64,000 bases of DNA from a virus (lineage: Duplodnaviria > Heunggongvirae > Uroviricota > Caudoviricetes). The notes beneath the pieces are model-generated. The model did no database searches. It worked only from the letters and a program-made list of their open reading frames with translations, and was not told the DNA's origin. Position numbers and translations under genes: made by a program. Location of the stretch: positions 1-64,000 of IMG/VR virus record IMGVR_UViG_2903405734_000002; one strand, given 5' to 3'. Numbering within the stretch: the first letter of the stretch is position 1; every line of letters begins with the position of its first letter. Shown piece by piece: positions 1 through 64,000 of the stretch.

Positions 1-71
1 GAATTCGTCTAGTGGTAGGACGGCTGCTTTGCAAGCAGCTCACAGGAGTTCAAATCTCCTATTCTCCACCA
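1..71 (+). tRNA. tRNA-Cys(GCA), 5'-truncated by window edge
   Basis: Anticodon arm gctgc/tttGCAaa/gcagc, T-arm aggag-ttcaaat-ctcct, acceptor 3' strand followed by A and encoded CCA at 69-71. The window starts inside the D-arm. Confidence 0.8.
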
Positions 72-94
72 TCTTTTGCATATAAATGCAATCT

Positions 95-170
95 CGGGGT
101 ATAGCTCAGTTGGCAGAGCTTCGGACTCTTAATCCGCGTGTCGCTGGTTCGAGCCCAGCTGCCCCGACCA
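95..170 (+). tRNA. tRNA-Lys(CTT)
   Basis: Cloverleaf: acceptor CGGGGTA/TGCCCCG, D-stem GCTC/GAGC, anticodon loop ctCTTaa, T-arm GCTGG-TTCGAGC-CCAGC, discriminator A plus CCA. Confidence 0.8.
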
Positions 171-176
171 ATTTTT

Positions 177-251
177 GCTCTGTTCGACTAGCGGCTAGGT
201 CGTTGCGCTTTCAACGCAGAAAGACGGGTTCGATTCCCGTACAGAGCACCA
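177..251 (+). tRNA. tRNA-Glu(TTC)
   Basis: Acceptor GCTCTGT/ACAGAGC, anticodon stem TTGCG/CGCAG with loop cttTTCaa, T-arm ACGGG-TTCGATT-CCCGT, discriminator A, CCA encoded. Confidence 0.8.
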
Positions 252-1600
252 ATCACTGGAGAAGTAGAGCTTGACATCCTCCCAGCCTTAAAGGACTGGA
301 ATTCCTACTGCAATTATGCGCAAGCGCGTAATTCACTTCGGTGGGTTCCTGCTGCTGGCGGCCTTATTGCACCACTCACTTCACAGGCTAACTGGGCGTG
401 TCCCGCCCTTAAAACATTGATTGCGCCAATTACATCAGCGTGTTCACTGAAACCGCATTTGACGCAAAGAAATACGGATTGGGTCTGGCGGTTATCTCCT
501 GAAACATGCCCACAGCACGGACAAGTGCGACTGGTGTTTTTGGGGTTTATCGCTATCATATGGCCGCCTTGCCAAGCTGTTTTGTAGTCAAGCTGACGCC
601 TGAACTCGAACCAACCCTGATCGAGTATCGACTTATTCAAACCCGACTTTGCTCGCACGTTGCGACCTGGCGCTTCCGCTGTTCCTGCTGCCGACTTGGA
701 CATATTTCTTATCTGCAAATCTTCCACCACCACGAGCGCGTGGTTTTTGCTGATCGTGGTGGTTTCTTTATGCAGAAAGTCTTTTCGACAGAAGGCAATG
801 CGGCTGTGGATCCGCTGGACTTTGGCCTTGGCTTTCTTCCAGTTGGCGCTGAATTTGGTCTTGCGACTCATCGCCCGCTGCGCCTTTCGCAGGGCCTTTT
901 CGTGGCGCTTGAAGCTATTGAGAGGGGCTTTGAAATCACCATTGCTGAGAGTGTAGAAACGGGCAATGCCCATATCGATACCGATATCTCCGCCCTGGTG
1001 CAGGGGCACTTCAACCTCTCGCTCAGTCTGGATAGAAACAAACCACTTTCCTGATGCCTGGCTAACCGTGACGTTTTTGATATCACCTAGCACGGCACGA
1101 CTATTGCGATAGCGCATCCAGCCTAGCTTTGGCAGGAAAATCCGGTTATTGGCCTGATCTAACTTGCAGCCCTGCGGATAACGAAATCCGCAACAAAGAC
1201 CCTTCTTCTTGAAGCGCGGAAAGTCAGCTCTTTTGCTGAGGAAATTACTGTAGGCCCGTTCTAAGTCCTTAAGCGCTTGCTGCAAAGACTGGGAAGGGGC
1301 ATCAGCCAACCATCCTGTCTCGTTCGCTCCTTTCCATGCTGTGAGCTGGCGACACAGGCCAGCATAGCTAAGTCTCTTCTCGCCCTGCTCCAATAGCTCT
1401 TTTTGCAAAGCCAACGCCTTGTTATAGACGAAACGACAAGAGCCAGCGAAGCGGCGCATTTGTCGCTGTTGCTGGCTGTCTGGCCGAAGTTCGTATTTGA
1501 AGGCTTGAAGTCGTTGCATGGTCACAGTGTATTTTATTTCATAATAAATTCAACCATATAAGTGCCGAGTGTGGCTTCTATCCAGAAAAACAAAGGCCAT
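252..1600 (-). mobile_element. IS200/IS605-family tnpB-only (IS1341-like) element, approximate ends
   Basis: A lone tnpB sits between the tRNA-Glu 3' end (251) and a downstream terminator (about 1592). Exact LE/RE not determined; the right end and putative omega-RNA scaffold would lie in about 252-420. Confidence 0.5.
314..1525 (-). CDS. tnpB: TnpB (IS200/IS605-family OrfB, RNA-guided endonuclease-type transposase)
   Basis: 403 aa with RuvC-like motifs GIDMGI, VVVEDL and HADVIGAINV. C-terminal zinc finger CPCCG...CVKCG. GC-rich relative to the surroundings. Confidence 0.9.
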   Translation of the reverse strand: MTMQRLQAFKYELRPDSQQQRQMRRFAGSCRFVYNKALALQKELLEQGEKRLSYAGLCRQLTAWKGANETGWLADAPSQSLQQALKDLERAYSNFLSKRADFPRFKKKGLCCGFRYPQGCKLDQANNRIFLPKLGWMRYRNSRAVLGDIKNVTVSQASGKWFVSIQTEREVEVPLHQGGDIGIDMGIARFYTLSNGDFKAPLNSFKRHEKALRKAQRAMSRKTKFSANWKKAKAKVQRIHSRIAFCRKDFLHKETTTISKNHALVVVEDLQIRNMSKSAAGTAEAPGRNVRAKSGLNKSILDQGWFEFRRQLDYKTAWQGGHMIAINPKNTSRTCPCCGHVSGDNRQTQSVFLCVKCGFSEHADVIGAINVLRAGHAQLACEVSGAIRPPAAGTHRSELRACA

Positions 1601-1620
1601 CCTTAATCGGATGGCCTTTT
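1592..1620. terminator. Bidirectional rho-independent terminator
   Basis: Hairpin aaggccatcc-ttaat-cggatggcctt with T/A runs on both strands, at the stop of the 1622..2146 gene. Confidence 0.7.
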
Positions 1621-1621
1621 A

Positions 1622-2146
1622 TTATTTCGGAAAATAAAGTCGTTCAACTGTGAACTTGTAGTTTGGATCTTCCATGTTGCCTGCTGTATCCTTGAGGGAC
1701 ACATAGAACTCATAGGAACCGCTGAAATCGGTAGTGAGCAGCTTCTGATTGGTTGCAAACGCAGCGAAAACAACTGCCGGATCAAACAGATTTTCTATGT
1801 CGCCAATATCAACAACGCCAGAGGAGTAATACTTTCCTGTGTCCTTGTAGATGGTGGCGAGAACCTTGATTCCAGCAGTCATGATGGATTCAACGGAGGC
1901 GAAAGGCTGCTCATCACAATAGTGGAATTGACCCACGTATTCGAGCACATCCTCATGCCTGGTGAAGCCAAGTTCAATGCATGCTTCCTCAAACAAGCCT
2001 GGGGTGATTCTGTTGAAATGAACCTCGTCACCCATCGGGATAAGGGTTCGCTTTTCAAGCATGTGCCTTACAGCCCGTACAAAGGAGTAGGGGATGGTGC
2101 CGTCATTGACCTTACTTGTAAGATCAACCTTTCCTCGAAAGTTCAT
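1622..2146 (-). CDS. hypothetical protein (174 aa)
   Basis: Clean ORF ending at the terminator hairpin. No recognisable motifs. Confidence 0.55.
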   Translation of the reverse strand: MNFRGKVDLTSKVNDGTIPYSFVRAVRHMLEKRTLIPMGDEVHFNRITPGLFEEACIELGFTRHEDVLEYVGQFHYCDEQPFASVESIMTAGIKVLATIYKDTGKYYSSGVVDIGDIENLFDPAVVFAAFATNQKLLTTDFSGSYEFYVSLKDTAGNMEDPNYKFTVERLYFPK

Positions 2147-2222
2147 AAAATTTTCCTTGATTGTATTTATTTAATTATATCAATAATAATTGCGAAGTCA
2201 ATTGTCCGTTTGTTTTTAATAC

Positions 2223-2494
2223 AGATTTGAGAGAGCGCCTGTTACTGGCTTGAACCATGAGCCGATCAAAAATAGCTTTCGGCTCATTGTATGAGCCATT
2301 CAAAGCAGCCAATCGGCTCATCTGGTGAGCCATTGAAAATGGTCGGTCGGCTCACCTAATGAGCCAATGAGGGGTTATGGTCGGCTCACGCCATGAGTCG
2401 CGCACCGATGGTTATCGGCTTGGATCATGAGCCGATCAGTGCTCGCTATCGGCTCACTATATGAGCCAATCAATTTCTGTGATAGGATTGGCGG
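2223..2494 (+). repeat. Tandem array of 34-bp units (7 full plus about 1 partial), each carrying the inverted repeat TGAGCC...GGCTCA
   Basis: ATGAGCC (GTGAGCC in unit 3) recurs at 2257, 2291, 2325, 2359, 2393, 2427 and 2461, an exact 34-bp period. Each unit contains TCGGCTCA, which forms the palindrome TCGGCTCA-N4/5-TGAGCCGA with the next unit. The last unit is the fic start codon and first codons. Confidence 0.85.
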
Positions 2495-3666
2495 GTATAA
2501 GTTGGCGGGATTTGGAGCTATTGATGGAAAAATGGATCTGGAAAAATGAAAAATGGCCTCAATTTCACTGGTCTGGCGCTGCTATCAACCCTCTTTTGAG
2601 GGAGGTAAGAAACAAGCTGGGATTGTTGCTTGGGATGACATCTGCGTCTGCATTTGATGGAAGCCTGGACTCTCAGGCCCTCGATACTTTGCTGGCTAAC
2701 ATTGTGGCGAGTTCCGCAATTGAAAATGAGAGACTGAATGCTGAGTCAGTTCGGTCTTCCCTTGCAAAGAGGTTCGGGATTTCATCTGAGCGCACATACC
2801 CAGTAAGCGAGAGCTCGGAAGGCTTGGCAGAAATGCTGTTCGATGCCTTGAGTCGAGACGGCATAGAGAGACCACTAACCAAAGAGCGGCTGTTCCGCTG
2901 GCATGAATGTCTATTTCCAGGATGTGATGATCTCATTATCGGCAGCAGGGTCTCTCCTGGTAAGCTCAGAGGGCCAGAGGTAATGCAGGTGGTGTCTGGC
3001 AGGATAGATCGGCCTGTAGTGCATTTTGAGGCTCCTCCTCGCGATGGTCTTGAGGAGCAGCTAGATGAGTTTCTTGCCTGGTTTGAAGAAAGCCGGAGCG
3101 AGCAAGAGCAAGACCCGTTGCTAAGGGCCGGAATAGCGCACCTGTGGTTCGTTACATTGCATCCCTTTGATGATGGGAATGGAAGATTGACCAGGATGCT
3201 CACTGATTTGGCGCTAGCCCAGGCAGATCATCATGTTGTCCGCCTGTACGCCATGTCTGTTTCCATCCTTGATAAGCGAGCGGAGTATTACTCAGCACTC
3301 AAGAAAGCTCAGAGAGGTACTACAGACATAACATCATGGCTAGAGTGGTTTTATGCTACGCTGATCCACACTCTCGATGATGCACAGAAAAAAGTTTCAA
3401 CTACTGTTGCAAAGGCCGAATTCTGGCTTAAGAACCGAAGCCTCTCACTCAAGCCTGAACAGTTGAAGGTCTTGAATCGAATGTTAGATGGCGGAGAGAA
3501 GGGGTTTGAAGGCGGAATTAGCGCATCCCAGTACCAATCTGTCGCCAAGGTAAGTAAGGCAACCGCAACAAGGCACCTTGCCGAGCTTTTGGAAAATGGA
3601 TGTTTAGTGAAAGGTGCTGGCGGCGGCGGCAGCTCCAGGTACTTCATAAACACAAGCAAAAAGTAA
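2461..3666 (+). CDS. Fic/DOC family protein (adenylyltransferase-type) with C-terminal wHTH
   Basis: Canonical Fic motif HPFDDGNGRLTR. 401 aa. Confidence 0.9.
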   Translation: MSQSISVIGLAGISWRDLELLMEKWIWKNEKWPQFHWSGAAINPLLREVRNKLGLLLGMTSASAFDGSLDSQALDTLLANIVASSAIENERLNAESVRSSLAKRFGISSERTYPVSESSEGLAEMLFDALSRDGIERPLTKERLFRWHECLFPGCDDLIIGSRVSPGKLRGPEVMQVVSGRIDRPVVHFEAPPRDGLEEQLDEFLAWFEESRSEQEQDPLLRAGIAHLWFVTLHPFDDGNGRLTRMLTDLALAQADHHVVRLYAMSVSILDKRAEYYSALKKAQRGTTDITSWLEWFYATLIHTLDDAQKKVSTTVAKAEFWLKNRSLSLKPEQLKVLNRMLDGGEKGFEGGISASQYQSVAKVSKATATRHLAELLENGCLVKGAGGGGSSRYFINTSKK

Positions 3667-3730
3667 TTTGTCTGGGGTGTTCTGGTGTCATCAGTCACCC
3701 CAGATTGTATTTCATATGGGATTATTGCCC

Positions 3731-4363
3731 TTATATTTCTTTTTTCAGCTTACAGCATCTTTGCTGAACAGAATATAGCGTTCTCTCTGGGAAATAAGCA
3801 TGAACCTCAGTCCAGTTCTTTCCTTGCTTAATCAATTCCTTGATTTTGATATCCTGCTCCTCATCCCACGGATTTTCCTTGGTGTATTTCTTTCTTGCAC
3901 AGATCTTTGAAACCTTTGCTTTTGTAAGTCCAGTGGCCTCTGCCATCTCTGCATGAGTCATGGTTTTATAGTTGTTCTTAATAAAATCCATTTTTTTCTC
4001 ATGTTCTGGATCTTGTGCAAGGGTTTGATATTTTTTTAGTCCCAGCTTTCTACATCTGTTTCTAACATCAAGATCTGTTCTTCCAAGGGCTACTCCCATT
4101 TTTCCATGAGTTAGCTCATTGATGTTGTCTGTGATAAATTTATCTTCTTTATCCGTCCAGGCATTCTTACTTCCCTTTACGGCATAAACAACATCCTTTA
4201 TTAAACCCATCTGCCTGCACATCAAAACGACTTCTCGATTCGTTCTTTTTAGTGCATCGGCCATTTCAGCTGTCGTCATTTTCTTTACATTTTCAACAAG
4301 GAATTGTCTTTCCTCGTTTGTAAAGTCAGTAACCTCTGTTAATCGAACACCTAATTTAGCCAC
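3731..4363 (-). CDS. DNA-binding protein with four Myb/SANT-like HTH repeats
   Basis: Four roughly 50-aa repeats, e.g. WTDKEDKFITDNINELTHGKMGVALGRTDLDVRNRCRKLGL and WDEEQDIKIKELIKQGKNWTEVHAYFPERTLYSVQQRCCKL, matching the Myb pattern W-x-EED...GRT...QCR...L. Confidence 0.6.
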   Translation of the reverse strand: MAKLGVRLTEVTDFTNEERQFLVENVKKMTTAEMADALKRTNREVVLMCRQMGLIKDVVYAVKGSKNAWTDKEDKFITDNINELTHGKMGVALGRTDLDVRNRCRKLGLKKYQTLAQDPEHEKKMDFIKNNYKTMTHAEMAEATGLTKAKVSKICARKKYTKENPWDEEQDIKIKELIKQGKNWTEVHAYFPERTLYSVQQRCCKLKKEI

Positions 4364-4507
4364 TTAAAACCACTCCCTCCAAATATTTATTGCGGATAAT
4401 ATATCATAAAGTATATTGATTGCCAATAGAGTGATGTTACCGAAGATGACATGCACGTAAAATAAAATGGCGAGCAATAAGTGCTCGCCATTAGCCTTGT
4501 TGACTCA

Positions 4508-5632
4508 TTATTTTTTGGGTTTTGAGACGATAATGAGCTCTTCGCTTGAATCAGTTTTGCTTAGGGCGTACTTGTATCCTCCGGCAGAGTAGACGGTTGC
4601 CTCTCTATTGAACGAAGACATCACCTTGGCCGCCTCCAGGGGGACTGGAAGACCATCGCTCCTATAGCTAAACACGATTGTTGCATTAGGCCACCTGTTG
4701 CAGATCGCGGTGAGCTCGGCAAGTGCGGTATCGGGCTTGAGCCAGGCACTGGGCTTGCGAGAGACAGGGCGATGTGGATACCTTTCATCGCCAGATGAGA
4801 ATAATGAATAATCACAAAGGCCATCAAGGAAGTGATAGAAGTCGCTGTAATCAACAGAAACTCCCTTGCCATTGATGTAAGGCGGGTCTAGATAAATCAG
4901 ATCATAATCATCGGCAAAATCACTGAGCGATGCAGAATTAAAGCCAGTAACTCTTGACTCGCTACATTCAGAAATTTCCCCCTTAAAGTTCTTTAGCTCA
5001 TTAATGCACTTAATTGCATGCTTTAGGATTGGGGTTTCCCAAGTCATTTTGTTACCAAAACTTCTCTTTACTTCCTTGGTGCGCATATCCAGATTAGAGC
5101 GGTGGAACAAGTTGTATGGGCGTTTTTTGGTTAGTGCTTGGCCCACGGCATAAATATAAAGACTACGCTCAAAATCATCGTATTTATCGATATTCTGACA
5201 GAATCGGTCAATCTCTGTGTTTTCTGACTCGATAAAAAAGATGCCTTTGTAATTTTTGGATACCAGGCCATCAGAAACAGGGAGCCTGTAAAGAAGATCT
5301 TCAAGGTCTTTTTTGAAGTCAATCTTCTCAATTTTTTCCTTTGTGAAAGTCTGAAAAACCTTAGCAGTATTTTGGCTGTAGAGCATAAAGTCATTTGATG
5401 AGACTTCTTTGCCAATTGTCCTGAACAGCAGAGAGACCACGCCAGAGCCAGAGAACATATCGAGTGGCCTGGTGTATTCAAGCTTGCCTAATGCCGATGC
5501 CAATTCGGAAAGGATCTTGCGCTTTGACCCCTGGAATCGTGTAGCTGGAAACGGCGGGAGAGGGTACTTTTCTGGGTTAAGGAAATAGATTTTTTTCCCG
5601 ATCTCATGAAATTCGGTTTTGTTATTATCCAA
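4508..5632 (-). CDS. N6-adenine DNA methyltransferase, Dam-like (D12 class)
   Basis: Motif I FSGSGVVSLL preceded by RFQGSKRKI (compare Dam KWAGGKYPL). Catalytic DPPY (LIYLDPPYINGKG). Confidence 0.85.
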   Translation of the reverse strand: MDNNKTEFHEIGKKIYFLNPEKYPLPPFPATRFQGSKRKILSELASALGKLEYTRPLDMFSGSGVVSLLFRTIGKEVSSNDFMLYSQNTAKVFQTFTKEKIEKIDFKKDLEDLLYRLPVSDGLVSKNYKGIFFIESENTEIDRFCQNIDKYDDFERSLYIYAVGQALTKKRPYNLFHRSNLDMRTKEVKRSFGNKMTWETPILKHAIKCINELKNFKGEISECSESRVTGFNSASLSDFADDYDLIYLDPPYINGKGVSVDYSDFYHFLDGLCDYSLFSSGDERYPHRPVSRKPSAWLKPDTALAELTAICNRWPNATIVFSYRSDGLPVPLEAAKVMSSFNREATVYSAGGYKYALSKTDSSEELIIVSKPKK

Positions 5633-5742
5633 TTTTTGCCTCTTATTATATTTATTGTATTTTATTGTTATTTTTACTTTTTGGTGTTCTTAGATATCAA
5701 TATTGAGCCCAGGATGGGCTCAACTTAAATTTAAATCAACAC

Positions 5743-6219
5743 TTATGCCGCCATTTTTTTCTTGGATGCAATCATGGACTCCAAAACATATTTTGGTTCA
5801 TCATTATGATGTTCATCCAAGATATCATCAAAAAGATCCATAAATAAATCAATGGCTCTCATATCAACATTTGCGTAAATCATTTCTTTGACAAGCTCCG
5901 ATGTCAGATAAACATCTACATCACTCATCAGTCCTTTATTGTGCCTGTAATCGCACAAAAACATCCCTGCATGGGCAGCAATAACACGAAAACATGGGCG
6001 TTCAAGACCTGATTTCTCATGCGCCTTGATTACAGCAGGCATGCTCGCTCTTACAGCCATTTCAATTGCATTTTTGAGTTGTTTTTTTGACATCCCAAAT
6101 GGAGCCTCATTAAATGAAGCACCTGTAATCTCTGCAATCCGCACGAGTTGCTTTGTTGAAGCCCAAACATCCATGGCATTTTTGATATTCAAAAAAACAG
6201 ACATAAGTCCTCCGGTCAC
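5743..6219 (-). CDS. hypothetical protein (158 aa), translationally coupled to upstream GNAT gene
   Basis: Start overlaps the GNAT stop at 6219. No motif recognised. Confidence 0.5.
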   Translation of the reverse strand: MTGGLMSVFLNIKNAMDVWASTKQLVRIAEITGASFNEAPFGMSKKQLKNAIEMAVRASMPAVIKAHEKSGLERPCFRVIAAHAGMFLCDYRHNKGLMSDVDVYLTSELVKEMIYANVDMRAIDLFMDLFDDILDEHHNDEPKYVLESMIASKKKMAA

Positions 6220-6728
6220 TATCGTGAAAGATCAGTGCTGGCAGGCTCAGGCTCGCCAAACATAAGGGACTTCAAGACCTTGGCCTGACCCTTGTTTGCC
6301 ATGAAAATGTCTCCATTGGAGGCAAAAACAGGCTCAAAGCCAGCCTTCCGGTAAAATGCGATTAGGTTGAAGTCTTTTCTCTGAGCATGACATGTGGATG
6401 CGAAAAGAAAATCGACCTCTGTAAAACCACATTCCTTTTGCAGAAATGCATCAAGCAGCGCTTTTCCAAATCCCTTGCCTCTGCTGTCTTGGTTTACAAG
6501 CACGTTCTGTATGAAGCCAACAGAGTTGTATCGTTCCTCAATGGCAGACAGGAATAGATCTACCATGTTTTGGTTTGCATTCACTCCAAAAGACATGGCC
6601 TCATAAATCTCATCAATATTGGAGATGTCGCTGATGGTCAAACCCCTGATTCGACCATGATCATTCTTTGTCTCAATCACACAAAATCCTCGCGATGATA
6701 ATTTTTGAATTATATAAGTGAACAGCAA
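6219..6728 (-). CDS. GNAT family N-acetyltransferase
   Basis: Acetyl-CoA binding motif QDSRGKGFGKALLDAF. 169 aa. Confidence 0.8.
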   Translation of the reverse strand: MLFTYIIQKLSSRGFCVIETKNDHGRIRGLTISDISNIDEIYEAMSFGVNANQNMVDLFLSAIEERYNSVGFIQNVLVNQDSRGKGFGKALLDAFLQKECGFTEVDFLFASTCHAQRKDFNLIAFYRKAGFEPVFASNGDIFMANKGQAKVLKSLMFGEPEPASTDLSR

Positions 6729-6802
6729 TCATGTAAATTAATTTGTTCAAAAATAAAGGCCATCATTATGATGGCCTAAATGCGCTTTCTTGGAGTCGAG
6801 GC

Positions 6803-8203
6803 TCAAAGACACACATCTCCTTTGGATAATGCTGTTGTTGAGCTTATAGAGCCAGCTGCTGTTGTATAAACGCTTGTTCCCACACCCATTCGACCGGAGT
6901 AGTTTTGGCAGAATGCGCTACTACCTGTTACCCTTGATGGCCTCTTGGATACCAGGATGCTGCCCTGACTCATGTTTTTAAACGCATTGAGCACATCTGG
7001 CTTGCTCTCGGCTTGGGTTCCGGTCAGTATGACCCTCACTGATGACTTGATTCCTGCAAGAGCGGAAATATCAGACAGGCTAGAATCACCGGAAAAATCG
7101 AGCGTTCCTGCGACTTCGAGTGTTGAAAGGCCGCTGATGTTGGTTAGTGATGGCATGTCGCTAAACAACATGTTGCTAGCACTGCCATTCATGCTGGTTT
7201 TCTTAACTCCGCTCATCCAGTTGATGTTTGTCAGTAATTTTTGTCCTTTGAGGCTGACAGTCCTGATTGGCTCATCACCAATAGCTGATGTGATAGAGAT
7301 GGAGGGGAAGTCAGCATCGCTCAGCATCTCTCCATTCAGAGCCATGTGGCTCAAATATGCGTCTGCCCTAAGATCAGCCAATGAGAGGATATCGTTGTAT
7401 CTGGAATGACCATGATTATGATAAAAATCAAGCCAAGGATTGCTTTCTGACTTGCAAATATCTTTTGCAACAACATCCTTTAATTGGTATCCAACCTGCT
7501 CTTTAGCTTTTAGCTTTTTAGACTGAATTCCCTTACAGAACGGGGTCGAGAAATCAGGTTTTTGCTCCTTGTACTGAGCAATAGGCCCGACATTTATTTC
7601 ACCAGAACCAATATTTTTAAATGGTATAAGAGTCGTCATGCTCGACTTTGATATATCAATTTTTGTTGCCTGAGAAAGATTTTTTAGTGCCAAATTATAA
7701 TCAGAAGAGGTCGGGGTTTTGCTCCCAATATAAAGAGCATTAACGCTAACAAGATCTGAGAATCCCTTGATTGATGATGCCTCTGGGCCAATGGTGACAG
7801 AACCATCAATGGCCTTAATCCCCTTCATAAAATCATAATTTTGGATTTTTGAGTTATATGTGTTCAGTCCATATATGCGATCAAGACCAATGGCAAATTT
7901 AGGCAAATTATCGTTGCTGTATTTTAAATTCGAGAGATCTACTGACAGCTTGTTTTTTGACCATGCATCCAAAGATGTGGTTGTCTTGGGAATTTTGCCC
8001 TCCGCCTTCAAAAATTCAAGCCACGCAACCTGATTATCCTCTAATCCAGGCTCCTCTTTTGGAATCTCTGGCTCAGGAGTGATCTCGGATGGAATAGTAA
8101 GGCCATCTGCCGGAATGATAATGCGGTACTCGGAAGCTGCATTGGCAAAAGAAGAAAATGCTGAGATAACAAGACATGCAGCGCATGTTTTTTTGATATT
8201 CAT
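6803..8203 (-). CDS. secreted protein with C-terminal LRR-like repeats
   Basis: N-terminal signal peptide MNIKKTCAACLVISAFSSFANAAS. Repeats of the form L..L.NISGLSTL..., SSLSDISALAGI. Related in pattern to the 47.1-50.3 kb paralogue family. Confidence 0.6.
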   Translation of the reverse strand: MNIKKTCAACLVISAFSSFANAASEYRIIIPADGLTIPSEITPEPEIPKEEPGLEDNQVAWLEFLKAEGKIPKTTTSLDAWSKNKLSVDLSNLKYSNDNLPKFAIGLDRIYGLNTYNSKIQNYDFMKGIKAIDGSVTIGPEASSIKGFSDLVSVNALYIGSKTPTSSDYNLALKNLSQATKIDISKSSMTTLIPFKNIGSGEINVGPIAQYKEQKPDFSTPFCKGIQSKKLKAKEQVGYQLKDVVAKDICKSESNPWLDFYHNHGHSRYNDILSLADLRADAYLSHMALNGEMLSDADFPSISITSAIGDEPIRTVSLKGQKLLTNINWMSGVKKTSMNGSASNMLFSDMPSLTNISGLSTLEVAGTLDFSGDSSLSDISALAGIKSSVRVILTGTQAESKPDVLNAFKNMSQGSILVSKRPSRVTGSSAFCQNYSGRMGVGTSVYTTAAGSISSTTALSKGDVCL

Positions 8204-8336
8204 TATGAAACACCTTTTTTATTATTGTTATTTGGTAAGTTCATAGTTTTAAACTATTAGTTTTTAATGATATTTACTAAAATAAAAAAGGTAAAGTTTT
8301 TTTTAATATATAAACGTTTGTTTGTATTTGTTGAAT

Positions 8337-8366
8337 AAAAAAGCCCCGTTAAAGGGGCTTTTTTGG
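8337..8366. terminator. Bidirectional rho-independent terminator
   Basis: aaaagccccg-ttaa-aggggctttttt. Confidence 0.7.
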
Positions 8367-8377
8367 TTGGTCTTTGC

Positions 8378-10345
8378 TCAAACTGGGCGAGATGGCTCTT
8401 CCATGCCACAAGCATAGTTCTCTGCCATGAGCAGGTATGGAGCCCATTTGAGGTATTCCTGCCTGGTTCTCGGGTCAGAGAAGAACCGCTTGTAGTCACC
8501 CTTCTGGTAAGCAGACGCATTCAAAAGCATCGAGAACGGAACTGTGATTGAGTCCTTGATTTTTTTATCGTAGTAGTCACGACCCATGTAGTTTACCGAT
8601 GGCTCTCGATACCATGTGAATACAGCCTTGCCTGTCTTCATCTGTTTGGATGCAATAGCGAGCTTTCCAGGGCCTTCATTGTTCGCGGGAATGTATCGGT
8701 CGAGCTCTCTGAGCTCATCGCCGTAGGCAGACCTTAATCGCCGTTTATTCTCTCGATCTGTCTCTCTCTGGACAAAAGCCTCATGCTGTCCAACGAAAAC
8801 TGACTCGCTGGTGATTTTGTCATTGAGTGCGGCCCTGAATGCTTCAAAGTCAGGCTTTTCCCCTGAGTAGAGGACGTATTCCGCATCATAGATCAGCTTG
8901 ATGTGCTTGATGAAGTCACTGGGCTTAGACAGGGAGATCCGGCCATGAGGGCTAAGTGCCTCCGAACGGTCTAACAGACCCTGCAACACAACAGAGACCT
9001 TGTTGTATTTTTTGATCTTGTCTGAGAAATACTGATTGATCTCATCAAAGTAGACGTTTTGGTTGTCAAAGGCTTGATATCTGCCATGACGGATATCATC
9101 AAACAGGCTACTGTGGTGTCGATCAATATCTCCTGCTTTTTTGCTTTCTTCAATCTGCGTCAGAACCTGCTCGTACTCGCGAACAGTAATGACGTTTTTG
9201 ACCTTGCCACAGAACATATAAACCATCACTGGTTCGTTAATGAAACCATCATCAGATGGGAAGATCATCTCATCAAAATCCAACATCGTTGAAATTCGAT
9301 AGATTTTCTCTCCATTTCTGACGTAGAGGAAGGTTTGCTCATCCTGCTTTTCCAGGCTGAATCTTACAAACGCATGGATTGAGTTGTCATAGCTTTTTGT
9401 TTTTCTTCTTACCTTGAAGGCAACAACGGTCTTCGAAAATGGCAGCAGCCTTTCTGCGTTCCCATTTCGGCAGAGCCAGCGATCAAACTCAGAGATTTTT
9501 GTAAATGACATGCCGCCTGCATCGTAGTCCAGCAGACACTCCTCATCCATATACAGCCTGCGCTGCATCACATGGATCATCTCATCAGCTCCAGCTGGGA
9601 TGCCGTCTCTCACAAGAACAGTGTCCTCATCAATCCCTGCATACAGACCAACATCCTCAATACGATCATCAATCTTCTTCATGTCATTTTTGATTGATTG
9701 CATCATTGCGGATGGGATCATGGTGCTTGCAAGCACCCACTTTGTGATGACCTGGCAGGTACGCTCAAGATCACCCTGCATGCTTGGCAGAGTCTTCTCT
9801 TTAAAGACGATCATCTCACCCTTGAATGCATTCACATCCATCACATCAGACAGGACTGCAATGCCAGTAGATGAGGACTCCTGAATAGGGGAGGGAAGGG
9901 ACTTGCCGGAAACAAAGCTCGAAACATCACCACTTACCTGCAAACCAAACTTCGCAGCAAGAAGAGATATCTGCCCAAGGATAGCCTTTGATTTCTCCTG
10001 TCCAGCATTGATGAAGTCCTGGATGATTTGCTCATGGCAGGGCTCAAAAATTAGTTGCTCAAACGCATCAGAAAACAACACTCGCTTGTGAAGCGATGAC
10101 AATCTCGCGCCGCTAGGCTCATTCAGCTCAATGAAGTTACTCCCGATGTGAGTGATGCACATGAGGAAGTAGTGGTTATCACCAATTTTCTTTGTGATGT
10201 GCTCGCCGCGACCATCGTCATTCCAAACCGCTTTGGCCCAGTGCCACTGACCAATGAAGAAAATGCCTTTATCTCCGTCTTTCTCAAGGAGGTGACCCTC
10301 ATTTTCCGAAATGACTGAATGTGAAACAGCATGTTTGTCGTTCAT
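8378..10345 (-). CDS. hypothetical large protein (655 aa)
   Basis: Long ORF. Start moved to MNDKHAV (ATG 10345), which follows AGGAG at good spacing. The upstream in-frame extension lacks an RBS. Confidence 0.6.
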   Translation of the reverse strand: MNDKHAVSHSVISENEGHLLEKDGDKGIFFIGQWHWAKAVWNDDGRGEHITKKIGDNHYFLMCITHIGSNFIELNEPSGARLSSLHKRVLFSDAFEQLIFEPCHEQIIQDFINAGQEKSKAILGQISLLAAKFGLQVSGDVSSFVSGKSLPSPIQESSSTGIAVLSDVMDVNAFKGEMIVFKEKTLPSMQGDLERTCQVITKWVLASTMIPSAMMQSIKNDMKKIDDRIEDVGLYAGIDEDTVLVRDGIPAGADEMIHVMQRRLYMDEECLLDYDAGGMSFTKISEFDRWLCRNGNAERLLPFSKTVVAFKVRRKTKSYDNSIHAFVRFSLEKQDEQTFLYVRNGEKIYRISTMLDFDEMIFPSDDGFINEPVMVYMFCGKVKNVITVREYEQVLTQIEESKKAGDIDRHHSSLFDDIRHGRYQAFDNQNVYFDEINQYFSDKIKKYNKVSVVLQGLLDRSEALSPHGRISLSKPSDFIKHIKLIYDAEYVLYSGEKPDFEAFRAALNDKITSESVFVGQHEAFVQRETDRENKRRLRSAYGDELRELDRYIPANNEGPGKLAIASKQMKTGKAVFTWYREPSVNYMGRDYYDKKIKDSITVPFSMLLNASAYQKGDYKRFFSDPRTRQEYLKWAPYLLMAENYACGMEEPSRPV

Positions 10346-10585
10346 TGGTAGCTCCTGATTAAATTCAATGGACTTATTATACAATAAAATAAATAACAAG
10401 CAATATCTTAATGGCATTTTGATGCAGTTAAGAGCGTCTCCGAGACACAAATGTGTGCAGATGATTGGATTTAATGAGTGCCATGCACTAAAAGGTGTAT
10501 CCCACACCCATCCCAGAGCATAGGTTTACTTATGTGTCTCGTGCCAACTCGTTTGGGACTCTGGAACACATAGCAAAAAAAACCA

Positions 10586-11023
10586 TTGACCCATCAATTT
10601 TCGTTGTATAGGATGTTAAACAACATAAGCAACTCAAGGTTTCTCAAAGACATGATTAAGCGACCCAGAACTGCAATTTCAACAGCAATCATTATCGTGA
10701 GAGCAATGAAAAAACGTAATAAGGATTCAGCGCTAACTCGATGCCAGCTGTCTTTGAAGGGGCTTTGTCAGGTTGCCAACAGGGATGTAGTAGATACGAA
10801 TTTTATGGCGAATCTTGCTTCTGAGCTTTACGCCAGGGGGTTCTGCCTGTTTCAAATTTCTAACACCACTTATGGCTTGATTATGGTTGAGTCGGCGGCA
10901 GGTTTTAGAAAAGTTAGTGGTGATCAAATCCTATCTTTAGGTCAAAAGGAGACTCAAAATGAAAGCATACCGACACTGCTTGATCGTGAAACTCTTCCAG
11001 ATCAAAAGCAAAACCTTGCGTAA
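10586..11023 (+). CDS. hypothetical protein (145 aa), possible 5' part of a frameshifted gene
   Basis: ORF overlaps the next ORF by 65 nt in a different frame. Confidence 0.3.
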   Translation: MTHQFSLYRMLNNISNSRFLKDMIKRPRTAISTAIIIVRAMKKRNKDSALTRCQLSLKGLCQVANRDVVDTNFMANLASELYARGFCLFQISNTTYGLIMVESAAGFRKVSGDQILSLGQKETQNESIPTLLDRETLPDQKQNLA

Positions 11024-11351
11024 AAACATTGCAAGCCTGATCAGAAATATCAATATGGGCTTGAAATCAAAAGGATTCGCTGACAATAAGGGCCTTACCG
11101 ACAAGGCAATTGAGAGTCTGCATGGATTTTTCTGGTATTTTGATGACAAAAAAACCAAGGATGAGGCAGAGCGCCAGATCAATGAGCTAATCAAATCAGC
11201 TCATGCAAAACGCATCGGAATTCAATCAACCATAAGAAAGACAAGGATCAAGGGTAGTTTTTGCAAGCGAATCCTTTTGCCGTCTGCATCAAGAAATAAT
11301 GTGGTTGTTTTCCCACCTGCCTCTACAAGAGATATGGAGCCTTGCCACTAA
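10959..11351 (+). CDS. hypothetical basic protein (130 aa)
   Basis: ORF followed directly by a strong terminator at 11357-11390. Confidence 0.4.
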   Translation: MKAYRHCLIVKLFQIKSKTLRKNIASLIRNINMGLKSKGFADNKGLTDKAIESLHGFFWYFDDKKTKDEAERQINELIKSAHAKRIGIQSTIRKTRIKGSFCKRILLPSASRNNVVVFPPASTRDMEPCH

Positions 11352-11356
11352 TCCCC

Positions 11357-11390
11357 AAAAAAGCCACCAGACACATCGGTGGCTTTTTTA
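11357..11390 (+). terminator. Rho-independent terminator
   Basis: aaaaaagccaccag-acacatc-ggtggctttttta. Confidence 0.75.
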
Positions 11391-11457
11391 TTGTAACATT
11401 CCGCACTCAAAAGTATAATTAGCAGATAGGCGAGAATAATAATAACAAGAGGCGACA

Positions 11458-12129
11458 ATGCTTAACGAAAAACAATTTTTGTCCAAAGAGTATGTGGACG
11501 GACTGATAGAGACAGGAAAGTGGAGCAGTCATGGCTCAGACGTTCACAGACTTATCGAGGATGAGCTATTAGAGTCACTTCCAGAACATCTTCAAGAAAT
11601 GGATGCGGATGATTCGCTAAGGCACTCAGATTTTAGACCAATTTTGTGCAATTGGTTGTCAGCCAGATTTAATAAGTGCAAAAAAGACATAGTGGAAGAG
11701 CTCAAGTCTAATAGAGATGAAAATTGCCTCTATTCGATAACAAGAACCATTATGTGCAACGAAGAATTAATTCATAAAATAAAGACAGAAGATTTTGACA
11801 TCGGACGGTTTTGGACGGTAATGAAGTATTATGAATTCATCGACAGAAATCCAGATAACGAAAGTTTGTTCGAGGTTACGGTTGAGGCAAAAGTTGCCTT
11901 ATCTGACATAGATCTTGTAGAAACAATGAGATCAAGAATGGATTATTCAAACGGTGATGAAGAGGCAGAGATTTACATAAAAAATGGTGCGCAGCCACTT
12001 TTTATGAGTTATGCAGTTGTTACGCCGGATGGTGACTACTTAGGTGAGTTTGATTGTGATAAGACCAAGGACAGGTATTTAAACTTCACCAAGAAGGCCA
12101 GAACGCCGGAGCTTGAGGCTTCATACTAA
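11458..12129 (+). CDS. hypothetical protein (223 aa)
   Basis: ORF with AT-rich upstream promoter region, followed by terminator 12127-12158. Confidence 0.55.
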   Translation: MLNEKQFLSKEYVDGLIETGKWSSHGSDVHRLIEDELLESLPEHLQEMDADDSLRHSDFRPILCNWLSARFNKCKKDIVEELKSNRDENCLYSITRTIMCNEELIHKIKTEDFDIGRFWTVMKYYEFIDRNPDNESLFEVTVEAKVALSDIDLVETMRSRMDYSNGDEEAEIYIKNGAQPLFMSYAVVTPDGDYLGEFDCDKTKDRYLNFTKKARTPELEASY

Positions 12130-12157
12130 AAAGAGGCTCGCTTAAAGCGAGCCTTTC

Positions 12158-13003
12158 TTAGTAGCTCAATCCTGACTCATGAACGCTCTTGAGTGCTTGC
12201 CTCATGGCCTTGTTAGATCTTTTCACTTCGTCAATATCTGTAATTCTTTCTTTTGCCTTGAACTCACCTTTCTCATCCATGATAGCAAGGGTCTGGAAAA
12301 ATTCTTTATTCAGAGTGCTGATATAAGTTCCTTTATTGAAGGAGCCTACCGAGTAAAGATCAAGATTATGAATGGCTCGCCCTTCAAGCCTTTTGGTAAT
12401 ATATTCGTGATCAATCTTGCCAGTGAAAAAATCCAATTTCAGCCTGGTTGATTCCCTGAGTTCGTTGAAAAGTGTAGTGCTTGTTGGCTCAATTGCAAAT
12501 GCAACGCCAGGATGAGAACCAACCTTCCAAATTGGCAACCTCATCAGTGTATCAGCGGTTTGCCCCATTGTAGATATGGGTGGCTCAGTCATTCTCAAGA
12601 TGCCATCATTAAGCTCAAAGAAGTCACCTGTATCTAATTTTTTATCAAAGGGAGCACTGGTAAAGGCACCATAGATAAGAAATGCTCTCTGAGTATCATT
12701 TTCTGCTATAGGGATAAATCTGCAAGCTGATACCCCAGGTGTTCCAATGCTAGTCCAGCACTCATGGCTTAAATGGCTGCCAATACAACCCTGCTCATAA
12801 TACTCTGGTTTGCCATTTAATTTATAGTTTCCATCAACAATAAAGCCACCGTTGTTACCAAAAAGATATTCAGTACCTTCTTGAATGAATTCAGAGCTAT
12901 TTTTATCCAGGGTTATTGTTCCAGATATAAATCCACGCCCATCTGAATTAACAATTCTTTGAAAAAGATGAGCATGCCTTACGTTTGACACATTATTGTT
13001 CAT
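12158..13003 (-). CDS. hypothetical protein (281 aa)
   Basis: ORF sharing a bidirectional terminator with the 11458 gene. Confidence 0.55.
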   Translation of the reverse strand: MNNNVSNVRHAHLFQRIVNSDGRGFISGTITLDKNSSEFIQEGTEYLFGNNGGFIVDGNYKLNGKPEYYEQGCIGSHLSHECWTSIGTPGVSACRFIPIAENDTQRAFLIYGAFTSAPFDKKLDTGDFFELNDGILRMTEPPISTMGQTADTLMRLPIWKVGSHPGVAFAIEPTSTTLFNELRESTRLKLDFFTGKIDHEYITKRLEGRAIHNLDLYSVGSFNKGTYISTLNKEFFQTLAIMDEKGEFKAKERITDIDEVKRSNKAMRQALKSVHESGLSY

Positions 13004-13012
13004 TATTATTCC

Positions 13013-13546
13013 TTATCTTGATAAGCCAGATGGCTCATTCTCATATGAAAGCCTGAATTTATGCTCAGGATACGCCAATGCTTTAAATGTTTCATGAAAA
13101 CGAATATTTTCTGGAACATCTTTATCTTTTGTGAATAGTTCCCACATGTCTTTACTTGAATACCCGTTCAGGTTTCTTGCATTGTCATGCTTATAAGCAA
13201 GGAAAAACTTAAGGTGAGGGTTTTTTCTTGCGCAATCATAAAGTTCATCAATATTTTCACTAATTTGTTTAGGCGAAACACTTCTGTATCCGGTCTTGTC
13301 ATATTGAATACCAGTCTCTTTCTCGATAAAGCCAGCAGTTAGATTCTTGGTGATCAATCCATACGTGTTTCCGACAATCCCTCTGCCACCACCATAAGCC
13401 TTGGCTCCAAACTGTCTAGCAACCTTGGCAGCTCCAAGACCATTTCTGAATTCTGGGTTCGCGCCATAAACAAAAATATTATTCCCCGTCATTGCCGAAA
13501 TTTCTTTCCCTTTCCAAAACCTGTAATGTACCATCCAGACCCCCAA
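13013..13546 (-). CDS. hypothetical protein (177 aa), Gly-rich N-terminal motif
   Basis: ORF 10 bp upstream of the 12158 gene. N-terminal FVYGANPEFRNGLGAAKVARQFGAKAYGGGRG is reminiscent of Rossmann-like nucleotide-binding loops, but unassigned. Confidence 0.5.
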   Translation of the reverse strand: MGVWMVHYRFWKGKEISAMTGNNIFVYGANPEFRNGLGAAKVARQFGAKAYGGGRGIVGNTYGLITKNLTAGFIEKETGIQYDKTGYRSVSPKQISENIDELYDCARKNPHLKFFLAYKHDNARNLNGYSSKDMWELFTKDKDVPENIRFHETFKALAYPEHKFRLSYENEPSGLSR

Positions 13547-13914
13547 AAGCTTTTATCTTGTTATTATACCGCAAAATAAATAAGCAAAAAACAGCTATCG
13601 TAAAAAACCTCGAATTCAAATATTTCTGATTTGCACAGTTCCTGTGCATTGAAGCCAGGGGTTTTTGACCTCTCTTTGGTTTTTTCTACTTTTTTTAATT
13701 CTGACTATTGCCATCATATTTAATTTGCGCTATATTAAATCCGTACTGTGTGCAAACGCGAAATGGAGAGCGGCCAGTAAACGGAGCTGGTGAAGAGTAA
13801 AATCGAAATCTTTGATGACAAGCGGTAATTTGCAGATGCAGACTTGAGGTGTGGAGAACGTTTCAAGGTTGGTGCGCGTTTTAAGCTTTGTCATACTGGG
13901 TAGTAATGCCCCCA

Positions 13915-13957
13915 GGTAAGATTATTGTCGGTTCGAGCCCGACTGCACACGCCAAAT
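13915..13957 (+). other. tRNA-like 3' fragment (T-arm plus acceptor plus CCA) inside an 800-bp non-coding region
   Basis: gtcgg-ttcgagc-ccgac, then tgcacac-g-cca. A perfect complementary 5' acceptor half, GTGTGCA, lies about 200 nt upstream at about 13747. Confidence 0.35.
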
Positions 13958-14343
13958 TCATAAGCATATGAGTTATAAGGTTTTTTCTTATGTGCTAAAT
14001 GTTAATACAGTTATTTGAACTACTTTATCCACAGAAAATGTGGATAACATTACATAAAACAATGCAACAGGGCCTGGCAAGCCCTGATTTTTGCATCCTA
14101 AAAAGAAGGCAGACAAAATGCACAATATGATAAACAGAATCAAGAAGAAAAAATCCAGTAAAATTGTAAGAAACACAAAAGGGGCTGTGGAGATAGCTCT
14201 GATCTTCGGCATTATTGCGCTGGTTATCCAACAGTGGGGCCAGGCAGTAGAGAGGATAGGGTAGCAAACTGGGAATAATTCCGCACTTGTGCGGGAATAA
14301 TTAAAAGCGACAAAAGATCTTATTCTAATGTCGCTTTTATTAA

Positions 14344-14760
14344 TTAAACAGAAAGAACACCTTCCGAAATTACCTTTTCTGCAATCATTGCGTCCTCCTC
14401 AGAGGTAAAACCAAATTCTATTCTTTGTGTTGTCTTTTCCCTTTCCATTCCAAAGACAAGTATTTCAACCATTCCACCTTTATCTTTTGATTCGGATTTT
14501 GTTATGGAATACATTTGTATTTTTTTGTAAGGAATAGATGTGCAGTCAATTTTCTTGCCTATCATCCCAGATTTGCTGGAAACGATAATTCTTTTGTTGG
14601 TAAGAAATACACAAGCATCAATTTCTTTGCTTGCTACTAAAATCTCTTCACCTGGAATCATTAAATGTTCCACTAAGCTCTTGTGCTCTGGATTAATCAC
14701 CAGTGCCTTAATATACCACGAATTAAAATCTAACATTTTAAACTCCAAAAACAACCCCAC
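14344..14760 (-). CDS. hypothetical protein, possible bacterial PH (bPH)-like domain
   Basis: 138 aa. Terminator hairpin at 14302-14338 downstream. Confidence 0.45.
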   Translation of the reverse strand: MGLFLEFKMLDFNSWYIKALVINPEHKSLVEHLMIPGEEILVASKEIDACVFLTNKRIIVSSKSGMIGKKIDCTSIPYKKIQMYSITKSESKDKGGMVEILVFGMEREKTTQRIEFGFTSEEDAMIAEKVISEGVLSV

Positions 14761-14787
14761 CTTGGGTGGGGTTATTATAGTTATTGC

Positions 14788-16788
14788 TTAGAATGGAATC
14801 AAGTCATCTCTATCGTGTGATTTTGACTGTTGCTCTTGCCTGGCTGTCTTATCAATTTCGCCAAGCACTTTCCCATCTGACACGCTCTTGAGCATTTCAT
14901 AAACGCTGTCGAACTCCATTGCCTTCTTGGTTAGCGCAATCTCCATCTTAATGGCTGCCAGCTCATGATCTTTTGCGATTGACGGGTGATCACCACCACA
15001 AAAATCGTGACAGGCAAATGCATTAAAAACAGGCTCTTTGCTAGTGAGATCAGCATTTTTCTTGGAGATATGTGATACAGGAATAACACTGATCAGTGAG
15101 TGGAACTCCTTGCCGTTTTCGGTTGAGGTTGCCTTAAACAAAATCTCTTTCCTCGAAGACAGTGCCTTCCATGAATCAATTGAAATTTGCCTTCTTGTTA
15201 GCTCTTCCGCACCAATATCAGCGGTTTCCCTAATTGACCTGACAAGTGCAGAGTCAGCAAAAAGAGAATCCCTCTTGTTGGTGATTTCCTGCAAGGTGAT
15301 TTTGCCGTTCTTTTCTTGATAGATGTCGCAATTAAAGAATTCCTTGCTGTTCAGCTCAGAATCTGTAACTGTTCCGATAACTGGCTTAATATCAACCGCT
15401 GGGAATTTCTTCCACAGGTAGGCATCAATGTCATCACACTTATCATGCGTCATTTCAGAAACAGCATCTAGGGTGATCTCATCCTTAATAAGACTGTTCA
15501 AGAATAGCTCTTTCTTGTTGTCAATTGCATAAGAAATATTGTCTACCGCCCCTACAAACTTCTCTTTATTTGAGCCAGAAAGCGCATTCAAAATTCCGAA
15601 GTTAAAGTCATGAATCTTGACATATTTTTCAATAAAACCATCAACCTCTTTCTGGGATGAGAAATTAAGATCTTTGTTGAAGCAAATCTCAACAGCAGCC
15701 TGTATCCTTGCCCTTGATGGATTAGGAGAATTCAGTTCAAAATCAGAGATGTTGAGCTCATTGAAGTATTTGCTCATAACCTTGTTTGACTCTGTTCCTC
15801 CATTAAATGCATCATAAACCCTGCTAAAGGCAGAGTATGCGCCTTCAATTTCATTTGGAATGTAAAGATACATCTCGTTCCGAGATGCAAAGTCCAGTGT
15901 GTTTGCACATGAATTCTTAGGATTCAGTGTCACAAATCTTTTTTTCTCTGTGTGCGGCCCTTGGAATGGATCTTCACCAAGTTCTTTGCTCTCCACATCC
16001 AAGAAAACAGTCTCTTTCGTCCAGTATTTTGAAAGCCTATCTTCCAGCTTTGCATATCTTTCCTGGTAGATGCCGGAGAAGAGATTACCAGGAACAAATG
16101 TATCATTCTTTTTCTGGTATTCGTTCACAATCCCCTTAATGGTTTGAAGCTTGCGCAGCTCCTCTTTTTCATTAAAGAATACATTTCCCATGTCACTGGC
16201 TTTGTTAAGCAGCCTGACGGACGTATGAATAGGGGTTCCGCACCACGAAGCCTTGAGCTGCCTTGTGTAAATGAAATCCTGAAACTCTGGAGTCCAGCAC
16301 ACAGTCCTTTCACGAACATCAAGTGCTACCTGTACAGCATTAATGTCAAATGATTTGATGATTGTTTTGGCAAGATCTAAGCCTTGAATCCCTGATGTGG
16401 AAATGTGAATGTTGTTGATTCTTTCGTTTTCAGGGACAGTGCTTGATGCAATGATTTGATATGTAGACTTAGGGAACGGGCCTGTCATCAACTCATTTGC
16501 AAAGCTTGATTCGATGGTCAATCCTCCACCTACATCAGATCTTACAAGATTTGTTCCTGCACCATCTTTTACATCATAATCACGATTCTCAAAGGCCCCA
16601 CGCAGGAATACATCAAGATCCTTGTATCTGCCCTGAACTGGAAGCCCTACAACTTCATAGAGTGCAGATGCAACTGCTTGACCAGCAAAAATTCCACCGA
16701 TAGGAAGCTGACCAAACTTCTCTTCCAGCACATCCATGATTTTATTGAACAAAACCTTATTGTTCCATTTTTCAAGATCGTACATCAT
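14788..16788 (-). CDS. hypothetical large protein (666 aa), possible pol-beta-like nucleotidyltransferase N-terminus
   Basis: N-terminal GGIFAGQAV...RYKDLDVFL loosely resembles hG[GS]...D[IL]D nucleotidyltransferase motifs; weak. Terminator 14747-14776 downstream. Confidence 0.5.
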   Translation of the reverse strand: MMYDLEKWNNKVLFNKIMDVLEEKFGQLPIGGIFAGQAVASALYEVVGLPVQGRYKDLDVFLRGAFENRDYDVKDGAGTNLVRSDVGGGLTIESSFANELMTGPFPKSTYQIIASSTVPENERINNIHISTSGIQGLDLAKTIIKSFDINAVQVALDVRERTVCWTPEFQDFIYTRQLKASWCGTPIHTSVRLLNKASDMGNVFFNEKEELRKLQTIKGIVNEYQKKNDTFVPGNLFSGIYQERYAKLEDRLSKYWTKETVFLDVESKELGEDPFQGPHTEKKRFVTLNPKNSCANTLDFASRNEMYLYIPNEIEGAYSAFSRVYDAFNGGTESNKVMSKYFNELNISDFELNSPNPSRARIQAAVEICFNKDLNFSSQKEVDGFIEKYVKIHDFNFGILNALSGSNKEKFVGAVDNISYAIDNKKELFLNSLIKDEITLDAVSEMTHDKCDDIDAYLWKKFPAVDIKPVIGTVTDSELNSKEFFNCDIYQEKNGKITLQEITNKRDSLFADSALVRSIRETADIGAEELTRRQISIDSWKALSSRKEILFKATSTENGKEFHSLISVIPVSHISKKNADLTSKEPVFNAFACHDFCGGDHPSIAKDHELAAIKMEIALTKKAMEFDSVYEMLKSVSDGKVLGEIDKTARQEQQSKSHDRDDLIPF

Positions 16789-17090
16789 ATTTATTTAACA
16801 CCTTGTTTTGTCATAACTTTTATCATTATACCACCACCACAACAATTAATTAAATAAAATAAATTATTGTTGGCAAAATAAATCACACCTTCACATGATT
16901 GTTTTGGATTTTAAATATTTATTTATCCGAATAACTTTCCGTTTGCTTGATTTTTTATTAGGTTTGGCGTTCTTATCTTGTATAAATCATCATCAAACCG
17001 TGTGAATAGATGATTATTTGTTTGAATAATAAGGTTGTGATGGTAATATGGCAGCACCTATAACAATAACAATGAAGCCATAATAATAAC

Positions 17091-18686
17091 ATGAAAAAGA
17101 ACAGTGGTTTTACTCTTTTAGAGCTACTCTTGGTGATTGGCCTGTCTACAGCCATAGCCGTTGTGGCCTTTCAGGACAAAATGCTTGAGACCGAGCAGTC
17201 ACAGGCAAGACAGCTTGGTATGGAGCTCTTTCAGTACAACTCCGCCGTACAAAACTATCTTGCTCATGAATCAGGAAACAAGAATCCGGCATCTTTGAAC
17301 GGGGTAAAGCACAGTGGTGTAAACTGGCTTAAATCCTCATCATCCTGTAGTGGCGGCCAGGCTGTGAAGGAGTGGCTTGCCTGTAGATTCCTTCAAGCGC
17401 AAGGTGGAAAAACCACTTTTGGTCGCCTGTCTTTCAACACAACCCTCTCGTTCTCAAGCTCTGAGGGTTTGAGTGCAACAACAGTGGTTAGCCCGCTTGA
17501 GTTCAATAAAAATGGGGTGATGGAGAGAAGGGGTGATCTGAGTGGGTTGGCGGCTCTCGTTGCTTCTGGTGCTTATTCGGTTAAGGACAAACCTATGGCG
17601 GCCAACTCTCAGGATAGCTCCATCGTTTACTGCCCAGAAACCGCATCAAAATCGCCGAGCATGGCCGCGATTTGTAATGGCAGGGATGGGTCTATTGTGA
17701 TGTTTAGCCGCAACTTGAGCGAGTCTGATAGATGGCTTCGCGTTGATCATGGCAACGTGATGCAAAACACTCTTGAATTCCGCACTGGCAGTACAACTCC
17801 TGAGTCCCTTTCTGAGATCCAAAAGATTGACTCTGTTGCTCGTCAAATCCGCAACGTTGCCAGGATATACAACCTTGGCGATGGCAATACCAACGGAGAA
17901 AATGACAATCTTTATCTTGGAAAAAGAAAAGGCGAGTTCGCCAAAACATCTGCGACACTTAAAAGTGACGCTGTAATTGTTGATGCTGATCAGGAGATTC
18001 TTGGGAAGTTAATTGTCCAAAGTGATGTTATTGCAAGAGGAAATATAACATCTGAGAAGGACATTCTTGCCAAGGGCAACATAACATCTGAGAAGGATGT
18101 TCTTGCTAAGGGCAACATAACAGCTGAAAAGGATATTCTTGCAATTGGAAACATTACCTCTAAGGGCGGTCTAAAAGTAGATAAAGATGCCTTAATAAGT
18201 GGCAATACGACCACATCAAAAATAATTGATGCTAATGACGGAAACTACTATGTTGACATGAATGGATCATCAAAACTAAATGTTCTTGTTGCAAATCAGA
18301 TAGAATCAACAGGATTTATTCTTCCTGGCGCATTTAAACCAGGAGAAAACTGTTCAAGAAATGGGGCTATTGGCAGAAACTCAGCAACTAATGGGCCTAT
18401 GCTTTGTGTTAACAATAAATGGGAAAGTAATGAATCCAAGATAGGGCCTTGGGTTGCTTATAGTCCAAATGTAACCTATACAGCCCCATCAGATGGTTTT
18501 ATCACTGCTAAGACACGGCACAACAATTGGGTTTCTATATCTGTTGGTGGTTCAGAGCGCTGCCATGTTGCAGCACGAGATAAATACGGCCAAGGACAGG
18601 TAAGCTGTACAAGCATTGTTGCCAAAGGAGAGAAATTCAGGGTTACTGGTGGCATTCAATATATTTATTTCAGGCAGATCGGGTAA
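17091..18686 (+). CDS. large type IV pilin-domain protein (paralogue 1 of 3)
   Basis: Prepilin leader MKKNSG|FTLLELLLVIG with E+5. Contains an internal 33-bp (11-aa) AKGNITSEKDIL repeat x3.5. Cys-containing C-terminal domain. Confidence 0.8.
   Translation: MKKNSGFTLLELLLVIGLSTAIAVVAFQDKMLETEQSQARQLGMELFQYNSAVQNYLAHESGNKNPASLNGVKHSGVNWLKSSSSCSGGQAVKEWLACRFLQAQGGKTTFGRLSFNTTLSFSSSEGLSATTVVSPLEFNKNGVMERRGDLSGLAALVASGAYSVKDKPMAANSQDSSIVYCPETASKSPSMAAICNGRDGSIVMFSRNLSESDRWLRVDHGNVMQNTLEFRTGSTTPESLSEIQKIDSVARQIRNVARIYNLGDGNTNGENDNLYLGKRKGEFAKTSATLKSDAVIVDADQEILGKLIVQSDVIARGNITSEKDILAKGNITSEKDVLAKGNITAEKDILAIGNITSKGGLKVDKDALISGNTTTSKIIDANDGNYYVDMNGSSKLNVLVANQIESTGFILPGAFKPGENCSRNGAIGRNSATNGPMLCVNNKWESNESKIGPWVAYSPNVTYTAPSDGFITAKTRHNNWVSISVGGSERCHVAARDKYGQGQVSCTSIVAKGEKFRVTGGIQYIYFRQIG
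18046..18180 (+). repeat. In-frame 33-bp coding tandem repeat (about 3.5 copies)
   Basis: aagggcaacataacatctgagaaggatgttcttgct-like units encoding (A)KGNITSEKDIL. Confidence 0.7.
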
Positions 18687-18719
18687 TCCCCTTTGCAGCA
18701 TATTTAATTAGGGGACTTA

Positions 18720-20594
18720 ATGAAAAACAAAGGGTTTACTCTTCTAGAATTATTGTTGGTTATTGGCATCACAACATCAATGGCTATTGTTTCGTTTCAA
18801 GATAAGATGCTTGAGACGGAGCAATACCAGGCAAGAAAATTAGGGATGGAGTTGTTTCAATACAACTCCGCTGTTCAAAACTATCTGGCACATCAATCTG
18901 GAAACCCTAACCCTAAATCACTGGAAAAAACGCACATTGGTGTAAAGTGGCTTAAGTCCACCAGCTGCGGCGGAGAGAGTGATAAAGAGTGGTTGTCTTG
19001 TAATTTTCTTGGGTACACAAATGGGAAAACCTCGTTTGGCAGGCTCTCGTTTAGTACAACCATTGTGTATGAGAACAATAACGTTCTTACTGCTAGAACA
19101 GTTATGAGCAAGCTGAATGTCGGCACCGCTGGTAAGAACCAGGAGAGGGCTGATCTCAGTGGTCTTGCAGCTATGGTGGCATCAGGGGCCTATGCCGTCA
19201 GTGAGGATGGAAGAGCTGCCAGCGCTCAAGATAGCACCATCGTTTACTGCCCAGATACATCCATTCCAACAGCCAGCACAGCGGCTTGTCAGGGTGAGAA
19301 AGGGGTAATAGTGATGATTGGCCGAAATCAGAGCTCATCAGACAGATGGCTAAGGGTTGATCATGGTAACGTGATGCAAAACGCTTTGGAATTTCGGACA
19401 GGGGACTCCACGCCATCAACGCAATCAGAGCTTTCTGCAATAGATGGATTCAATAGACAGATCCGTAATGTAGCTCGAATTTACAACCTTGGAGATAGCA
19501 ATAGTAATTCATCTAGTGACAACCTTTATCTCGGAAAGAAATATGGCAATGCAGCAAAAAGCATGGCTACTCTTGCAAACAATGCAGTTATTGTTGATGC
19601 CGACCAAGAAATTCTTGGAAGGTTGGTTGTTTCTTCGTCTATTCAGGCCAAAGGCAATATCTCCACAGAAAAAGATATTAGTGCAAAAGGAAATATCTCA
19701 TCTGACGGCAAGATTACAGCCAATCAAGATATTGAATCAAAGAAAAACATCTATGCGAATGGAAATCTTATTTCAGCAGGTGATGCAAACATTGGAAATA
19801 CTCTTAATGTAACAAGGGATGCCGCGATTAATGGTGCAGCAACGATAAACGGAATTGTTACAGCAAAAAGTAAAATGGCTGTTGGCGATGATGCCACGTT
19901 CAATGGAAACATCTTCGGAAAGAAAAGTATTTTTGTAGATCAAAACGGAACATTCAACGGCATCGTTTCAACTCAAAGATTGGTTGATGCCAATAATAAT
20001 GGATATTATGTAGACCCCAGCGATACATCAAGACTAAATAGCGTGAATGCGAACTATCTAAAATCATATGGAGATATCTCTTCTGATGGAAGTATTTATG
20101 CAAATGGAAATATGAGTGCTAATGGCAATGTATCATCAGGAAACATTGCATCAGGAAAGTATATTCTTCCAAACCAGGTTGTTGGCGTAAATAGTTCCTG
20201 TGCGGGCCTTCCTTCTGGAACAATCGCAAAAAGTCCGCAAGGAGAGATTTTAAGTTGCCAATCTGGAATTTGGGCGGGTTCAAAAAGTGACATGCAGACT
20301 TTTTCTGGCAATAGCTCAATTAGCGGATTGACGCCATACAAAAAATATCTTGTCACAGTGTATGGCATTACTGATGACAAAGGGGAGAGAGGTGCGTGGT
20401 TAGGGCCTGTTAAAGTAACCAACAGCAGTGGGGGAGTAATTGATACTACAAGTAGTCTTGATATAAACTGGATGGATGGAAATACCCCTCAGAGTGCTGT
20501 TTTTATAATTAACGCTCCATATGATGGTGTTATTTATGGATATACAGATAATGACAATGCTGCGCTTAATATGAAAGCAGTTTCCCTTAATTAA
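18720..20594 (+). CDS. large type IV pilin-domain protein (paralogue 2 of 3)
   Basis: Leader MKNKG|FTLLELLLVIG. N-terminal about 300 aa is conserved with paralogue 1 (RADLSGLAA.VASGAY, DRWLRVDHGNVMQN, IRNVARIYNLGD). The C-terminal half diverges. Confidence 0.8.
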   Translation: MKNKGFTLLELLLVIGITTSMAIVSFQDKMLETEQYQARKLGMELFQYNSAVQNYLAHQSGNPNPKSLEKTHIGVKWLKSTSCGGESDKEWLSCNFLGYTNGKTSFGRLSFSTTIVYENNNVLTARTVMSKLNVGTAGKNQERADLSGLAAMVASGAYAVSEDGRAASAQDSTIVYCPDTSIPTASTAACQGEKGVIVMIGRNQSSSDRWLRVDHGNVMQNALEFRTGDSTPSTQSELSAIDGFNRQIRNVARIYNLGDSNSNSSSDNLYLGKKYGNAAKSMATLANNAVIVDADQEILGRLVVSSSIQAKGNISTEKDISAKGNISSDGKITANQDIESKKNIYANGNLISAGDANIGNTLNVTRDAAINGAATINGIVTAKSKMAVGDDATFNGNIFGKKSIFVDQNGTFNGIVSTQRLVDANNNGYYVDPSDTSRLNSVNANYLKSYGDISSDGSIYANGNMSANGNVSSGNIASGKYILPNQVVGVNSSCAGLPSGTIAKSPQGEILSCQSGIWAGSKSDMQTFSGNSSISGLTPYKKYLVTVYGITDDKGERGAWLGPVKVTNSSGGVIDTTSSLDINWMDGNTPQSAVFIINAPYDGVIYGYTDNDNAALNMKAVSLN

Positions 20595-20606
20595 AAGGAT
20601 AATAAA

Positions 20607-22415
20607 GTGAAAAATAAAGGGTTTACGCTGCTTGAGTTGCTGCTGGTGATTGGTATCACTACATCAATGGCGGTAGTAACTTTTCAAGACAAGATGCTTG
20701 AGACAGAGCAGTCTCAGGCTCGCCGACTCGGCATGGAGATCTTCCAGTACAACTCCGCCGTTCAGAACTATCTGGCCCACCAATCGGGCCAGCAAAACCC
20801 TGCATCAGTGGCAGGTACATTCAAAGGGGTGAATTGGCTTAAGTCCACCAGCTGCGGAGGAATGGCTGATAAGGCATGGCTGTCGTGCAATTTCCTGAGT
20901 CACAGTGGGGGGAAAACCACTCTTGGCCGTCTCGGCTTTACCACTGAGATTAAGTATGACCCCTCAGTTGGGTTAACTGGCCGAACAGTGATGGATAAGC
21001 TCTCTCTCGGGAGTGGGAGTAGTACACAGGAACGTGCTGACCTATCTGGCCTGGCCGCACTGGTGGCATCTGGTGCCTATGCTGTCAGTGAAGACGGAAA
21101 AGCAGTGAGAGCTCAGGATAGTACAGTTGCCTACTGCCCAGACACAGCAGGGACATCTCCTATCAATGCAGTATGCCAAGGCGATAAGGGCAGCATCGTG
21201 ATGCTCAGCCGCAATCTCAGCGCTGCTGACCGCTGGCTCAGGGTTGATCATGGCAACGCCATGCAGAATGCACTGGAATTCCGCACAGGCGATCCTACGC
21301 CTGCCAGCCAAACTGATATCCAGGCTATCGATTCCGTCAGTCGCCAGATCCGCAACGTGGCTCGCATCTACAATCTCGGCAACAGTAACAGCAATGGCGA
21401 AAGCGACAACCTCTACCTGGGCAAAAGGTACGGGAATGCAGCCAAGAGCATGGCAACACTCCCTAGCAACGCCGTTGTCATCGATGCCGATCAGGAGGTG
21501 CTAGGGAAGCTGGTCGTAGCTGCATCTATTGATGCAAAAGGGGATATAAGCACAAAGGCCAACTTCAAGGCAGACGGAAGTGCGATCATCAAAAAAGACA
21601 TTAGCGCAGGAAGTGACCTATCTGTTGGAGGAAAGACAACTCTTGCCGGAGATGTTGCGGCTCAGAGTAATGTCTCTATTGGCAAATCACTGTCAGTGGC
21701 CGGAGAGATTGAAGGTAAGCAAAACCTCAAAATTGCCAATGGAGGTAACTTTGGTGGGGATGTTATCGCCAAGAACATTACTGCTGGAGGCAAGATTGCA
21801 GGCGGCACACTCAATATCAGTGGTTCTGGCTACTTCAATGGCGAGCTTTTCGCTCAACGGCTTGTTGACTCAAATGATCCAGCCTATCTGGTTGACCCCA
21901 ATAATGAGTCAAATTTCAATGAGGTGCGGGTTACAACACTAAATGCTCGGGGCAACGTCAATGCTACCAATGTCAACGCAACCAATGAGGTGAGGAGCAG
22001 GACGGTCATTGCCAATGGTGATACCGTTGCTGGTGGCTATGCAGCAGGCCAATATTTGCTATCAAACGGCACAGCTTGGGAAGGTGGGTCATGTCATGGT
22101 GTAGCACATGGGGCAATCTCAAAGGATCCATCTGGCGGACTTCTTACTTGCAAGGGCGGTGTTTGGAAGAGTCCATCGCAAGCGATGCAGATCACCACTG
22201 CTTATGGGCCTGTCTCCGCTTGTAGAGGAACCTCAACAGCAACATGCCCTGCTGGCACCAAAGTTATTTCTGGAGGTCATCACTGGCAGGGTTCTTGTGG
22301 GTGTGGAGAAGAGCACCGCTTTATCCTCAATAGTGCCCCTAATGGAACAAGAGCCTGGAGTGCTCAGATGGAGTGTTCTCATGTTATGGCGGTAGCCATA
22401 TGCGTGACAGAATGA
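20607..22415 (+). CDS. large type IV pilin-domain protein (paralogue 3 of 3), visibly higher GC
   Basis: Same leader and core as paralogues 1 and 2. Distinct Cys-rich C-terminus. Nucleotide composition is clearly more GC-rich than copies 1 and 2. Confidence 0.8.
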   Translation: MKNKGFTLLELLLVIGITTSMAVVTFQDKMLETEQSQARRLGMEIFQYNSAVQNYLAHQSGQQNPASVAGTFKGVNWLKSTSCGGMADKAWLSCNFLSHSGGKTTLGRLGFTTEIKYDPSVGLTGRTVMDKLSLGSGSSTQERADLSGLAALVASGAYAVSEDGKAVRAQDSTVAYCPDTAGTSPINAVCQGDKGSIVMLSRNLSAADRWLRVDHGNAMQNALEFRTGDPTPASQTDIQAIDSVSRQIRNVARIYNLGNSNSNGESDNLYLGKRYGNAAKSMATLPSNAVVIDADQEVLGKLVVAASIDAKGDISTKANFKADGSAIIKKDISAGSDLSVGGKTTLAGDVAAQSNVSIGKSLSVAGEIEGKQNLKIANGGNFGGDVIAKNITAGGKIAGGTLNISGSGYFNGELFAQRLVDSNDPAYLVDPNNESNFNEVRVTTLNARGNVNATNVNATNEVRSRTVIANGDTVAGGYAAGQYLLSNGTAWEGGSCHGVAHGAISKDPSGGLLTCKGGVWKSPSQAMQITTAYGPVSACRGTSTATCPAGTKVISGGHHWQGSCGCGEEHRFILNSAPNGTRAWSAQMECSHVMAVAICVTE

Positions 22416-22526
22416 TTTTTTAATATTTTTTGAAAAAAGAACTAGACAGGCATTAATTTGTGGATTAATATCTAAAAACACCCTGACGAAAGGCACAAAC
22501 GAGTCGTCAGGAGTAAGTGAAGAAGT

Positions 22527-22602
<76 letters not shown>

Positions 22603-22605
22603 GAG

Positions 22606-22681
<76 letters not shown>

Positions 22682-22683
22682 AT

Positions 22684-22759
22684 TCTCTCGTAGTTCAGTC
22701 GGTAGAACGGTGGACTGTTAATCCATATGTCACAGGTTCAAGTCCTGTCGAGAGAGCCA
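22684..22759 (+). tRNA. tRNA-Asn(GTT)
   Basis: Acceptor TCTCTCG/CGAGAGA, anticodon loop ctGTTaa, CCA encoded. Confidence 0.85.
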
Positions 22760-22816
22760 AATTTCTTCTGTCGATGCATTTCGGCAAGAAGAGAGCCGAA
22801 AGGCTCGCCTGTTTGA

Positions 22817-22892
22817 TGCGAGGTAGAGCAGTTGGTAGCTTACGGGCCTCATAAGTCCGTGGTCGCTGGTTCGAGTCCAGCCCTCGCTTCCA
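22817..22892 (+). tRNA. tRNA-Met(CAT), with 1:72 mismatch
   Basis: Anticodon loop ctCATaa, T-arm GCTGG-TTCGAGT-CCAGC, CCA encoded. Positions 1 and 72 are T:T. Confidence 0.8.
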
Positions 22893-22898
22893 AGATTT

Positions 22899-22975
22899 GG
22901 GATTGTAGCTCAGTTGGTTAGAGTGCTGGCCTGTCACGTCAGAGGTCGCGGGTTCGAGCCCCGTCAGTCCCGCCA
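22899..22975 (+). tRNA. tRNA-Asp(GTC)
   Basis: Acceptor GGGATTG/CAGTCCC, anticodon loop ctGTCac, CCA encoded. Confidence 0.85.
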
Positions 22976-22980
22976 TACAT

Positions 22981-23064
22981 GCGAATGTGGTGAAATTGGT
23001 AGACGCAGGACATTTAAAATGTTCCGCCTTTGGCGTGTCGGTTCGATCCCGACCATTCGCACCA
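22981..23064 (+). tRNA. tRNA-Leu(TAA)
   Basis: Acceptor GCGAATG/CATTCGC, anticodon loop ttTAAaa, long variable arm, CCA encoded. Confidence 0.85.
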
Positions 23065-23258
23065 GTTTCAGGGGCCTTCATGTTGAGGGCGTCCTGTTGA
23101 GTAAAGGCGCACCAAGTGCGTATTTTTAGTGATGCATCAGGAATGCATCCTCAAGCAGTGAAGTTGTGTTTTAGCAGTACCTAAAAAATTTAATTCAACA
23201 AAAATAATAACATCACCTCAGAGTGATGTTTTTTATTTCTAAAAAACGGAGTTTCAAT

Positions 23259-24644
23259 ATGATTGATACCAACGTGTTCTACATGCTTGGCCTTGTAGTC
23301 TTTCTTGTCGGCTGCTTTGCGCTTGCTAAGCTCTTGCTCAGTCTGCGCCGAGTTGTTCCTACCAACATGGTGCATATCGTTCAAAGCAAGAACGTGACCA
23401 AGACCTACGGTAAGGGCAAAGACTTTGGTAACGTCTACTACAAATGGCCGGAGTGGATCCCGTATCTGGGTGTGATGGTCACCGAATTTCCTGAGTCGAT
23501 CTTCCAGGTTAGCCTGACTGGTTATGATGCATACGACCAGAAAAAACTGCCGTTCATTGTGGATATCGTGGCATTTTTCAGGATTAAAGATGCTGGTGTC
23601 GCAGCACAGCGCGTAGCTTCCTTCCAAGAACTGCGAACTCAGCTGGAAAACATCGTTCAGGGTTCTGTTCGCCGTATCCTGGGTGGTTCTGAGCTGGACT
23701 CCATTATGACCGAGCGTTCTGTGTTTGGTGATCAGTTCACCGAAGAAGTAAGGCTTCAAGTCGAAGAGTGGGGCGTACTTCCGGTTAAGATGATTGAATT
23801 CATGGATATCCGCGACAAGCAGGGCTCCAGTGTTATTGAAGACATGATGGCGAAAGAAAAATCTCGCATCAACATGGAGTCTCGTACCCAGATTGCTGAA
23901 AACAACAAGCAGGCAACTGTAAAAGAGGTTGAAGCCTCGCAGGTCATCGAGTCAGCAAAAATCGAAGCGAAACAGCAGGTCAGTCTGAAAAACGCAGAGG
24001 TTCAATTGAACGTTGGTCTGGCCGATGAAAGAGCCAAGCAAGAAAACCACATTGCTCGTGCTGTAACTATCGAGAAAGAGATGCTTGCCTCCAAAGTGAG
24101 CCAGGTATCCAGCGCAGAGATTGAGCGTGAAGTTGCGTCTGTTCAAGCTCAGCAGAAGAAAGAGGTTGAAGTAATTACAGCGGATGCTCGCGCCTCTGTT
24201 CTCAAGATCGATACTGCTGCACATGCAGAAGCCAAAGTGAAAGAGGCCGAAGGTTTGCTGCAAGCCGCCAGGATGGAGTCTGAGGGGGTTATTGCCATCG
24301 GTGATGCGAAAGCTAAAGCAGAAGAAGCCATGCTGATGGCTCCTGTTAATGCCCAGATCGCTCTCTCCAAAGAGATTGGTAGCAACCAGGGATACCAAGA
24401 ATACCTCATCACCACCAACAAGATTGAGGCGGCTAAAGAGGTTGGTATCGAGTCTGCCAAGGCTATGCAGAATGCAGAGCTCAAGGTTATTGCCAACACT
24501 GGCTCTCCCGATGCGGGTCTCTCATCTATCGCAGACGCCTTCACCGCAAAAGGTGGTGCTGGAATGATGGGAATGCTGGAGAACCTGGGACAATCAGAGT
24601 TCGGCAAAGACATTATCGGCAGGCTGTCAGGCCAAGCGAAGTAA
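23259..24644 (+). CDS. SPFH/band-7 flotillin-like protein (YqiK/FloT-like)
   Basis: N-terminal TM helix, SPFH domain, long Ala/Glu/Lys coiled-coil C-terminus. Start set at MIDTN (RBS ACGGAG). Terminator 24659-24688. Confidence 0.8.
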   Translation: MIDTNVFYMLGLVVFLVGCFALAKLLLSLRRVVPTNMVHIVQSKNVTKTYGKGKDFGNVYYKWPEWIPYLGVMVTEFPESIFQVSLTGYDAYDQKKLPFIVDIVAFFRIKDAGVAAQRVASFQELRTQLENIVQGSVRRILGGSELDSIMTERSVFGDQFTEEVRLQVEEWGVLPVKMIEFMDIRDKQGSSVIEDMMAKEKSRINMESRTQIAENNKQATVKEVEASQVIESAKIEAKQQVSLKNAEVQLNVGLADERAKQENHIARAVTIEKEMLASKVSQVSSAEIEREVASVQAQQKKEVEVITADARASVLKIDTAAHAEAKVKEAEGLLQAARMESEGVIAIGDAKAKAEEAMLMAPVNAQIALSKEIGSNQGYQEYLITTNKIEAAKEVGIESAKAMQNAELKVIANTGSPDAGLSSIADAFTAKGGAGMMGMLENLGQSEFGKDIIGRLSGQAK

Positions 24645-24817
24645 TCAAAAAGCACACCAAAAGCCAGACAAATGTCTGGCTTTTTTTGATTAAAAATATA
24701 TCAAATAAAGAACGAAGGCGAAAAAACGAAAAAAAACAGAATAATTAGATTGACCATAAATAACTAACTTGGTATAGTGTGTTCATCAGGTGAGGGGAAC
24801 ACCCCAAAATACTAGAT

Positions 24818-24945
24818 GACTTGAGACTTGCATATAGTGCGACTAGGCAAGCCGCCATAGAGGATTTATGGTGTTTAGATTATTTAAGACTTGTATATAG
24901 TGCGACTAGACAAGCCACCATAAGTGATGTATGGTGTAGTAAATT
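24818..24945 (+). repeat. Direct repeat, 2 x about 66 bp, each with a hairpin (gccaccata...tatggtg)
   Basis: ttgagacttgcatatagtgcgactaggcaagccgccatagaggatttatggtgt repeats as ttaagacttgtatatagtgcgactagacaagccaccataagtgatgtatggtgt. A related hairpin recurs in the terminator after the tRNA. Confidence 0.7.
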
Positions 24946-24952
24946 TATAAAT

Positions 24953-25029
24953 GGCCCCGTATCACAATCGGTTAGTGGAGCGTCCTCATAAGGCGTAACG
25001 TCTCGGTTCGAGTCCGAGCGGGGCCACCA
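24953..25029 (+). tRNA. tRNA-Ile2-like (anticodon CAT, lysidine type)
   Basis: Acceptor GGCCCCG/CGGGGCC resembles E. coli ileX/ileY (GGCCCCT). Anticodon loop ctCATaa. CCA encoded. Strong terminator hairpin follows at 25046-25097. Confidence 0.75.
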
Positions 25030-25169
25030 TTTTCAAATAAATTCAGAGCCACCATAGATGATATTGAAAATATCTCTTTGGTGGCTTTGTTTTTTTATTT
25101 TTGTTATATGCTGGTGGTTTATTGACTATAACTCACACATGCAAATATAATATTGAAAAATAAATCACA

Positions 25170-25532
25170 ATGGATGGTTTCATAATGATGAATAATGTCG
25201 TGCTTAATCCAGTCCTTACGAAAGTGAGCGTAACGGGAAGAAATAAAAAGGGGCTTTCTTTTTCTTTTCTTACCAATGAAAATGTAAATCTTGGTGATCT
25301 AGTTGAGATCAATATAAACAACAAGGCATTTTCATTTGAGATTTGCGAAATGGAAATTAGCGGCTCTAATCTTCTTTGTCACTGCCGAGAGTATGGTTAT
25401 TTTGCAGAATTTCTTTCTTACCATTATTCAGGAATGGGTATTTCCTTGTTTGACATCCAGCATCTGGACGTATCTTTTATCTGTGATAAGGATAAAATCA
25501 AGCAATTGAATGATGCTAGTTCTTGGACTTAA
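25170..25532 (+). CDS. hypothetical protein (120 aa)
   Basis: ORF only. Weak PilZ-like hints not supported. Confidence 0.4.
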   Translation: MDGFIMMNNVVLNPVLTKVSVTGRNKKGLSFSFLTNENVNLGDLVEININNKAFSFEICEMEISGSNLLCHCREYGYFAEFLSYHYSGMGISLFDIQHLDVSFICDKDKIKQLNDASSWT

Positions 25533-25547
25533 CAACAACAAAATGGA

Positions 25548-26000
25548 GTGCCTATGGTAAATAATGTTTCACCATCAAAAGCCTATGTAGCAGCGACAGC
25601 GGCATGTATTTGCCTGTCTATCGGTGCATACCTTATTGGAGTGTGGCGATCTGGTATGCAGCTTAATGAGCAGGGATACTACCTTATTTGCTTGCTCTTC
25701 GGTCTGTTTTCGTCTGTTACCTTGCAGAAGGTAATTCGCGACAAAAGCGAAGGGATCCAGGTAAGCGAAAAGTATCGACTAATCACTGTTTTTGCAATGG
25801 TCTCATCGGTAGCTCTTTTTGCTATCGGTCTGTTCAATGCAAGCATGCTGCCTAGCGAGAAGGGGTTCTTTGCTATGGCGTACATCCTGGCGATGTATAG
25901 CAGCATCACAGCCCAGAAGAACGAGGCAGACAGGCGAGCGTGTGGTGAGCCAGCGCAAGCGTCACAGCAGACCCTTGTAAGCACCACAGTTGAAGATTAA
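25548..26000 (+). CDS. small inner-membrane protein (4 predicted TM helices)
   Basis: Hydrophobic segments. Possibly YiaA/B-like. Confidence 0.5.
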   Translation: MPMVNNVSPSKAYVAATAACICLSIGAYLIGVWRSGMQLNEQGYYLICLLFGLFSSVTLQKVIRDKSEGIQVSEKYRLITVFAMVSSVALFAIGLFNASMLPSEKGFFAMAYILAMYSSITAQKNEADRRACGEPAQASQQTLVSTTVED

Positions 26001-26044
26001 TAGCACTGCCGAAAGGCAGTGTTTTTCGTTATGGATAAGAAAAA

Positions 26045-26416
26045 ATGAATAATAAAAACAAAAAAAGCACAAGAAAAATTAGAATGAGCAAGGCTCTTGA
26101 GGGTAGGCTTCTCTCCTCTGTTAGACAAGGAAGAAGAGAGACCATATTCAAGATAATCGGAAAGAAGAATAATGACATTGTTCCTTGCTATGTTTGTGGG
26201 GAGCATGTAAAAAAAGAGCAGGCTACACTAGAACATATAATTCCTCTATCACTTGGCGGCACCGATGACATGGACAACCTGTGGATCTCGCATGAGAAGT
26301 GCAACAGACGAAGAGGAAATAACCTGAAATATCCTTGTTTTGGAGCGCCTCCTGAACTAAGGATTTCATCCGACAGAAAAAAACACCATGAAGACCTCTT
26401 GGAAGACCTTCATTAA
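26045..26416 (+). CDS. HNH endonuclease
   Basis: CYVCGEHV...LEHIIPLSLGGTDDMDNLWISHEKCNRRRGN (C-x2-C ... H ... N ... H-x2-C). Confidence 0.75.
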   Translation: MNNKNKKSTRKIRMSKALEGRLLSSVRQGRRETIFKIIGKKNNDIVPCYVCGEHVKKEQATLEHIIPLSLGGTDDMDNLWISHEKCNRRRGNNLKYPCFGAPPELRISSDRKKHHEDLLEDLH

Positions 26417-26431
26417 CGGGAATCATCAGCA

Positions 26432-27085
26432 ATGCACGAAAGCATATATCCATTAAACTTCCCCATTGAGGGGGAGGGTAAATTGCGTTTTGGAATGAAA
26501 GCCCAGGGCTGTCTGCCATTTGTCCAGCGGTCTGTTGCTGATGGGCAGGGTTGGAAGCAGATAGCAAGGAGCATAGGCTGGGTGGCTTTTTCTGCCATGC
26601 AGGAATACACCTCAATATCATTGTCTGATTTTCTTTCTGAGAAGGGACTGCTAATTGACTCATGCAACAGGAATCCATTTTTTGGGTTCGCGCTGTACGA
26701 CCAAGAGACAAGCTGCATCGACATAAAAAGAGATAGGGAAAATAACCAAGAGCCAGGCTCTATGTTTCAAGCGCTGGTGGTTTGTGCTCAATTTATAGCC
26801 ACAAACAAAGCTGTATTTGATCAAGGCCCAATCCAATCGCCAGAAATATACATGGAGAATGACTCAGAGCCTCGTGACATGGTATTTCATGCCTACCTAA
26901 GAAAAAACGGGGTCGAGATCATCGTATCTGACAGAGCCTATCATGGCGCAATCGAAAGAATAGCCTCTATGCTTCAACATGGATATATTTTGATCTCAAG
27001 CGTGTTTTTTGATTTGGTTGATATAGATAACGCTCAAAAAGCGTTCGTTTCTGATTCTGCCGTCAAAAAAAGCCTGTTTTTTTGA
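26432..27085 (+). CDS. hypothetical protein (217 aa)
   Basis: ORF only. Confidence 0.45.
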   Translation: MHESIYPLNFPIEGEGKLRFGMKAQGCLPFVQRSVADGQGWKQIARSIGWVAFSAMQEYTSISLSDFLSEKGLLIDSCNRNPFFGFALYDQETSCIDIKRDRENNQEPGSMFQALVVCAQFIATNKAVFDQGPIQSPEIYMENDSEPRDMVFHAYLRKNGVEIIVSDRAYHGAIERIASMLQHGYILISSVFFDLVDIDNAQKAFVSDSAVKKSLFF

Positions 27086-27146
27086 TAAAAATTATCTAAG
27101 AGGGGTTGCGCTATGTTTTATTATAGCTATAATAACTACATCGATT

Positions 27147-27514
27147 GGGGCTGACCTGGTTTCGACAGGGTATAGGTGCCTGAATTGCGAGTCGTGTGTT
27201 ATGTATCACACGTAAATCCATGCATAAAACAAATAATCGCTAACGACGAAAGCTTCGCTGTCGCCGCCTAATAAGCGGTAGACAGCCTCTCCACTCAGGG
27301 TTTCTCAGGGCCTAGAGAACATGGAGAGTCAAGTCTCCCTGAGATCGCGTGGCGGCTTCTGTCAGTAGCCAAGACGCTAAACGTAACCTGACTCGCCGGA
27401 GGAATGATTTGCCCATCAATCATCTTCCTGGCTAAAAAAATGATGAGGCTATGCTCGTAGATGTTCAACGCACTGGTGTTCTGGACGCGGGTTCGATTCC
27501 CGCCAGCTCCACCA
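27147..27514 (+). ncRNA. ssrA: tmRNA (SsrA), tag peptide ANDESFAVAA
   Basis: 5' GGGGCTGAcctggtttcgac. Resume codon gct then AACGACGAAAGCTTCGCTGTCGCCGCCTAA. 3' tRNA-like end GGACGCGGGTTCGATTCCCGCCAGCTCCACCA. 368 nt. Confidence 0.95.
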
Positions 27515-27600
27515 CAGATTCAGATGAGTCCTGGGTTTTGTTTTAATCCAGGATTTGTTTTTTAAGGCTCCATGTTTTTTATTGTTGGGGCGAATGATTT

Positions 27601-27695
27601 ACGAGGCTCCTCGCGGCTAGTTGCAGAGCGGCAAGAGGGTGGATGTGGTCTAACTGCAAGGGTCACTGCATGGTTCGAATCCTGCGGCCTCACCA
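27601..27695 (+). other. Degenerate tRNA/ssrA-3'-like remnant
   Basis: catGGTTCGAATCCtGCggcCTCACCA resembles the ssrA 3' end GGTTCGATTCCCGCCAGCTCCACCA, but the T-stem is disrupted by an extra T. Lies 90-180 bp downstream of ssrA. Confidence 0.4.
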
Positions 27696-27769
27696 AATTG
27701 GCTCAAAAGAGCTTTTGTTTTGAGTGTTAGCTGGTCTAACATGTTGTTAATATCGTCTGAGGATTTTTT

Positions 27770-28234
27770 ATGCAAGAAGGTAGCAAAAAGCTTTCTTGCG
27801 GGATTCTTATCGTAGACGCAAACAAAAACATCTTGATGCTGCATGCAACAGGGCAGAGCTTTTGGGATCTACCAAAGGGAACCCAGGATGAAGGCGAATC
27901 CACGATTGAGACTGCCGTAAGAGAAGTAGAGGAAGAAACCGGAATCAAGGTAGATCCATCAAAATGCATCGAGCTTGGCTGGTATGAATACAACAAGTTC
28001 AAGGATCTGTTCTTGTTCCTGTTGCCAGTTGACGAAGTTGATCTTAGTCAGCTCAAGTGCGATAGCTACTTCATTAATGGTAATGGCGAAGAGCTGCCAG
28101 AAGCAGATGCCTTCAAGATGATTCCCATTGAGAAAGCATCAAGTTTCATGTGCCAAAGCATGTCCAGGCTGTACAACAGCTGCCTCGAAAGAGACATCAA
28201 CATCATGCTTGATCGCTTCAAGAAAGCCGCATAA
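27770..28234 (+). CDS. NUDIX hydrolase
   Basis: Nudix box GTQDEGESTIETAVREVEEETGI. Confidence 0.8.
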   Translation: MQEGSKKLSCGILIVDANKNILMLHATGQSFWDLPKGTQDEGESTIETAVREVEEETGIKVDPSKCIELGWYEYNKFKDLFLFLLPVDEVDLSQLKCDSYFINGNGEELPEADAFKMIPIEKASSFMCQSMSRLYNSCLERDINIMLDRFKKAA

Positions 28235-28245
28235 AAAAAGCCTCG

Positions 28246-28821
28246 CTACTGCGAGGCTTTTTCTTTTCTTTCCAGTCGATCCCTTTCTTCCTGCTCCCTG
28301 AGATGCTTTATGATTCTCCTCTCAAGGTAGGTAGCAAGTCGTCTGTTTGTTGTTGTAAGTATCTCGATGTTGTTTTGGTTCTTCATGAGAGCGCTTACAA
28401 TGTAGCTTCTGCTAAAGGTTCCGTCCTTGTAGTCAACAAAAATCTCAACCACGTTTTTAGATTTCAGTTGTTCGGTTTTCTCAATGAGCGAGATTGGTGA
28501 TTGACTTATTGTAATTTGTCTTGGGTTGATATTTATATATACATCATTTACCATCATTCCGAATATTTTATATCCAGAATAACACATGACAACAAGAGCC
28601 ATGATTTGGATGTGCATTTGATTTAGATTAAATATAGCGCCCTTTAATCTGACGGACTCAAAAATATATCCAGATACCAATATGGTCATAAGCCAAAAAA
28701 GAGCAATAATTCGCACCTCCATTGCTCTACCTAGCTTAAACCTGATTAGAAGCCTTATTTTGCCCATACTCACATGAACAAAGCTTGGTTTTTGAATCTT
28801 CCCTTTTATATTTATTGCCAT
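28246..28821 (-). CDS. membrane protein (191 aa)
   Basis: Two to three TM helices. Charged C-terminus. Confidence 0.5.
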   Translation of the reverse strand: MAINIKGKIQKPSFVHVSMGKIRLLIRFKLGRAMEVRIIALFWLMTILVSGYIFESVRLKGAIFNLNQMHIQIMALVVMCYSGYKIFGMMVNDVYININPRQITISQSPISLIEKTEQLKSKNVVEIFVDYKDGTFSRSYIVSALMKNQNNIEILTTTNRRLATYLERRIIKHLREQEERDRLERKEKASQ

Positions 28822-28895
28822 TTGAATCTACTATTATTGTTATAATGGTATTATATATTTTACATTAACCATTAAATAAAAACAATATAGATGAA

Positions 28896-29255
28896 TTACA
28901 TGCAAAAAACATGAACACCAGTGGTGGTGTATGACTCTCTATTTGCGAGAGCGGCTCTCCATTGCTGCATAATGGCATCATAAGAGGGGTTTTCAGAAAG
29001 ATGGATATCAATAAGTGTATCTGCGACTAGAAAAGCTTCATTGCTATTACTCATCACCTGGCGTAGTAGGTGATTGCGCATATCGCTCTTGGCTTTAAAT
29101 AAGCAGCGAAACTCTATTTCTGATTCATTAACCGGAACTATCTGAATTGAACGAATAAAAGAAATGGCTCCACTCTCGATGAGCAAAGCAAAGGCAGAGA
29201 TGTCTTTTCTTTGACCGTTTTCAGATCTGTCTTGTGGTTCCAGGTGACGAGCCAT
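28896..29255 (-). CDS. hypothetical protein (119 aa)
   Basis: ORF only. Confidence 0.4.
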   Translation of the reverse strand: MARHLEPQDRSENGQRKDISAFALLIESGAISFIRSIQIVPVNESEIEFRCLFKAKSDMRNHLLRQVMSNSNEAFLVADTLIDIHLSENPSYDAIMQQWRAALANRESYTTTGVHVFCM

Positions 29256-29286
29256 TTAGCTGCTAAATCTCCATTTAAGTCTGTTT

Positions 29287-29634
29287 TTAGAAGGAACAGC
29301 TGTACAGCCGAACAAGGCGGGGAAGCTCAATAACCCCTATAGTATAACCCATAAAACCTATTATAGCGATATGGTCATGATTGTCATTTGAATAACATGT
29401 GGTTTTATAAATATTTTTGCCCATTGAGTCCTGAAAATCATAAAATACCTTTATTATCAACAACATAAGAATGAGTGGATACCTGCCGCTGGCTTTACCG
29501 ACTAACATCTTGTAACAATTAATCTTGGTGATATAGCTATCATCAAATGCATGGTTGCGTTTTTTTTGAGCTATTGATGCAGTAAAAGTGACGAAGATCA
29601 AGTATTGGTCACTTATTGCTTCACATGGATACAA
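29287..29634 (-). CDS. hypothetical protein (115 aa), doubtful
   Basis: ORF only. Low-complexity, AT-rich. Confidence 0.25.
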   Translation of the reverse strand: MYPCEAISDQYLIFVTFTASIAQKKRNHAFDDSYITKINCYKMLVGKASGRYPLILMLLIIKVFYDFQDSMGKNIYKTTCYSNDNHDHIAIIGFMGYTIGVIELPRLVRLYSCSF

Positions 29635-29809
29635 AAAGGTGCAGATGCCTCAAGTCGCATCTCTGTTATTGTTTGGCTTAAATAGCTGATTCCTGTCTCA
29701 CGATTTAAATAATGGATCCAATATTTACTCCATAATATTTAATGTTTATTAATTGACTGAAAGTAGTCTATGTATTATATTTCATTAATAGAATTTTAAG
29801 GGGTGTGAA

Positions 29810-30268
29810 ATGAAGGCAAAAGCAGCTATTGTAAAAAACCGAAAGGCTGAGTTCGACTATTTTTTGAAAGAGCGTATTGAAGCTGGCCTGTCTCTAGAAG
29901 GGTGGGAGGTTAAGTCTCTCAGGGAGGGGAAAGTAAACCTCCAGGAAAGCTATGTGATGAATATCGGCGGCAGGATGATGTTGGTAGGCTGCCATATTAC
30001 TCCAATGATCCAGGCCAGCACTCATGCTCATTGTGATCCGGTCAGAAACAAGCCGCTCCTTCTGAACAAGAAAGAGATTGACCACTTGATTGGATCTGTT
30101 GAGCGCAAAGGCTTTACTTGCATTCCGGTTTCGCTGTATTTTAGCGGAGGAAAAGTTAAGCTTGAGATTGCACTTGCGGAAGGCAAAAAGCAGCACGATA
30201 AGCGAGCAACAGAGAAGGCCAAGGATATGAAGCGCGAAGCAGATAAGGCCATCAAGGGGCTTCGCTAG
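29810..30268 (+). CDS. smpB: SsrA-binding protein SmpB
   Basis: KAEFDYFLKERIEAGLSLEGWEVKSLREGKVNLQESYV...GKKQHDKR closely matches SmpB. Confidence 0.9.
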   Translation: MKAKAAIVKNRKAEFDYFLKERIEAGLSLEGWEVKSLREGKVNLQESYVMNIGGRMMLVGCHITPMIQASTHAHCDPVRNKPLLLNKKEIDHLIGSVERKGFTCIPVSLYFSGGKVKLEIALAEGKKQHDKRATEKAKDMKREADKAIKGLR

Positions 30269-30290
30269 TCTTTATTCAAAGAGGATAGCA

Positions 30291-30611
30291 ATGGCAAATA
30301 GAAAGATATACGGCATCCACCCATCAAGACCTGAATATGTTGCAAAAATCAAAGGTGATGCCGGAAGATATCCGATATGGGGTTTGGATTGGTATAATAA
30401 CCGAGCCATTGTCTCTCGTGCGGGTGCGCTCGAACTAATTAGCTTCGATAAAATTGCATTCGAAATGGAAAATAAGGATGAAGAAAAAGAAATCCAGCTT
30501 TTTCAGTGCGTGAAATGCAAGCATCTTTATCACGAAAAGATCGCTTCTTGTGATTGTACTGCTGGCGAACCTTTTGAGTACACTGACTGGATTGCAAGAC
30601 CTGTTATCTAA
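30291..30611 (+). CDS. hypothetical protein (106 aa), four Cys (CVKC...CDC)
   Basis: ORF. Possible zinc ribbon. Terminator 30617-30648. Confidence 0.45.
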   Translation: MANRKIYGIHPSRPEYVAKIKGDAGRYPIWGLDWYNNRAIVSRAGALELISFDKIAFEMENKDEEKEIQLFQCVKCKHLYHEKIASCDCTAGEPFEYTDWIARPVI

Positions 30612-30646
30612 TTCTTAAAAAAGAAAACCTGCCGAGGCAGGTTTTT

Positions 30647-31201
30647 TTATGCTTCCGCTGTGATCAAGTCATTCAGCATTTCATCATCGAGATATCTGAT
30701 CATGATGTAATCATCGATGGGGCAGAGTCCGAGCTTGTTCATCTCAGCAACTTTATCCTCATCTTCAATTGCCATCCTGTCGCACAAGCAATCCCAGGCT
30801 GGGCACATCGCGAAAGAATATTTCATTTCGCTCTCTTTCAGCAGTCTGCGGATAACATGCTTCTCAATTCCAAGTCCCATGTAAAATGGCGTCATGGACA
30901 CATCATCAATGATGATACATTTTCTTGGGCCAGTGACACCCTGAGAGATAATGTCAGAGATCGTAGCAATGGTATAGGAATCATCCAGAAGATATTTTTT
31001 AAGCCTTCCGAGGTAGGTCTCATCTCGGTCAAGCCATCGTCTGGCAGTTTTTAGATCGTTAGCTAAACCCCAATCATATTCGGTGTAGAGCAAGTGACCT
31101 ATGACTTTGTTTTCTATGAGTATTTCATGAGTAACATGAGAAAGAAACTGATTATCTCCGATGTCAATAATGGCTTCACTCAATGAAACTGGGTGGGTCA
31201 T
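30647..31201 (-). CDS. hypothetical protein (184 aa)
   Basis: ORF only. Confidence 0.5.
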   Translation of the reverse strand: MTHPVSLSEAIIDIGDNQFLSHVTHEILIENKVIGHLLYTEYDWGLANDLKTARRWLDRDETYLGRLKKYLLDDSYTIATISDIISQGVTGPRKCIIIDDVSMTPFYMGLGIEKHVIRRLLKESEMKYSFAMCPAWDCLCDRMAIEDEDKVAEMNKLGLCPIDDYIMIRYLDDEMLNDLITAEA

Positions 31202-31411
31202 ACACTCTCCTCATTCGATCAATAATTGAAATATAGGTGTTTTTAAATTAAATGGCAAGAATTTTGGTTTGACATCAAAAAAATAACTGGTATGAAGATG
31301 ATCGAACTACGCAAGCCATCAGCCTGCATAAGGGGTGGGGCGGCTCAGAATCTCTTGCTTTTTAATATATTTTATGTATAATTAATTACATAAATGACAA
31401 GGAGATAGAGC

Positions 31412-32977
31412 ATGTTTCGGCATCAAGTAAAGCTTCCTCATGGCTATTTTGCTAAATCTAAAAATGAATATTCTAATTGGAGATTTAGTTGGTGGAGAGA
31501 GGCTATTCAAAACTCTGTTGATGCTGGGGCAACCAAGATTGAGCTTTTTATAAAGACCATGGATGATGGTAAATTAATGCTCATTTGCAGAGATAATGGC
31601 TCAGGAATGAGCAAATCCACTTTGCAAGATGTCTTTCTGGCTCTTGGTGAAACCGACAAAGGCACCGATAAAACAGGTGGTTTTGGATATGCTAAGGTCA
31701 TTATTCTTTTTGCTCACGACAGCTATACCATCAAAACCCAGGATAACATTGTCACTGGGATGGGCGGATCATATGACATTGATGAGCTGACAGAGTTTTT
31801 TAATGGAACTGAAATCTCAGTGGTCATGGATGTAGAGGGTTCTTTTAATGAGAGCTCTTTCAGAAGACAGCTCATGGAATTTGTTGATTCATCATCGTTC
31901 GACAAAAATGTTCACCTCTACCTGGACAATAAGGAGCTTAAAAAACCAGAAAAATCATATGCTTATCATGTTGACAGCAAGATCGGCAAGATCAGCTTTA
32001 ATGATGGAGAGCCAGGTGACTCATCAAGATTAATGATTAGGGTAAATGGGCTGGTGATGTTCACACATTCCGTTTATCTCAATGAGCAGTCATCATCTTT
32101 TTATGGCATTCTTGACCTCGACAAGCCATCAGTTGAAATCCTGACGAGTAATCGCGATGGTCTGAAATATGAATACTCGCAAACACTGAATCAGATCGTT
32201 TCTGTTTTGAGCCAGGAAAGAAGCAGCCTCAAATGCAAAGACTTGATTGATGTTACCTTCAACAGGATGTATGACTATGAGTACGAAAGAAGCCTGTCCT
32301 CATCTCGCCAACTGAGTGGCGGCTCTGCATATGCAGGATCACTTAGTGAAGTTGGCATCAAGGGGATGCCATTACATGGTCAAAATCCAGATTTTTCAGG
32401 AAATCCATTTCAAAAATTTAAAGCAAGGGCTGACGCACTCGTAGATCAGGTGGCGCTCCGATTTGGAAAAATCGATCAGTCTCAGTACCCTAACAATTTC
32501 AAGGTAAAAACTCATGAGATGAATGCTGAAAATCCAAAGAAAAAATACTTTGAGATTATCAGACTTCTAGAGCTGAAAAGAGTCCAAAAGCTGGCATGGA
32601 CATGGTTTTTTATCATAGAGGAAATTCTAAAAACAGAGTGGGCTGAGACACATAGCATCAAGTGGGTTAAGAACAGGGCCACTCGATTCGACATGCCAAT
32701 CAATATAGGCTTCATCTTTAGTGATGAGGCAAATGGCTTAAAGGTAAGAGATAAGGATGGCTATCATATATTGATTAACGTTGCATCTCTTGATGATGAC
32801 TATGACTTCGAGGACATCCTTGATATTGCTACTCATGAAGTAACACATCTGGCTGTATCCAATCACAGCGAAGGCTTTTGTTCAGAAGAAATGGCGCTAA
32901 GAAAAAGCCTTAGAAAAAGGATTAAGGCTCGACAGCTTGAGCGTCTTTGTCTCGAAAAGGTTCGAGAGATCTTCTAA
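31412..32977 (+). CDS. GHKL-type ATPase (Bergerat fold) with C-terminal HExxH zincin-like motif
   Basis: N-box EAIQNSVDAGA, G1 RDNGSGM, G2 TDKTGGFGYAKV. C-terminal IATHEVTHLAV. RBS AGGAGA. A hairpin lies immediately after the stop. Confidence 0.65.
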   Translation: MFRHQVKLPHGYFAKSKNEYSNWRFSWWREAIQNSVDAGATKIELFIKTMDDGKLMLICRDNGSGMSKSTLQDVFLALGETDKGTDKTGGFGYAKVIILFAHDSYTIKTQDNIVTGMGGSYDIDELTEFFNGTEISVVMDVEGSFNESSFRRQLMEFVDSSSFDKNVHLYLDNKELKKPEKSYAYHVDSKIGKISFNDGEPGDSSRLMIRVNGLVMFTHSVYLNEQSSSFYGILDLDKPSVEILTSNRDGLKYEYSQTLNQIVSVLSQERSSLKCKDLIDVTFNRMYDYEYERSLSSSRQLSGGSAYAGSLSEVGIKGMPLHGQNPDFSGNPFQKFKARADALVDQVALRFGKIDQSQYPNNFKVKTHEMNAENPKKKYFEIIRLLELKRVQKLAWTWFFIIEEILKTEWAETHSIKWVKNRATRFDMPINIGFIFSDEANGLKVRDKDGYHILINVASLDDDYDFEDILDIATHEVTHLAVSNHSEGFCSEEMALRKSLRKRIKARQLERLCLEKVREIF

Positions 32978-33021
32978 GAGAAAGCAATGACGCACATACT
33001 GTGCGTCATTTTCATATTAAG

Positions 33022-33402
33022 ATGATGAGAATCAATATGGCTTTGTACACAATAAGAAAATCAAAAAAAGAGTGTTTTCATATAGTTTCATTCAAAAAGA
33101 AGTTCTTAGAACTGATTTCTGAGGCTGACGGGTGGTGCATTCGGGTTTTGATTGCGAAAATCATAAAAGACCTGTCGGCCCTAAAAGGGAGGGTTGTCAT
33201 TGATGCTGACTCACAAGATCTCATCAATGAGGTAATCTCAAAAAATGGGGATTTTGTTTTTGGAGAACCAGGGGATTACTCCATGTCCCTATTTTTTATA
33301 GATGGATTAATGATATCTAACTCAGGAATGGACTATGAGAGGATGTTCGACCTAATCACAAAATTCTATAAAATGCTCAAAGAGGACAAAGGCCAGGATT
33401 GA
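33022..33402 (+). CDS. hypothetical protein (about 126 aa)
   Basis: ORF. Start placed after the hairpin that follows the GHKL gene. Confidence 0.35.
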   Translation: MMRINMALYTIRKSKKECFHIVSFKKKFLELISEADGWCIRVLIAKIIKDLSALKGRVVIDADSQDLINEVISKNGDFVFGEPGDYSMSLFFIDGLMISNSGMDYERMFDLITKFYKMLKEDKGQD

Positions 33403-33561
33403 TGACTGGCTGTTTTTTGCCCAGAAGAATCCCCTATTCATTATTTTTAAAAAAACCAAACAACCTTATATTTTGGCTTGACGAATATAATATTTTAAGT
33501 ATAATTAACTCCATCAAAGCAAAACAACAACTAGCAAAAAATAATAGATAGGGTGAAAATT

Positions 33562-34002
33562 ATGAGTAATTCAATGAAAGTATCCGGCCTGGTAAAAGCG
33601 CTCATCAAATCTTCTGTTGAAACCAACGTGTTTCTCGTTAATGGCGTAAGGCTGTCTGGCTGCATTGAGAAAGCCGATGCTTCGACTCTCATTCTTGTTC
33701 GTGATGGCAAAAAACAAGCCATCTATCGACATGCTATTGCCACCATTGTTCCTGTAGGGCAATTCAGCAAAGAAGCATTTGACTCTGCCGCTGATTGCGC
33801 AGAGCAAAGCACTGGCGAGAGCCTGCTCAGTGGCCTTGTAAAAACTGGTGACAACATCAATGCATTCATGCTGAATGGAATTCGCTTGTCTGGTGTTCTT
33901 CTGTGTGAAGATGATGAAATGCTCCTGATGTCAGTGCCAGAAAAAGATCAGTTCCAATCCGTAATGAAGCGAGCTATCGCCACTCTTTCTGCTTTGGATT
34001 AA
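33562..34002 (+). CDS. tandem double-Hfq (Sm-like) domain protein
   Basis: Domain 1 VFLVNGVRLSGCIEKADASTLILVRDGKKQAIYRHAIATIVP, compare Hfq [23 protein letters not shown]...YKHAISTVVP. Domain 2 AFMLNGIRLSGVLLCEDDEMLLMS...MKRAIATL. Confidence 0.8.
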   Translation: MSNSMKVSGLVKALIKSSVETNVFLVNGVRLSGCIEKADASTLILVRDGKKQAIYRHAIATIVPVGQFSKEAFDSAADCAEQSTGESLLSGLVKTGDNINAFMLNGIRLSGVLLCEDDEMLLMSVPEKDQFQSVMKRAIATLSALD

Positions 34003-34092
34003 TCGAATTTTCCATTATGGAGACTCTTTGGTTTGAGTCTCTATGGTCAGGAGTCCTGGCATTGCCAGAATTAAGGTTTCGGAGTACAAAAT

Positions 34093-34527
34093 ATGACCAA
34101 TAAAAAGATTTTTATGATTGAGGCGCTGATTAAGTCAGAGCAGGCTGTGGATGTGTTTCTCGTAAATGGAATCTGCCTAAAAGGGCGTCTGGTTGCACAG
34201 ACCAGTGGATACTTGGTGTTGTCCGATTTCATGGCGAAGAAAGCGCCTCAAATCATCTATCGACACGCTATCTCTACCATTGTTCCCATTGGTGCGTTCG
34301 ATGTTGAGTCTGCACTGGTTGATCCTATGCTGCCAGAGTGCAAGCAAGGAGAGGCCCTTCTTGACGCGATTATGAGCCAAAATCTGAGCACAAGTGTGTT
34401 TATGATGAATGGCATTCGCCTGGTGGGCATCCTTGTCAGTCAGACAGAAGAATCCTTCCTTATGAAGGTGTTCAACGGCTGCCAGGAGATCCGAAAAGCA
34501 GCAATTGCAACCATTGTGCCGTCATAA
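34093..34527 (+). CDS. tandem double-Hfq (Sm-like) domain protein, paralogue
   Basis: Domain 1 VFLVNGICLKGRLVAQTSGYLVLSD...IIYRHAISTIVP. Domain 2 VFMMNGIRLVGILVSQTEESFLMKV...RKAAIATIVP. RBS GGAG. Confidence 0.8.
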   Translation: MTNKKIFMIEALIKSEQAVDVFLVNGICLKGRLVAQTSGYLVLSDFMAKKAPQIIYRHAISTIVPIGAFDVESALVDPMLPECKQGEALLDAIMSQNLSTSVFMMNGIRLVGILVSQTEESFLMKVFNGCQEIRKAAIATIVPS

Positions 34528-34727
34528 ATCGCATGCTTGTCAAAAGGCCACCATAAGGTGGCCTTTTTTGGTAATCAGAAAAACAGGCAGGGCAAGGGAA
34601 AAACCTGGTTGCTTGCTGCGAAGCAGGGTTTTGAGAATCCGCTTACGCGAACATAGCCAGTTCTCCTTTCTCTTTATCCGTAAATGGTTATAATCCCAGC
34701 CAGATAGGTGTACTCCCTGGGGTTTCG

Positions 34728-35063
34728 ATGAAAAATCTTCCTTACTTCTCCTTTGTAGACAAAAGACTTCACGAGGAGTGGTCTGTCGATGGCCTGCATC
34801 AATTCTACGTTCCCAAAGGCATTGTGACGCACATTAGCTATTACCCTATGGATGGCAAGGATGAAGAGATCGGAGTCCTTTATACATCGCCCAGCGGCGT
34901 ATTGTTTAGGGAGTGGCGCTCAAGGAATGAAGTCGAGATAAACGAAATCAATGAGGTAGAGTGGAATTCCCTCTACGAGCTGTTTACAGCCAAACAAATG
35001 ACTCACAGAAGAGGGATCTCTCTTCGGTATAGTCCCGAGCAGAACATCTTGGATGTTCACTAA
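34728..35063 (+). CDS. hypothetical protein (111 aa)
   Basis: ORF. Terminator 35062-35095. Confidence 0.45.
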   Translation: MKNLPYFSFVDKRLHEEWSVDGLHQFYVPKGIVTHISYYPMDGKDEEIGVLYTSPSGVLFREWRSRNEVEINEINEVEWNSLYELFTAKQMTHRRGISLRYSPEQNILDVH

Positions 35064-35093
35064 AAAGGCGGCCATTGGCCGCCTTTCTCTTTT

Positions 35094-36623
35094 CTACTCA
35101 TCATCATCTATGGCTGTTCTTAGGTTGCTTGCGAAAAGGTCTGACTCGATTTGATCAACGTTTTCAAAGTCGAACTTGATGATCCCTTCATCTTGGTATG
35201 CATCTTGATTATGAAGGTCTTTGTCATAATCATCATCTGGGTAATCATCACTATCAAGATGAGCTGACGAGAAGATGTCTCCTGGCAGCTCGCTATCATC
35301 AGGAAGATCTCCCTCCAACCCTTGCAGCAGCTCCTTCATCTCACTTTCATGATCAACAGTAGCTTGATGGGGCAGGGGGCTATCATCCATTATCTCATCC
35401 CCAAGGCCAATGATGTCCGCAATCCTGGCTTTTTCTTCGTCATCCATTGCTTGGGCTGTTGGATGATCTGCCGGAAGAATGTCAATGATTTCAGGAAGTA
35501 GTTCGGCCACTATCGCGACAGAAGCAGCTGCGGTGCCAGTACCAATAGCAGCTTGGGCGACTTCATTTTTTTCTTCCTTGATGATTGCCTTCGGAGGAGT
35601 TTTGTATGATGACTCCTCATCCTCTCTTTCCTCTTTGCTTGTTCTGATAACTCTATGTTCTTTATTGGTTTTTTTATGCTCTTTCTGCTCTGATTGCTCT
35701 TTTTTGATGAGCTCCATCATTGCCTTGTTCATGTCGTCATTATCAAAGACGCCTGGTGCCTTTTGTTGTTTTTTTTCTGAGATTTTAAAGTTACTATATT
35801 TTTCATCAAAATATTCTTTGTCTGTCAGCAATCTAGCAAAAACATCCGACTCATCTTCTGCCTCATCAGATACAGACTCTTCAAGCTCAGAGCGATTGAT
35901 CAGGATGGCTAGGCTATCCTCAATCTGCTGATCTTCTTTGGCGAATTTTTCATTAATTGATATGGAAAGGTCTTTATTTATAAATTCCACCGCATCTTTT
36001 TTGGAGAAGTATTGGGAAGAATTCTCGGTATCGCTTTGAGCTACCAATCGGCTTGTTTGTATTAAATCATCAAACTCTTCTTTGAGGTATTTAATTTCTT
36101 TTGCCGTGGGCGTTAGGGCATAGACGAGCTCAACATAAAGATTGATAAATTTCAAAGCATCTGTTTCTGCGCCTTTCAAGTAATTGACCAGGGCTGGCTT
36201 TAAAAAGTCCTCATCATAGTCTCGGTTAAATCCCTTTACTGATAACAGCCCTGATGCAGCAAGAAGAATTGCTCTTTTTGTTGCCTTGTGGTTTCCCAGG
36301 ACATGGAGCCTGTCCATTAACCACTTGGCCCTGTATCCCATGATTAAAAGAACAGAAACTATGCCAATAAAAATAATGCTGTTATACGAGGCGCTTAGGC
36401 AAAGGGTGCATACATAAAGTGAAAGAGCAATGATGCCCAATGGAAGTCTGTTTACCGAAGACCACTCGGGGAACGTCTCGGACAAACGCCTTCTCTTTAA
36501 CATGCAATCGATCAGAAACTTATCCAGAAGAGGAAGATCTGTAATCGGGAAAAGGCGCTTGTTGATTACCTTAATGGCCTCCCTCGATTTCTGTAGATGC
36601 TCATATTCTTTGTGATTCTTCAT
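35094..36623 (-). CDS. membrane-anchored acidic low-complexity protein (509 aa)
   Basis: N-terminal TM helices. Long Glu/Asp/Lys-rich C-terminal region. Confidence 0.55.
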   Translation of the reverse strand: MKNHKEYEHLQKSREAIKVINKRLFPITDLPLLDKFLIDCMLKRRRLSETFPEWSSVNRLPLGIIALSLYVCTLCLSASYNSIIFIGIVSVLLIMGYRAKWLMDRLHVLGNHKATKRAILLAASGLLSVKGFNRDYDEDFLKPALVNYLKGAETDALKFINLYVELVYALTPTAKEIKYLKEEFDDLIQTSRLVAQSDTENSSQYFSKKDAVEFINKDLSISINEKFAKEDQQIEDSLAILINRSELEESVSDEAEDESDVFARLLTDKEYFDEKYSNFKISEKKQQKAPGVFDNDDMNKAMMELIKKEQSEQKEHKKTNKEHRVIRTSKEEREDEESSYKTPPKAIIKEEKNEVAQAAIGTGTAAASVAIVAELLPEIIDILPADHPTAQAMDDEEKARIADIIGLGDEIMDDSPLPHQATVDHESEMKELLQGLEGDLPDDSELPGDIFSSAHLDSDDYPDDDYDKDLHNQDAYQDEGIIKFDFENVDQIESDLFASNLRTAIDDDE

Positions 36624-36717
36624 ATATTCTCCGTTTTTATTTTATTTATCATTTAAATGAAGCAAACCGATGTGGTATGATAACAAATATAAGAATAATA
36701 ATGAAGGTAATGTTGTT

Positions 36718-37521
36718 ATGAGCTACAAAAAAGAGATGGAGTCATTCATATCTAAGAATCGCGAATCGATCTGCGAAAGCCTTGGTCTTAAGAGCTATGA
36801 GATCATTGATAGCGATCTAAGAATTATGGCTGCATACCTGACACCAAAGGCAGGTGAGAAAAATTTTGATGCTGGTAACGGCATTGATACCTCTTTCATT
36901 GAAGATCTTAAGCGCCTGCCTAGAAACAAGGTGGGAGAGGAGATCCTGCTTAAAGCGATTGAAGCAAAAGAGAAGGGGGAATCCCTCGGCAGAAGGATGC
37001 CAAATGCCCTGAGCAAGCGTCAGCTCTTCTCCCCAAAGGTAGAGGCGGCCATGCAAGAAAGACGCAGAGAGATGAGTTCTGAGTCGTTTGGCAAGCTCTC
37101 TGGCAATGTGGTTATGCTCAAAACTCACCTTAAGACCCTTGCTCAATTGCTTCACAGTGATAGCAGCTTTGCAGAGCCATCTTTCAGGTTTCAGATTAGA
37201 GCAATTTTGAAGATGATTAGCAGTGACCTTAATAAGTGCAACTATCAAGCCAGGGCTGGAGCAGTCTGGGCTATTAAGTCAGGTATTTCTGCTGATAGTG
37301 CTGCGATTGCTGTTAATCAGGTTTATTTGAGACATCTGAATCAACTGAGCAAAACTTTTGCGCCAGTGGATGAATTGATTAACGCCAACGGAATTGACTG
37401 CAAAATGTCAAAACAGATTGACTCAATCAAAGAACGGTGGTATCAAGAGTTCCAAGAAGTATTCCAAATGAAAAAGGACATTGTGCATGGAAATCGATTC
37501 GTTGCTGAACCAAGCCTCTAA
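36718..37521 (+). CDS. hypothetical protein (267 aa)
   Basis: Start at MSYKK with GAAGG RBS. ORF. Confidence 0.5.
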   Translation: MSYKKEMESFISKNRESICESLGLKSYEIIDSDLRIMAAYLTPKAGEKNFDAGNGIDTSFIEDLKRLPRNKVGEEILLKAIEAKEKGESLGRRMPNALSKRQLFSPKVEAAMQERRREMSSESFGKLSGNVVMLKTHLKTLAQLLHSDSSFAEPSFRFQIRAILKMISSDLNKCNYQARAGAVWAIKSGISADSAAIAVNQVYLRHLNQLSKTFAPVDELINANGIDCKMSKQIDSIKERWYQEFQEVFQMKKDIVHGNRFVAEPSL

Positions 37522-37675
37522 AGAGGATATTATTGAAGTGCTCCGAAAAAATGCGACACCAGAACAAAATAGATTTCTTGATGTTGCGAGAGAAGTCGAA
37601 AACGAAATGAACGGCATTCCAGAGTGCTGTGACGCTCTTGAACAAGCGGTCAAAAGCCGAACATCAAAATCATAA
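37487..37675 (+). CDS. small hypothetical protein (about 62 aa)
   Basis: ORF with AAGGA RBS. Overlaps the preceding gene's end. Confidence 0.3.
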   Translation: MEIDSLLNQASKEDIIEVLRKNATPEQNRFLDVAREVENEMNGIPECCDALEQAVKSRTSKS

Positions 37676-37711
37676 TCAAAAAAAGAAAAGGCACCTTGAA
37701 GGTGCCTTATT

Positions 37712-37975
37712 TTATTTCCTGTTTTTCATTTCCTCGCACACAGCAATACTGATTTTTGCCGGATACTTTCTCAAAATATCTACAAGATCTGCATCATGAG
37801 GATCATTATTGGTCTCAAAACCAAAGCAATCTGCCAGGGTGAGAACATCAAGAACATTATTTAAGAAAAACCTACGCTCATCTGCATCGCTGATTTTGAC
37901 ACCGTGCTTTTCGGCATGAGCAACAAGAACAGCGGAGACTTCTTTCTTGATATTTTCAATCTCTTGAAGCTTCAT
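37712..37975 (-). CDS. hypothetical protein (87 aa)
   Basis: ORF. Terminator hairpin 38011-38040 on the other side. Confidence 0.45.
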   Translation of the reverse strand: MKLQEIENIKKEVSAVLVAHAEKHGVKISDADERRFFLNNVLDVLTLADCFGFETNNDPHDADLVDILRKYPAKISIAVCEEMKNRK

Positions 37976-38053
37976 TTTTTCACCTAAATTAATTTTTTAG
38001 TTTTCTAACTAAATAAAGGTGGCATCGCCACCTTTATTTTTAAGATAAATATC

Positions 38054-38305
38054 TTAAACAACAACTTCCTCAAGCTGGCTTTTAGCAGCATCAAGCTTGC
38101 GAGTCTCATTCATGCCTGGGCCGAAGACCTTGCGATGATGGTTGCACATGGCGCAAGAGCAGCATGCAGGGGTATTTACAGAACGACCGAGGCGAACAGG
38201 GTCGATCTCGCCGTTCTGATCGTGGATGCCGCAGTAATTCTGCTTGATGCGCCTGGACTTAATGCGAAGAAAATGATGGCGCTTACTGGCTCTACCTTTT
38301 TTCAT
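38054..38305 (-). CDS. small basic Cys-rich protein (83 aa), possible zinc ribbon
   Basis: YCG...CCSCAMCNHH. Lys/Arg-rich N-terminus. Confidence 0.45.
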   Translation of the reverse strand: MKKGRASKRHHFLRIKSRRIKQNYCGIHDQNGEIDPVRLGRSVNTPACCSCAMCNHHRKVFGPGMNETRKLDAAKSQLEEVVV

Positions 38306-38405
38306 AAGACTACTTCCTTATGGCTATTGTTATAATTGACACCATTCTAATATCAACAATAATTATTTACAAGTAAAATAATCAAGAGATTTGAGCCAGG
38401 TCTCA

Positions 38406-39047
38406 TCAGCTAAAAATTCGATCAAAAATTGAGCTGTTATTTATAGCATCTATTAATTTGACCATTACTCCACCAGCCACAAAAGACATGATAATCAAGA
38501 AAAGAACATCGCTTATGCTAAGTTCTACTTCTTTATTTTTTGTTTTAGTCTGATTGTCTTTTATTTCTTGTAATGGTTCGAGTGGTTCGTCAAAACCGAC
38601 AAGTAGAGTATTTATTTCTTCTTCGCTCAGTTCTGGATTTGAGTATGCAATTCGCATATATTCATCTAAGATTGCATCTTTTCTACTACCAAAAACCCTG
38701 TCTCCAAGCTCTCCTTTTAGCTCAAAATAATCAACTATTGATTCGACTATCTCCTGATAACCCTCATCAGTAAAAAAATGAATTTCAGAACAATGAAGTG
38801 CTCTGTAAATTTTATTGTATTCCATCTGCTTGACAGACATCAGACAAAGATCGTTATATTCATTGTCTTTGCTTCTAAAAACATCCAATAGGTTAAAAAG
38901 CGATGTGATTTCACAAATAGAAAAAAACCCTTTTGAATGCCTTGCATTAAACAGCATGGTTGCAATATTAATTAGCTGATTTTCTGCCATGACCGCAATA
39001 TTGCTTTTGACCATGGGGAATAACTCTTGCTCTTTGTTGCTGAACAT
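38406..39047 (-). CDS. hypothetical protein with C-terminal TM helix (213 aa)
   Basis: ORF. Confidence 0.5.
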   Translation of the reverse strand: MFSNKEQELFPMVKSNIAVMAENQLINIATMLFNARHSKGFFSICEITSLFNLLDVFRSKDNEYNDLCLMSVKQMEYNKIYRALHCSEIHFFTDEGYQEIVESIVDYFELKGELGDRVFGSRKDAILDEYMRIAYSNPELSEEEINTLLVGFDEPLEPLQEIKDNQTKTKNKEVELSISDVLFLIIMSFVAGGVMVKLIDAINNSSIFDRIFS

Positions 39048-39216
39048 ATGCGCCCTTATTTTTTGTTGATAATATCAGTTATAATAACATCCATCAAGAC
39101 AAACAGCATTGCCTTTTTAAATAACAATAATATACTAATATTTTTCATATTTAATTGAAAAAAAACAGCATAAGAATTAAAATACAATAAAAAAACAACC
39201 AAAAAAGGATAGAAGT

Positions 39217-39867
39217 ATGAATTTAAACTTTTCCAGCTCCCAATGGGACAATCTAGCGAGCTTGTTGAGCGAGGGGGCATCAAGCGAACTGTTGATTAAT
39301 GCTCTTTCTTTTCAGGCTGTCATTAATGATCTACAGCTAAAGTCTCCAACCCAGGAAGATTTGTCATCAAAAGAATTTACCGACTCAGAACTGGTCGCGA
39401 GAAAAGAGTTTGCGCTTGAAGAACGCGAGAATCTTGTTGATGAGATTTTATCCAATATTAGCGATATTGATTTTATTGATCTTGCCGGAAACATATGGAT
39501 GGACTCTGTAGGTAGGTACAAGATTAGCCTGGCTGAACTTCACCACAGCATCATCATGGATGACATCAAGAACATTGACTTTCTTATCACTGACAACAAT
39601 CCGGCAGAAATCACACACTTCCACAGAAAAAATGGAATGATCTCTCTTGATGCGCTAATCAAGGGCAGAGATGGGGTCGTGCTGTCAGATGGGAAATCCA
39701 TTGTTGATTACGATGTAAAATCAAAAATTGTCGGCGTGGAATATTCATCCGTAAATGATATTGCATCAGAACTTGAGTCTTATACAGAAAGGCTATCTGA
39801 ATCAATCGATAGGGCTATTGAGGATGTTTACAGGAGACCAAGCATCAGCTCTGAACTATCACTTTAA
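39217..39867 (+). CDS. hypothetical acidic protein (216 aa)
   Basis: ORF. Confidence 0.5.
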   Translation: MNLNFSSSQWDNLASLLSEGASSELLINALSFQAVINDLQLKSPTQEDLSSKEFTDSELVARKEFALEERENLVDEILSNISDIDFIDLAGNIWMDSVGRYKISLAELHHSIIMDDIKNIDFLITDNNPAEITHFHRKNGMISLDALIKGRDGVVLSDGKSIVDYDVKSKIVGVEYSSVNDIASELESYTERLSESIDRAIEDVYRRPSISSELSL

Positions 39868-39896
39868 ACAGAAAGGGGCCTGCCAAGCAGGCCCTA
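39866..39896. terminator. Rho-independent terminator (serves the minus-strand operon ending at 39909)
   Basis: ggggcctgc-caa-gcaggccc with a T-run on the minus strand. Confidence 0.6.
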
Positions 39897-39908
39897 ATTA
39901 CTGGTTCA

Positions 39909-40544
39909 TCAGAAGGTGGATTTACACACCATAAATCCCATGTCAGAGATTTTACAAGGAACCCCATTCACAGATACTGGGACATCGTTACCATCAATAC
40001 TCAAGCCAATAGCAGTAACCTCACCAGTTTTCAGATTTGCTGACATTGTTAGGATGCCAACAATACTGCTTTTTTCATCTTCATCGAGATCATCATTGCA
40101 ATCCAGCTCGTCTGATTCCAGATAGAAGCGTTTGCTGAAATGTATCAGCTCGCCTTCTTTTACAGACTCCTTTCCATCTGACTCGGTAACTGAATCATCA
40201 TTCGGGATATCGATATTCTGGAAAATCTGCTCGAAATAATTGGATGCTCGCTTCTCTATTATTGAGATAAACTCTAAGCCAGAAATAAGGTCAGCACTGA
40301 TTTGTCCTTTTTTGCCAGACTCTCGATGTGCATCCCGAATGATTTCGGCCAGGGTCTCAACTATCTCAACCTTTATATCCAGATCAATATCACTCAGAGC
40401 GCTTCCAACCCCAGAACGATCACTGAGATTGGCTAACACACCACGAGCAGCACGGTGAGCCCAATCTTTTGGTGGTACTCCAGCTTCGCCATTGGTATCG
40501 TAAGGGTATTTATCGCCATTAATCAAATTGCTGTTAATTTCCAT
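39909..40544 (-). CDS. hypothetical protein (211 aa), last gene of the helicase-associated operon
   Basis: ORF, same strand as and downstream of the 40646 gene. Confidence 0.55.
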   Translation of the reverse strand: MEINSNLINGDKYPYDTNGEAGVPPKDWAHRAARGVLANLSDRSGVGSALSDIDLDIKVEIVETLAEIIRDAHRESGKKGQISADLISGLEFISIIEKRASNYFEQIFQNIDIPNDDSVTESDGKESVKEGELIHFSKRFYLESDELDCNDDLDEDEKSSIVGILTMSANLKTGEVTAIGLSIDGNDVPVSVNGVPCKISDMGFMVCKSTF

Positions 40545-40645
40545 TATATGCGTCCAGAATCATCTGTTTAGTGCAGACATAATATCATGAAAAATAAATA
40601 AAGCAAGAAAAGCCTCGCATGAGCGAGGCTTTTAGGTGTTATTTC

Positions 40646-41050
40646 TTACTGATTGTTATCAGTAGATGCCACTTCTTCTGGCTTCTCTGCCGTCATTTCG
40701 TACTTTTCATTCAGGCAGGTAAACACTTCGTGAGCCAGCACCACTGTCGGAATGGTCAGGCCACCGATGTAGTCGATAGCATCACCTGTGTCCAGGGTGA
40801 AGGTAATTGGCAGCCCCTCGCGGTTGTCATTATTGCTATCATCAAAGGTGATGATCGCAGGAATGACTGGAAGCTGTGCATCAAACTCAAGATCCTTGTC
40901 GGCCATCATCTGGGTTGCATAGCGAAGGCCCAGTCTTGCCCAGTTGGTTGCAACATCGTCTTCGGAGTGTTCATTGAGCTCAATGGACACATTAATCTGA
41001 GAGCGCCCATCATCAGAACGCACTTCATCAAAAACAAGCCTTACGCTCAT
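40646..41050 (-). CDS. hypothetical protein (134 aa)
   Basis: ORF. 9-bp gap to the upstream gene. Confidence 0.55.
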   Translation of the reverse strand: MSVRLVFDEVRSDDGRSQINVSIELNEHSEDDVATNWARLGLRYATQMMADKDLEFDAQLPVIPAIITFDDSNNDNREGLPITFTLDTGDAIDYIGGLTIPTVVLAHEVFTCLNEKYEMTAEKPEEVASTDNNQ

Positions 41051-41059
41051 AAAACCTCC

Positions 41060-41608
41060 TTAAATCCGGTTTGCCAGCAAAACGATATTGTTCACGGTGT
41101 TGCCGCTGATATAAACCAGAGCAGGCAAGATCTGGTGTGAGGCTTCGCTGGTGTTGCCGAGGTGTTCCTTGGCTTCTCGCGGAACCCACTTTGGCATCGC
41201 GCTCTCGCTCAAGACAAGATAAGCCTCAATTTCGGCAGACTCATCGCTAGGCTCAATATCCTCATCATCTTCATCATCCCATTCGTCATCCTCATTGAGG
41301 GGAGGGGTGATGGATGCAGTAACCATGACAGCACCTTGAAAAAGACAGGGATAGATAACCTCAAAGCCCTTCGAGAAGATGTTGTAAACACAAACACCCT
41401 GGCTCTCATTCTTGCCATCCTCTACATCCAAAGAATCGGATGCAGCGGCCATAGAAATGTTCAGGTCAAAGGCGATGTACTCGACACAGCGAGTAACAAA
41501 GAGATTTTTTCGCTCTCCATTCTCGTTATTATCTGCAAGGCAGACAATCGAGCAATCAAGCTCACTCCTCAGTTCTGGCACCAAAAAAAGCTGGCGAATT
41601 CGGCTCAT
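41060..41608 (-). CDS. hypothetical acidic protein (182 aa)
   Basis: ORF with an acidic stretch DDEWDDEDDEDIEPSDE. Confidence 0.55.
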   Translation of the reverse strand: MSRIRQLFLVPELRSELDCSIVCLADNNENGERKNLFVTRCVEYIAFDLNISMAAASDSLDVEDGKNESQGVCVYNIFSKGFEVIYPCLFQGAVMVTASITPPLNEDDEWDDEDDEDIEPSDESAEIEAYLVLSESAMPKWVPREAKEHLGNTSEASHQILPALVYISGNTVNNIVLLANRI

Positions 41609-41669
41609 AAAACAACCTCTCGTTGCGTTGAGAGGGGCCTTCTTACCGATAGGCCCCTATGGGTGATGA

Positions 41670-42773
41670 TTACTTGCTGGAGCCAAAGAAAGCGCGGCGG
41701 TGATCACTATCTGCTGACTCGGGCATTTCAATGGTCAGCGATTGCTTCTTGTTGTTGCTATCGAACACCATTGTGTTGAGGAAGCGCTGAATTGAGCGGT
41801 CGCTTTCCTCTTGCTCTCCGTAATGAGAGCTCGCTTCGGTCAGGATGTTATACACATCGAACTGAGTCAGGTGGCTTCCAAATGACTCAGCCGCCTTTTT
41901 ATCTCCGAACAGATCTTCCTTGTAGTATTTATGAAGATTCAATTCAGGGCTCACTTGGTAGGCCATCGATCTCAGCTTGGAGGCGTCTGTCGGTTCGATC
42001 TTCTTGTCTTCGGCCCGAGCAAGCAACAGTGCGTTGGTATCCATGGCTTGGCGAACACTAGCCCGAGTTGAGCGCATATCCTTAAAGCGATCGTTCAGGA
42101 GGCTGTTAAAGCGCGGTTTCAGCTGCGTTGCAGTGATCGAAAGATTGCGCTCCCAGTCGTTGATAAGCGGCACGGCATAGGTGACCAGCGGTGCATTGGC
42201 AACCATCCCATTAGAGCAGATCAAGCGCATCACTTCGAGACTGGTAGTGATCTTGTCTGAGAAAGGAGACCAGCGATAAATCAGTCGGTTTTCAAAGGCA
42301 CCACCCTCTCCAAGGCTCTCCACTTCCATTTGGAAAGATTCAGCCTCCCCACCAAGGAAGATACCATTTGAACCAAACCCTCGATAACGATTGAAGATGG
42401 AGCGGCGAGACTGCTGTAAGCGCTCGTTCACACCCTCATGGAATTTGTCACCAGTAACCTTGACCTCGCTGTAGCGCTTCACGCCAATGCGGTCTGAAAG
42501 CTCGCTTACGCCTGTTTCTGAGTGAATAAACCCACGATACTCAGAGCCTCGATAGTCCACCATTTGCCCATCAAAAAACACGTAAGTGCCACCATTAAAG
42601 TGAGCCTGGATCACGGAAGCCTCAGTGCTCATGCACATCTGACTTTCCTTGGCTTCAACAGGGAACTGATGCACAAAGCGATCATCGATAATCAAAGTTA
42701 ACTGGAAAGCACCTGCGGCTTGCAAAAAGTCCAACTTAACTTCAACATCTGCATTGCGAATTACTTCCAACAT
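41670..42773 (-). CDS. hypothetical protein (367 aa), possible PD-(D/E)xK-like segment
   Basis: ORF. D-x9-EVK arrangement (DRIGVKRYSEVK) noted; weak. Confidence 0.55.
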   Translation of the reverse strand: MLEVIRNADVEVKLDFLQAAGAFQLTLIIDDRFVHQFPVEAKESQMCMSTEASVIQAHFNGGTYVFFDGQMVDYRGSEYRGFIHSETGVSELSDRIGVKRYSEVKVTGDKFHEGVNERLQQSRRSIFNRYRGFGSNGIFLGGEAESFQMEVESLGEGGAFENRLIYRWSPFSDKITTSLEVMRLICSNGMVANAPLVTYAVPLINDWERNLSITATQLKPRFNSLLNDRFKDMRSTRASVRQAMDTNALLLARAEDKKIEPTDASKLRSMAYQVSPELNLHKYYKEDLFGDKKAAESFGSHLTQFDVYNILTEASSHYGEQEESDRSIQRFLNTMVFDSNNKKQSLTIEMPESADSDHRRAFFGSSK

Positions 42774-42874
42774 AAATAAGCCTCACTGGTGAATTGGCTG
42801 CCCAACTGATAAATTAATTATACCTAAAATAAATAAAATGGCAATCCTATGACTGCCAATTTATTTAAAAAATA

Positions 42875-44077
42875 TTATGCCGCAACAGGCTCGGTAGCAT
42901 CGTTTGGCACCAGTAAGTCAGCGTCATCAATCTCTGACTTGAAATCTGCCAAATTGATCAGCGGAATATCATGCTCTTTCACGCCTTCTCTGTAAAATGT
43001 CTTGATGCTGTTTCGGTAAACAAGGCCATTGTTGATAATGAACTTAAACATCTTGGACAAATCACGAAGATTGTTCAGATCAGTCTCTCGATGGAGGAAT
43101 CCCATAAGCCAAGAGATAGATGTGGTGGCCCTCATATTCATCGGCGTTTTGAATCGGCACTTCTCAGATATTTTCTGCAAATTGACCATTCCGGTCTTCT
43201 TGATAATTGATGGAATATCAAGAAAATCAGTCTCGGCGTAACCGTACAATTTACCAATCGTTTTGGCTGCTCGAATTGCAAACTCAATAGTCGGATATGA
43301 TGGGTTTGTCTCTGATGCAATAGAGTACACCATCCGAACTTCATCTTTATTGCTTGTACCAAACTCCTTGTCTGCCGACAGAACAGGGGAGTAAACCACG
43401 ATCTGCTCCAAATCTGGGTAAGCAGCATTCGGTTTGTAAGCAAGCACACAGCCAGTGGATAGCGGCAGGTATGCGCTGGAAACTGTTTCATGAAGTTCCT
43501 CGGCGCTATCCGTGTTAACAGAGCTAATTTCCTTGGCTGTTTTCTGTTTTTGGAAGCGATCAAGCCCCATTTTTGACAGTTTGACGTAGTTCACCATCTG
43601 AATGAAGTAAGAGCCATCATTCGTGATGTTAAACATGGAACGGGTATCTTCTGCGTTTTTCACCCAAAAAATTTCCTGACCATTGATCCAGACGTTTTCA
43701 GCATCCTTGATAGCATCGCCAAGTTTTACGATAACCTTGGAGAAGTTGGACTGCCAATTCTCAGCTGCTTGAAATGCACCGAGTCGGCGGTTAAACATCT
43801 GGATTTCAACACCAATGATGTCAGAGCCGTAGTAGTTGAGTGAAGCCAATCGAGGAGAAGAAAACTCCTTCATAACGTTAAACTTGAAAAAGCCCTGGCT
43901 TACACTTCTGTGGATCTTTATTTTTGTTACCTTGTGATCTCGATAAGAGACCTGATCTTCTGCGGTAGACAAATACGGCTCTCCGTTTCGGTGAGTGGTA
44001 ACATACAAATAATCACCAGTAACCTTCAAAAGGTAAACGTAAACTGAGCGCAGCTTATTAATGTCAAATTGCAGCAT
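42875..44077 (-). CDS. hypothetical protein (400 aa)
   Basis: ORF. Confidence 0.55.
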   Translation of the reverse strand: MLQFDINKLRSVYVYLLKVTGDYLYVTTHRNGEPYLSTAEDQVSYRDHKVTKIKIHRSVSQGFFKFNVMKEFSSPRLASLNYYGSDIIGVEIQMFNRRLGAFQAAENWQSNFSKVIVKLGDAIKDAENVWINGQEIFWVKNAEDTRSMFNITNDGSYFIQMVNYVKLSKMGLDRFQKQKTAKEISSVNTDSAEELHETVSSAYLPLSTGCVLAYKPNAAYPDLEQIVVYSPVLSADKEFGTSNKDEVRMVYSIASETNPSYPTIEFAIRAAKTIGKLYGYAETDFLDIPSIIKKTGMVNLQKISEKCRFKTPMNMRATTSISWLMGFLHRETDLNNLRDLSKMFKFIINNGLVYRNSIKTFYREGVKEHDIPLINLADFKSEIDDADLLVPNDATEPVAA

Positions 44078-44244
44078 TTGGAAACCCTTATCAAGAGTAG
44101 TTCAATTGGAATACAGGAATGATATTAAAAAAACAAAGAACCGTCAATATTTATTTTTCATAATAATAAGTATTGGCGGCAGTGTGGAAGCGCCATGAAC
44201 AACCCCACCCAAAAAGGGTGGGGCCTCCCACAAAAGGCATGATT

Positions 44245-45468
44245 TTAGGCCGCTTGGCGAACCTCGCTATCATCCTGAGACTCAGTGGTGTCAATGTCGA
44301 TCCCCATGCGGTAAATGGACATCTTGCCCCATGTAGGATCTTCACCAGACAGCAATTCCTCATGCCATTCGTTCTTTTTGATATAGATCAGGCGCTCATA
44401 CTTTGTCAGACCAACAACATCCTTGGCGACCACTGAATCGACCAGGGGATTAATCAGCTCCCAAACAGCACAGGGGCTATCAGGGCGAATGCCACGGCCA
44501 ATAAATTGCTTTTTCTCTTGTTCAGAGTTGAAGTTGCGAGCAGTAAAGATATCAGTGATGTTTTTAGCATCAATGCCCTCACCAATTTTTTGGCAGTTTA
44601 CGATGAATTGGATCTTGCCAGATGACAGATTATCTAGCGCTTCATCAAGCTCTGCCTCAGTGCTTTTGCTATCAAGCTTCGCAGCTCGAAGGCGCAAGCC
44701 GCGAGTCAGGAATCGGTACACCCGTTTCACCTCGGCCTCGGTACGCATAAAGATGATCGTGTTGCCCATATGGGTGTGATACTGCTCAAGTACAGCACAG
44801 GTAAGCTCTGACTTGTCATTCTTGCCTGTGTCGATAATCGAGTTAACGCCAACAGAAGCGGTAAACCCGAGTTGAGCAGCTTCTTCTTCGGTGATGGCGG
44901 TAACAACCGCTTCAAACTTCAACAGAAGCCCATCAGCGCGAGTGTCATCAGCAGTAAGACCAATCATTGGTCTGGTTGTAAGATCATCCAGAAGCTCCTG
45001 AATAGAGCTCATAGCTTCATGGTGGCATTCATCAAGGATGGTCAGATCCCACCCCTTTTCGATCATGTACTGCGGGATCTCTGAGAATGCAGAGTGAACA
45101 TGCAGCTCAATAGAATCGACATCGGAAAATGTCTCCATTGCCTGGCGATTCAGCCGATGCTTGTTTGATATGAAAAGAATTCGCATCTTTTCGTCATCCT
45201 TGAGTCCAAGGACATTGCGAACCCGAGTAGATACGACCAGTAGCTTTGCCATCAGTGTTTTGCCAGTGCCAGTAGGCGACTTGAGCAACAAGCGATTAAG
45301 ACCACTCTCCAAATGATCTGCTATCTTGTTCACACCATTGGCCTGATAAAAACGAGGCGTATCAGATACGGACTCAAAAAGGTGCAAGGGGGCGGCATAG
45401 CGGTCGTTGTTGATGATCACGGGGTTCATGTCTTTGTCCTCAATGGAAAGTTGAATGTCTCGAACCAA
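44245..45468 (-). CDS. compact SF2 DExH-box helicase (407 aa)
   Basis: Motif I SPTGTGKT, motif II DECHH, motif VI QFIGRGIRP. Both RecA-like domains present. Confidence 0.8.
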   Translation of the reverse strand: MVRDIQLSIEDKDMNPVIINNDRYAAPLHLFESVSDTPRFYQANGVNKIADHLESGLNRLLLKSPTGTGKTLMAKLLVVSTRVRNVLGLKDDEKMRILFISNKHRLNRQAMETFSDVDSIELHVHSAFSEIPQYMIEKGWDLTILDECHHEAMSSIQELLDDLTTRPMIGLTADDTRADGLLLKFEAVVTAITEEEAAQLGFTASVGVNSIIDTGKNDKSELTCAVLEQYHTHMGNTIIFMRTEAEVKRVYRFLTRGLRLRAAKLDSKSTEAELDEALDNLSSGKIQFIVNCQKIGEGIDAKNITDIFTARNFNSEQEKKQFIGRGIRPDSPCAVWELINPLVDSVVAKDVVGLTKYERLIYIKKNEWHEELLSGEDPTWGKMSIYRMGIDIDTTESQDDSEVRQAA

Positions 45469-45601
45469 TGAGGCTTATTATACATAAAAATAAATACTAC
45501 GCAAGAATTCAGACTCAAACTCATGGATATTTATTATTTGACATAATAAACGTTGAATGATATGATTTTGAGAATTAAAGGTGACTCAGGAGTAGCACGG
45601 C

Positions 45602-45937
45602 ATGGTAAAGCAACGAGTGCTGGGGTTTGAACCGAAAACCCCAATGACACAGCAAGATATTGATTCTTTCGATGTTTTTGCTGTCTTTAAGAAGAAGCGT
45701 CACGGCATGAAGGCGAAATGGCGATTTCTGCGTAACGATGAAACCGTGCAGCAGGGCGACAAAATGTTTCATCATGCAAAAGCTCGTGGCACCGACCGAG
45801 ATCATGATGCAGATCGTGAAAACATGATGATGTACCTGATCATTAATGCGGAAGACTTCAATCGACTGGCAGAGGTGGTGACTTTCGGATACCTGGCGTC
45901 TGAATATCCCAATCGCCTTTTCGTGAGAAAAGTGTAA
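45602..45937 (+). CDS. hypothetical protein (111 aa), divergent from helicase operon
   Basis: ORF. Confidence 0.4.
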   Translation: MVKQRVLGFEPKTPMTQQDIDSFDVFAVFKKKRHGMKAKWRFLRNDETVQQGDKMFHHAKARGTDRDHDADRENMMMYLIINAEDFNRLAEVVTFGYLASEYPNRLFVRKV

Positions 45938-45990
45938 CTGGAACTAATTTGCCCGAAGGGCAGGATCTAACAAAACAGAAGGATGTTTTT

Positions 45991-46443
45991 ATGAAAAAGG
46001 CGTTTATTGCTCTCGGCTTGATGATGATTGGCGGATTCGCCAATGCGGAAGTTATTGGTTCTGTTAACACAACCTTTAAACTGATTGGGGCAAACGACAA
46101 AATCCTGGTTGAGGCTTTTGACGATCCCCAGATCAAAGGCGTCTCCTGCTCTCTCAGTCGCGCAAAAACAGGCGGTATTTCAGGCAGCGTGGGCCTTGCG
46201 GAAGACTCGTCTGATGCGGCAGTATCTTGCCAGCAAATTGGCGAGATTGTCATCCCTGATGACATCGAAGATGGTGAAAACGTCTTTGAGAAAGAAACGA
46301 GCATTTTCTTCAAGACCATGAAAGTTGTTCGCTTTTATGACAAAAAGCGAAAGGTGATCAACTACCTTGTGTACTCTACCAAGATTATTGATGGATCACC
46401 GAAAAACAGCGTTGCCACAGTCGCTGTTCGGCCCTGGAAGTAA
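45991..46443 (+). CDS. creA: CreA family periplasmic protein
   Basis: Signal peptide MKKAFIALGLMMIGGFANA. TTFKLIGANDKILVEAFDDPQIKGVSCSLSRAKTGGISG matches CreA. Confidence 0.7.
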   Translation: MKKAFIALGLMMIGGFANAEVIGSVNTTFKLIGANDKILVEAFDDPQIKGVSCSLSRAKTGGISGSVGLAEDSSDAAVSCQQIGEIVIPDDIEDGENVFEKETSIFFKTMKVVRFYDKKRKVINYLVYSTKIIDGSPKNSVATVAVRPWK

Positions 46444-46456
46444 ATAGGAGTTAGAA

Positions 46457-47005
46457 TTGCAAGCAAATTCAAAATACTCAATGATTCAGCTTGCTCAGCT
46501 GGCTAAACTCCTTGAATTGTCTGGCGGAGCGATCTCAAAAGAGAAACTGTCGATTTTGTTTTTGCTTTTTCAAAGAGAGCTTCTATGTCGGTACGGTATC
46601 ATTTCAGCTGCAAGTGACCGCATAATGACTGGCGACAAGATCGCAATAGAAGTGCTTGATGAAGCAAGCGTCAATGGCGAGCTGCCATCAATTGTTTTTG
46701 ATCTCAAAAACAACCCTGTCTCTTTCACCGAGAGGGGGCTTGAGATGTTAGCCAAAACTGACTATGAAGACGAAATGGCACTTAATGGTTGGTTGTGTGA
46801 GGCAGATATCAAGCTAATTGGCAAAATTGTTGCTTCACAATCGAAAGAAGAAGACCAGAAAGAAGAGCTGGTTGGGTTTTTCGGCCACAGTAATGAGTTC
46901 TTGTCTTGGCCTGAAATAGTAAAGAAAAACGATCATTGGGATGAAATAAATCCAGCATTAAGAGCCTACCTGAAAGAGAACGAGATTTCGGGAATGCTTA
47001 TTTAA
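46457..47005 (+). CDS. hypothetical protein (182 aa)
   Basis: ORF. Confidence 0.5.
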   Translation: MQANSKYSMIQLAQLAKLLELSGGAISKEKLSILFLLFQRELLCRYGIISAASDRIMTGDKIAIEVLDEASVNGELPSIVFDLKNNPVSFTERGLEMLAKTDYEDEMALNGWLCEADIKLIGKIVASQSKEEDQKEELVGFFGHSNEFLSWPEIVKKNDHWDEINPALRAYLKENEISGMLI

Positions 47006-47112
47006 CCAGCCAAACCCCAAAACCCCAGCAAGGGCCTATTTGACTCTTGCTGGGGTTTTTATTTTGTGATAAATTATTATTCATTAAAAATAATAATAAA
47101 TGAAGAATAAAA

Positions 47113-47901
47113 ATGAAAATAAGGAAAAGCAGCCTGGTATTGTGCATGATTGCAATTGGGTTTTCTTTCTCTTCACTTGCAGAAAGCAGATATGAATTCT
47201 CAATTCCTGTAGAAATGTCAGCAGAAGAAGATGACAGTGGCCGAGAGTGGAGAGAGTTTTTTGCTAATGCCAATACAATCCTTAAAAGCAAACTACCCCC
47301 GAATGGCAAAGTTAACTTTTATGAATATAATAGCGGCCTTGGAATTAGCAAGGATGAAGGATGGAAAAGAGGTTCATGGTACATAGCATTTGGAGGAGGA
47401 ATAAAGTTAACATCGGCTGATTTTCCTAAATCAAAAAAGGGAACAAAAATATTTGGTAAGATTAGTGGCGTGGGTCACGAACTAGCAGATGTTGATTTTT
47501 TAAGTGGCATAGAGGTTTTAAATTATGGCTTGGAATTATCATCAAGCAAAATTGAGAATTTAAGAGGTCTTAGAGATCTAAAGGATTCTACTCGTGACAT
47601 TATGTTTTTAAATAGCAATAAACTTACATCGCTTGATGGACTTCAAAATCTCAAAATTACCAGAGGATTGTATATATACAACAATCCAAGTTTGACTGAT
47701 ATATCAGCCATTGAGAATCTGGCTGGTCACGGCCTTGTGGCGCTTGATGATGTTGCGCAATACAAGAAAAAACCGAGAAAGGGTAGCGCCTTTTGCAATA
47801 GTATAAGAGATAAAAAAATATATGCAAAAGTAAGAAAAGATAGCCCGAAAGGAAATTATATCGATAGCCCATTTCTTACGGTGGATCAGGTTTGCATGTA
47901 A
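47113..47901 (+). CDS. secreted LRR-like protein, tandem family member 1
   Basis: Signal peptide. RYEFSIPVEMSAEEDDSGREWREFF. LRR segment ...NNPSLTDISAIENL. C-terminal KKKPRKGSAFCNSIRDKKIYAK...VDQVCM. Confidence 0.7.
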   Translation: MKIRKSSLVLCMIAIGFSFSSLAESRYEFSIPVEMSAEEDDSGREWREFFANANTILKSKLPPNGKVNFYEYNSGLGISKDEGWKRGSWYIAFGGGIKLTSADFPKSKKGTKIFGKISGVGHELADVDFLSGIEVLNYGLELSSSKIENLRGLRDLKDSTRDIMFLNSNKLTSLDGLQNLKITRGLYIYNNPSLTDISAIENLAGHGLVALDDVAQYKKKPRKGSAFCNSIRDKKIYAKVRKDSPKGNYIDSPFLTVDQVCM

Positions 47902-47927
47902 AAACGCACAAAAACAGAGAACAAAAT

Positions 47928-48701
47928 ATGAAAATAACAAAAAACAAGCCTCTTTCTTCACTCCTGGCAGTCCTTATTGTTTTTGTATCTGGTAGGGTTT
48001 ATTCAGCAGACAAATATGAATTCAAAATACCAGTAGAGATGAGTGCATCAGAAAAGCCGAAAGAAAATGGCGAAGAATGGAGGCAATTCTTTCTTTCTGC
48101 AAGTAAAAAATTTAAGCATAGGCAACCAAGGCCGAGCGGAGAAATAGGTGCTATTGGTATGGGCTCGGAGCAACTATGGATGTCTGGAAATTGGTCTGCA
48201 AGCATCCCCTCTGTTGGCCTTATGGATAGCGAGTTACCAAGAGGTACGCTTGGCCTAAGCACTATTGGAAACATCGAGCTTCCAAACAACAAATTAACCA
48301 ATGTGGATTTCATGGCTGGGGTTACTGTATCAACTAGAAACATAGAACTACAAGACAATATGCTGACAAATTTAAAAGGACTGTCAAGCCTCAAAATTCA
48401 AAGAGATTATTTTCACATTGATGGCAACATGCTTACAAGCTTAAATGGCCTTGAAAATTTAGAGCAAATAAGAACTCTTCATTTTTATAATAATCCAAGC
48501 CTGACAGACATATCAGCAATAAGCAACATTCAAAGGCCAGGTGGTGTTGTTTATATGGATAATCCAAAACAATATAAAAAGAAGCCTAAGTTAGGAAGTC
48601 CATTTTGCAATGGAATAAGAGATAAAAAGCTATGGGCACATGCTGGAACAATATTTAATAAAGGGCCAGAGTTAAAGGCTGGAGATGTTTGCGAACAATA
48701 A
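47928..48701 (+). CDS. secreted LRR-like protein, tandem family member 2
   Basis: MKITKNKPLSSLLAVLIVFVSG. KYEFKIPVEMSASEK..EEWRQFF. NNPSLTDISAISNI. C-terminal KKKPKLGSPFCNGIRDKKLWA...GDVCEQ. Confidence 0.7.
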   Translation: MKITKNKPLSSLLAVLIVFVSGRVYSADKYEFKIPVEMSASEKPKENGEEWRQFFLSASKKFKHRQPRPSGEIGAIGMGSEQLWMSGNWSASIPSVGLMDSELPRGTLGLSTIGNIELPNNKLTNVDFMAGVTVSTRNIELQDNMLTNLKGLSSLKIQRDYFHIDGNMLTSLNGLENLEQIRTLHFYNNPSLTDISAISNIQRPGGVVYMDNPKQYKKKPKLGSPFCNGIRDKKLWAHAGTIFNKGPELKAGDVCEQ

Positions 48702-48755
48702 TAATATCGCCATGCGTAAGTATTCGCTCTCTATGCAGCTAAAGGAATTACAACA

Positions 48756-49535
48756 ATGAAGAGATTAAAATTTGCAAAAGGTCTTTTTGTCTTAATTATT
48801 TGTTTGCCAACAAGTGCAATGTTAGCAACAGAAAAAAATGAAAGATATGAATTTAACATTCCTATTGCAATGGAAAAAACAGCAGATGAAAGCGGAAGGG
48901 AGTGGAAGGAGTTTATTATTTCTGCAAACTCAATTTTTAAGGATAGAATCAAGTATGGAAGCGTGTCATATTCGGGCATTAATGATGAAGAAAAATGGAA
49001 AACAGGAATGTGGCGTCTTAGCTTTCCAGGTGGAGTGAAATTAAAAAACAGTGAGCTACCAAAATCATTAATGGGAACAAAAATAATAGGTGATTTAATT
49101 TTATCAAATCAAGAACTAGCCGATGTTGATTTTTTGAGCGGCGTTGAAGAGGCTAGATACAACCTTTATATTGATGGAAATAAAATAAACAATCTTAAAG
49201 GGATGAGAAATCTTAAAAAGGTGCATTATGATGCGCTCATGTTAAGAAACAACAATCTTACAACTCTTGATGGGCTTCAAAGCCTAAGAGACATAAGGCA
49301 AATAACATTACATGGAAACCCATCTCTCTATGATATTTCAGCATTAAAAAATATTGAGTCTTATGGCACGGTATATTTTGACAAAATAGATCAATACAAG
49401 ATTAAGCCACGGAAAGGAAGTCCTTTTTGCAATAGCATAAAAAACAAAAAAGTATATGCAAAAGAAAGAGTTGTAGACAAAAAAGGAAATTATGTTGATG
49501 GGCCATTTCTAACAGAAGATCAGATCTGCATGTAA
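48756..49535 (+). CDS. secreted LRR-like protein, tandem family member 3
   Basis: Signal peptide. RYEFNIPIAMEKTADESGREWKEFI. GNPSLYDISALKNI. C-terminal IKPRKGSPFCNSIKNKKVYAK...EDQICM. Confidence 0.7.
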   Translation: MKRLKFAKGLFVLIICLPTSAMLATEKNERYEFNIPIAMEKTADESGREWKEFIISANSIFKDRIKYGSVSYSGINDEEKWKTGMWRLSFPGGVKLKNSELPKSLMGTKIIGDLILSNQELADVDFLSGVEEARYNLYIDGNKINNLKGMRNLKKVHYDALMLRNNNLTTLDGLQSLRDIRQITLHGNPSLYDISALKNIESYGTVYFDKIDQYKIKPRKGSPFCNSIKNKKVYAKERVVDKKGNYVDGPFLTEDQICM

Positions 49536-49549
49536 GGAAAGTATAAAAA

Positions 49550-50341
49550 ATGAATCTAAAAATGAAATCAACAACAATGAAATATTTAACTGCATGTCTA
49601 CCTTTCCTTTTGTGTTTTCCAGCAAGCGAAATATCAGCCGCAGGTGGGGGTGCGCGATATGAGTTTAAAATCCCTGTTGCAATGGAAAAAACAGCAGATG
49701 AAAGCGGAAGGGAATGGAGGGATTTTTTTCTATCTGCAAAGTCAAAATTTAAAGATAGGACTCAATATTCTTTCTTTCAATATAGCGATGTTAGTGATGA
49801 GGAATGGAAGAGAGGAGCGTGGTCGGTTAGTTTCGCAGGCGGACTTATATCAAATAGTGACCTGCCAAAATCATCACTTGGAACCAAGACGCTGGGTAGC
49901 TTCTCTATGTCACACCAAAGATTTACTAATGTTGATTTTTTAAGTGGCGTTGAAGAGTTAAGACGCGATCTGTATCTCGATGGAAATCAAATAGAAAATT
50001 TAAAAGGGATGAGAAATATAAAAAAGGCTTATTATCACAATTTAGTCCTAAGAAAAAACAAGCTAAAAAGCCTTGATGGGCTAGAAAACCTAAGACAGAT
50101 AAGACGCCTTGATGTGCATGGTAATCCAGAACTTGTAGACATCTCTGCAATAAAAAATATCGAATCACATGGAGTGGTTTATGTAGATGACATAAGGCAA
50201 TACAAAATAAAGCCACCAAAGGGCAGTCCTTTTTGCAATAGCATAAAAAACAGGAAAGTATTCGCAAGAGAACAGCTTTTAAATAAAAAAGGTGAGTATG
50301 TTGATGGGCAAGAGTTGACAGAAAGCCAAATCTGCATGTGA
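49550..50341 (+). CDS. secreted LRR-like protein, tandem family member 4
   Basis: Signal peptide. RYEFKIPVAMEKTADESGREWRDFF. GNPELVDISAIKNI. C-terminal IKPPKGSPFCNSIKNRKVFAR...ESQICM. Confidence 0.7.
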   Translation: MNLKMKSTTMKYLTACLPFLLCFPASEISAAGGGARYEFKIPVAMEKTADESGREWRDFFLSAKSKFKDRTQYSFFQYSDVSDEEWKRGAWSVSFAGGLISNSDLPKSSLGTKTLGSFSMSHQRFTNVDFLSGVEELRRDLYLDGNQIENLKGMRNIKKAYYHNLVLRKNKLKSLDGLENLRQIRRLDVHGNPELVDISAIKNIESHGVVYVDDIRQYKIKPPKGSPFCNSIKNRKVFAREQLLNKKGEYVDGQELTESQICM

Positions 50342-50433
50342 TCTTATAGGGTTGCTATGTTATGATGGATGAGTCCAGTAGACTACATTGCTTGTTTTTG
50401 ATACAATTAAATAAATAAAAAAAAGAGATAGTC

Positions 50434-50748
50434 ATGTCAAGAGAGCAAGAGAAGATTTACATTGATGATGTTCACCCGCTTGTAGAAAGAATTACCTTGA
50501 TTTGCAAGCAATCTGGCATGCCTATGTTTATGACATTTCAAGATGGAAGCGATAGCTTTAGGACTAGCTGTATCAACCAGGAAAACAGCCAGTTTGAAAA
50601 GCTAAAGCTTCACATGTTTGTAAATGAAACATGGTCTATTGATCAGCTTCTTAGCATGATTATTGAGGATGCAAAGAAAAATGGGCATGACTCATTGTAC
50701 CTAAAGGCAATGGGCATACCCAATAAGAACCAGCTTGCAAACAAGTGA
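50434..50748 (+). CDS. hypothetical protein (104 aa)
   Basis: ORF. Confidence 0.45.
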   Translation: MSREQEKIYIDDVHPLVERITLICKQSGMPMFMTFQDGSDSFRTSCINQENSQFEKLKLHMFVNETWSIDQLLSMIIEDAKKNGHDSLYLKAMGIPNKNQLANK

Positions 50749-50792
50749 GTATCTGTTTTGTTCCGGCATATCTGCCGAACAGTTCCAGTTCC

Positions 50793-51359
50793 TTACACCA
50801 CTTGCTCCATTTGTTTTTTTTGCTCAGCCATGGCTTTTTCAAAGCAGTCAAAAACGTATTTTGCGATCCTGAGACTATCCTGATCACAGTCTCCGCTTTT
50901 AGATAGCAACAAAAGCTCTTCGCTTGCAACAGAAACAATAATGGTCGCAAATCTTCCTCCATAGAGCCTCAAGCGAGAGATCGCCATGCTCATACCCTTG
51001 CTTGAGGATAAGTGCTGACAACGCTCTATGGTTGACTCTATTGCGGCCTGGTACTCGTAACTAGCATCCTGATCTCTTGTAATGGGCAGATAAGGCTTGA
51101 CCGCTTCAAAAGACTGGATCTTCCCAGGCATCTTGTCTTCTGCCTTGTATGCATGATATGCCCACGAGTAAATAATATCTGTGATATTAACTCGCCGACC
51201 TTCATCAATATCGGCAATCCGAGAAAGATGCTCATCGAAAGTAAGGAAGCCCGTCTTATATGAACGAGCTTCCTCCTTTGGCAAAGAAGAATACCAGGAC
51301 AGCAGTTTACTCCTGATCATGCAAATGACTCTAAAATGCGCCATCACGCTCTCCATCAA
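50793..51359 (-). CDS. hypothetical protein (188 aa)
   Basis: ORF. Confidence 0.5.
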   Translation of the reverse strand: MMESVMAHFRVICMIRSKLLSWYSSLPKEEARSYKTGFLTFDEHLSRIADIDEGRRVNITDIIYSWAYHAYKAEDKMPGKIQSFEAVKPYLPITRDQDASYEYQAAIESTIERCQHLSSSKGMSMAISRLRLYGGRFATIIVSVASEELLLLSKSGDCDQDSLRIAKYVFDCFEKAMAEQKKQMEQVV

Positions 51360-51427
51360 TGAATTTAACCACCGCCAAGGTATTATAATGCAATATTTAA
51401 AAAATGAAATAGTTTTTTTGATGAAAA

Positions 51428-52099
51428 CTATTCTTTAAATGCCTTAATGTAAAGTTTTACAAGCCAAACAAGAATATGATTTATGTGTGCCGCCATGAGG
51501 CATGTTACGTGGTGAGGTGGAAATTCCCTGTCCTCTACATATTTTGGCATTAAATGTGCAATGTAAACTGATGACAAAAATGAAAACAAAGATACCGACA
51601 TGGTTGCGCCATCTGGGAGTAGGCCAATAAACCCAGAAATCTGATAAAATCCGATTGATACCGCTCCAATCAGAAGAACCTCATGAAATAGCTTGTGCTT
51701 CCTTTTTGTGATCGACATTGCAAAAGACATGGTGATCATGGATGCCATCAGCGAGTACACATAGAAAATAACCTGAATAAAATCAGCACTAAAAAGTGCA
51801 GCAAGATATGGCACTGTCACCGCGCTACCAGCCAGAGTGAAAAATGCCAGCGGCCTCATTCCTGGTCTTCTCTTCATGATTTTGTAGAATGCGTAAACCA
51901 TAGCCGAGATGGTAAAGAACGCCCCCATAAATGACAGGGTGCTTTCTTTGAGGATTGCTGTTAACCCCATGAAATCACTGATAAATGATGATGTTGTTGC
52001 GGCAGCAAAAATCCAGAAGAAATAAAGATATACATCTCGATATGTAGACACTTTTACTGATGGTTGCGAATGAAAGTGTTCTTGTAGTTTATGGAACAT
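51428..52099 (-). CDS. polytopic membrane protein (223 aa, about 6 TM)
   Basis: Highly hydrophobic. Confidence 0.55.
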   Translation of the reverse strand: MFHKLQEHFHSQPSVKVSTYRDVYLYFFWIFAAATTSSFISDFMGLTAILKESTLSFMGAFFTISAMVYAFYKIMKRRPGMRPLAFFTLAGSAVTVPYLAALFSADFIQVIFYVYSLMASMITMSFAMSITKRKHKLFHEVLLIGAVSIGFYQISGFIGLLPDGATMSVSLFSFLSSVYIAHLMPKYVEDREFPPHHVTCLMAAHINHILVWLVKLYIKAFKE

Positions 52100-52245
52100 T
52101 TGATAACCCCTTTTATTATTATGGTAGGGGGTTTATTTTATCATCACCATGAGAATCATTCAAACAGATAGAATTCGATTTTTATTGACAATAATAATGC
52201 TGCATATATAATCAAATAAAATAATCAGCATTCAAAGAGAGGGTT

Positions 52246-52602
52246 TTGATGGAACATATCGAATTTGTTGCACTGTATCGTGGCAAAAAGCTGAATCTTG
52301 CCTATAACGTAAAAAAAGCATCCAAGGTTTTTTGTGATGCCTTCCCTGAGCACGGCTTGTCCTGGTTGATGCAGAAGTTCATTAAGCTGCGTCAAAATGT
52401 GTACCTGCTGGGTTTTCTGGCTCTTATGTGCTTGCTTTCTCCATGGAAAGGATTGGTGTTTATCGTTGCCATTTATGCACTGTGTCAGCTGGGTGCTGAG
52501 AAGATGATCCGCCGCTACATCGAGGATAACATGGTAAGCAACGAGAAATTTTACCAGGCCATGATCCAGAACCAAGTCGTTTTCATCGCGAAACACGATT
52601 AA
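52246..52602 (+). CDS. small membrane protein (118 aa)
   Basis: ORF with 2 TM. Terminator 52613-52640. Confidence 0.45.
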   Translation: MMEHIEFVALYRGKKLNLAYNVKKASKVFCDAFPEHGLSWLMQKFIKLRQNVYLLGFLALMCLLSPWKGLVFIVAIYALCQLGAEKMIRRYIEDNMVSNEKFYQAMIQNQVVFIAKHD

Positions 52603-52638
52603 TCCCGATCAGAAAAAGGGGCCTTTCGGCCCCTTTTT

Positions 52639-53547
52639 TTATTTTATTTTTGACAAAATAAACTTCTTGAATTGCTCCGTCTCGTCTGCAATTAGGGCAT
52701 CAACAACAAACCGATGTCCTTTTTTCTTTCCTGAAATATCTGAAATCAGATGAGAAAAACGAATGCCTTCAATCGATTTCACATTGGAAAACACAAACTC
52801 AGTATGGTTTTCGCCGCCATGAATTTCGTAATAGACTGGGGCCTCTTCATGCAGTCTATCATCCAGAGCTTCCTTAAGTTGCTCAAAGTATTTTTTTGTC
52901 AATGACTTTGCATTGGATAATTCAGCCTCTTTGCCACCAGCATTTATGCTTGTAACTCTAGCAAGTCGCATTGAGAGTTCATCAGCTTCTAAGTCAGCAG
53001 CGAGATGTGTAAACAGAGTCTCTTTTTTGTTTGGGATGGCTTTGTTGATAATCTTTACTGCATTTGCTCTGACTTTTTTACAGATGTAGTGAGATAGAGA
53101 TGTTAGCTCGGCAGTCCTGTAATTATCCTTGTTGATATAGCTAAAGAAAACAGATTGAATTCCAAGCGGTCTTGGTTTGGTTACGTTTGCGTCTTGCTGC
53201 CCAGAGTCTCTCTTGAAAAGAAACTCCCTAAAGTCATAGCTTTCAAGCAGGTTTAACTCATTCATAACCGTCAGCATGTCTACCTCGTCATTAAGGAGGA
53301 TCCGATGCTCGCCAAGGCCCGCAACAAGAGATAGGTAATAGCCATATAGCTCAGCCCTAACAAATTGGTTGTCTTCAAGACCTTTTTCCAAGATCTCTTT
53401 GTCTACAATCTTCTCGATGTAAGAGTCCAGGGCACTTCTGTTTTCTGATGCTATCGTCAATCTGGCGCAGTTCTGTGATTCAGCATCGAGACTGAAAAAA
53501 TCTGGCCTATGACCAAGAAGAAAATGCGTTAATTTTAGACTGTTCAC
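52639..53547 (-). CDS. hypothetical protein (302 aa)
   Basis: ORF. Confidence 0.55.
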   Translation of the reverse strand: MNSLKLTHFLLGHRPDFFSLDAESQNCARLTIASENRSALDSYIEKIVDKEILEKGLEDNQFVRAELYGYYLSLVAGLGEHRILLNDEVDMLTVMNELNLLESYDFREFLFKRDSGQQDANVTKPRPLGIQSVFFSYINKDNYRTAELTSLSHYICKKVRANAVKIINKAIPNKKETLFTHLAADLEADELSMRLARVTSINAGGKEAELSNAKSLTKKYFEQLKEALDDRLHEEAPVYYEIHGGENHTEFVFSNVKSIEGIRFSHLISDISGKKKGHRFVVDALIADETEQFKKFILSKIK

Positions 53548-53713
53548 TTATGCGCTCCAAGAATATCTCATTACAGAGAATTATAGTTTTATTTTTGATT
53601 GTGACAACCAAAAACACTGCAACATTATTCTTGACATAAACAAATGTTGTCTTTTAATTATTTATGGTGTAATTTATTCGTATGGTTAAAATAAGAACAA
53701 TAAAGGTAAATAT

Positions 53714-54343
53714 ATGAAAAAAAGCATTTTATCGTGCATTATGATTCTTGGTATTTCTGCGTTTAGTTCTGCTGCTATGGCATCGAGAAATGATAGTAAT
53801 GACATGTCATCTCAAAACGATATCAATGGCGAATACTACAAGAAAAAAATGATCGAGCAGTGCGGGCATGTATCCGAAGTTGGAATGAGTAGTGTCTTCG
53901 GTGAAAAGGCATATCACGAAAAATTTTATCCAGAGCTTGGCACATTCTCGTCTGAGCTTGACCGGATCAAAACAATTGATGGCAACACGTATGCATCCAT
54001 TACTGGTGTCTTTAGGCAGGCCAAGCAAGATAAGGATGATCTAAGGCTGGGACTGATCCAAAACCAGAACATGAGAAACAGAAATATCGTCAATCTAAGC
54101 GTGAACCAGAGCGGGCAAAGCAAAGTTGAGCAGTTGTATGCCCAGGTTCAGACAGAGCTGCTTCAACGAGAGGCAACTGTTATGCAGAGAGCAGCTGATA
54201 GCGTGATGAGCATCATCCAGGGGGATGGCAGAAGGTCATACGGCCCTAATGGAAATGGCGGAGTGCCAAGCACTTATGACAAATGGCAGCAATGTCAGAA
54301 GTGGTGGGTCTACGAGAAAAAACTAAGCCCTTGGAATAACTAA
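53714..54343 (+). CDS. secreted hypothetical protein (209 aa)
   Basis: Signal peptide MKKSILSCIMILGISAFSSAAMA. Terminator 54361-54390. Confidence 0.55.
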   Translation: MKKSILSCIMILGISAFSSAAMASRNDSNDMSSQNDINGEYYKKKMIEQCGHVSEVGMSSVFGEKAYHEKFYPELGTFSSELDRIKTIDGNTYASITGVFRQAKQDKDDLRLGLIQNQNMRNRNIVNLSVNQSGQSKVEQLYAQVQTELLQREATVMQRAADSVMSIIQGDGRRSYGPNGNGGVPSTYDKWQQCQKWWVYEKKLSPWNN

Positions 54344-54392
54344 GCGGGGTAGGGGATGCTAGTTGGCCGCCATAAGGCGGCCAACTCTTTGG

Positions 54393-55817
54393 TTAGATTG
54401 TATTTCGCCTGCCTGGAAGTACCTCTCCCAAGTTTTTGGCACCGACAAACACAGGGGCAATGAAGACTAGCTTCATGAGCTTGTTCTCGGCCCCGTAGTG
54501 CTGGCCTCTCCAGTGTGGCCCACGCCAGTGAGGTGACACCTTCCGCTTATCTGTTGGCGAGTCATTGAGGTATTGTTTGACCGATGCCTGATCACTCTCG
54601 TTTGAGTGGAAGTGAAGCCTGGTAAAGGACGGTAATGCTGCCTCTTTTTGGATTTTGACACCAAGTTTTTTGGGGTTTGTTTTGTTGATCGGCGGCATTG
54701 GCCCCTGATCTACAACAGTTGAAACAAACTCTTTCCTGGCATAGTTGCTGTTAACAAAGAGCAAGATTGACGCAGCATATCGAACCAGCGCGATTGTGTC
54801 TTGTGAGCGCCGATCATCTTCATACTCCATGAGCTCAACGCCAGATTCTGCCTCCATCATTAGGGCAAGCATGTTTTTGTCGATCTCGTAATCATCGAGC
54901 AAGGCGCTTGTGATCGAGTCGATTAGTGATCTCTCAAGGTCTTTGATTAGAACGTTTATGAACATGGTGGCATCATCAAAGTAGCGATCACCCTCATGCG
55001 GCTTGCCATTGAAGTAGAAGCAAATCCTTGTGAATGGGGTTTCTTCTGTGATACCAGCAGACTCAATCATTTTAGGGGAGTAGTGTCTTGTGGCCCCACT
55101 ATGAGCCTCATGATCATCCCTGAATATCGTTATCGTCTCAAGATCGTGCCAGCCAGTTGCTGCATTAAATAGGCGAAGGCCGCTATCTGCCGGAACCTCT
55201 ATCAGGGTCATTGCCCTGGTAGGAATAACCATTTTAGAGGGAACCTTATCAGTGATCTTGGTAATGCTCATGAGATCAGATACGGTCTTGGATACCTTGA
55301 AGTGATCCATGCACAGAGACTTCTGGCCTACTATCTTCAATTCAGCAAGCACGGTTGCTGGACTTCCCCAAAAGTCATTTATCGTCTTAAGCATCGCTGG
55401 ATTGCCATGCATCTCAACAAGGGCATCAGCTATCGCTTTCGCTTCATTTGTAACGATGTCGATTGATCTTCCTTCCAGGAAAATCCCGCTCAGCATGAGG
55501 ATGTCCATTGCCACATGAAACGGCGATTGAAACGAAAATAGCCCCATGCCAAAAACGGTTGGCAACGGGATCAGACCTGCAAATCGCTCTGATGCTGTTA
55601 CTTTGTTTTTAAATGGAGTGGTGTTGTCATAGAGCTTTGCCTTCTTGAAAACCTGCTCATTGAAGTAATCTCTGTTCTTGAGCATCATTTCGTAATGCAG
55701 CGCCATTGTCTGCGTAATTACTTTTTTCTTGGCAAGCTCCCTGATCTTGTCAGAAACAAACTTTTCATTCGAATAGTTACTAAAAACAACACCCAGATTA
55801 TTCATCTTGCTCACCAT
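54393..55817 (-). CDS. hypothetical protein (about 475 aa)
   Basis: Long ORF. The annotated N-terminal extension to 56090 overlaps the CpxP-like gene and a terminator hairpin (55894-55920), so the start was moved to MVSKMNNLG. Confidence 0.55.
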   Translation of the reverse strand: MVSKMNNLGVVFSNYSNEKFVSDKIRELAKKKVITQTMALHYEMMLKNRDYFNEQVFKKAKLYDNTTPFKNKVTASERFAGLIPLPTVFGMGLFSFQSPFHVAMDILMLSGIFLEGRSIDIVTNEAKAIADALVEMHGNPAMLKTINDFWGSPATVLAELKIVGQKSLCMDHFKVSKTVSDLMSITKITDKVPSKMVIPTRAMTLIEVPADSGLRLFNAATGWHDLETITIFRDDHEAHSGATRHYSPKMIESAGITEETPFTRICFYFNGKPHEGDRYFDDATMFINVLIKDLERSLIDSITSALLDDYEIDKNMLALMMEAESGVELMEYEDDRRSQDTIALVRYAASILLFVNSNYARKEFVSTVVDQGPMPPINKTNPKKLGVKIQKEAALPSFTRLHFHSNESDQASVKQYLNDSPTDKRKVSPHWRGPHWRGQHYGAENKLMKLVFIAPVFVGAKNLGEVLPGRRNTI

Positions 55818-55939
55818 TTCGATAGAAGTGAAGGCATTATACACAAAACCTAATAAGACTAACAAGAGAAGTATAAGGAGTGTTTTGCATACAAAAAGCC
55901 CATCTTGAGATGGGCCTTGTTGGATAGTTGTTTTTTTCT

Positions 55940-56524
55940 TTATCTGGTCGTCTTGTTGAGCGTTTTGTATTGAGCAAACTGTTCGGCTGTAAGAATGGAT
56001 TTTACAGCGGTAATGTGTCTCTCTTTTTCTTTTGCAATGAATTTTCTGGCAGTGATAATATCGGTCATTTCTTGTTTCGTGAATTTGCATCCTTTATGGG
56101 ATGTTTCTTTCTTGGTTAGTTCGCCAGCCATCACTTCATCGTAAGGGGAAACTGGTGGCTCGATCAATTCCTTTGATTCTTGGGTAACGGCAATTTCTTT
56201 GGGGCAATCTGCCTTTTTGATGTTGTGTCGATGAAGAGCCCTGATTGCCCTTAATGTGTCCTTGTGCTTGCTCATTTCTCTTTCAAGATTAACCCTTTGT
56301 TCATTTGAAAGATTAAGAGATTCCATCTTTTTAATGAGTTCTTCTCTGGCCTGGCTCTTTCCATGTCTAGCGTGACTGGTATTAATGTCTTTTTCGTCAG
56401 ATGGGCGAATATGCGCAGATTTATCAGAAGAATTATCTGACGCAGGGCCACCAGCATAGGCAGATGAAATGCTGCTAATAGTAATGAGAGATGCAGCCAT
56501 AAATGACAAGATATGTTTTTTCAT
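55940..56524 (-). CDS. periplasmic CpxP/Spy-like (LTxxQ motif) protein
   Basis: Signal peptide MKKHILSFMAASLITISSISSAYA. C-terminal LTAEQFAQYKTL. Terminator downstream at 55894-55920. Confidence 0.5.
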   Translation of the reverse strand: MKKHILSFMAASLITISSISSAYAGGPASDNSSDKSAHIRPSDEKDINTSHARHGKSQAREELIKKMESLNLSNEQRVNLEREMSKHKDTLRAIRALHRHNIKKADCPKEIAVTQESKELIEPPVSPYDEVMAGELTKKETSHKGCKFTKQEMTDIITARKFIAKEKERHITAVKSILTAEQFAQYKTLNKTTR

Positions 56525-56658
56525 AAAGCGTACCTTTTATTGTTATTATAATAAATCGCTATCTAAATACGACTTAATATTACACATTTAATTTATATAT
56601 ATCAAGCAATATATAAAAAAGGCGCGTTTTTCAACGCGCCTTTTAAATTTACCAGAAA

Positions 56659-59146
<2,488 letters not shown>

Positions 59147-59230
59147 TGTGGAGATATGCCTCAACCTAAAAAAATGAACCAATGGCAATAAAAAAGACCC
59201 CTTCAAGAGGGGTCTTTCTTCTGATAGGAA

Positions 59231-60313
59231 TTACTCCCCATCATTCTCTTCTTCGCTGTCGCTGTCGCCTTCGACTGGCTCAACAGGCTCCACTGGTTCT
59301 TGCTTGGCAGAGAAGCCTTCCTTGAGCTTTTTCAGCTCGGCAACCAGCTCAGGAGTCAGGGTGACGGTCTGTGCTTCATCGGTATCCACCAGCAGTTCTG
59401 CCAGTTGAGAAACCACATTCACAGTGCTCTCCTTGACCTTCTTGGTGAAGCGAACCACAGGCTTGTCCATCGCCTTATCCAGCTCTTTGCGAGAGATACG
59501 GATCTCAGGAGCGGTCTTTTTGACCTCAACCTCAGTCTCAACATCAGTCTCAGTCTCGGTGTCAGACAGAGCAGCTTCATTAGGCTGGGCAACCTCGGCA
59601 GTCTCATTCAGAAGACGCTCAAAGTCCTTCTTCTTCTGCTCGATGATGCCATCAATAAGCTCCATTGCCTTGGTTTCACCATACTTGCGAACAACCTCCA
59701 GGGCATTGCTGTACGGAATGACTTCGCTAGTGATGTAGCCCTGCAAGCGGTAAGGCAGGCTTGCGATAGAGCGGATGTTGCGAATGTGCTGAACACTGCA
59801 ATTACGCTTGGCAGCGAGATCTTCATCAGTAAGACCAAGCGCAGTCAGGCGAGTGAACACATCTGCCTGCTCCACATAATCCAGAGGCAGACCATCCTGG
59901 GAAGTCAGGATCAGCATCAGCTGAGCAACATCATTACCCTGGAATGGGATGCACTGCACAAACTTGAACTCCAGACCATCTTCTTCGATTGCCTGACGCA
60001 GAGCGATCATTCGGCAGTGACCATCACCTACATACAGATGACCATCCTTGATGCGCACACGGATGGGCGGGATCTGAGTCGGATCGGTATTCCACTGACG
60101 GCGCAGAGAAGCGATGTGCTTGAGCTTTTTCTTGGTGCCATAATCTTTACGAGCGTTAAAGCCAGGCTCAATCTCAATAAGATGAGGAGAAACCAACCAG
60201 AGGTCATTCTTTTTGACTTCCTCAGGCTTAAACTTCTTGAGGGCAGCCATGGAAGTAACGAATACGGGATTAGCTTCTGCTTGCGGTTGTTGTTCTACGA
60301 TGTTGCTGGTCAT
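59231..60313 (-). CDS. ParB/Srx-fold (ParB-like nuclease) domain protein with acidic C-terminal tail
   Basis: LIEIEPGFNARKD...IPPIRVRIKDGHLYVGDGHCRMIA (ParB N-terminal domain signature). C-terminal EPVEPVEPVEGDSDSEEEN. Confidence 0.65.
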   Translation of the reverse strand: MTSNIVEQQPQAEANPVFVTSMAALKKFKPEEVKKNDLWLVSPHLIEIEPGFNARKDYGTKKKLKHIASLRRQWNTDPTQIPPIRVRIKDGHLYVGDGHCRMIALRQAIEEDGLEFKFVQCIPFQGNDVAQLMLILTSQDGLPLDYVEQADVFTRLTALGLTDEDLAAKRNCSVQHIRNIRSIASLPYRLQGYITSEVIPYSNALEVVRKYGETKAMELIDGIIEQKKKDFERLLNETAEVAQPNEAALSDTETETDVETEVEVKKTAPEIRISRKELDKAMDKPVVRFTKKVKESTVNVVSQLAELLVDTDEAQTVTLTPELVAELKKLKEGFSAKQEPVEPVEPVEGDSDSEEENDGE

Positions 60314-60687
60314 AACTGCCTCTCTATTACTATTATTGAGTTTATGTTAGCGAACCGCCAAAACAACTTCATCCGGCTACCCGCCTGGGCTGTATCGCTC
60401 ACTTGATGGATACACTATACCTGACGAGGTAATTATTTTCAAGTATAATAAATAAGAAATATCAAAAAAAATCAATTTAGGCATGGTGCGGCGAAGGGAG
60501 GGCAGAAAGAGAGGGAGAACTGGCTTCTGATGAACGCAAAGCGTTGATAAAAAATAAATGGCACTTTCTATTGACGATTGAGTTGCCAACACTAATATGT
60601 CAATTAGGAGCTCGTGTTATCCCCCAATGCCACAAGTTCTGCAACTAGCAAGAGGCCAGCACTACCCCGAGTGCTGGCCTTTTTGTT

Positions 60688-61293
60688 TTACATCAAGAGA
60701 CTGGCGCTTGAAATTTTTTTAATTAGCTGTATATCAAAATCGATGTATTCACAGGAGAATGATTCCCGTTCAATACCGTCATTTTTTCTGTAAATAGACA
60801 AATCCAAATTGCCTTTTTTAGATCGTGATATGTGGATGTTCGCAAGATACGTTTTTCCATCCTCATCTTTAAGGATCACATCATTGAATTTGGTCACAGA
60901 ATCTGGTGCATTCCCACCAAGGACATCTTGAGATTCTGAGTTTAAAAAGTCCAATACATAATCTTTGAGTCCATAGATATGGAAAGGAAGAATGATCCCT
61001 ACGTTTGTCATAGCGCCAGCAAGGGCTTCTTCGCTCTCATTGAAGTAAGACCAAGGATAGCAGTTGTCTGGAGACTCAAAGAATGACTTTAGTTCAATTA
61101 GATCTGAATGCATTCCACCATTGAAAAGAATGATGGTTTTGTGGCCTGTTGCCCACTCAACGTAGGTTTCCCTAGCATAATCATCCTCTTTTTCGTCAGC
61201 ATACTTAATAGCAAGCTTATCCTGAACGTGATCCGCTTGAACCCCCGCCTGAACTCCGGTGAGGAACATGTTTTGAAAATGATAACAGCGCAT
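60688..61293 (-). CDS. hypothetical protein (201 aa), third gene of RNA-repair-like cassette
   Basis: AAGGA RBS. 8-bp gap after the HD-Pnk stop. Confidence 0.55.
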   Translation of the reverse strand: MRCYHFQNMFLTGVQAGVQADHVQDKLAIKYADEKEDDYARETYVEWATGHKTIILFNGGMHSDLIELKSFFESPDNCYPWSYFNESEEALAGAMTNVGIILPFHIYGLKDYVLDFLNSESQDVLGGNAPDSVTKFNDVILKDEDGKTYLANIHISRSKKGNLDLSIYRKNDGIERESFSCEYIDFDIQLIKKISSASLLM

Positions 61294-61301
61294 AATTTTC
61301 C

Positions 61302-62510
61302 TTAAAATGAATGAAGCCAGGTTAGTTTGTGAACTTCTCGCAGATCTGGCAGCTGAAAGATTTTTGCTTGCTTGTGGATGATCTCTGCTGGAATGGAATG
61401 CTTCCTATCCCTGTTGTTTTTCAGGCATTGTGCCAGTGGGGCTTGAAGCAAAACCATTTCAATAAAAGCGCCATAGTCATTGGCAATCCCAAGCAGTTTT
61501 TCCCTTAAATCGATTCTGAGGTTTGTTGCATCCCAAACCACGTTCTCTCCGATCCGAAGCGAGACCTTGAGTTGCTCGTAAGCAAAACGGAATACCTCTC
61601 CGTGATTGTCGATATCGAGACGATCACCAATCATGAGTTCACGGATCTCATCAGGGGAGATCACCCTGTACCCAGGGTAGTTTTTCTTGATGAAGGTGCT
61701 TTTGCCTGAACCAGAGATTGCGCACATCACAACGACATGTGACTTCCCTTGGTTCTGATAGGCAATAGACATCACCTCGTCCTCAAGATGGATCCGTCCC
61801 TTGTCCAGGGCGCTCATCCCCTTGTGGTAAGCAGCCATGCGGAACAAGTCATCTTTGTCTGCAAAGTGCTCATCAACCTTTTTGGAAAGCCCTTCATAGG
61901 CAGTCGTTCGCCAAAGGCCGAGCTCCTCTGCAAAAAGACGAAACACCTCAAGCATTTCGAGTTGCTCATCATAATCATCGGAAACAGTACCTTTCCTGTC
62001 TGCAACCTCAAGCAGATAGATCATCTCCATGCTTGGGATTTTTCGAGAAAGAGCTCTATAGTCAGCTTCCCCTTTGTTCATATAGACCAGCTTCTTGGGT
62101 TGGTCATGATAAGCAACAAGCTGAATGATATCCTTCCAATCTTCCTGGGTGATGCCAAGGGGAGGGGAGCAGGTAAACAGCAACGATGCGCCAGTATGCT
62201 CGTGATAAGGAGCAACCACCCGCTCAACGCCATCCTTCTCTCTACGCCTTGTTGTAAGCGGCTTTCCGTAGTCATGAAACAGGGCAGACAAAATCAAAAC
62301 GTCCTGTTCACGAACGGAAAGATGGCTCGCACAGGTCTCGATCAGGAAGTAAACCTGCTGCAATACCAAATTGGTATGCACCGCAACATTACCCTCTCCA
62401 TGCCAACCAGGATCTTGCTCGGTGGACGAAAACTCGCCAAGCAAGGGGAAATCCTTGCAAAGAGCAGCAAGAAACTGCTCGAAGCTAAATCCCATAAAAC
62501 GTGACTTCAT
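61302..62510 (-). CDS. HD phosphohydrolase plus P-loop polynucleotide kinase fusion (HD-Pnk-like)
   Basis: HD motifs H...LFHDYGK...H...D. Walker A VVMCAISGSGKST. RBS AGGTG. Start is 2 bp after the ligase stop. Confidence 0.7.
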   Translation of the reverse strand: MKSRFMGFSFEQFLAALCKDFPLLGEFSSTEQDPGWHGEGNVAVHTNLVLQQVYFLIETCASHLSVREQDVLILSALFHDYGKPLTTRRREKDGVERVVAPYHEHTGASLLFTCSPPLGITQEDWKDIIQLVAYHDQPKKLVYMNKGEADYRALSRKIPSMEMIYLLEVADRKGTVSDDYDEQLEMLEVFRLFAEELGLWRTTAYEGLSKKVDEHFADKDDLFRMAAYHKGMSALDKGRIHLEDEVMSIAYQNQGKSHVVVMCAISGSGKSTFIKKNYPGYRVISPDEIRELMIGDRLDIDNHGEVFRFAYEQLKVSLRIGENVVWDATNLRIDLREKLLGIANDYGAFIEMVLLQAPLAQCLKNNRDRKHSIPAEIIHKQAKIFQLPDLREVHKLTWLHSF

Positions 62511-62512
62511 AG

Positions 62513-63163
62513 TTACACCTTGATACTTTCAGGATCCCTGAGTTTGTTCGGGATCACGGCTGACTTCATCCAGTGCTCATCTGTTTGCACATGACCTTTG
62601 CGAACAAATTTTGCAACCTTCTTGCTGAAATCGCCGATATGGAAAGATGCAGTAGGACGAATAACAAAACCCTCTGACTTCGTAAGATCCATCGTTTTGT
62701 GGAGGTTTCGAATCAGCTTGTCATCCCAAGGCCCACGATACAGAACAGGTACGGTTTTTACACCGATCTCATTGGCGAGCTCAACAGTCTCATCCCATGA
62801 GAGACAGAATCCTTGCTCATTCCAAATAGAAAACAGCAGGAAAAAAGACTCCAGGTTGTCATAGGCAATGCTATGACGCGCAAACATACCCTCACCACAA
62901 AGGCGCTTGTCCGCAGGGATTCTGTGCGCGATAGACGCATGAAATCTACGCATCCAGGTGCGAGACTCATGGTGGCTATATGTCAGCGAACGAGCATGCA
63001 TACAGTGGCTATAAAGGTTGGTATTTTCACCATCCATCTTCTCAAGAATGATGAGCTCTGGCTCAGAGAGCAGGCCATCAAGACTTCCAATGATTTTGTC
63101 ATCATTCGTAACTGACATTGACCAAGGAAGGTGAGGAGTGCTCGGGTATTTTGTCTCTTGCAT
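62513..63163 (-). CDS. ATP-dependent RNA ligase (Rnl family nucleotidyltransferase)
   Basis: KYPSTPHL N-terminus, motif I EKMDGEN (KxDG), motif IV EGFVIR, motif V KFVRK. Start at MQETKYP with GGAGG RBS. Confidence 0.75.
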   Translation of the reverse strand: MQETKYPSTPHLPWSMSVTNDDKIIGSLDGLLSEPELIILEKMDGENTNLYSHCMHARSLTYSHHESRTWMRRFHASIAHRIPADKRLCGEGMFARHSIAYDNLESFFLLFSIWNEQGFCLSWDETVELANEIGVKTVPVLYRGPWDDKLIRNLHKTMDLTKSEGFVIRPTASFHIGDFSKKVAKFVRKGHVQTDEHWMKSAVIPNKLRDPESIKV

Positions 63164-63382
63164 TTTCTTTGCCTCCAAAATTAATGAATGAATTATATTT
63201 AAACATAAATAAATGTCAATGCGATGGCGATAATATTTTTTAAATAAATAACTCACTGGGATTGACAGGTCAAACTGTTGTGTTATGATAGATGTCGTAA
63301 ATTAAAGAGGTTTCTTATGTATATTCCAGGAATACGGCTCGTTGGGTTTCGATTGTGAAACTTAACGTAGGAGCCACAAAAA

Positions 63383-63937
63383 ATGAGTCTGCTGGATAAA
63401 AAATACATCCTGACCAGTATTTCAGGTAATACCGATGTTATTCACAACATGCGTGAATTCATCAAAGATTTCGGATTGCGCAGGTTTGCTGTTGATTTTG
63501 GTTTTGCTTTCGATGAGCACAAACCATCACTGTCATACTATGGCACACAAAGAGAATATGAAAAATCAGATGAATACCTCTACAAAAAAGAGTATTCAAG
63601 CAAGTACATTCTTGATTTTTTCTACTCTGGTGAAGCAGTAGATCCGATTGATATCGCAATTGAGTTTCTGAACGAAAATCCCGATTACTTTGCTTCAAAA
63701 TGCAAGCTTTACTCATTCGGAACGGCATTCTACAAACGGAGTGCTCATAAGAGGAGACGCCATTACAGAAGGGTAGCAATTGGCCTTCACACAAAGCTGG
63801 TGGAGAGGGAAAGAGCCCTGGAGTTTGGCTTCAAGATGGGTAGGCCGTGTGGCATCGGGGAAATCTATGAAGATGACTACTTTGCGGACAAGAAAGACCG
63901 AAACTGGAAGAAATTCAGAAAGCAGCAATACAAATAA
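63383..63937 (+). CDS. hypothetical basic protein (184 aa)
   Basis: ORF. Terminator 63940-63970. Confidence 0.5.
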   Translation: MSLLDKKYILTSISGNTDVIHNMREFIKDFGLRRFAVDFGFAFDEHKPSLSYYGTQREYEKSDEYLYKKEYSSKYILDFFYSGEAVDPIDIAIEFLNENPDYFASKCKLYSFGTAFYKRSAHKRRRHYRRVAIGLHTKLVERERALEFGFKMGRPCGIGEIYEDDYFADKKDRNWKKFRKQQYK

Positions 63938-64000
63938 AATGGGGCCGCATTAAGCGGCCCTTTTTAATTTACCATTGATTTTAAATAGTGAAAAGTGATA

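Follow-up and report, generated by a model that had tools for sequence, protein, structure and literature searches.

A co-inherited five-gene cassette headed by a compact SF2 helicase: a candidate DNA-transaction module of mobile-element or huge-phage origin

Results and discussion

The window (the whole 64 kb stretch of DNA analysed here) carries a row of six minus-strand genes headed by a helicase, which the original prediction took for an operon and for a candidate novel defence or conflict module. We found that the conserved unit consists of genes 1-5, which are best explained as one transcription unit (40646-45429, minus strand). The reading that we favour, with a little less than even confidence, is that this cassette is a self-contained DNA-transaction module of mobile-element or huge-phage origin, in which roles are assigned by association. 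It is preferred to a host immune system because the ordered triad of helicase, gene 2 and gene 3 is conserved on viral contigs of 135-350 kb. It is further favoured because the nearest annotated relatives of the helicase lie in phage replication/recombination modules and because the cassette of the window's lineage diverges at the rate of its neighbours and keeps its position. The same direction is indicated by the lack of an effector domain, by the lack of defence-island neighbours in the two cultured isolates carrying the cassette, and by the position of gene 6 outside the unit. A role in conflict, be it defence or counter-defence, is possible.

Organisation of the cassette

All six predicted open reading frames are present at the positions given. 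The locus comprises the following features:

39876-39894: second terminator-like hairpin, after gene 6
39909-40544, minus strand: gene 6, acidic ORFan of 211 aa, pI 4.4, a lineage-specific neighbour
40608-40633, minus strand: strong terminator-like palindromic hairpin between genes 5 and 6 (4-nt loop, 11-bp stem with 6 GC pairs), with a T-rich tract behind it
40646-41050, minus strand: gene 5, acidic protein of 134 aa, pI 4.1, 9 nt from gene 4, the last conserved cassette gene
41060-41608, minus strand: gene 4, acidic protein of 182 aa, pI 4.1, which contains a D/E-rich stretch, evolves fast and is confined to the compact cassette form
41670-42773, minus strand: gene 3, divergent DUF932-like protein of 367 aa
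42875-44077, minus strand: gene 2, protein of 400 aa from an uncharacterised family
44245-45429, minus strand: gene 1, compact SF2 DExH helicase or translocase of 394 aa, assigned by Pfam, PHROG and motifs
45477-45504, minus strand: promoter-like site TTGCGT-N16-TATAAT upstream of the helicase, a consensus match only, read from the sequence
50419-50745, plus strand: 108-aa ORF, a small divergent gene with counterparts in other cassettes some 1 kb ahead of the helicase

The intergenic gaps are short, as had been described (167, 101, 61, 9 and 101 nt), whereas the AT-rich context was not borne out: the GC content of the cassette is 0.465 versus 0.428 for the window and 0.38-0.39 for the flanks. 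Judging from its sequence, the hairpin between genes 5 and 6 is likely to mark the end of the gene 1-5 transcription unit, in line with gene 5 being the last gene that is conserved. Gene 6 falls outside the conserved cassette. It has no homologue in about 60 related loci, where genes 1-5 do have homologues, and at its position the 73%-identical relative L001 carries a different gene of 120 aa on the opposite strand.

The 108-aa ORF is 82% identical to its counterpart in L001 and 46-47% identical to L025 (8737-9087) and L038 (8718-9059). In the window it is shifted about 5 kb from the helicase by CreA and four LRR paralogues. It is possible that this ORF, linked by position only, is a companion or regulator of the cassette.

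The helicase

The three helicase motifs reported originally are real: SPTGTGKT (motif I, aa 51-58), DECHH (motif II, aa 133-137) and QFIGRGIRP (motif VI, aa 308-316). The length of 407 aa had to be revised to 394 aa, since translation most likely starts at the ATG at 45429. This start was chosen on account of a GAGGA Shine-Dalgarno sequence at 45437-45441 and of the nearest database homologue (P0001), which also has 394 aa; given the promoter-like site at 45477-45504, a TTG at 45468 would lie only 8 nt past the -10 box. Gene 1 exceeds the Pfam cut-offs for ResIII (3e-15) and Helicase_C (1e-10), and its top family match is phrog_16 'DNA helicase' (3e-39). A database search found 236 members of the helicase family. 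The nearest relatives in cultured phages are about 25% identical and are located in replication/recombination modules. One such module comprises a Sak4-like annealing protein, the helicase, SSB, a primase/polymerase and a Holliday junction resolvase; in another phage a primase/helicase adjoins the helicase relative.

The downstream proteins

The five downstream proteins had been described as lacking recognisable families. This holds for genes 2, 4, 5 and 6, which have no family in Pfam, NCBIfam, PHROG or PADLOC, but not for gene 3, a relative of DUF932 (PF06067). The gene 3 protein of the window scores 18 bits against this profile (cut-off 23), and 17 of the 33 members of its family match it, with a best E-value of 4e-6. 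Full-length gene 3 matches are rare, with only 4 among 185,579 species genomes. In the literature searched, no biochemical function was found for any DUF932 member, nor for the gene 2 family.

A PD-(D/E)xK-like D-x9-EVK segment had been suggested to indicate a nuclease. The segment corresponds to D94-x8-E103-V-K105 of gene 3 and is not conserved: E103 is found in 4 and K105 in 5 of the 33 family members, and the residues sit in a loop with a pLDDT below 50. Neither Pfam and PADLOC searches nor motif conservation revealed a nuclease or other effector domain in the cassette. Invariant residues of the gene 3 family include R183, C186, N188 and G189, which belong to an RLxCxNGM motif, as well as N309, T312, E313 and H317. 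A C-terminal SDxxxAFFG motif is conserved in compact and phage-type copies and is placed in a disordered, low-confidence tail of an otherwise confident AlphaFold model.

The AlphaFold model of gene 2 is confident as well, and neither model has a relative among solved structures. The gene 2 family (224 representatives in 1.84 billion proteins) is 350-450 aa long throughout, without domain fusions and without polar residues conserved at depth. Its members are probably non-enzymatic partners or adaptors.

Three of the proteins, and not two as first noted, are highly acidic (genes 4, 5 and 6). By local jackhmmer searches, homologues of gene 4 were found directly 3' of gene 3 in L001, L003, L005, L009, L025, L026, L037 and L039-L043. 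Gene 5 likewise has homologues in compact cassettes, across which the acidity at both positions is kept. Phage-type versions lack genes 4 and 5, so these two genes cannot explain the conservation of the triad.

Co-inheritance and distribution

The ordered, same-strand triad was found in 19 of 20 non-redundant related loci (those in which a full-length relative of gene 3 is preceded by 4 kb or more of sequence). Pairwise identities of the helicase, gene 2 and gene 3 are correlated (Pearson r = 0.77-0.85, 91 locus pairs). Genes 1-5 are kept together, and the downstream ORFs are thus co-conserved with the helicase. Even for very distant DUF932 genes of Planctomycetes, 8 of 13 informative loci have a related helicase as the next gene upstream. 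When the window is compared with L001, genes 1-3 are 64-75% identical, compared with 70% for LigA and 71% for CreA. Since this divergence is like that of the neighbours and the cassette position is kept, the cassette is stably inherited and not a recent insertion.

The compact five-gene form is sporadic (Psychromonas, Natronocella, metagenomic contigs), and its carriers are spread across phyla, including also Castellaniella, Methylococcales and a Chloroflexota MAG. Related cassettes lie on contigs of 1.06 and 1.54 Mb, beside FtsH, RNase R, ExoI and SSB. No phage structural genes were seen within 10 kb of the compact cassettes of the cultured Psychromonas and Natronocella or of these two contigs. 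These copies cannot serve a lytic phage. PcfJ is encoded near cassettes or in the same replicon.

A spread-out triad is found on IMG/VR viral contigs of 135-350 kb (L029-L035), the viral status of which rests on the IMG/VR classification and a few marker genes; the 20-kb stretches fetched from them showed neither capsid nor terminase genes. The triad is also present on the phage-like contigs L027 (330 kb) and L028. In L028 a Phage_T4_rIIB gene and a gene for a 747-aa protein lie between the helicase and gene 2; from a weak HATPase_c_3 match we read the latter as rIIA-like. Relatives of gene 2 or gene 3 were not found in 72,556 plasmid records, gene 3 is absent from 50,697 phage records, and gene 2 is likewise absent from cultured phages.

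The replicon

The window has a GC content of 43% and is rich in ORFans. It encodes 10 tRNAs, tmRNA, SmpB, a Dam-type methylase, TnpB, Fic, a ParB-like HTH protein, an RNA ligase with an HD/AAA_33 kinase-like gene, and a homologue of a protein with an AcrVA2-like match, besides dozens of ORFans. Bacterial-type genes near the cassette comprise a full-length NAD-dependent LigA, CreA, SmpB/tmRNA, Hfq homologues and pilin-like proteins. Across the 64 kb there are almost no metabolic or ribosomal genes, and no phage structural genes were seen. The replicon of this lineage, which is deposited under Aeromonas, may be a giant mobile element. The tRNAs, tmRNA/SmpB, methylase, TnpB, Fic, ParB-like HTH protein, RNA ligase with its kinase-like gene, AcrVA2-related homologue and ORFans would fit this; huge phages and large plasmids with tmRNA and SmpB have been reported (Al-Shayeb et al. 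2020, PMC7162821).

Proposed function

In the DNA-transaction module that we favour, gene 1, a minimal SF2 DExH helicase or translocase with two RecA-like domains and no accessory domain, would act as the motor. Genes 2 and 3 accompany it and might confer substrate or target specificity, presumably on DNA and within a common complex. Gene 2, with a fold not seen among solved structures, would be a partner of the helicase, whereas the one candidate for an active or binding site (RLxCxNGM and TE..H) lies in gene 3. The SDxxxAFFG peptide of its flexible tail may dock to a partner, either the helicase or a sliding-clamp-like hub. The motif matches the layout of T4 clamp-binding epitopes (PMC2988020), and clamp docking is proposed only by analogy with T4 gp43, gp55 and gp33. 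Genes 4 and 5, additions of the compact form, are candidate regulators or nucleic-acid mimics. The module would most likely serve replication, recombination or repair of the carrier element, or DNA-linked gene expression, and not host immunity. Against this reading stand the sporadic cross-phylum spread, which is equally seen in defence systems, the compact copies in cultured genomes and Mb contigs, and the window itself, where no recognisable replication partner (polymerase, primase, SSB or annealing protein) lies in or adjoining the cassette.

Alternative explanations

The original idea of a new helicase-based anti-phage or anti-plasmid system holds in part, as a co-conserved set that tools assign to no described system: PADLOC gave no match for genes 2-6 and generic motor-domain matches only for the helicase. 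In such a system the helicase would detect foreign DNA or translocate along it, genes 2 and 3 would be sensor and effector, and the acidic proteins regulators or antitoxin-like inhibitors; phage-borne copies would serve competition between viruses. Tight co-conservation of five genes in a compact, sporadic cassette, island-like surroundings rich in ORFans and a motor resembling type I and type IV restriction enzymes and PbeA would all fit, and defence systems are often carried by phages too. The Natronocella cassette has an Mrr_N fragment and a Dam-type methylase at a distance of about 6 kb. Nevertheless, this fragment is the sole known defence gene among ten neighbours in three loci, and no nuclease, protease, NADase, membrane or other effector domain was found. 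On many huge viral contigs the triad has kept its synteny and diverged deeply, as would a core module passed on by vertical descent. This, together with the stable inheritance in the window's lineage and the lack of polar residues conserved at depth in the gene 2 family, makes a defence system unlikely.

As a second alternative, the cassette could be a counter-defence or establishment module of a mobile element, with genes 4 and 5 mimicking DNA so as to block host restriction or other defences that bind DNA, and with the DUF932 protein and the helicase protecting or processing incoming element DNA. The conserved acidity of genes 4 and 5, carriers that look like mobile elements, and the PcfJ and AcrVA2-like associations described above point this way, as does the family of gene 3: DUF932/UPF0380 proteins (YfjQ, YafZ) occur in prophage and ICE regions alongside anti-restriction genes. 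We consider this reading quite improbable. Acidity alone is weak evidence, genes 4 and 5 match no ArdA, Ocr or other known anti-defence family and are missing from the phage-type versions, and the plasmid records, where leading-region anti-defence genes abound, hold no relatives of genes 2 and 3.

Finally, an ordinary chromosomal operon of an undescribed ORFan-rich bacterium, its contigs deposited under Aeromonas names, with a housekeeping repair helicase and lineage-specific partners, would account for the bacterial-type genes, the synteny with L001 and the cassettes on Mb contigs, but is very improbable given the rarity of the helicase, gene 2 and gene 3 families, their scatter over unrelated phyla and viral contigs, and the near absence of metabolic and ribosomal genes.

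Comparison with known systems

Helicase-containing defence and restriction systems (type I HsdR of the EcoAI family, type IV SauUSI-like enzymes, PbeA, Hachiman HamB, DISARM DrmA and Dpd DpdF) share with gene 1 an SF2 DExH/ResIII motor, and they too are multi-gene cassettes with a sporadic distribution. However, the profile matches (1e-8 to 1e-18) are partial and confined to the motor domains, spanning only 80-150 residues of much larger proteins. Unlike restriction systems the cassette has no nuclease, methylase or specificity subunit, and unlike Hachiman, DISARM and Dpd it has no HamA, DrmB/C or Dpd partners.

DUF932/UPF0380 proteins such as YfjQ and YafZ of E. coli cryptic prophages resemble gene 3 in being tied to mobile elements. 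The gene 3 subfamily differs in its length of about 350-370 aa, in an additional beta-rich domain at the N terminus, in the AFFG tail and in its constant coupling to the helicase and gene 2.

The phage SF2 helicases of phrog_16, for example those of Streptococcus phages (beside a Sak4-like annealing protein, SSB and primase) and of Gordonia phage Gustav (beside a primase/helicase), are only about 25% identical to gene 1, and their partners are not a gene 2 family member and a DUF932-like protein. They belong to the same superfamily, have the same ResIII and Helicase_C domain pair, and are likewise borne by phages or mobile elements, where they lead a row of genes on the same strand.

Huge phages and large plasmid-like elements (Al-Shayeb et al. 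2020) differ in that the 64 kb showed no phage structural genes and that related cassettes also lie on contigs exceeding any known phage in size. With them the window shares tRNA arrays, tmRNA, SmpB and the dominance of ORFans, and the core triad occurs on viral contigs of 135-350 kb.

Extent and composition of the cassette

The six minus-strand open reading frames that had been proposed to form one helicase-headed defence operon are all present in the window at the predicted positions and, as predicted, are separated by short intergenic gaps of 167, 101, 61, 9, and 101 nt:

44245–45429 (−): gene 1, SF2 DExH helicase
42875–44077 (−): gene 2, 400 aa
41670–42773 (−): gene 3, DUF932-like protein, 367 aa
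41060–41608 (−): gene 4, 182 aa
40646–41050 (−): gene 5, 134 aa
39909–40544 (−): gene 6, 211 aa

The single operon holds for genes 1–5, whereas gene 6 lies outside the unit. Two observations set this limit. First, a terminator-like hairpin with an 11-bp stem and a T-tract is situated at 40633–40608, downstream of the gene 5 stop codon at 40646 and ahead of the gene 6 start codon at 40544. Second, conservation ends at gene 5: homologues of genes 1–5 are found in the same order at other loci, and no homologue of gene 6 was found in any related locus, including L001, a close relative of the window, which has a different gene on the opposite strand at this position. Judged from these loci, gene 6 is a lineage-specific neighbour. 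A promoter-like match in front of it (40570–40543) was dropped, as its −10 box and the start codon of gene 6 overlap.

Two details of the original prediction had to be corrected. Not two but three of the proteins are highly acidic (gene 4, pI 4.1; gene 5, pI 4.1; gene 6, pI 4.4), and the supposedly AT-rich context does not apply to the cassette itself (genes 1–5), the GC content of which is 0.465 versus 0.428 in the window and 0.38–0.39 in the flanks.

Searches of the six proteins against Pfam, NCBIfam, PHROGs, and PADLOC returned only the helicase and a weak DUF932 match. Genes 2–6 gave nothing significant against solved structures, neither by profile nor by single sequence.

The helicase

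Gene 1 contains the expected motifs I (SPTGTGKT, aa 51–58), II (DECHH, aa 133–137), and VI (QFIGRGIRP, aa 308–316) and scores above the Pfam gathering cut-offs for ResIII (56.8 bits, cut-off 22.5), Helicase_C (42 bits, cut-off 23.5), and DEAD (27.3 bits, cut-off 26). With Walker A, DExH, an arginine-finger motif VI, two RecA-like domains, and Pfam scores above the gathering thresholds as the definition, gene 1 is, by its sequence, a bona fide SF2 helicase. Its predicted length of 407 aa, based on a TTG start at 45468, is unlikely: a promoter-like TTGCGT-N16-TATAAT ends at 45477, only 8 nt ahead of the TTG, a GAGGA Shine–Dalgarno sequence (45437–45441) precedes an ATG at 45429, and 394 aa, the length resulting from the ATG start, is also that of the nearest homologue in the database (98% identity). 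According to Pfam and NCBIfam, these 394 aa consist of the two RecA-like domains and nothing else.

The top family match of the helicase is phrog_16 'DNA helicase' (3e-39). The nearest helicases of cultured phages are about 25% identical and are situated in replication and recombination modules; one such module comprises a Sak4-like annealing protein, the helicase, SSB, a primase/polymerase, and a resolvase, and in another phage the helicase adjoins a primase/helicase. Among the cassette partners in the window and its relatives none matches annealing, SSB, primase/polymerase, or resolvase families, so that only the helicase carries the analogy to a replication module.

The partner proteins

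Against DUF932 (PF06067), gene 3 reaches 18.0 bits (E = 0.0027) and falls short of the 23 bits set as gathering threshold. DUF932 is also matched by 17 of the 33 members of the gene 3 family, at best with 4e-6, and two gene 3 homologues carry a precomputed PF06067 match. On these profile matches, gene 3 is best treated as a probable divergent branch of the DUF932 superfamily. DUF932 is widespread on prophages, ICEs, and plasmids; the literature searched held no functional data on DUF932, YfjQ, YafZ, or UPF0380.

The invariant residues of gene 3 are found in RLxCxNGM (R183, C186, N188, G189) and at N309, T312, E313, and H317. The PD-(D/E)xK-like segment from which a nuclease had been suspected (D94-x8-E103-V-K105) lacks conservation and is part of a disordered loop. 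Since a PD-(D/E)xK nuclease is defined by a conserved catalytic D...(D/E)xK on a restriction-endonuclease-like core, this segment gives no support for one. A C-terminal motif, [S/T][D/N]xxxAFFG, is located within about the last 10 residues, in the low-confidence tail of the model, and is kept in compact and phage-type copies of gene 3 alike, the most distant ones included.

The structure model of gene 2 is confident (pLDDT 83.5, pTM 0.80) and has no relative among solved structures. An exhaustive profile search of 1.84 billion proteins yielded a family of 224 representatives, and all gene 2 relatives are 350–450 aa long and free of fusions. At this full depth only glycine and aromatic positions are conserved, which suggests a partner protein without enzymatic activity. 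The order of secondary structures looks similar in genes 2 and 3; their origin as diverged paralogues was rejected at an hhalign probability of 0.4%. Genes 4 and 5 are fast-evolving, yet they are recognisably homologous across the compact cassettes, where their acidity is retained.

Helicase, gene 2, and gene 3 occur together

Loci were drawn from the contexts of exact proteins, from one genome per GTDB species, from IMG/VR, and from JGI metagenomes, and profiles of genes 1–3 were mapped onto them. A full-length relative of gene 3 was found at 27 non-redundant loci (the window not counted), 20 of which have at least 4 kb of upstream sequence. The co-occurrence of the helicase with the downstream genes was borne out: in 19 of these 20 informative loci the helicase and gene 2 are located upstream of gene 3 on the same strand. 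The exception, L035, contains gene 2 and no helicase within 10 kb; the helicase homologue P0091 is recorded on a contig of identical size. The pairwise identities of genes 1, 2, and 3 correlate (r = 0.77–0.85); the triad is thus inherited as a unit.

On the viral contig L036 gene 2 is missing, and a TnpB gene (8569–9675) is found in its place between helicase and gene 3. Its product is 31% identical to the IS605-type TnpB of the window (314–1525; OrfB_IS605 plus a Cas12f1-like TNB domain), which is encoded beside tRNA genes.

A DUF932 gene with about 23% identity over 160 residues is present in many Planctomycetes, for example Pirellulaceae (L011–L024, L055, L060), and a related helicase lies directly upstream of such distant genes in 8 of 13 informative loci. 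The pairing of helicase and DUF932 is thus much older and wider than the cassette. Neither megablast nor tblastn, a phage-type gene 3 query included, detected relatives of gene 2 or gene 3 in the PLSDB plasmids or the INPHARED cultured phages, and an origin of the cassette from these plasmids or known phages was therefore rejected.

Compact and dispersed architectures

We termed a cassette compact if the distance from the start of the helicase to the end of gene 3 is at most 4.6 kb. There are 13 compact loci, 10 of which contain gene 4 and/or gene 5. Among these carriers are two cultured isolates, Psychromonas sp. SP041 and Natronocella acetinitrilica, as well as relatives of the window; others are a contig from a Chloroflexota MAG and contigs with sizes of 654 kb, 1.06 Mb, and 1.54 Mb. 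In the compact loci L033, L034, and L049, which cluster with the phage-type copies by identity (26–29% in gene 3), genes 4 and 5 were not detected. Castellaniella and Methylococcales MAG contigs contain full-length gene 3 relatives, the upstream side of both being cut off by the contig end.

In six dispersed loci other genes are placed between the members of the triad, and genes 4 and 5 are missing. The carriers of these loci are the phage-like contigs L027 and L028 and viral contigs from IMG/VR, the latter measuring up to 350 kb. In L028 a Phage_T4_rIIB gene and a gene for a 747-aa protein with a weak HATPase_c_3 match, which we read as probably rIIA-like, lie between helicase and gene 2. The vicinity of the triad in L027 and L028 also contains SLT, PTPS, GIY-YIG, and Metallophos genes, and the neighbours on the viral contigs include a PRPP synthetase and a homing-endonuclease-like gene.

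The replicon carrying the cassette

The window encodes ten full tRNA genes and one that is cut at the window start. An array of six (Thr, Thr, Asn, Met, Asp, Leu) lies within 540 bp, and a full-length tmRNA with the tag ANDESFAVAA is followed by SmpB 2.3 kb downstream:

1–251, 22527–23064, 24953–25029, 27147–27514, 29810–30268: tRNA/tmRNA/SmpB set, the tmRNA at 27147–27514

Huge phages and some large plasmids have been reported to encode tmRNA, SmpB, and tRNAs (PMC7162821). An island integrated at the tmRNA was considered and rejected, as the scans revealed no integrase and the region keeps the gene order of L001. Collinearity of the window with L001 extends over the entire neighbourhood, in which LigA, CreA, and the cassette have diverged at the same rate.

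Further genes of the window encode NUDIX, TnpB, Fic, a Dam-type methylase, an SPFH protein, CreA, a full-length NAD-dependent LigA, a ParB-like HTH protein, and dozens of ORFans. Exact copies of its SmpB, LigA, Fic, and pilin-like proteins are filed as Aeromonas veronii (PTH79976 to PTH80036, on a contig of 215,275 bp), and related proteins have been deposited for Aeromonas sp. MrichA-1 and A. media; the contigs concerned measure 215, 405, and 107 kb for veronii, MrichA-1, and media, respectively. The GC content of the window is 43% and that of Aeromonas roughly 58–62%. The window appears to be part of a large, low-GC replicon with tRNAs and tmRNA that is present in several Aeromonas assemblies under the name of the host. 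This replicon is possibly a giant element of Aeromonas, phage- or plasmid-like in nature, or else it derives from a mislabelled co-isolated organism. A huge phage would be recognised if the replicon also encoded capsid, portal, terminase, and tail proteins; the window covers 64 kb of a contig that measures at least 215 kb, and no PHROG structural match was found among ten of its large ORFs. No match to the lineage of the window was found in IMG/VR or among the GTDB species representatives.

Several ORFan families encoded outside the cassette in the window recur within 10–20 kb of cassettes on unrelated contigs, namely the 521-aa HATPase_c_3 protein and proteins of 108, 184, and 201 aa; the cassette thus seems to be part of a larger shared gene set. 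On L038, the contig of 1.06 Mb, a homologue of the 521-aa protein (31412–32977; 29% identity, E = 1e-52) is encoded at a distance of about 6 kb from the cassette. Together with the HATPase_c_3 and rIIB genes inside the triad of L028, this makes the 521-aa protein a possible rIIA-like companion of the cassette.

Several other regions of the window are worth recording. Between CreA and the 108-aa cassette-associated ORF, four tandem paralogues (47113–50341; 262, 269, 259, and 263 aa) have signal-peptide-like N-termini, a weak LRR match, and a shared C-terminal ...KPxKGSxFCNxI..K...A... motif. Three consecutive, unusually large pilin-like proteins (531, 624, and 602 aa) are encoded at 17091–22415; the 531- and 602-aa proteins have a prepilin-type N-terminal methylation motif, the latter also a bactofilin domain, and the source names of the 624-aa protein include a prepilin-type cleavage/methylation domain. 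At 61302–63256 an HD plus AAA_33 kinase-like protein (402 aa) is encoded directly upstream of an RNA ligase (PF09414, 247 aa), a pair resembling the Pnkp/Rnl-type RNA-repair modules of phages and bacteria. A 565-aa ORFan (54393–56090), itself without a Pfam match at E <= 0.01, is 57% identical to a 473-aa protein of L001 that carries a precomputed match to PF26125 (AcrVA2-like, anti-CRISPR). Two adjacent ORFs at 33535–34524 are 47% and 42% identical to tandem Hfq-domain genes of L001; the replicon thus has duplicated Hfq-like genes. A 509-aa protein (35094–36623) with an extremely acidic low-complexity C-terminal half is 60% identical in L001 and matches no family.

Possible functions of the cassette

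The reading that we place first, at slightly less than even confidence, is that the cassette serves huge phages and large mobile elements as a DNA-transaction module. Its motor, a minimal SF2 helicase, would work with two dedicated partners, genes 2 and 3, the tail of gene 3 would act as a docking peptide, and the two acidic accessory proteins, genes 4 and 5, would have been added in the compact form.

A novel defence system, as originally predicted, is unlikely but retains some weight, as the compact form occurs sporadically across phyla and in ORFan-rich islands of real bacterial genomes. Against this reading, the cassette lacks an effector domain, a PADLOC match, and defence genes as neighbours, and the behaviour of the triad is that of a phage module inherited vertically. 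We consider a counter-defence or establishment module to be quite improbable. An ordinary operon of an unknown bacterium is hardly to be expected; metabolic or ribosomal genes are essentially absent from the 64-kb window.

Beyond the DNA-transaction module, a bolder reading can be put forward tentatively. The triad would be an unrecognised three-protein core machine of a clade of uncultured huge phages and giant extrachromosomal elements, and bacteria would repeatedly have taken up its compact five-gene derivative, with the two acidic additions, for a new type of conflict system in defence or counter-defence. In this case gene 2 would represent a new fold, and DUF932 would obtain its first functional context.

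From bacterial islands to phage genomes of 350 kb, a specific SF2 helicase and gene 2 always accompany one branch of DUF932. This coupling provides a testable handle on the role of DUF932, via complex formation, the RLxCxNGM plus TE..H site, and the AFFG tail, and likewise on a conserved, unannotated module of huge phages and on its possible repurposing by bacteria for conflict.

Comparison with known systems

Among the libraries and publications searched, no described system corresponds to the cassette. In agreement with the original prediction, the partner proteins of PADLOC-DB v2 systems were not found: genes 2, 3, 4, and 6 have no match in this database, and gene 5 has a chance-level match only (E = 0.017). 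The PADLOC matches of the helicase are confined to fragments of the motor domain, and the partners that characterise Hachiman, Gabija, Zorya, Druantia, DISARM, Dpd, and Pbe are missing. Compared with restriction enzymes, PbeA, DpdF, Cas3, and RadD, the helicase likewise aligns only in motor-domain fragments, far below the family cut-offs. A location in defence islands was considered for the cassette loci L003 and L005 (both from cultured isolates) and L025 and was rejected, as PADLOC found only an Mrr_N fragment among ten neighbours.

Restriction enzymes combine a motor and a nuclease with methylase and specificity subunits (types I and III) or with a modification-sensing domain (type IV). In contrast to type I, III, and IV enzymes, the cassette has no nuclease or specificity subunit, no methylase is encoded in or beside it, and the NCBIfam restriction models score 23–65 bits on the helicase versus cut-offs of 550–800. 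A layout of a helicase plus ORFans is by itself insufficient to call a defence system.

A likeness of another kind concerns the C-terminus of gene 3. The T4 proteins gp43, gp55, and gp33 possess clamp-binding C-terminal epitopes (PMC2988020). In such sliding-clamp clients a flexible linker bears a short epitope of hydrophobic and acidic residues at the C-terminus. The layout of the gene 3 tail matches this description, and by analogy the tail could serve as a docking peptide.

Follow-up and report, generated by a model that had tools for sequence, protein, structure and literature searches.

A mobile element in Aeromonas carries a putative PTH2-like gene behind the LIG/HD-Pnk module: a new arrangement of known parts

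Results and Discussion

A three-gene operon on a mobile element

A large, low-GC mobile element that occurs in Aeromonas assemblies, on contigs of 215-405 kb, carries a three-gene operon, in which genes for a small ligase-like protein and an HD-Pnk protein are followed by a gene for a putative PTH2-like protein. The first two genes are the LIG/HD-Pnk module that was already published from Deinococcus (DR_B0100/DR_B0098) and Runella. As this known pair is joined here to a PTH2-like protein, the operon combines known parts in a new way and is not a new system. An earlier note on this DNA had read the genes as an RNA repair cassette with an unknown new component at its end; the identities given for the ligase and HD-Pnk stand, whereas that of the third gene does not. 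For LIG/HD-Pnk and the putative PTH2-like hydrolase taken as a whole, we lean towards a model in which the operon helps to maintain translation under RNA-targeting attack. The features of the operon in the window (the whole stretch of 64,000 nucleotides that was analysed) are as follows.

63192..63219, minus strand: sigma-70-type promoter of the operon (TTGACA-16-TATAAT, 12/12)
62513..63163, minus strand: gene 1, ligase, 216-aa ORF, translation begins MQETKYPSTPHL
61302..62510, minus strand: gene 2, HD-Pnk, 402-aa ORF
60688..61293, minus strand: gene 3, PTH2-like protein, 201-aa ORF
60650..60683, no strand given: GC-rich 14-bp hairpin, 4 nt past the gene-3 stop codon

The three co-directional genes lie at 60688-63163 with the coordinates, minus strand and spacings that had been claimed for them. 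Genes 1 and 2 are separated by 2 nt (TAA-ct-ATG) and genes 2 and 3 by 8 nt (TAA-ggaaaatt-ATG). Both junctions contain a Shine-Dalgarno-like AGGTG or AAGGA, and neither a promoter nor a terminator was called in the 8 nt between genes 2 and 3. As the promoter and a ribosome-binding site (GGAGG) precede the ATG at 63163, the start of the 216-aa ligase is favoured over that of a longer GTG ORF. The strong hairpin past gene 3 probably marks the end of the operon. Its T-run is on the plus strand only, which leaves the minus-strand hairpin with no clean U-tail.

The three ORFs are real genes, as is evident from Aeromonas veronii deposits of identical or near-identical proteins (PTH80039-41) and from their dN/dS values. 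Purifying selection acts on all three and is strong on genes 1 and 2: compared with related elements, dN/dS is 0.02-0.03 for the ligase, 0.03-0.06 for HD-Pnk and 0.22-0.31 for gene 3.

The ligase and HD-Pnk genes

Judging from its domain matches and alignments, gene 2 encodes a predicted fusion of an N-terminal HD phosphoesterase and a C-terminal P-loop polynucleotide 5'-kinase, with the catalytic residues intact. Pfam HD was matched at 4.1e-07 (residues 52-139) and AAA_33 at 1.8e-21, and the translation contains FHDYGKP and GSGKST, in agreement with the HD and Walker-A kinase fusion proposed earlier. The kinase region also matched TIGR04075 (bacterial Pnkp) at 5e-17 and, at 4.4e-14, the kinase domain of Clostridium thermocellum Pnkp (4jst); in the latter alignment, ISPDEIR pairs with ISSDFCR. 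All 26 homologues share the HD-domain residues H37, H79-D80, H135 and D171 with the window protein, and the kinase residues G269-K270, D287, R290, D327, R336 and R369 are likewise invariant.

Gene 1 encodes a 216-aa ATP-dependent ligase-like adenylyltransferase with a predicted Rnl2-like fold. It matched Pfam RNA_ligase (PF09414) at 1.2e-29, and KYPSTPHL, EKMDGEN, EGFVIR and KFVRK, on which its assignment to the Rnl family had been based, are all found in the translation. Across 33-35 aligned homologues, invariant residues include K42, D44 and G45 of motif I (K42-M-D-G), C89-G90-E91 and F108..W114 of motifs III/IIIa, E164-G165-x-V167-x-R169 of motif IV and K185-x-V187-R188 of motif V. A ligase inactivated by loss of its catalytic lysine, which the earlier note had considered, is thus not what the alignment reveals, as this lysine is K42. 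No sequence relative of the ligase was found in the PDB, and its classification is based on the predicted fold. In fold comparison, T4 Rnl2 ranked first (14.7), followed by NgrRnl (13.7), Rnl3 (13.6) and REL1 (13.0), with DNA ligases at 11.7 or below; the modelled protein thus ranks with RNA ligases above DNA ligases. It consists of the nucleotidyltransferase domain only, without an OB or C-terminal domain.

The two genes are widely conserved together. In 74 of the 80 bacterial species loci, the ligase gene immediately precedes that of HD-Pnk, so that gene 2 does not behave like a nucleotide-metabolism enzyme with an independent distribution. At least 565 species genomes contain the pair, as do many very large viral contigs, several of those bearing HD-Pnk being 270-597 kb; in 21 of the 45 viral loci, HD-Pnk has a ligase of the same family no more than 8 kb away. 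The operon in Runella slithyformis and Deinococcus radiodurans has the same two families in the same order as the window, its ligase and HD-Pnk genes also overlap or nearly abut, and the catalytic lysine is near residue 40 in both ligases (K40 in DR_B0100). Unlike that operon, the window pair is on a low-GC Aeromonas mobile element and lacks Tpt1, methyltransferase-HIT and PARG as neighbours.

The closest HD-Pnk relatives, at about 40% identity, are from marine gammaproteobacteria, where RtcB, PrfH, RlaP and RtcR often adjoin the pair. RtcB and/or PrfH were present in approximately 19 of the bacterial species loci with the pair. In Vibrio coralliilyticus, the genes run RtcB-PrfH-LIG-HD-Pnk, and RlaP, a further RtcB, a Band_7 protein and RtcR are close by.

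Gene 3 is a divergent member of a phage family with a PTH2-like fold

Gene 3 belongs to phrog_3668, a large and mostly phage family, and at the level of fold we assign it as a divergent phage-type PTH2-like protein. The link to PTH2 consists of fold comparison, in which the PTH2 alpha/beta fold was found, pooled weak Pfam matches and profile-profile alignment. PF01981 was matched weakly by 38 of 145 gene-3 relatives, with a best value of 1.3e-4 and below the gathering score, and alignment of the family to PTH2 with hhalign gave a probability of 38% (E 3.3e-4). The window protein itself had no Pfam match, and searches of Pfam, NCBIfam and the PDB with the single sequence and the profile returned nothing meaningful. 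The protein has a core at approximately residues 1-120, a lineage-variable beta insert at approximately 125-183 and a conserved C-terminal helix at 185-196. This extra helix and, in the clade of the window protein, the beta insert of about 60 residues set it apart from PTH2.

The catalytic residues of Sulfolobus Pth2 are Lys18, Asp86 and Thr90, as numbered after a check against the 1xty sequence. Asp86 aligns with a family-invariant Glu86, which is acidic but replaces the Asp of PTH2 (PF01981), and the conserved helix-1 Gln and His are invariant in the gene-3 family. Unlike in archaeal and eukaryal PTH2, the position of Lys18 is occupied by Gln (90/145) or His (52/145) and never by Lys, and Thr90 falls in an alignment gap without a counterpart.

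The neighbourhoods of the family are linked to tRNA. A tRNA gene or CCA-adding enzyme lies within 8 kb in 30 of 53 viral loci, and 12 of the 53 are inside tRNA arrays of at least five genes. Phage PTH2-type genes similarly travel with tRNA genes, CCA-adding enzyme and RNA-repair genes. PTH2 beside RNA repair is a published concept for phages, and PTH2 genes have earlier been pointed out in jumbo phages (RaK2 ORF188; Iyer et al. 2021) (PMC7824862; PMC3622015). As phage RNA repair and phage PTH2 were both described earlier, current concepts are unchanged. Some 2000 representatives at 50% identity make up the phage PTH2-like family; they are labelled just 'hydrolase', with neither a Pfam nor an NCBIfam model, and naming the family would therefore improve phage annotation.

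A possible role in maintaining translation

In the model that we favour, the HD domain of HD-Pnk would remove 2',3'-cyclic, 3'- or 2'-phosphates from broken ends and its P-loop kinase would phosphorylate 5'-OH ends, leaving the healed ends for the minimal Rnl2-like adenylyltransferase to activate and join. The ligase comes without a domain for binding its substrate and hence is likely to depend on a partner, for which HD-Pnk is a plausible candidate. The protein of gene 3 would most likely act on the acylated 3' end of tRNA by stripping a peptidyl, N-acyl-aminoacyl or aminoacyl group, and this hydrolysis could free damaged or stalled tRNAs for reuse or repair. Together with the tRNAs, tmRNA and SmpB that the window also encodes, the operon may sustain translation when nucleases of the host or of competitors attack tRNA or rRNA. 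Co-transcription of the pair with a putative tRNA-3'-end enzyme, near these genes, hints at a tRNA or ribosome-associated RNA substrate, and the operon offers a compact three-gene construct.

Similar logic is known from phage T4, where Pnkp (PseT) and Rnl1 repair tRNA cut by the anticodon nuclease PrrC. There, 2',3'-cyclic phosphate/5'-OH ends are healed and an ATP-dependent ligase then seals them, which is a mobile-element counter to tRNA cleavage. The window pair would follow the same heal-then-seal order, with sealing as a prediction. It differs from the T4 system in that HD-Pnk has an HD phosphoesterase instead of a HAD/DxD phosphatase and the reverse domain order, and in that the ligase is a minimal Rnl2-like domain instead of Rnl1. 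Whereas the T4 system counters PrrC, PADLOC, run on 10 large ORFs of the window, identified neither PrrC/RloC nor any other anticodon nuclease. The RtcB-PrfH module likewise couples a peptidyl-tRNA-hydrolysing rescue factor to an RNA ligase and directly adjoins LIG/HD-Pnk in Vibrio and Pseudoalteromonas, but it consists of other protein families (RtcB ligase and RF-1-like PrfH). Neither RtcB nor PrfH was found in the window with probes from the Vibrio locus.

Gene 3 as partner or passenger

Gene 3 was beside HD-Pnk in none of the 80 bacterial and 45 viral loci, and follows it only in close relatives of the Aeromonas element. This rules out gene 3 as a conserved HD-Pnk partner, and the co-conserved new component that had been proposed for this 201-aa gene fails on the same counts. 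As gene 3 is absent beside HD-Pnk outside this lineage, the argument for its cooperation with the pair is confined to co-transcription here. It is therefore possible, if not our first choice, that gene 3 is an independent passenger: a phage gene for tRNA recycling or ribosome rescue that recombination placed behind the pair, with no mechanistic link between them. L008 and the related element L009 have the pair but no gene 3 behind it. Moreover, gene 3 is a recombination hot-spot within the Aeromonas element and acts as a swappable cassette. Between L065 and the window, neighbouring genes are 99.8-100% identical and gene 3 only 59.9%, with a dS of 0.93 for gene 3 and 0.004-0.03 for the three adjacent genes. 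Elsewhere, the family pairs with the CCA-adding enzymes and tRNA arrays described above. These neighbours, however, are also concerned with tRNA ends, which would fit a substrate shared with the pair. The spacing of 8 nt with neither promoter nor terminator also argues against a mere passenger, as does the retention of gene 3 after the pair in each of the six related places that were returned with the ligase as query (L065-L070) and in L004 and L005.

The strongest form of cooperation, in which the PTH2-like protein is a true third step of mobile-element tRNA rescue and deacylates tRNAs that are broken or stalled, allowing their healing and resealing by HD-Pnk and the minimal ligase, seems to us rather improbable. 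If it were true, gene 3 could supply the missing context for a ligase type that has so far been inactive, and the sharp allelic replacement confined to gene 3 could stem from an arms race between its protein and a host factor targeting or sensing it.

Substrate and chemistry of the pair

According to PMC6097658 and PMC6300522, 5'-OH kinase and 2',3'-phosphoesterase activities are known only for the HD-Pnk proteins of Runella and Deinococcus. In vitro, DR_B0100 forms an AMP adduct on itself and joins no DNA or RNA tested (PMC1997131), and the Runella ligase also self-adenylylates but joins no tested DNA or RNA, as cited in PMC6097658. Ligases of this type are not known to seal any substrate (PMC1997131; PMC6097658). 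In one report, DR_B0100 ligated DNA only with DR_B0098 and PprA (PMC6300522).

A role in DNA repair has been argued for the DR_B0100-DR_B0098 operon (PMC6300522), and LIG/HD-Pnk might by analogy heal 3'-phosphate/5'-OH breaks in the element's own genome, which we consider unlikely. [quoted passage not shown] However, the ligase fold ranks with RNA ligases, the nearest HD-Pnk relatives are often in RtcB/PrfH/RtcR RNA-repair islands, the co-transcribed gene 3 is tRNA-linked, and DR_B0100 by itself ligated no DNA (PMC1997131). We take RNA, rather than DNA, to be the probable substrate. It is still less likely that the adenylyltransferase does not join strands but transfers AMP to another acceptor (such as a protein or an RNA end, which would become 5'-adenylylated) and that HD-Pnk prepares or reverses this mark: enzyme-AMP formation by two family members that seal nothing tested and the missing OB and C-terminal substrate-binding domains would agree with it, but all ligase motifs are invariant, IV and V included, an end-healing enzyme, with which the gene is almost always paired, is just what a ligase would require, and ligation in the presence of DR_B0098 and PprA suggests a missing cofactor and not another chemistry (PMC6300522).

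Genomic context of the element

PHROG scans of 10 and a further 39 window ORFs identified no phage structural genes. A megablast search with positions 56000-64000 against phage and plasmid records returned nothing, nor did tblastn of gene 3 against plasmids. The only PADLOC matches in the 10 large ORFs scanned with it were a SoFic-like protein and a helicase.

Operon organisation

The operon on the minus strand is a new gene arrangement of known parts. The earlier note's observation of it was confirmed, with all three ORFs exactly placed and every quoted motif found in the translations, and its interpretation was partly supported.

63219-63192, minus, perfect promoter (TTGACA-16-TATAAT), followed by GGAGG and the gene 1 ATG at 63163
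62513-63163, minus, gene 1, ligase, 216 aa
61302-62510, minus, gene 2, HD-Pnk (HD phosphoesterase/P-loop kinase fusion), 402 aa
60688-61293, minus, gene 3, PTH2-like protein, 201 aa
60650-60683, 14-bp GC hairpin, 3' of the gene 3 stop codon

The promoter and GGAGG upstream of this ATG favour the 216-aa ligase start over a longer GTG ORF. The gene 1/gene 2 and gene 2/gene 3 junctions read TAA-ct-ATG and TAA-ggaaaatt-ATG, both with a Shine-Dalgarno-like sequence ahead of the ATG, and a 374-nt spacer separates the hairpin from the next gene. Compared with related elements, dN/dS was 0.02-0.03 (ligase), 0.03-0.06 (HD-Pnk) and 0.22-0.31 (gene 3), which argues that all three are expressed coding genes under selection.

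Gene 1 matched Pfam RNA_ligase (PF09414, 1.2e-29) and consists of the nucleotidyltransferase domain alone. Its family (5795 matches, ~50% identity across phyla) is named 'RNA ligase family protein' at source, and no solved structure is related to it by sequence. The catalytic lysine, whose loss would have pointed to an inactive ligase, was invariant in the aligned homologues (K42 of KxDG), as were the residues of motifs III, IV and V. Gene 2 contains Pfam HD and AAA_33 domains, and its kinase half matched the model for bacterial Pnkp kinases as well as the crystallised kinase domain of C. thermocellum Pnkp (4e-14). HD residues H37, H79-D80, H135 and D171 and kinase residues G269-K270, D287, R290, R336 and R369 were invariant in 26 HD-Pnk homologues. 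The closest named relatives, from Pseudoalteromonas, Vibrio, Alteromonas and Shewanella, share ~40% identity.

Identity and neighbourhoods of gene 3

Gene 3, described earlier as an unknown, matched phrog_3668 ('hydrolase', 4.5e-28); tblastn found 140 relatives in phages and a profile search 2033 representatives at 50% identity. When 145 diverse relatives were scanned one by one against Pfam, 38 weakly matched PF01981 and at most two matched any other family. Profile-profile alignment with five solved Pth2 sequences, one of them identical to 1q7s, gave a probability of 38% (E 3.3e-4) and aligned the family-invariant Q19, H22 and E86 with Pth2 Q22, H25 and the catalytic D86. At the position of Pth2 Lys18 the family has Gln or His and in no case Lys, and nothing corresponds to Thr90. 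Foldseek against viral models returned members of the gene 3 family first, followed by proteins annotated as peptidyl-tRNA hydrolase (Vibrio phage VH7D, Klosneuvirus and phage phiN3). Together, the PF01981 matches, the profile alignment and Foldseek make it well supported that gene 3 belongs to the PTH2 superfamily at the fold level, with putative hydrolase activity.

Homologues of gene 3 abut a CCA-adding tRNA nucleotidyltransferase in Rheinheimera phage Barba8S and Vibrio phage 11895-B1. Among 53 IMG/VR loci, a CCA-adding enzyme lay within 8 kb in 10 and tRNA genes in 21 (either one in 30), and in 12 the homologue was inside an array of at least five tRNAs (up to 36). The tRNA density was 2.85 per 10 kb, versus 1.14 at viral HD-Pnk/Pnk loci, a rough comparator. 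A same-family ligase was near the homologue in 1/53 of these viral loci, and a full HD-Pnk in none.

Nor was gene 3 the co-conserved new HD-Pnk component proposed earlier. A PTH2-like gene was found within 6 kb of HD-Pnk in none of the best 80 of 565 confirmed HD-Pnk species genomes, and within 8 kb in none of 45 viral contigs with an ORF that covers the greater part of the HD-Pnk profile. In L009, a related element, the pair is present and gene 3 is not behind it. This makes gene 3 a phage gene linked to tRNAs, which came to stand behind the ligase/HD-Pnk pair in the window's own lineage only. Its rarity beside the pair would also fit a passenger unrelated to it, which we consider possible but rather unlikely for a gene that shares the operon.

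Outside the Aeromonas element, L054 is the only viral locus with these two families close together: a same-family ligase (3-563, E 7e-80) lies 7.4 kb upstream of a PTH2-like gene (7962-8441), with no detectable HD-Pnk between them.

The ligase/HD-Pnk pair as a known module

The ligase and HD-Pnk are strongly co-conserved, contrary to the possibility that the HD-kinase is a nucleotide-metabolism enzyme occurring independently of the ligase. A same-family ligase was directly upstream of HD-Pnk in 74 of the best 80 of 565 bacterial genomes and within 8 kb at 21 of the 45 viral loci; several HD-Pnk-bearing viral contigs measure 270-597 kb. The cassette itself is already known. In a Runella cluster, a putative ATP-dependent ligase lies directly upstream of HD-Pnk, overlapping it; it forms ligase-AMP and sealed none of the tested substrates (PMC6097658). 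Deinococcus DR_B0100, an adenylation domain only, requires K40 for AMP binding and ligated neither DNA nor RNA, and the kinase DR_B0098 is in the same operon (PMC1997131). The window pair shares with these modules an adenylation-domain-only ligase and an HD-Pnk or kinase partner. Of the healing-and-sealing cassette described earlier, the ligase and HD-Pnk identities stand, whereas sealing is not borne out by these relatives and is a putative step.

RtcB and/or PrfH were present at ~19 of the best 80 of 565 bacterial loci. The Vibrio coralliilyticus locus (L010/L011; L010 5394-15867) is an RNA-repair island: RtcB-PrfH-LIG-HD-Pnk, a HEAT-like protein, RlaP, a second RtcB, a Band_7 protein and RtcR. 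Reviews connect the DR_B0100/DR_B0098 operon with resistance to radiation and with repair of DNA, RNA or both (incl. PMC6300522); a role of the window's pair in DNA repair is improbable. That gene 1 is an adenylyltransferase and not a joining enzyme would accord with the relatives that sealed none of the tested substrates, and we judge it slightly more improbable still for a protein with invariant ligase motifs.

In some bacterial genomes the order is lig-HD-Pnk-lig2, with a second ligase-like ORF, which matches the ligase profile much more weakly (E 1e-8 to 1e-11), directly downstream of HD-Pnk (L088, L113, L115 and L141, ~7030-8035 each).

Allelic replacement of gene 3

Comparison of window 60709-61305 with the related loci L065, L005, L004 and L066 revealed gene 3 as a hot-spot of allelic replacement with sharp boundaries. 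Identity between L065 and the window is 99.8-100% for the ligase, HD-Pnk, the ParB-like protein and the ORF upstream, versus 59.9% for gene 3. DNA identity is 53-83% exactly over 61305-60709 and 97-100% on either side, and dS is 0.93 in gene 3 versus 0.004-0.03 in the adjacent ligase, HD-Pnk and ParB-like genes. The alleles fall into at least three classes (~100%, 83% and 60% identity). Synonymous divergence this high suggests that recombination brought in diverged alleles, and not simply that the gene evolved fast. The beta insert (residues 121-184; 24/61 identical) is more diverged than the PTH2-like core (83/120).

The element and its translation genes

The three proteins are identical to Aeromonas veronii deposits PTH80039-41, on a 215-kb contig, and near-identical versions of them are present in Aeromonas sp. 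MrichA-1 (405-kb contig), A. media and many metagenome assemblies. The GC content of the window is ~36-50%, well below the ~60% of Aeromonas chromosomes. The window encodes 10-11 tRNA genes, tmRNA, SmpB, TnpB, a SoFic-like Fic protein, Dam-type methyltransferases, a phage-type ParB-like protein and an NAD-dependent DNA ligase; related elements additionally encode thymidine kinase, YkuD and AcrVA2-like genes. No near DNA match was found in phage and plasmid collections, and no phage structural gene among ~49 window ORFs scanned. A PHROG scan of 39 of these matched 10 families, none structural (a D5-like regulator, two acetyltransferases, an HNH endonuclease and several of unknown function), and ORFs of 709, 666, 509 and 466 aa matched neither Pfam nor PHROG. 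On these grounds the window is assigned to a large mobile element of low GC content, which may be a huge phage or plasmid-like.

1-251, 22527-23064 and 24953-25029, ten to eleven tRNA genes (Lys-CTT, Glu-TTC, Thr-TGT x2, Asn, Met x2, Asp, Leu-TAA and a partial tRNA at the window start)
26045-26416, HNH gene, near tmRNA/SmpB
27147-27514, plus, tmRNA, tag ANDESFAVAA (197 bits, Rfam RF00023)
27770-28234, NUDIX gene, near tmRNA/SmpB
29810-30268, plus, SmpB (PF01668, 2.5e-53)
54393-60313, minus, genes downstream of the operon

The tmRNA and SmpB are the element's own trans-translation pair, and the tRNA set is consistent with a mobile element bringing its own translation components. In the most likely mechanism, HD-Pnk would heal broken ends and the minimal ligase would seal them, probably with a partner because, as in the isolated Rnl2 N-domain, a substrate-binding domain is lacking. 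The PTH2-like protein would strip tRNA 3' ends of a peptidyl or acyl group. Combined with the tRNAs, tmRNA and SmpB of the element, the operon would then form a kit to keep translation going, as already proposed for jumbo phages (PMC7824862; RaK2, PMC3622015). What is new here is the gene arrangement; the pair, and the translation-kit concept for phages, were already known.

The downstream genes encode the ParB-like protein (phrog_1033, 8e-43), a 155-aa ORF without matches, a full-length LigA (NF005932, 3.9e-249), a 194-aa ORF and a 565-aa ORF whose relatives bear the Pfam AcrVA2-like mark. Elsewhere, a DUF4172-Fic protein (2461-3666, plus; PADLOC SoFic defence model, 1e-40) adjoins a TnpB/IS605 OrfB-type gene (314-1525, minus). 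In three successive large proteins (17091-22415, plus; 531, 624 and 602 aa) the N-terminus has a methylation motif like that of type IV pilins, and two of the three also contain bactofilin-like repeats.
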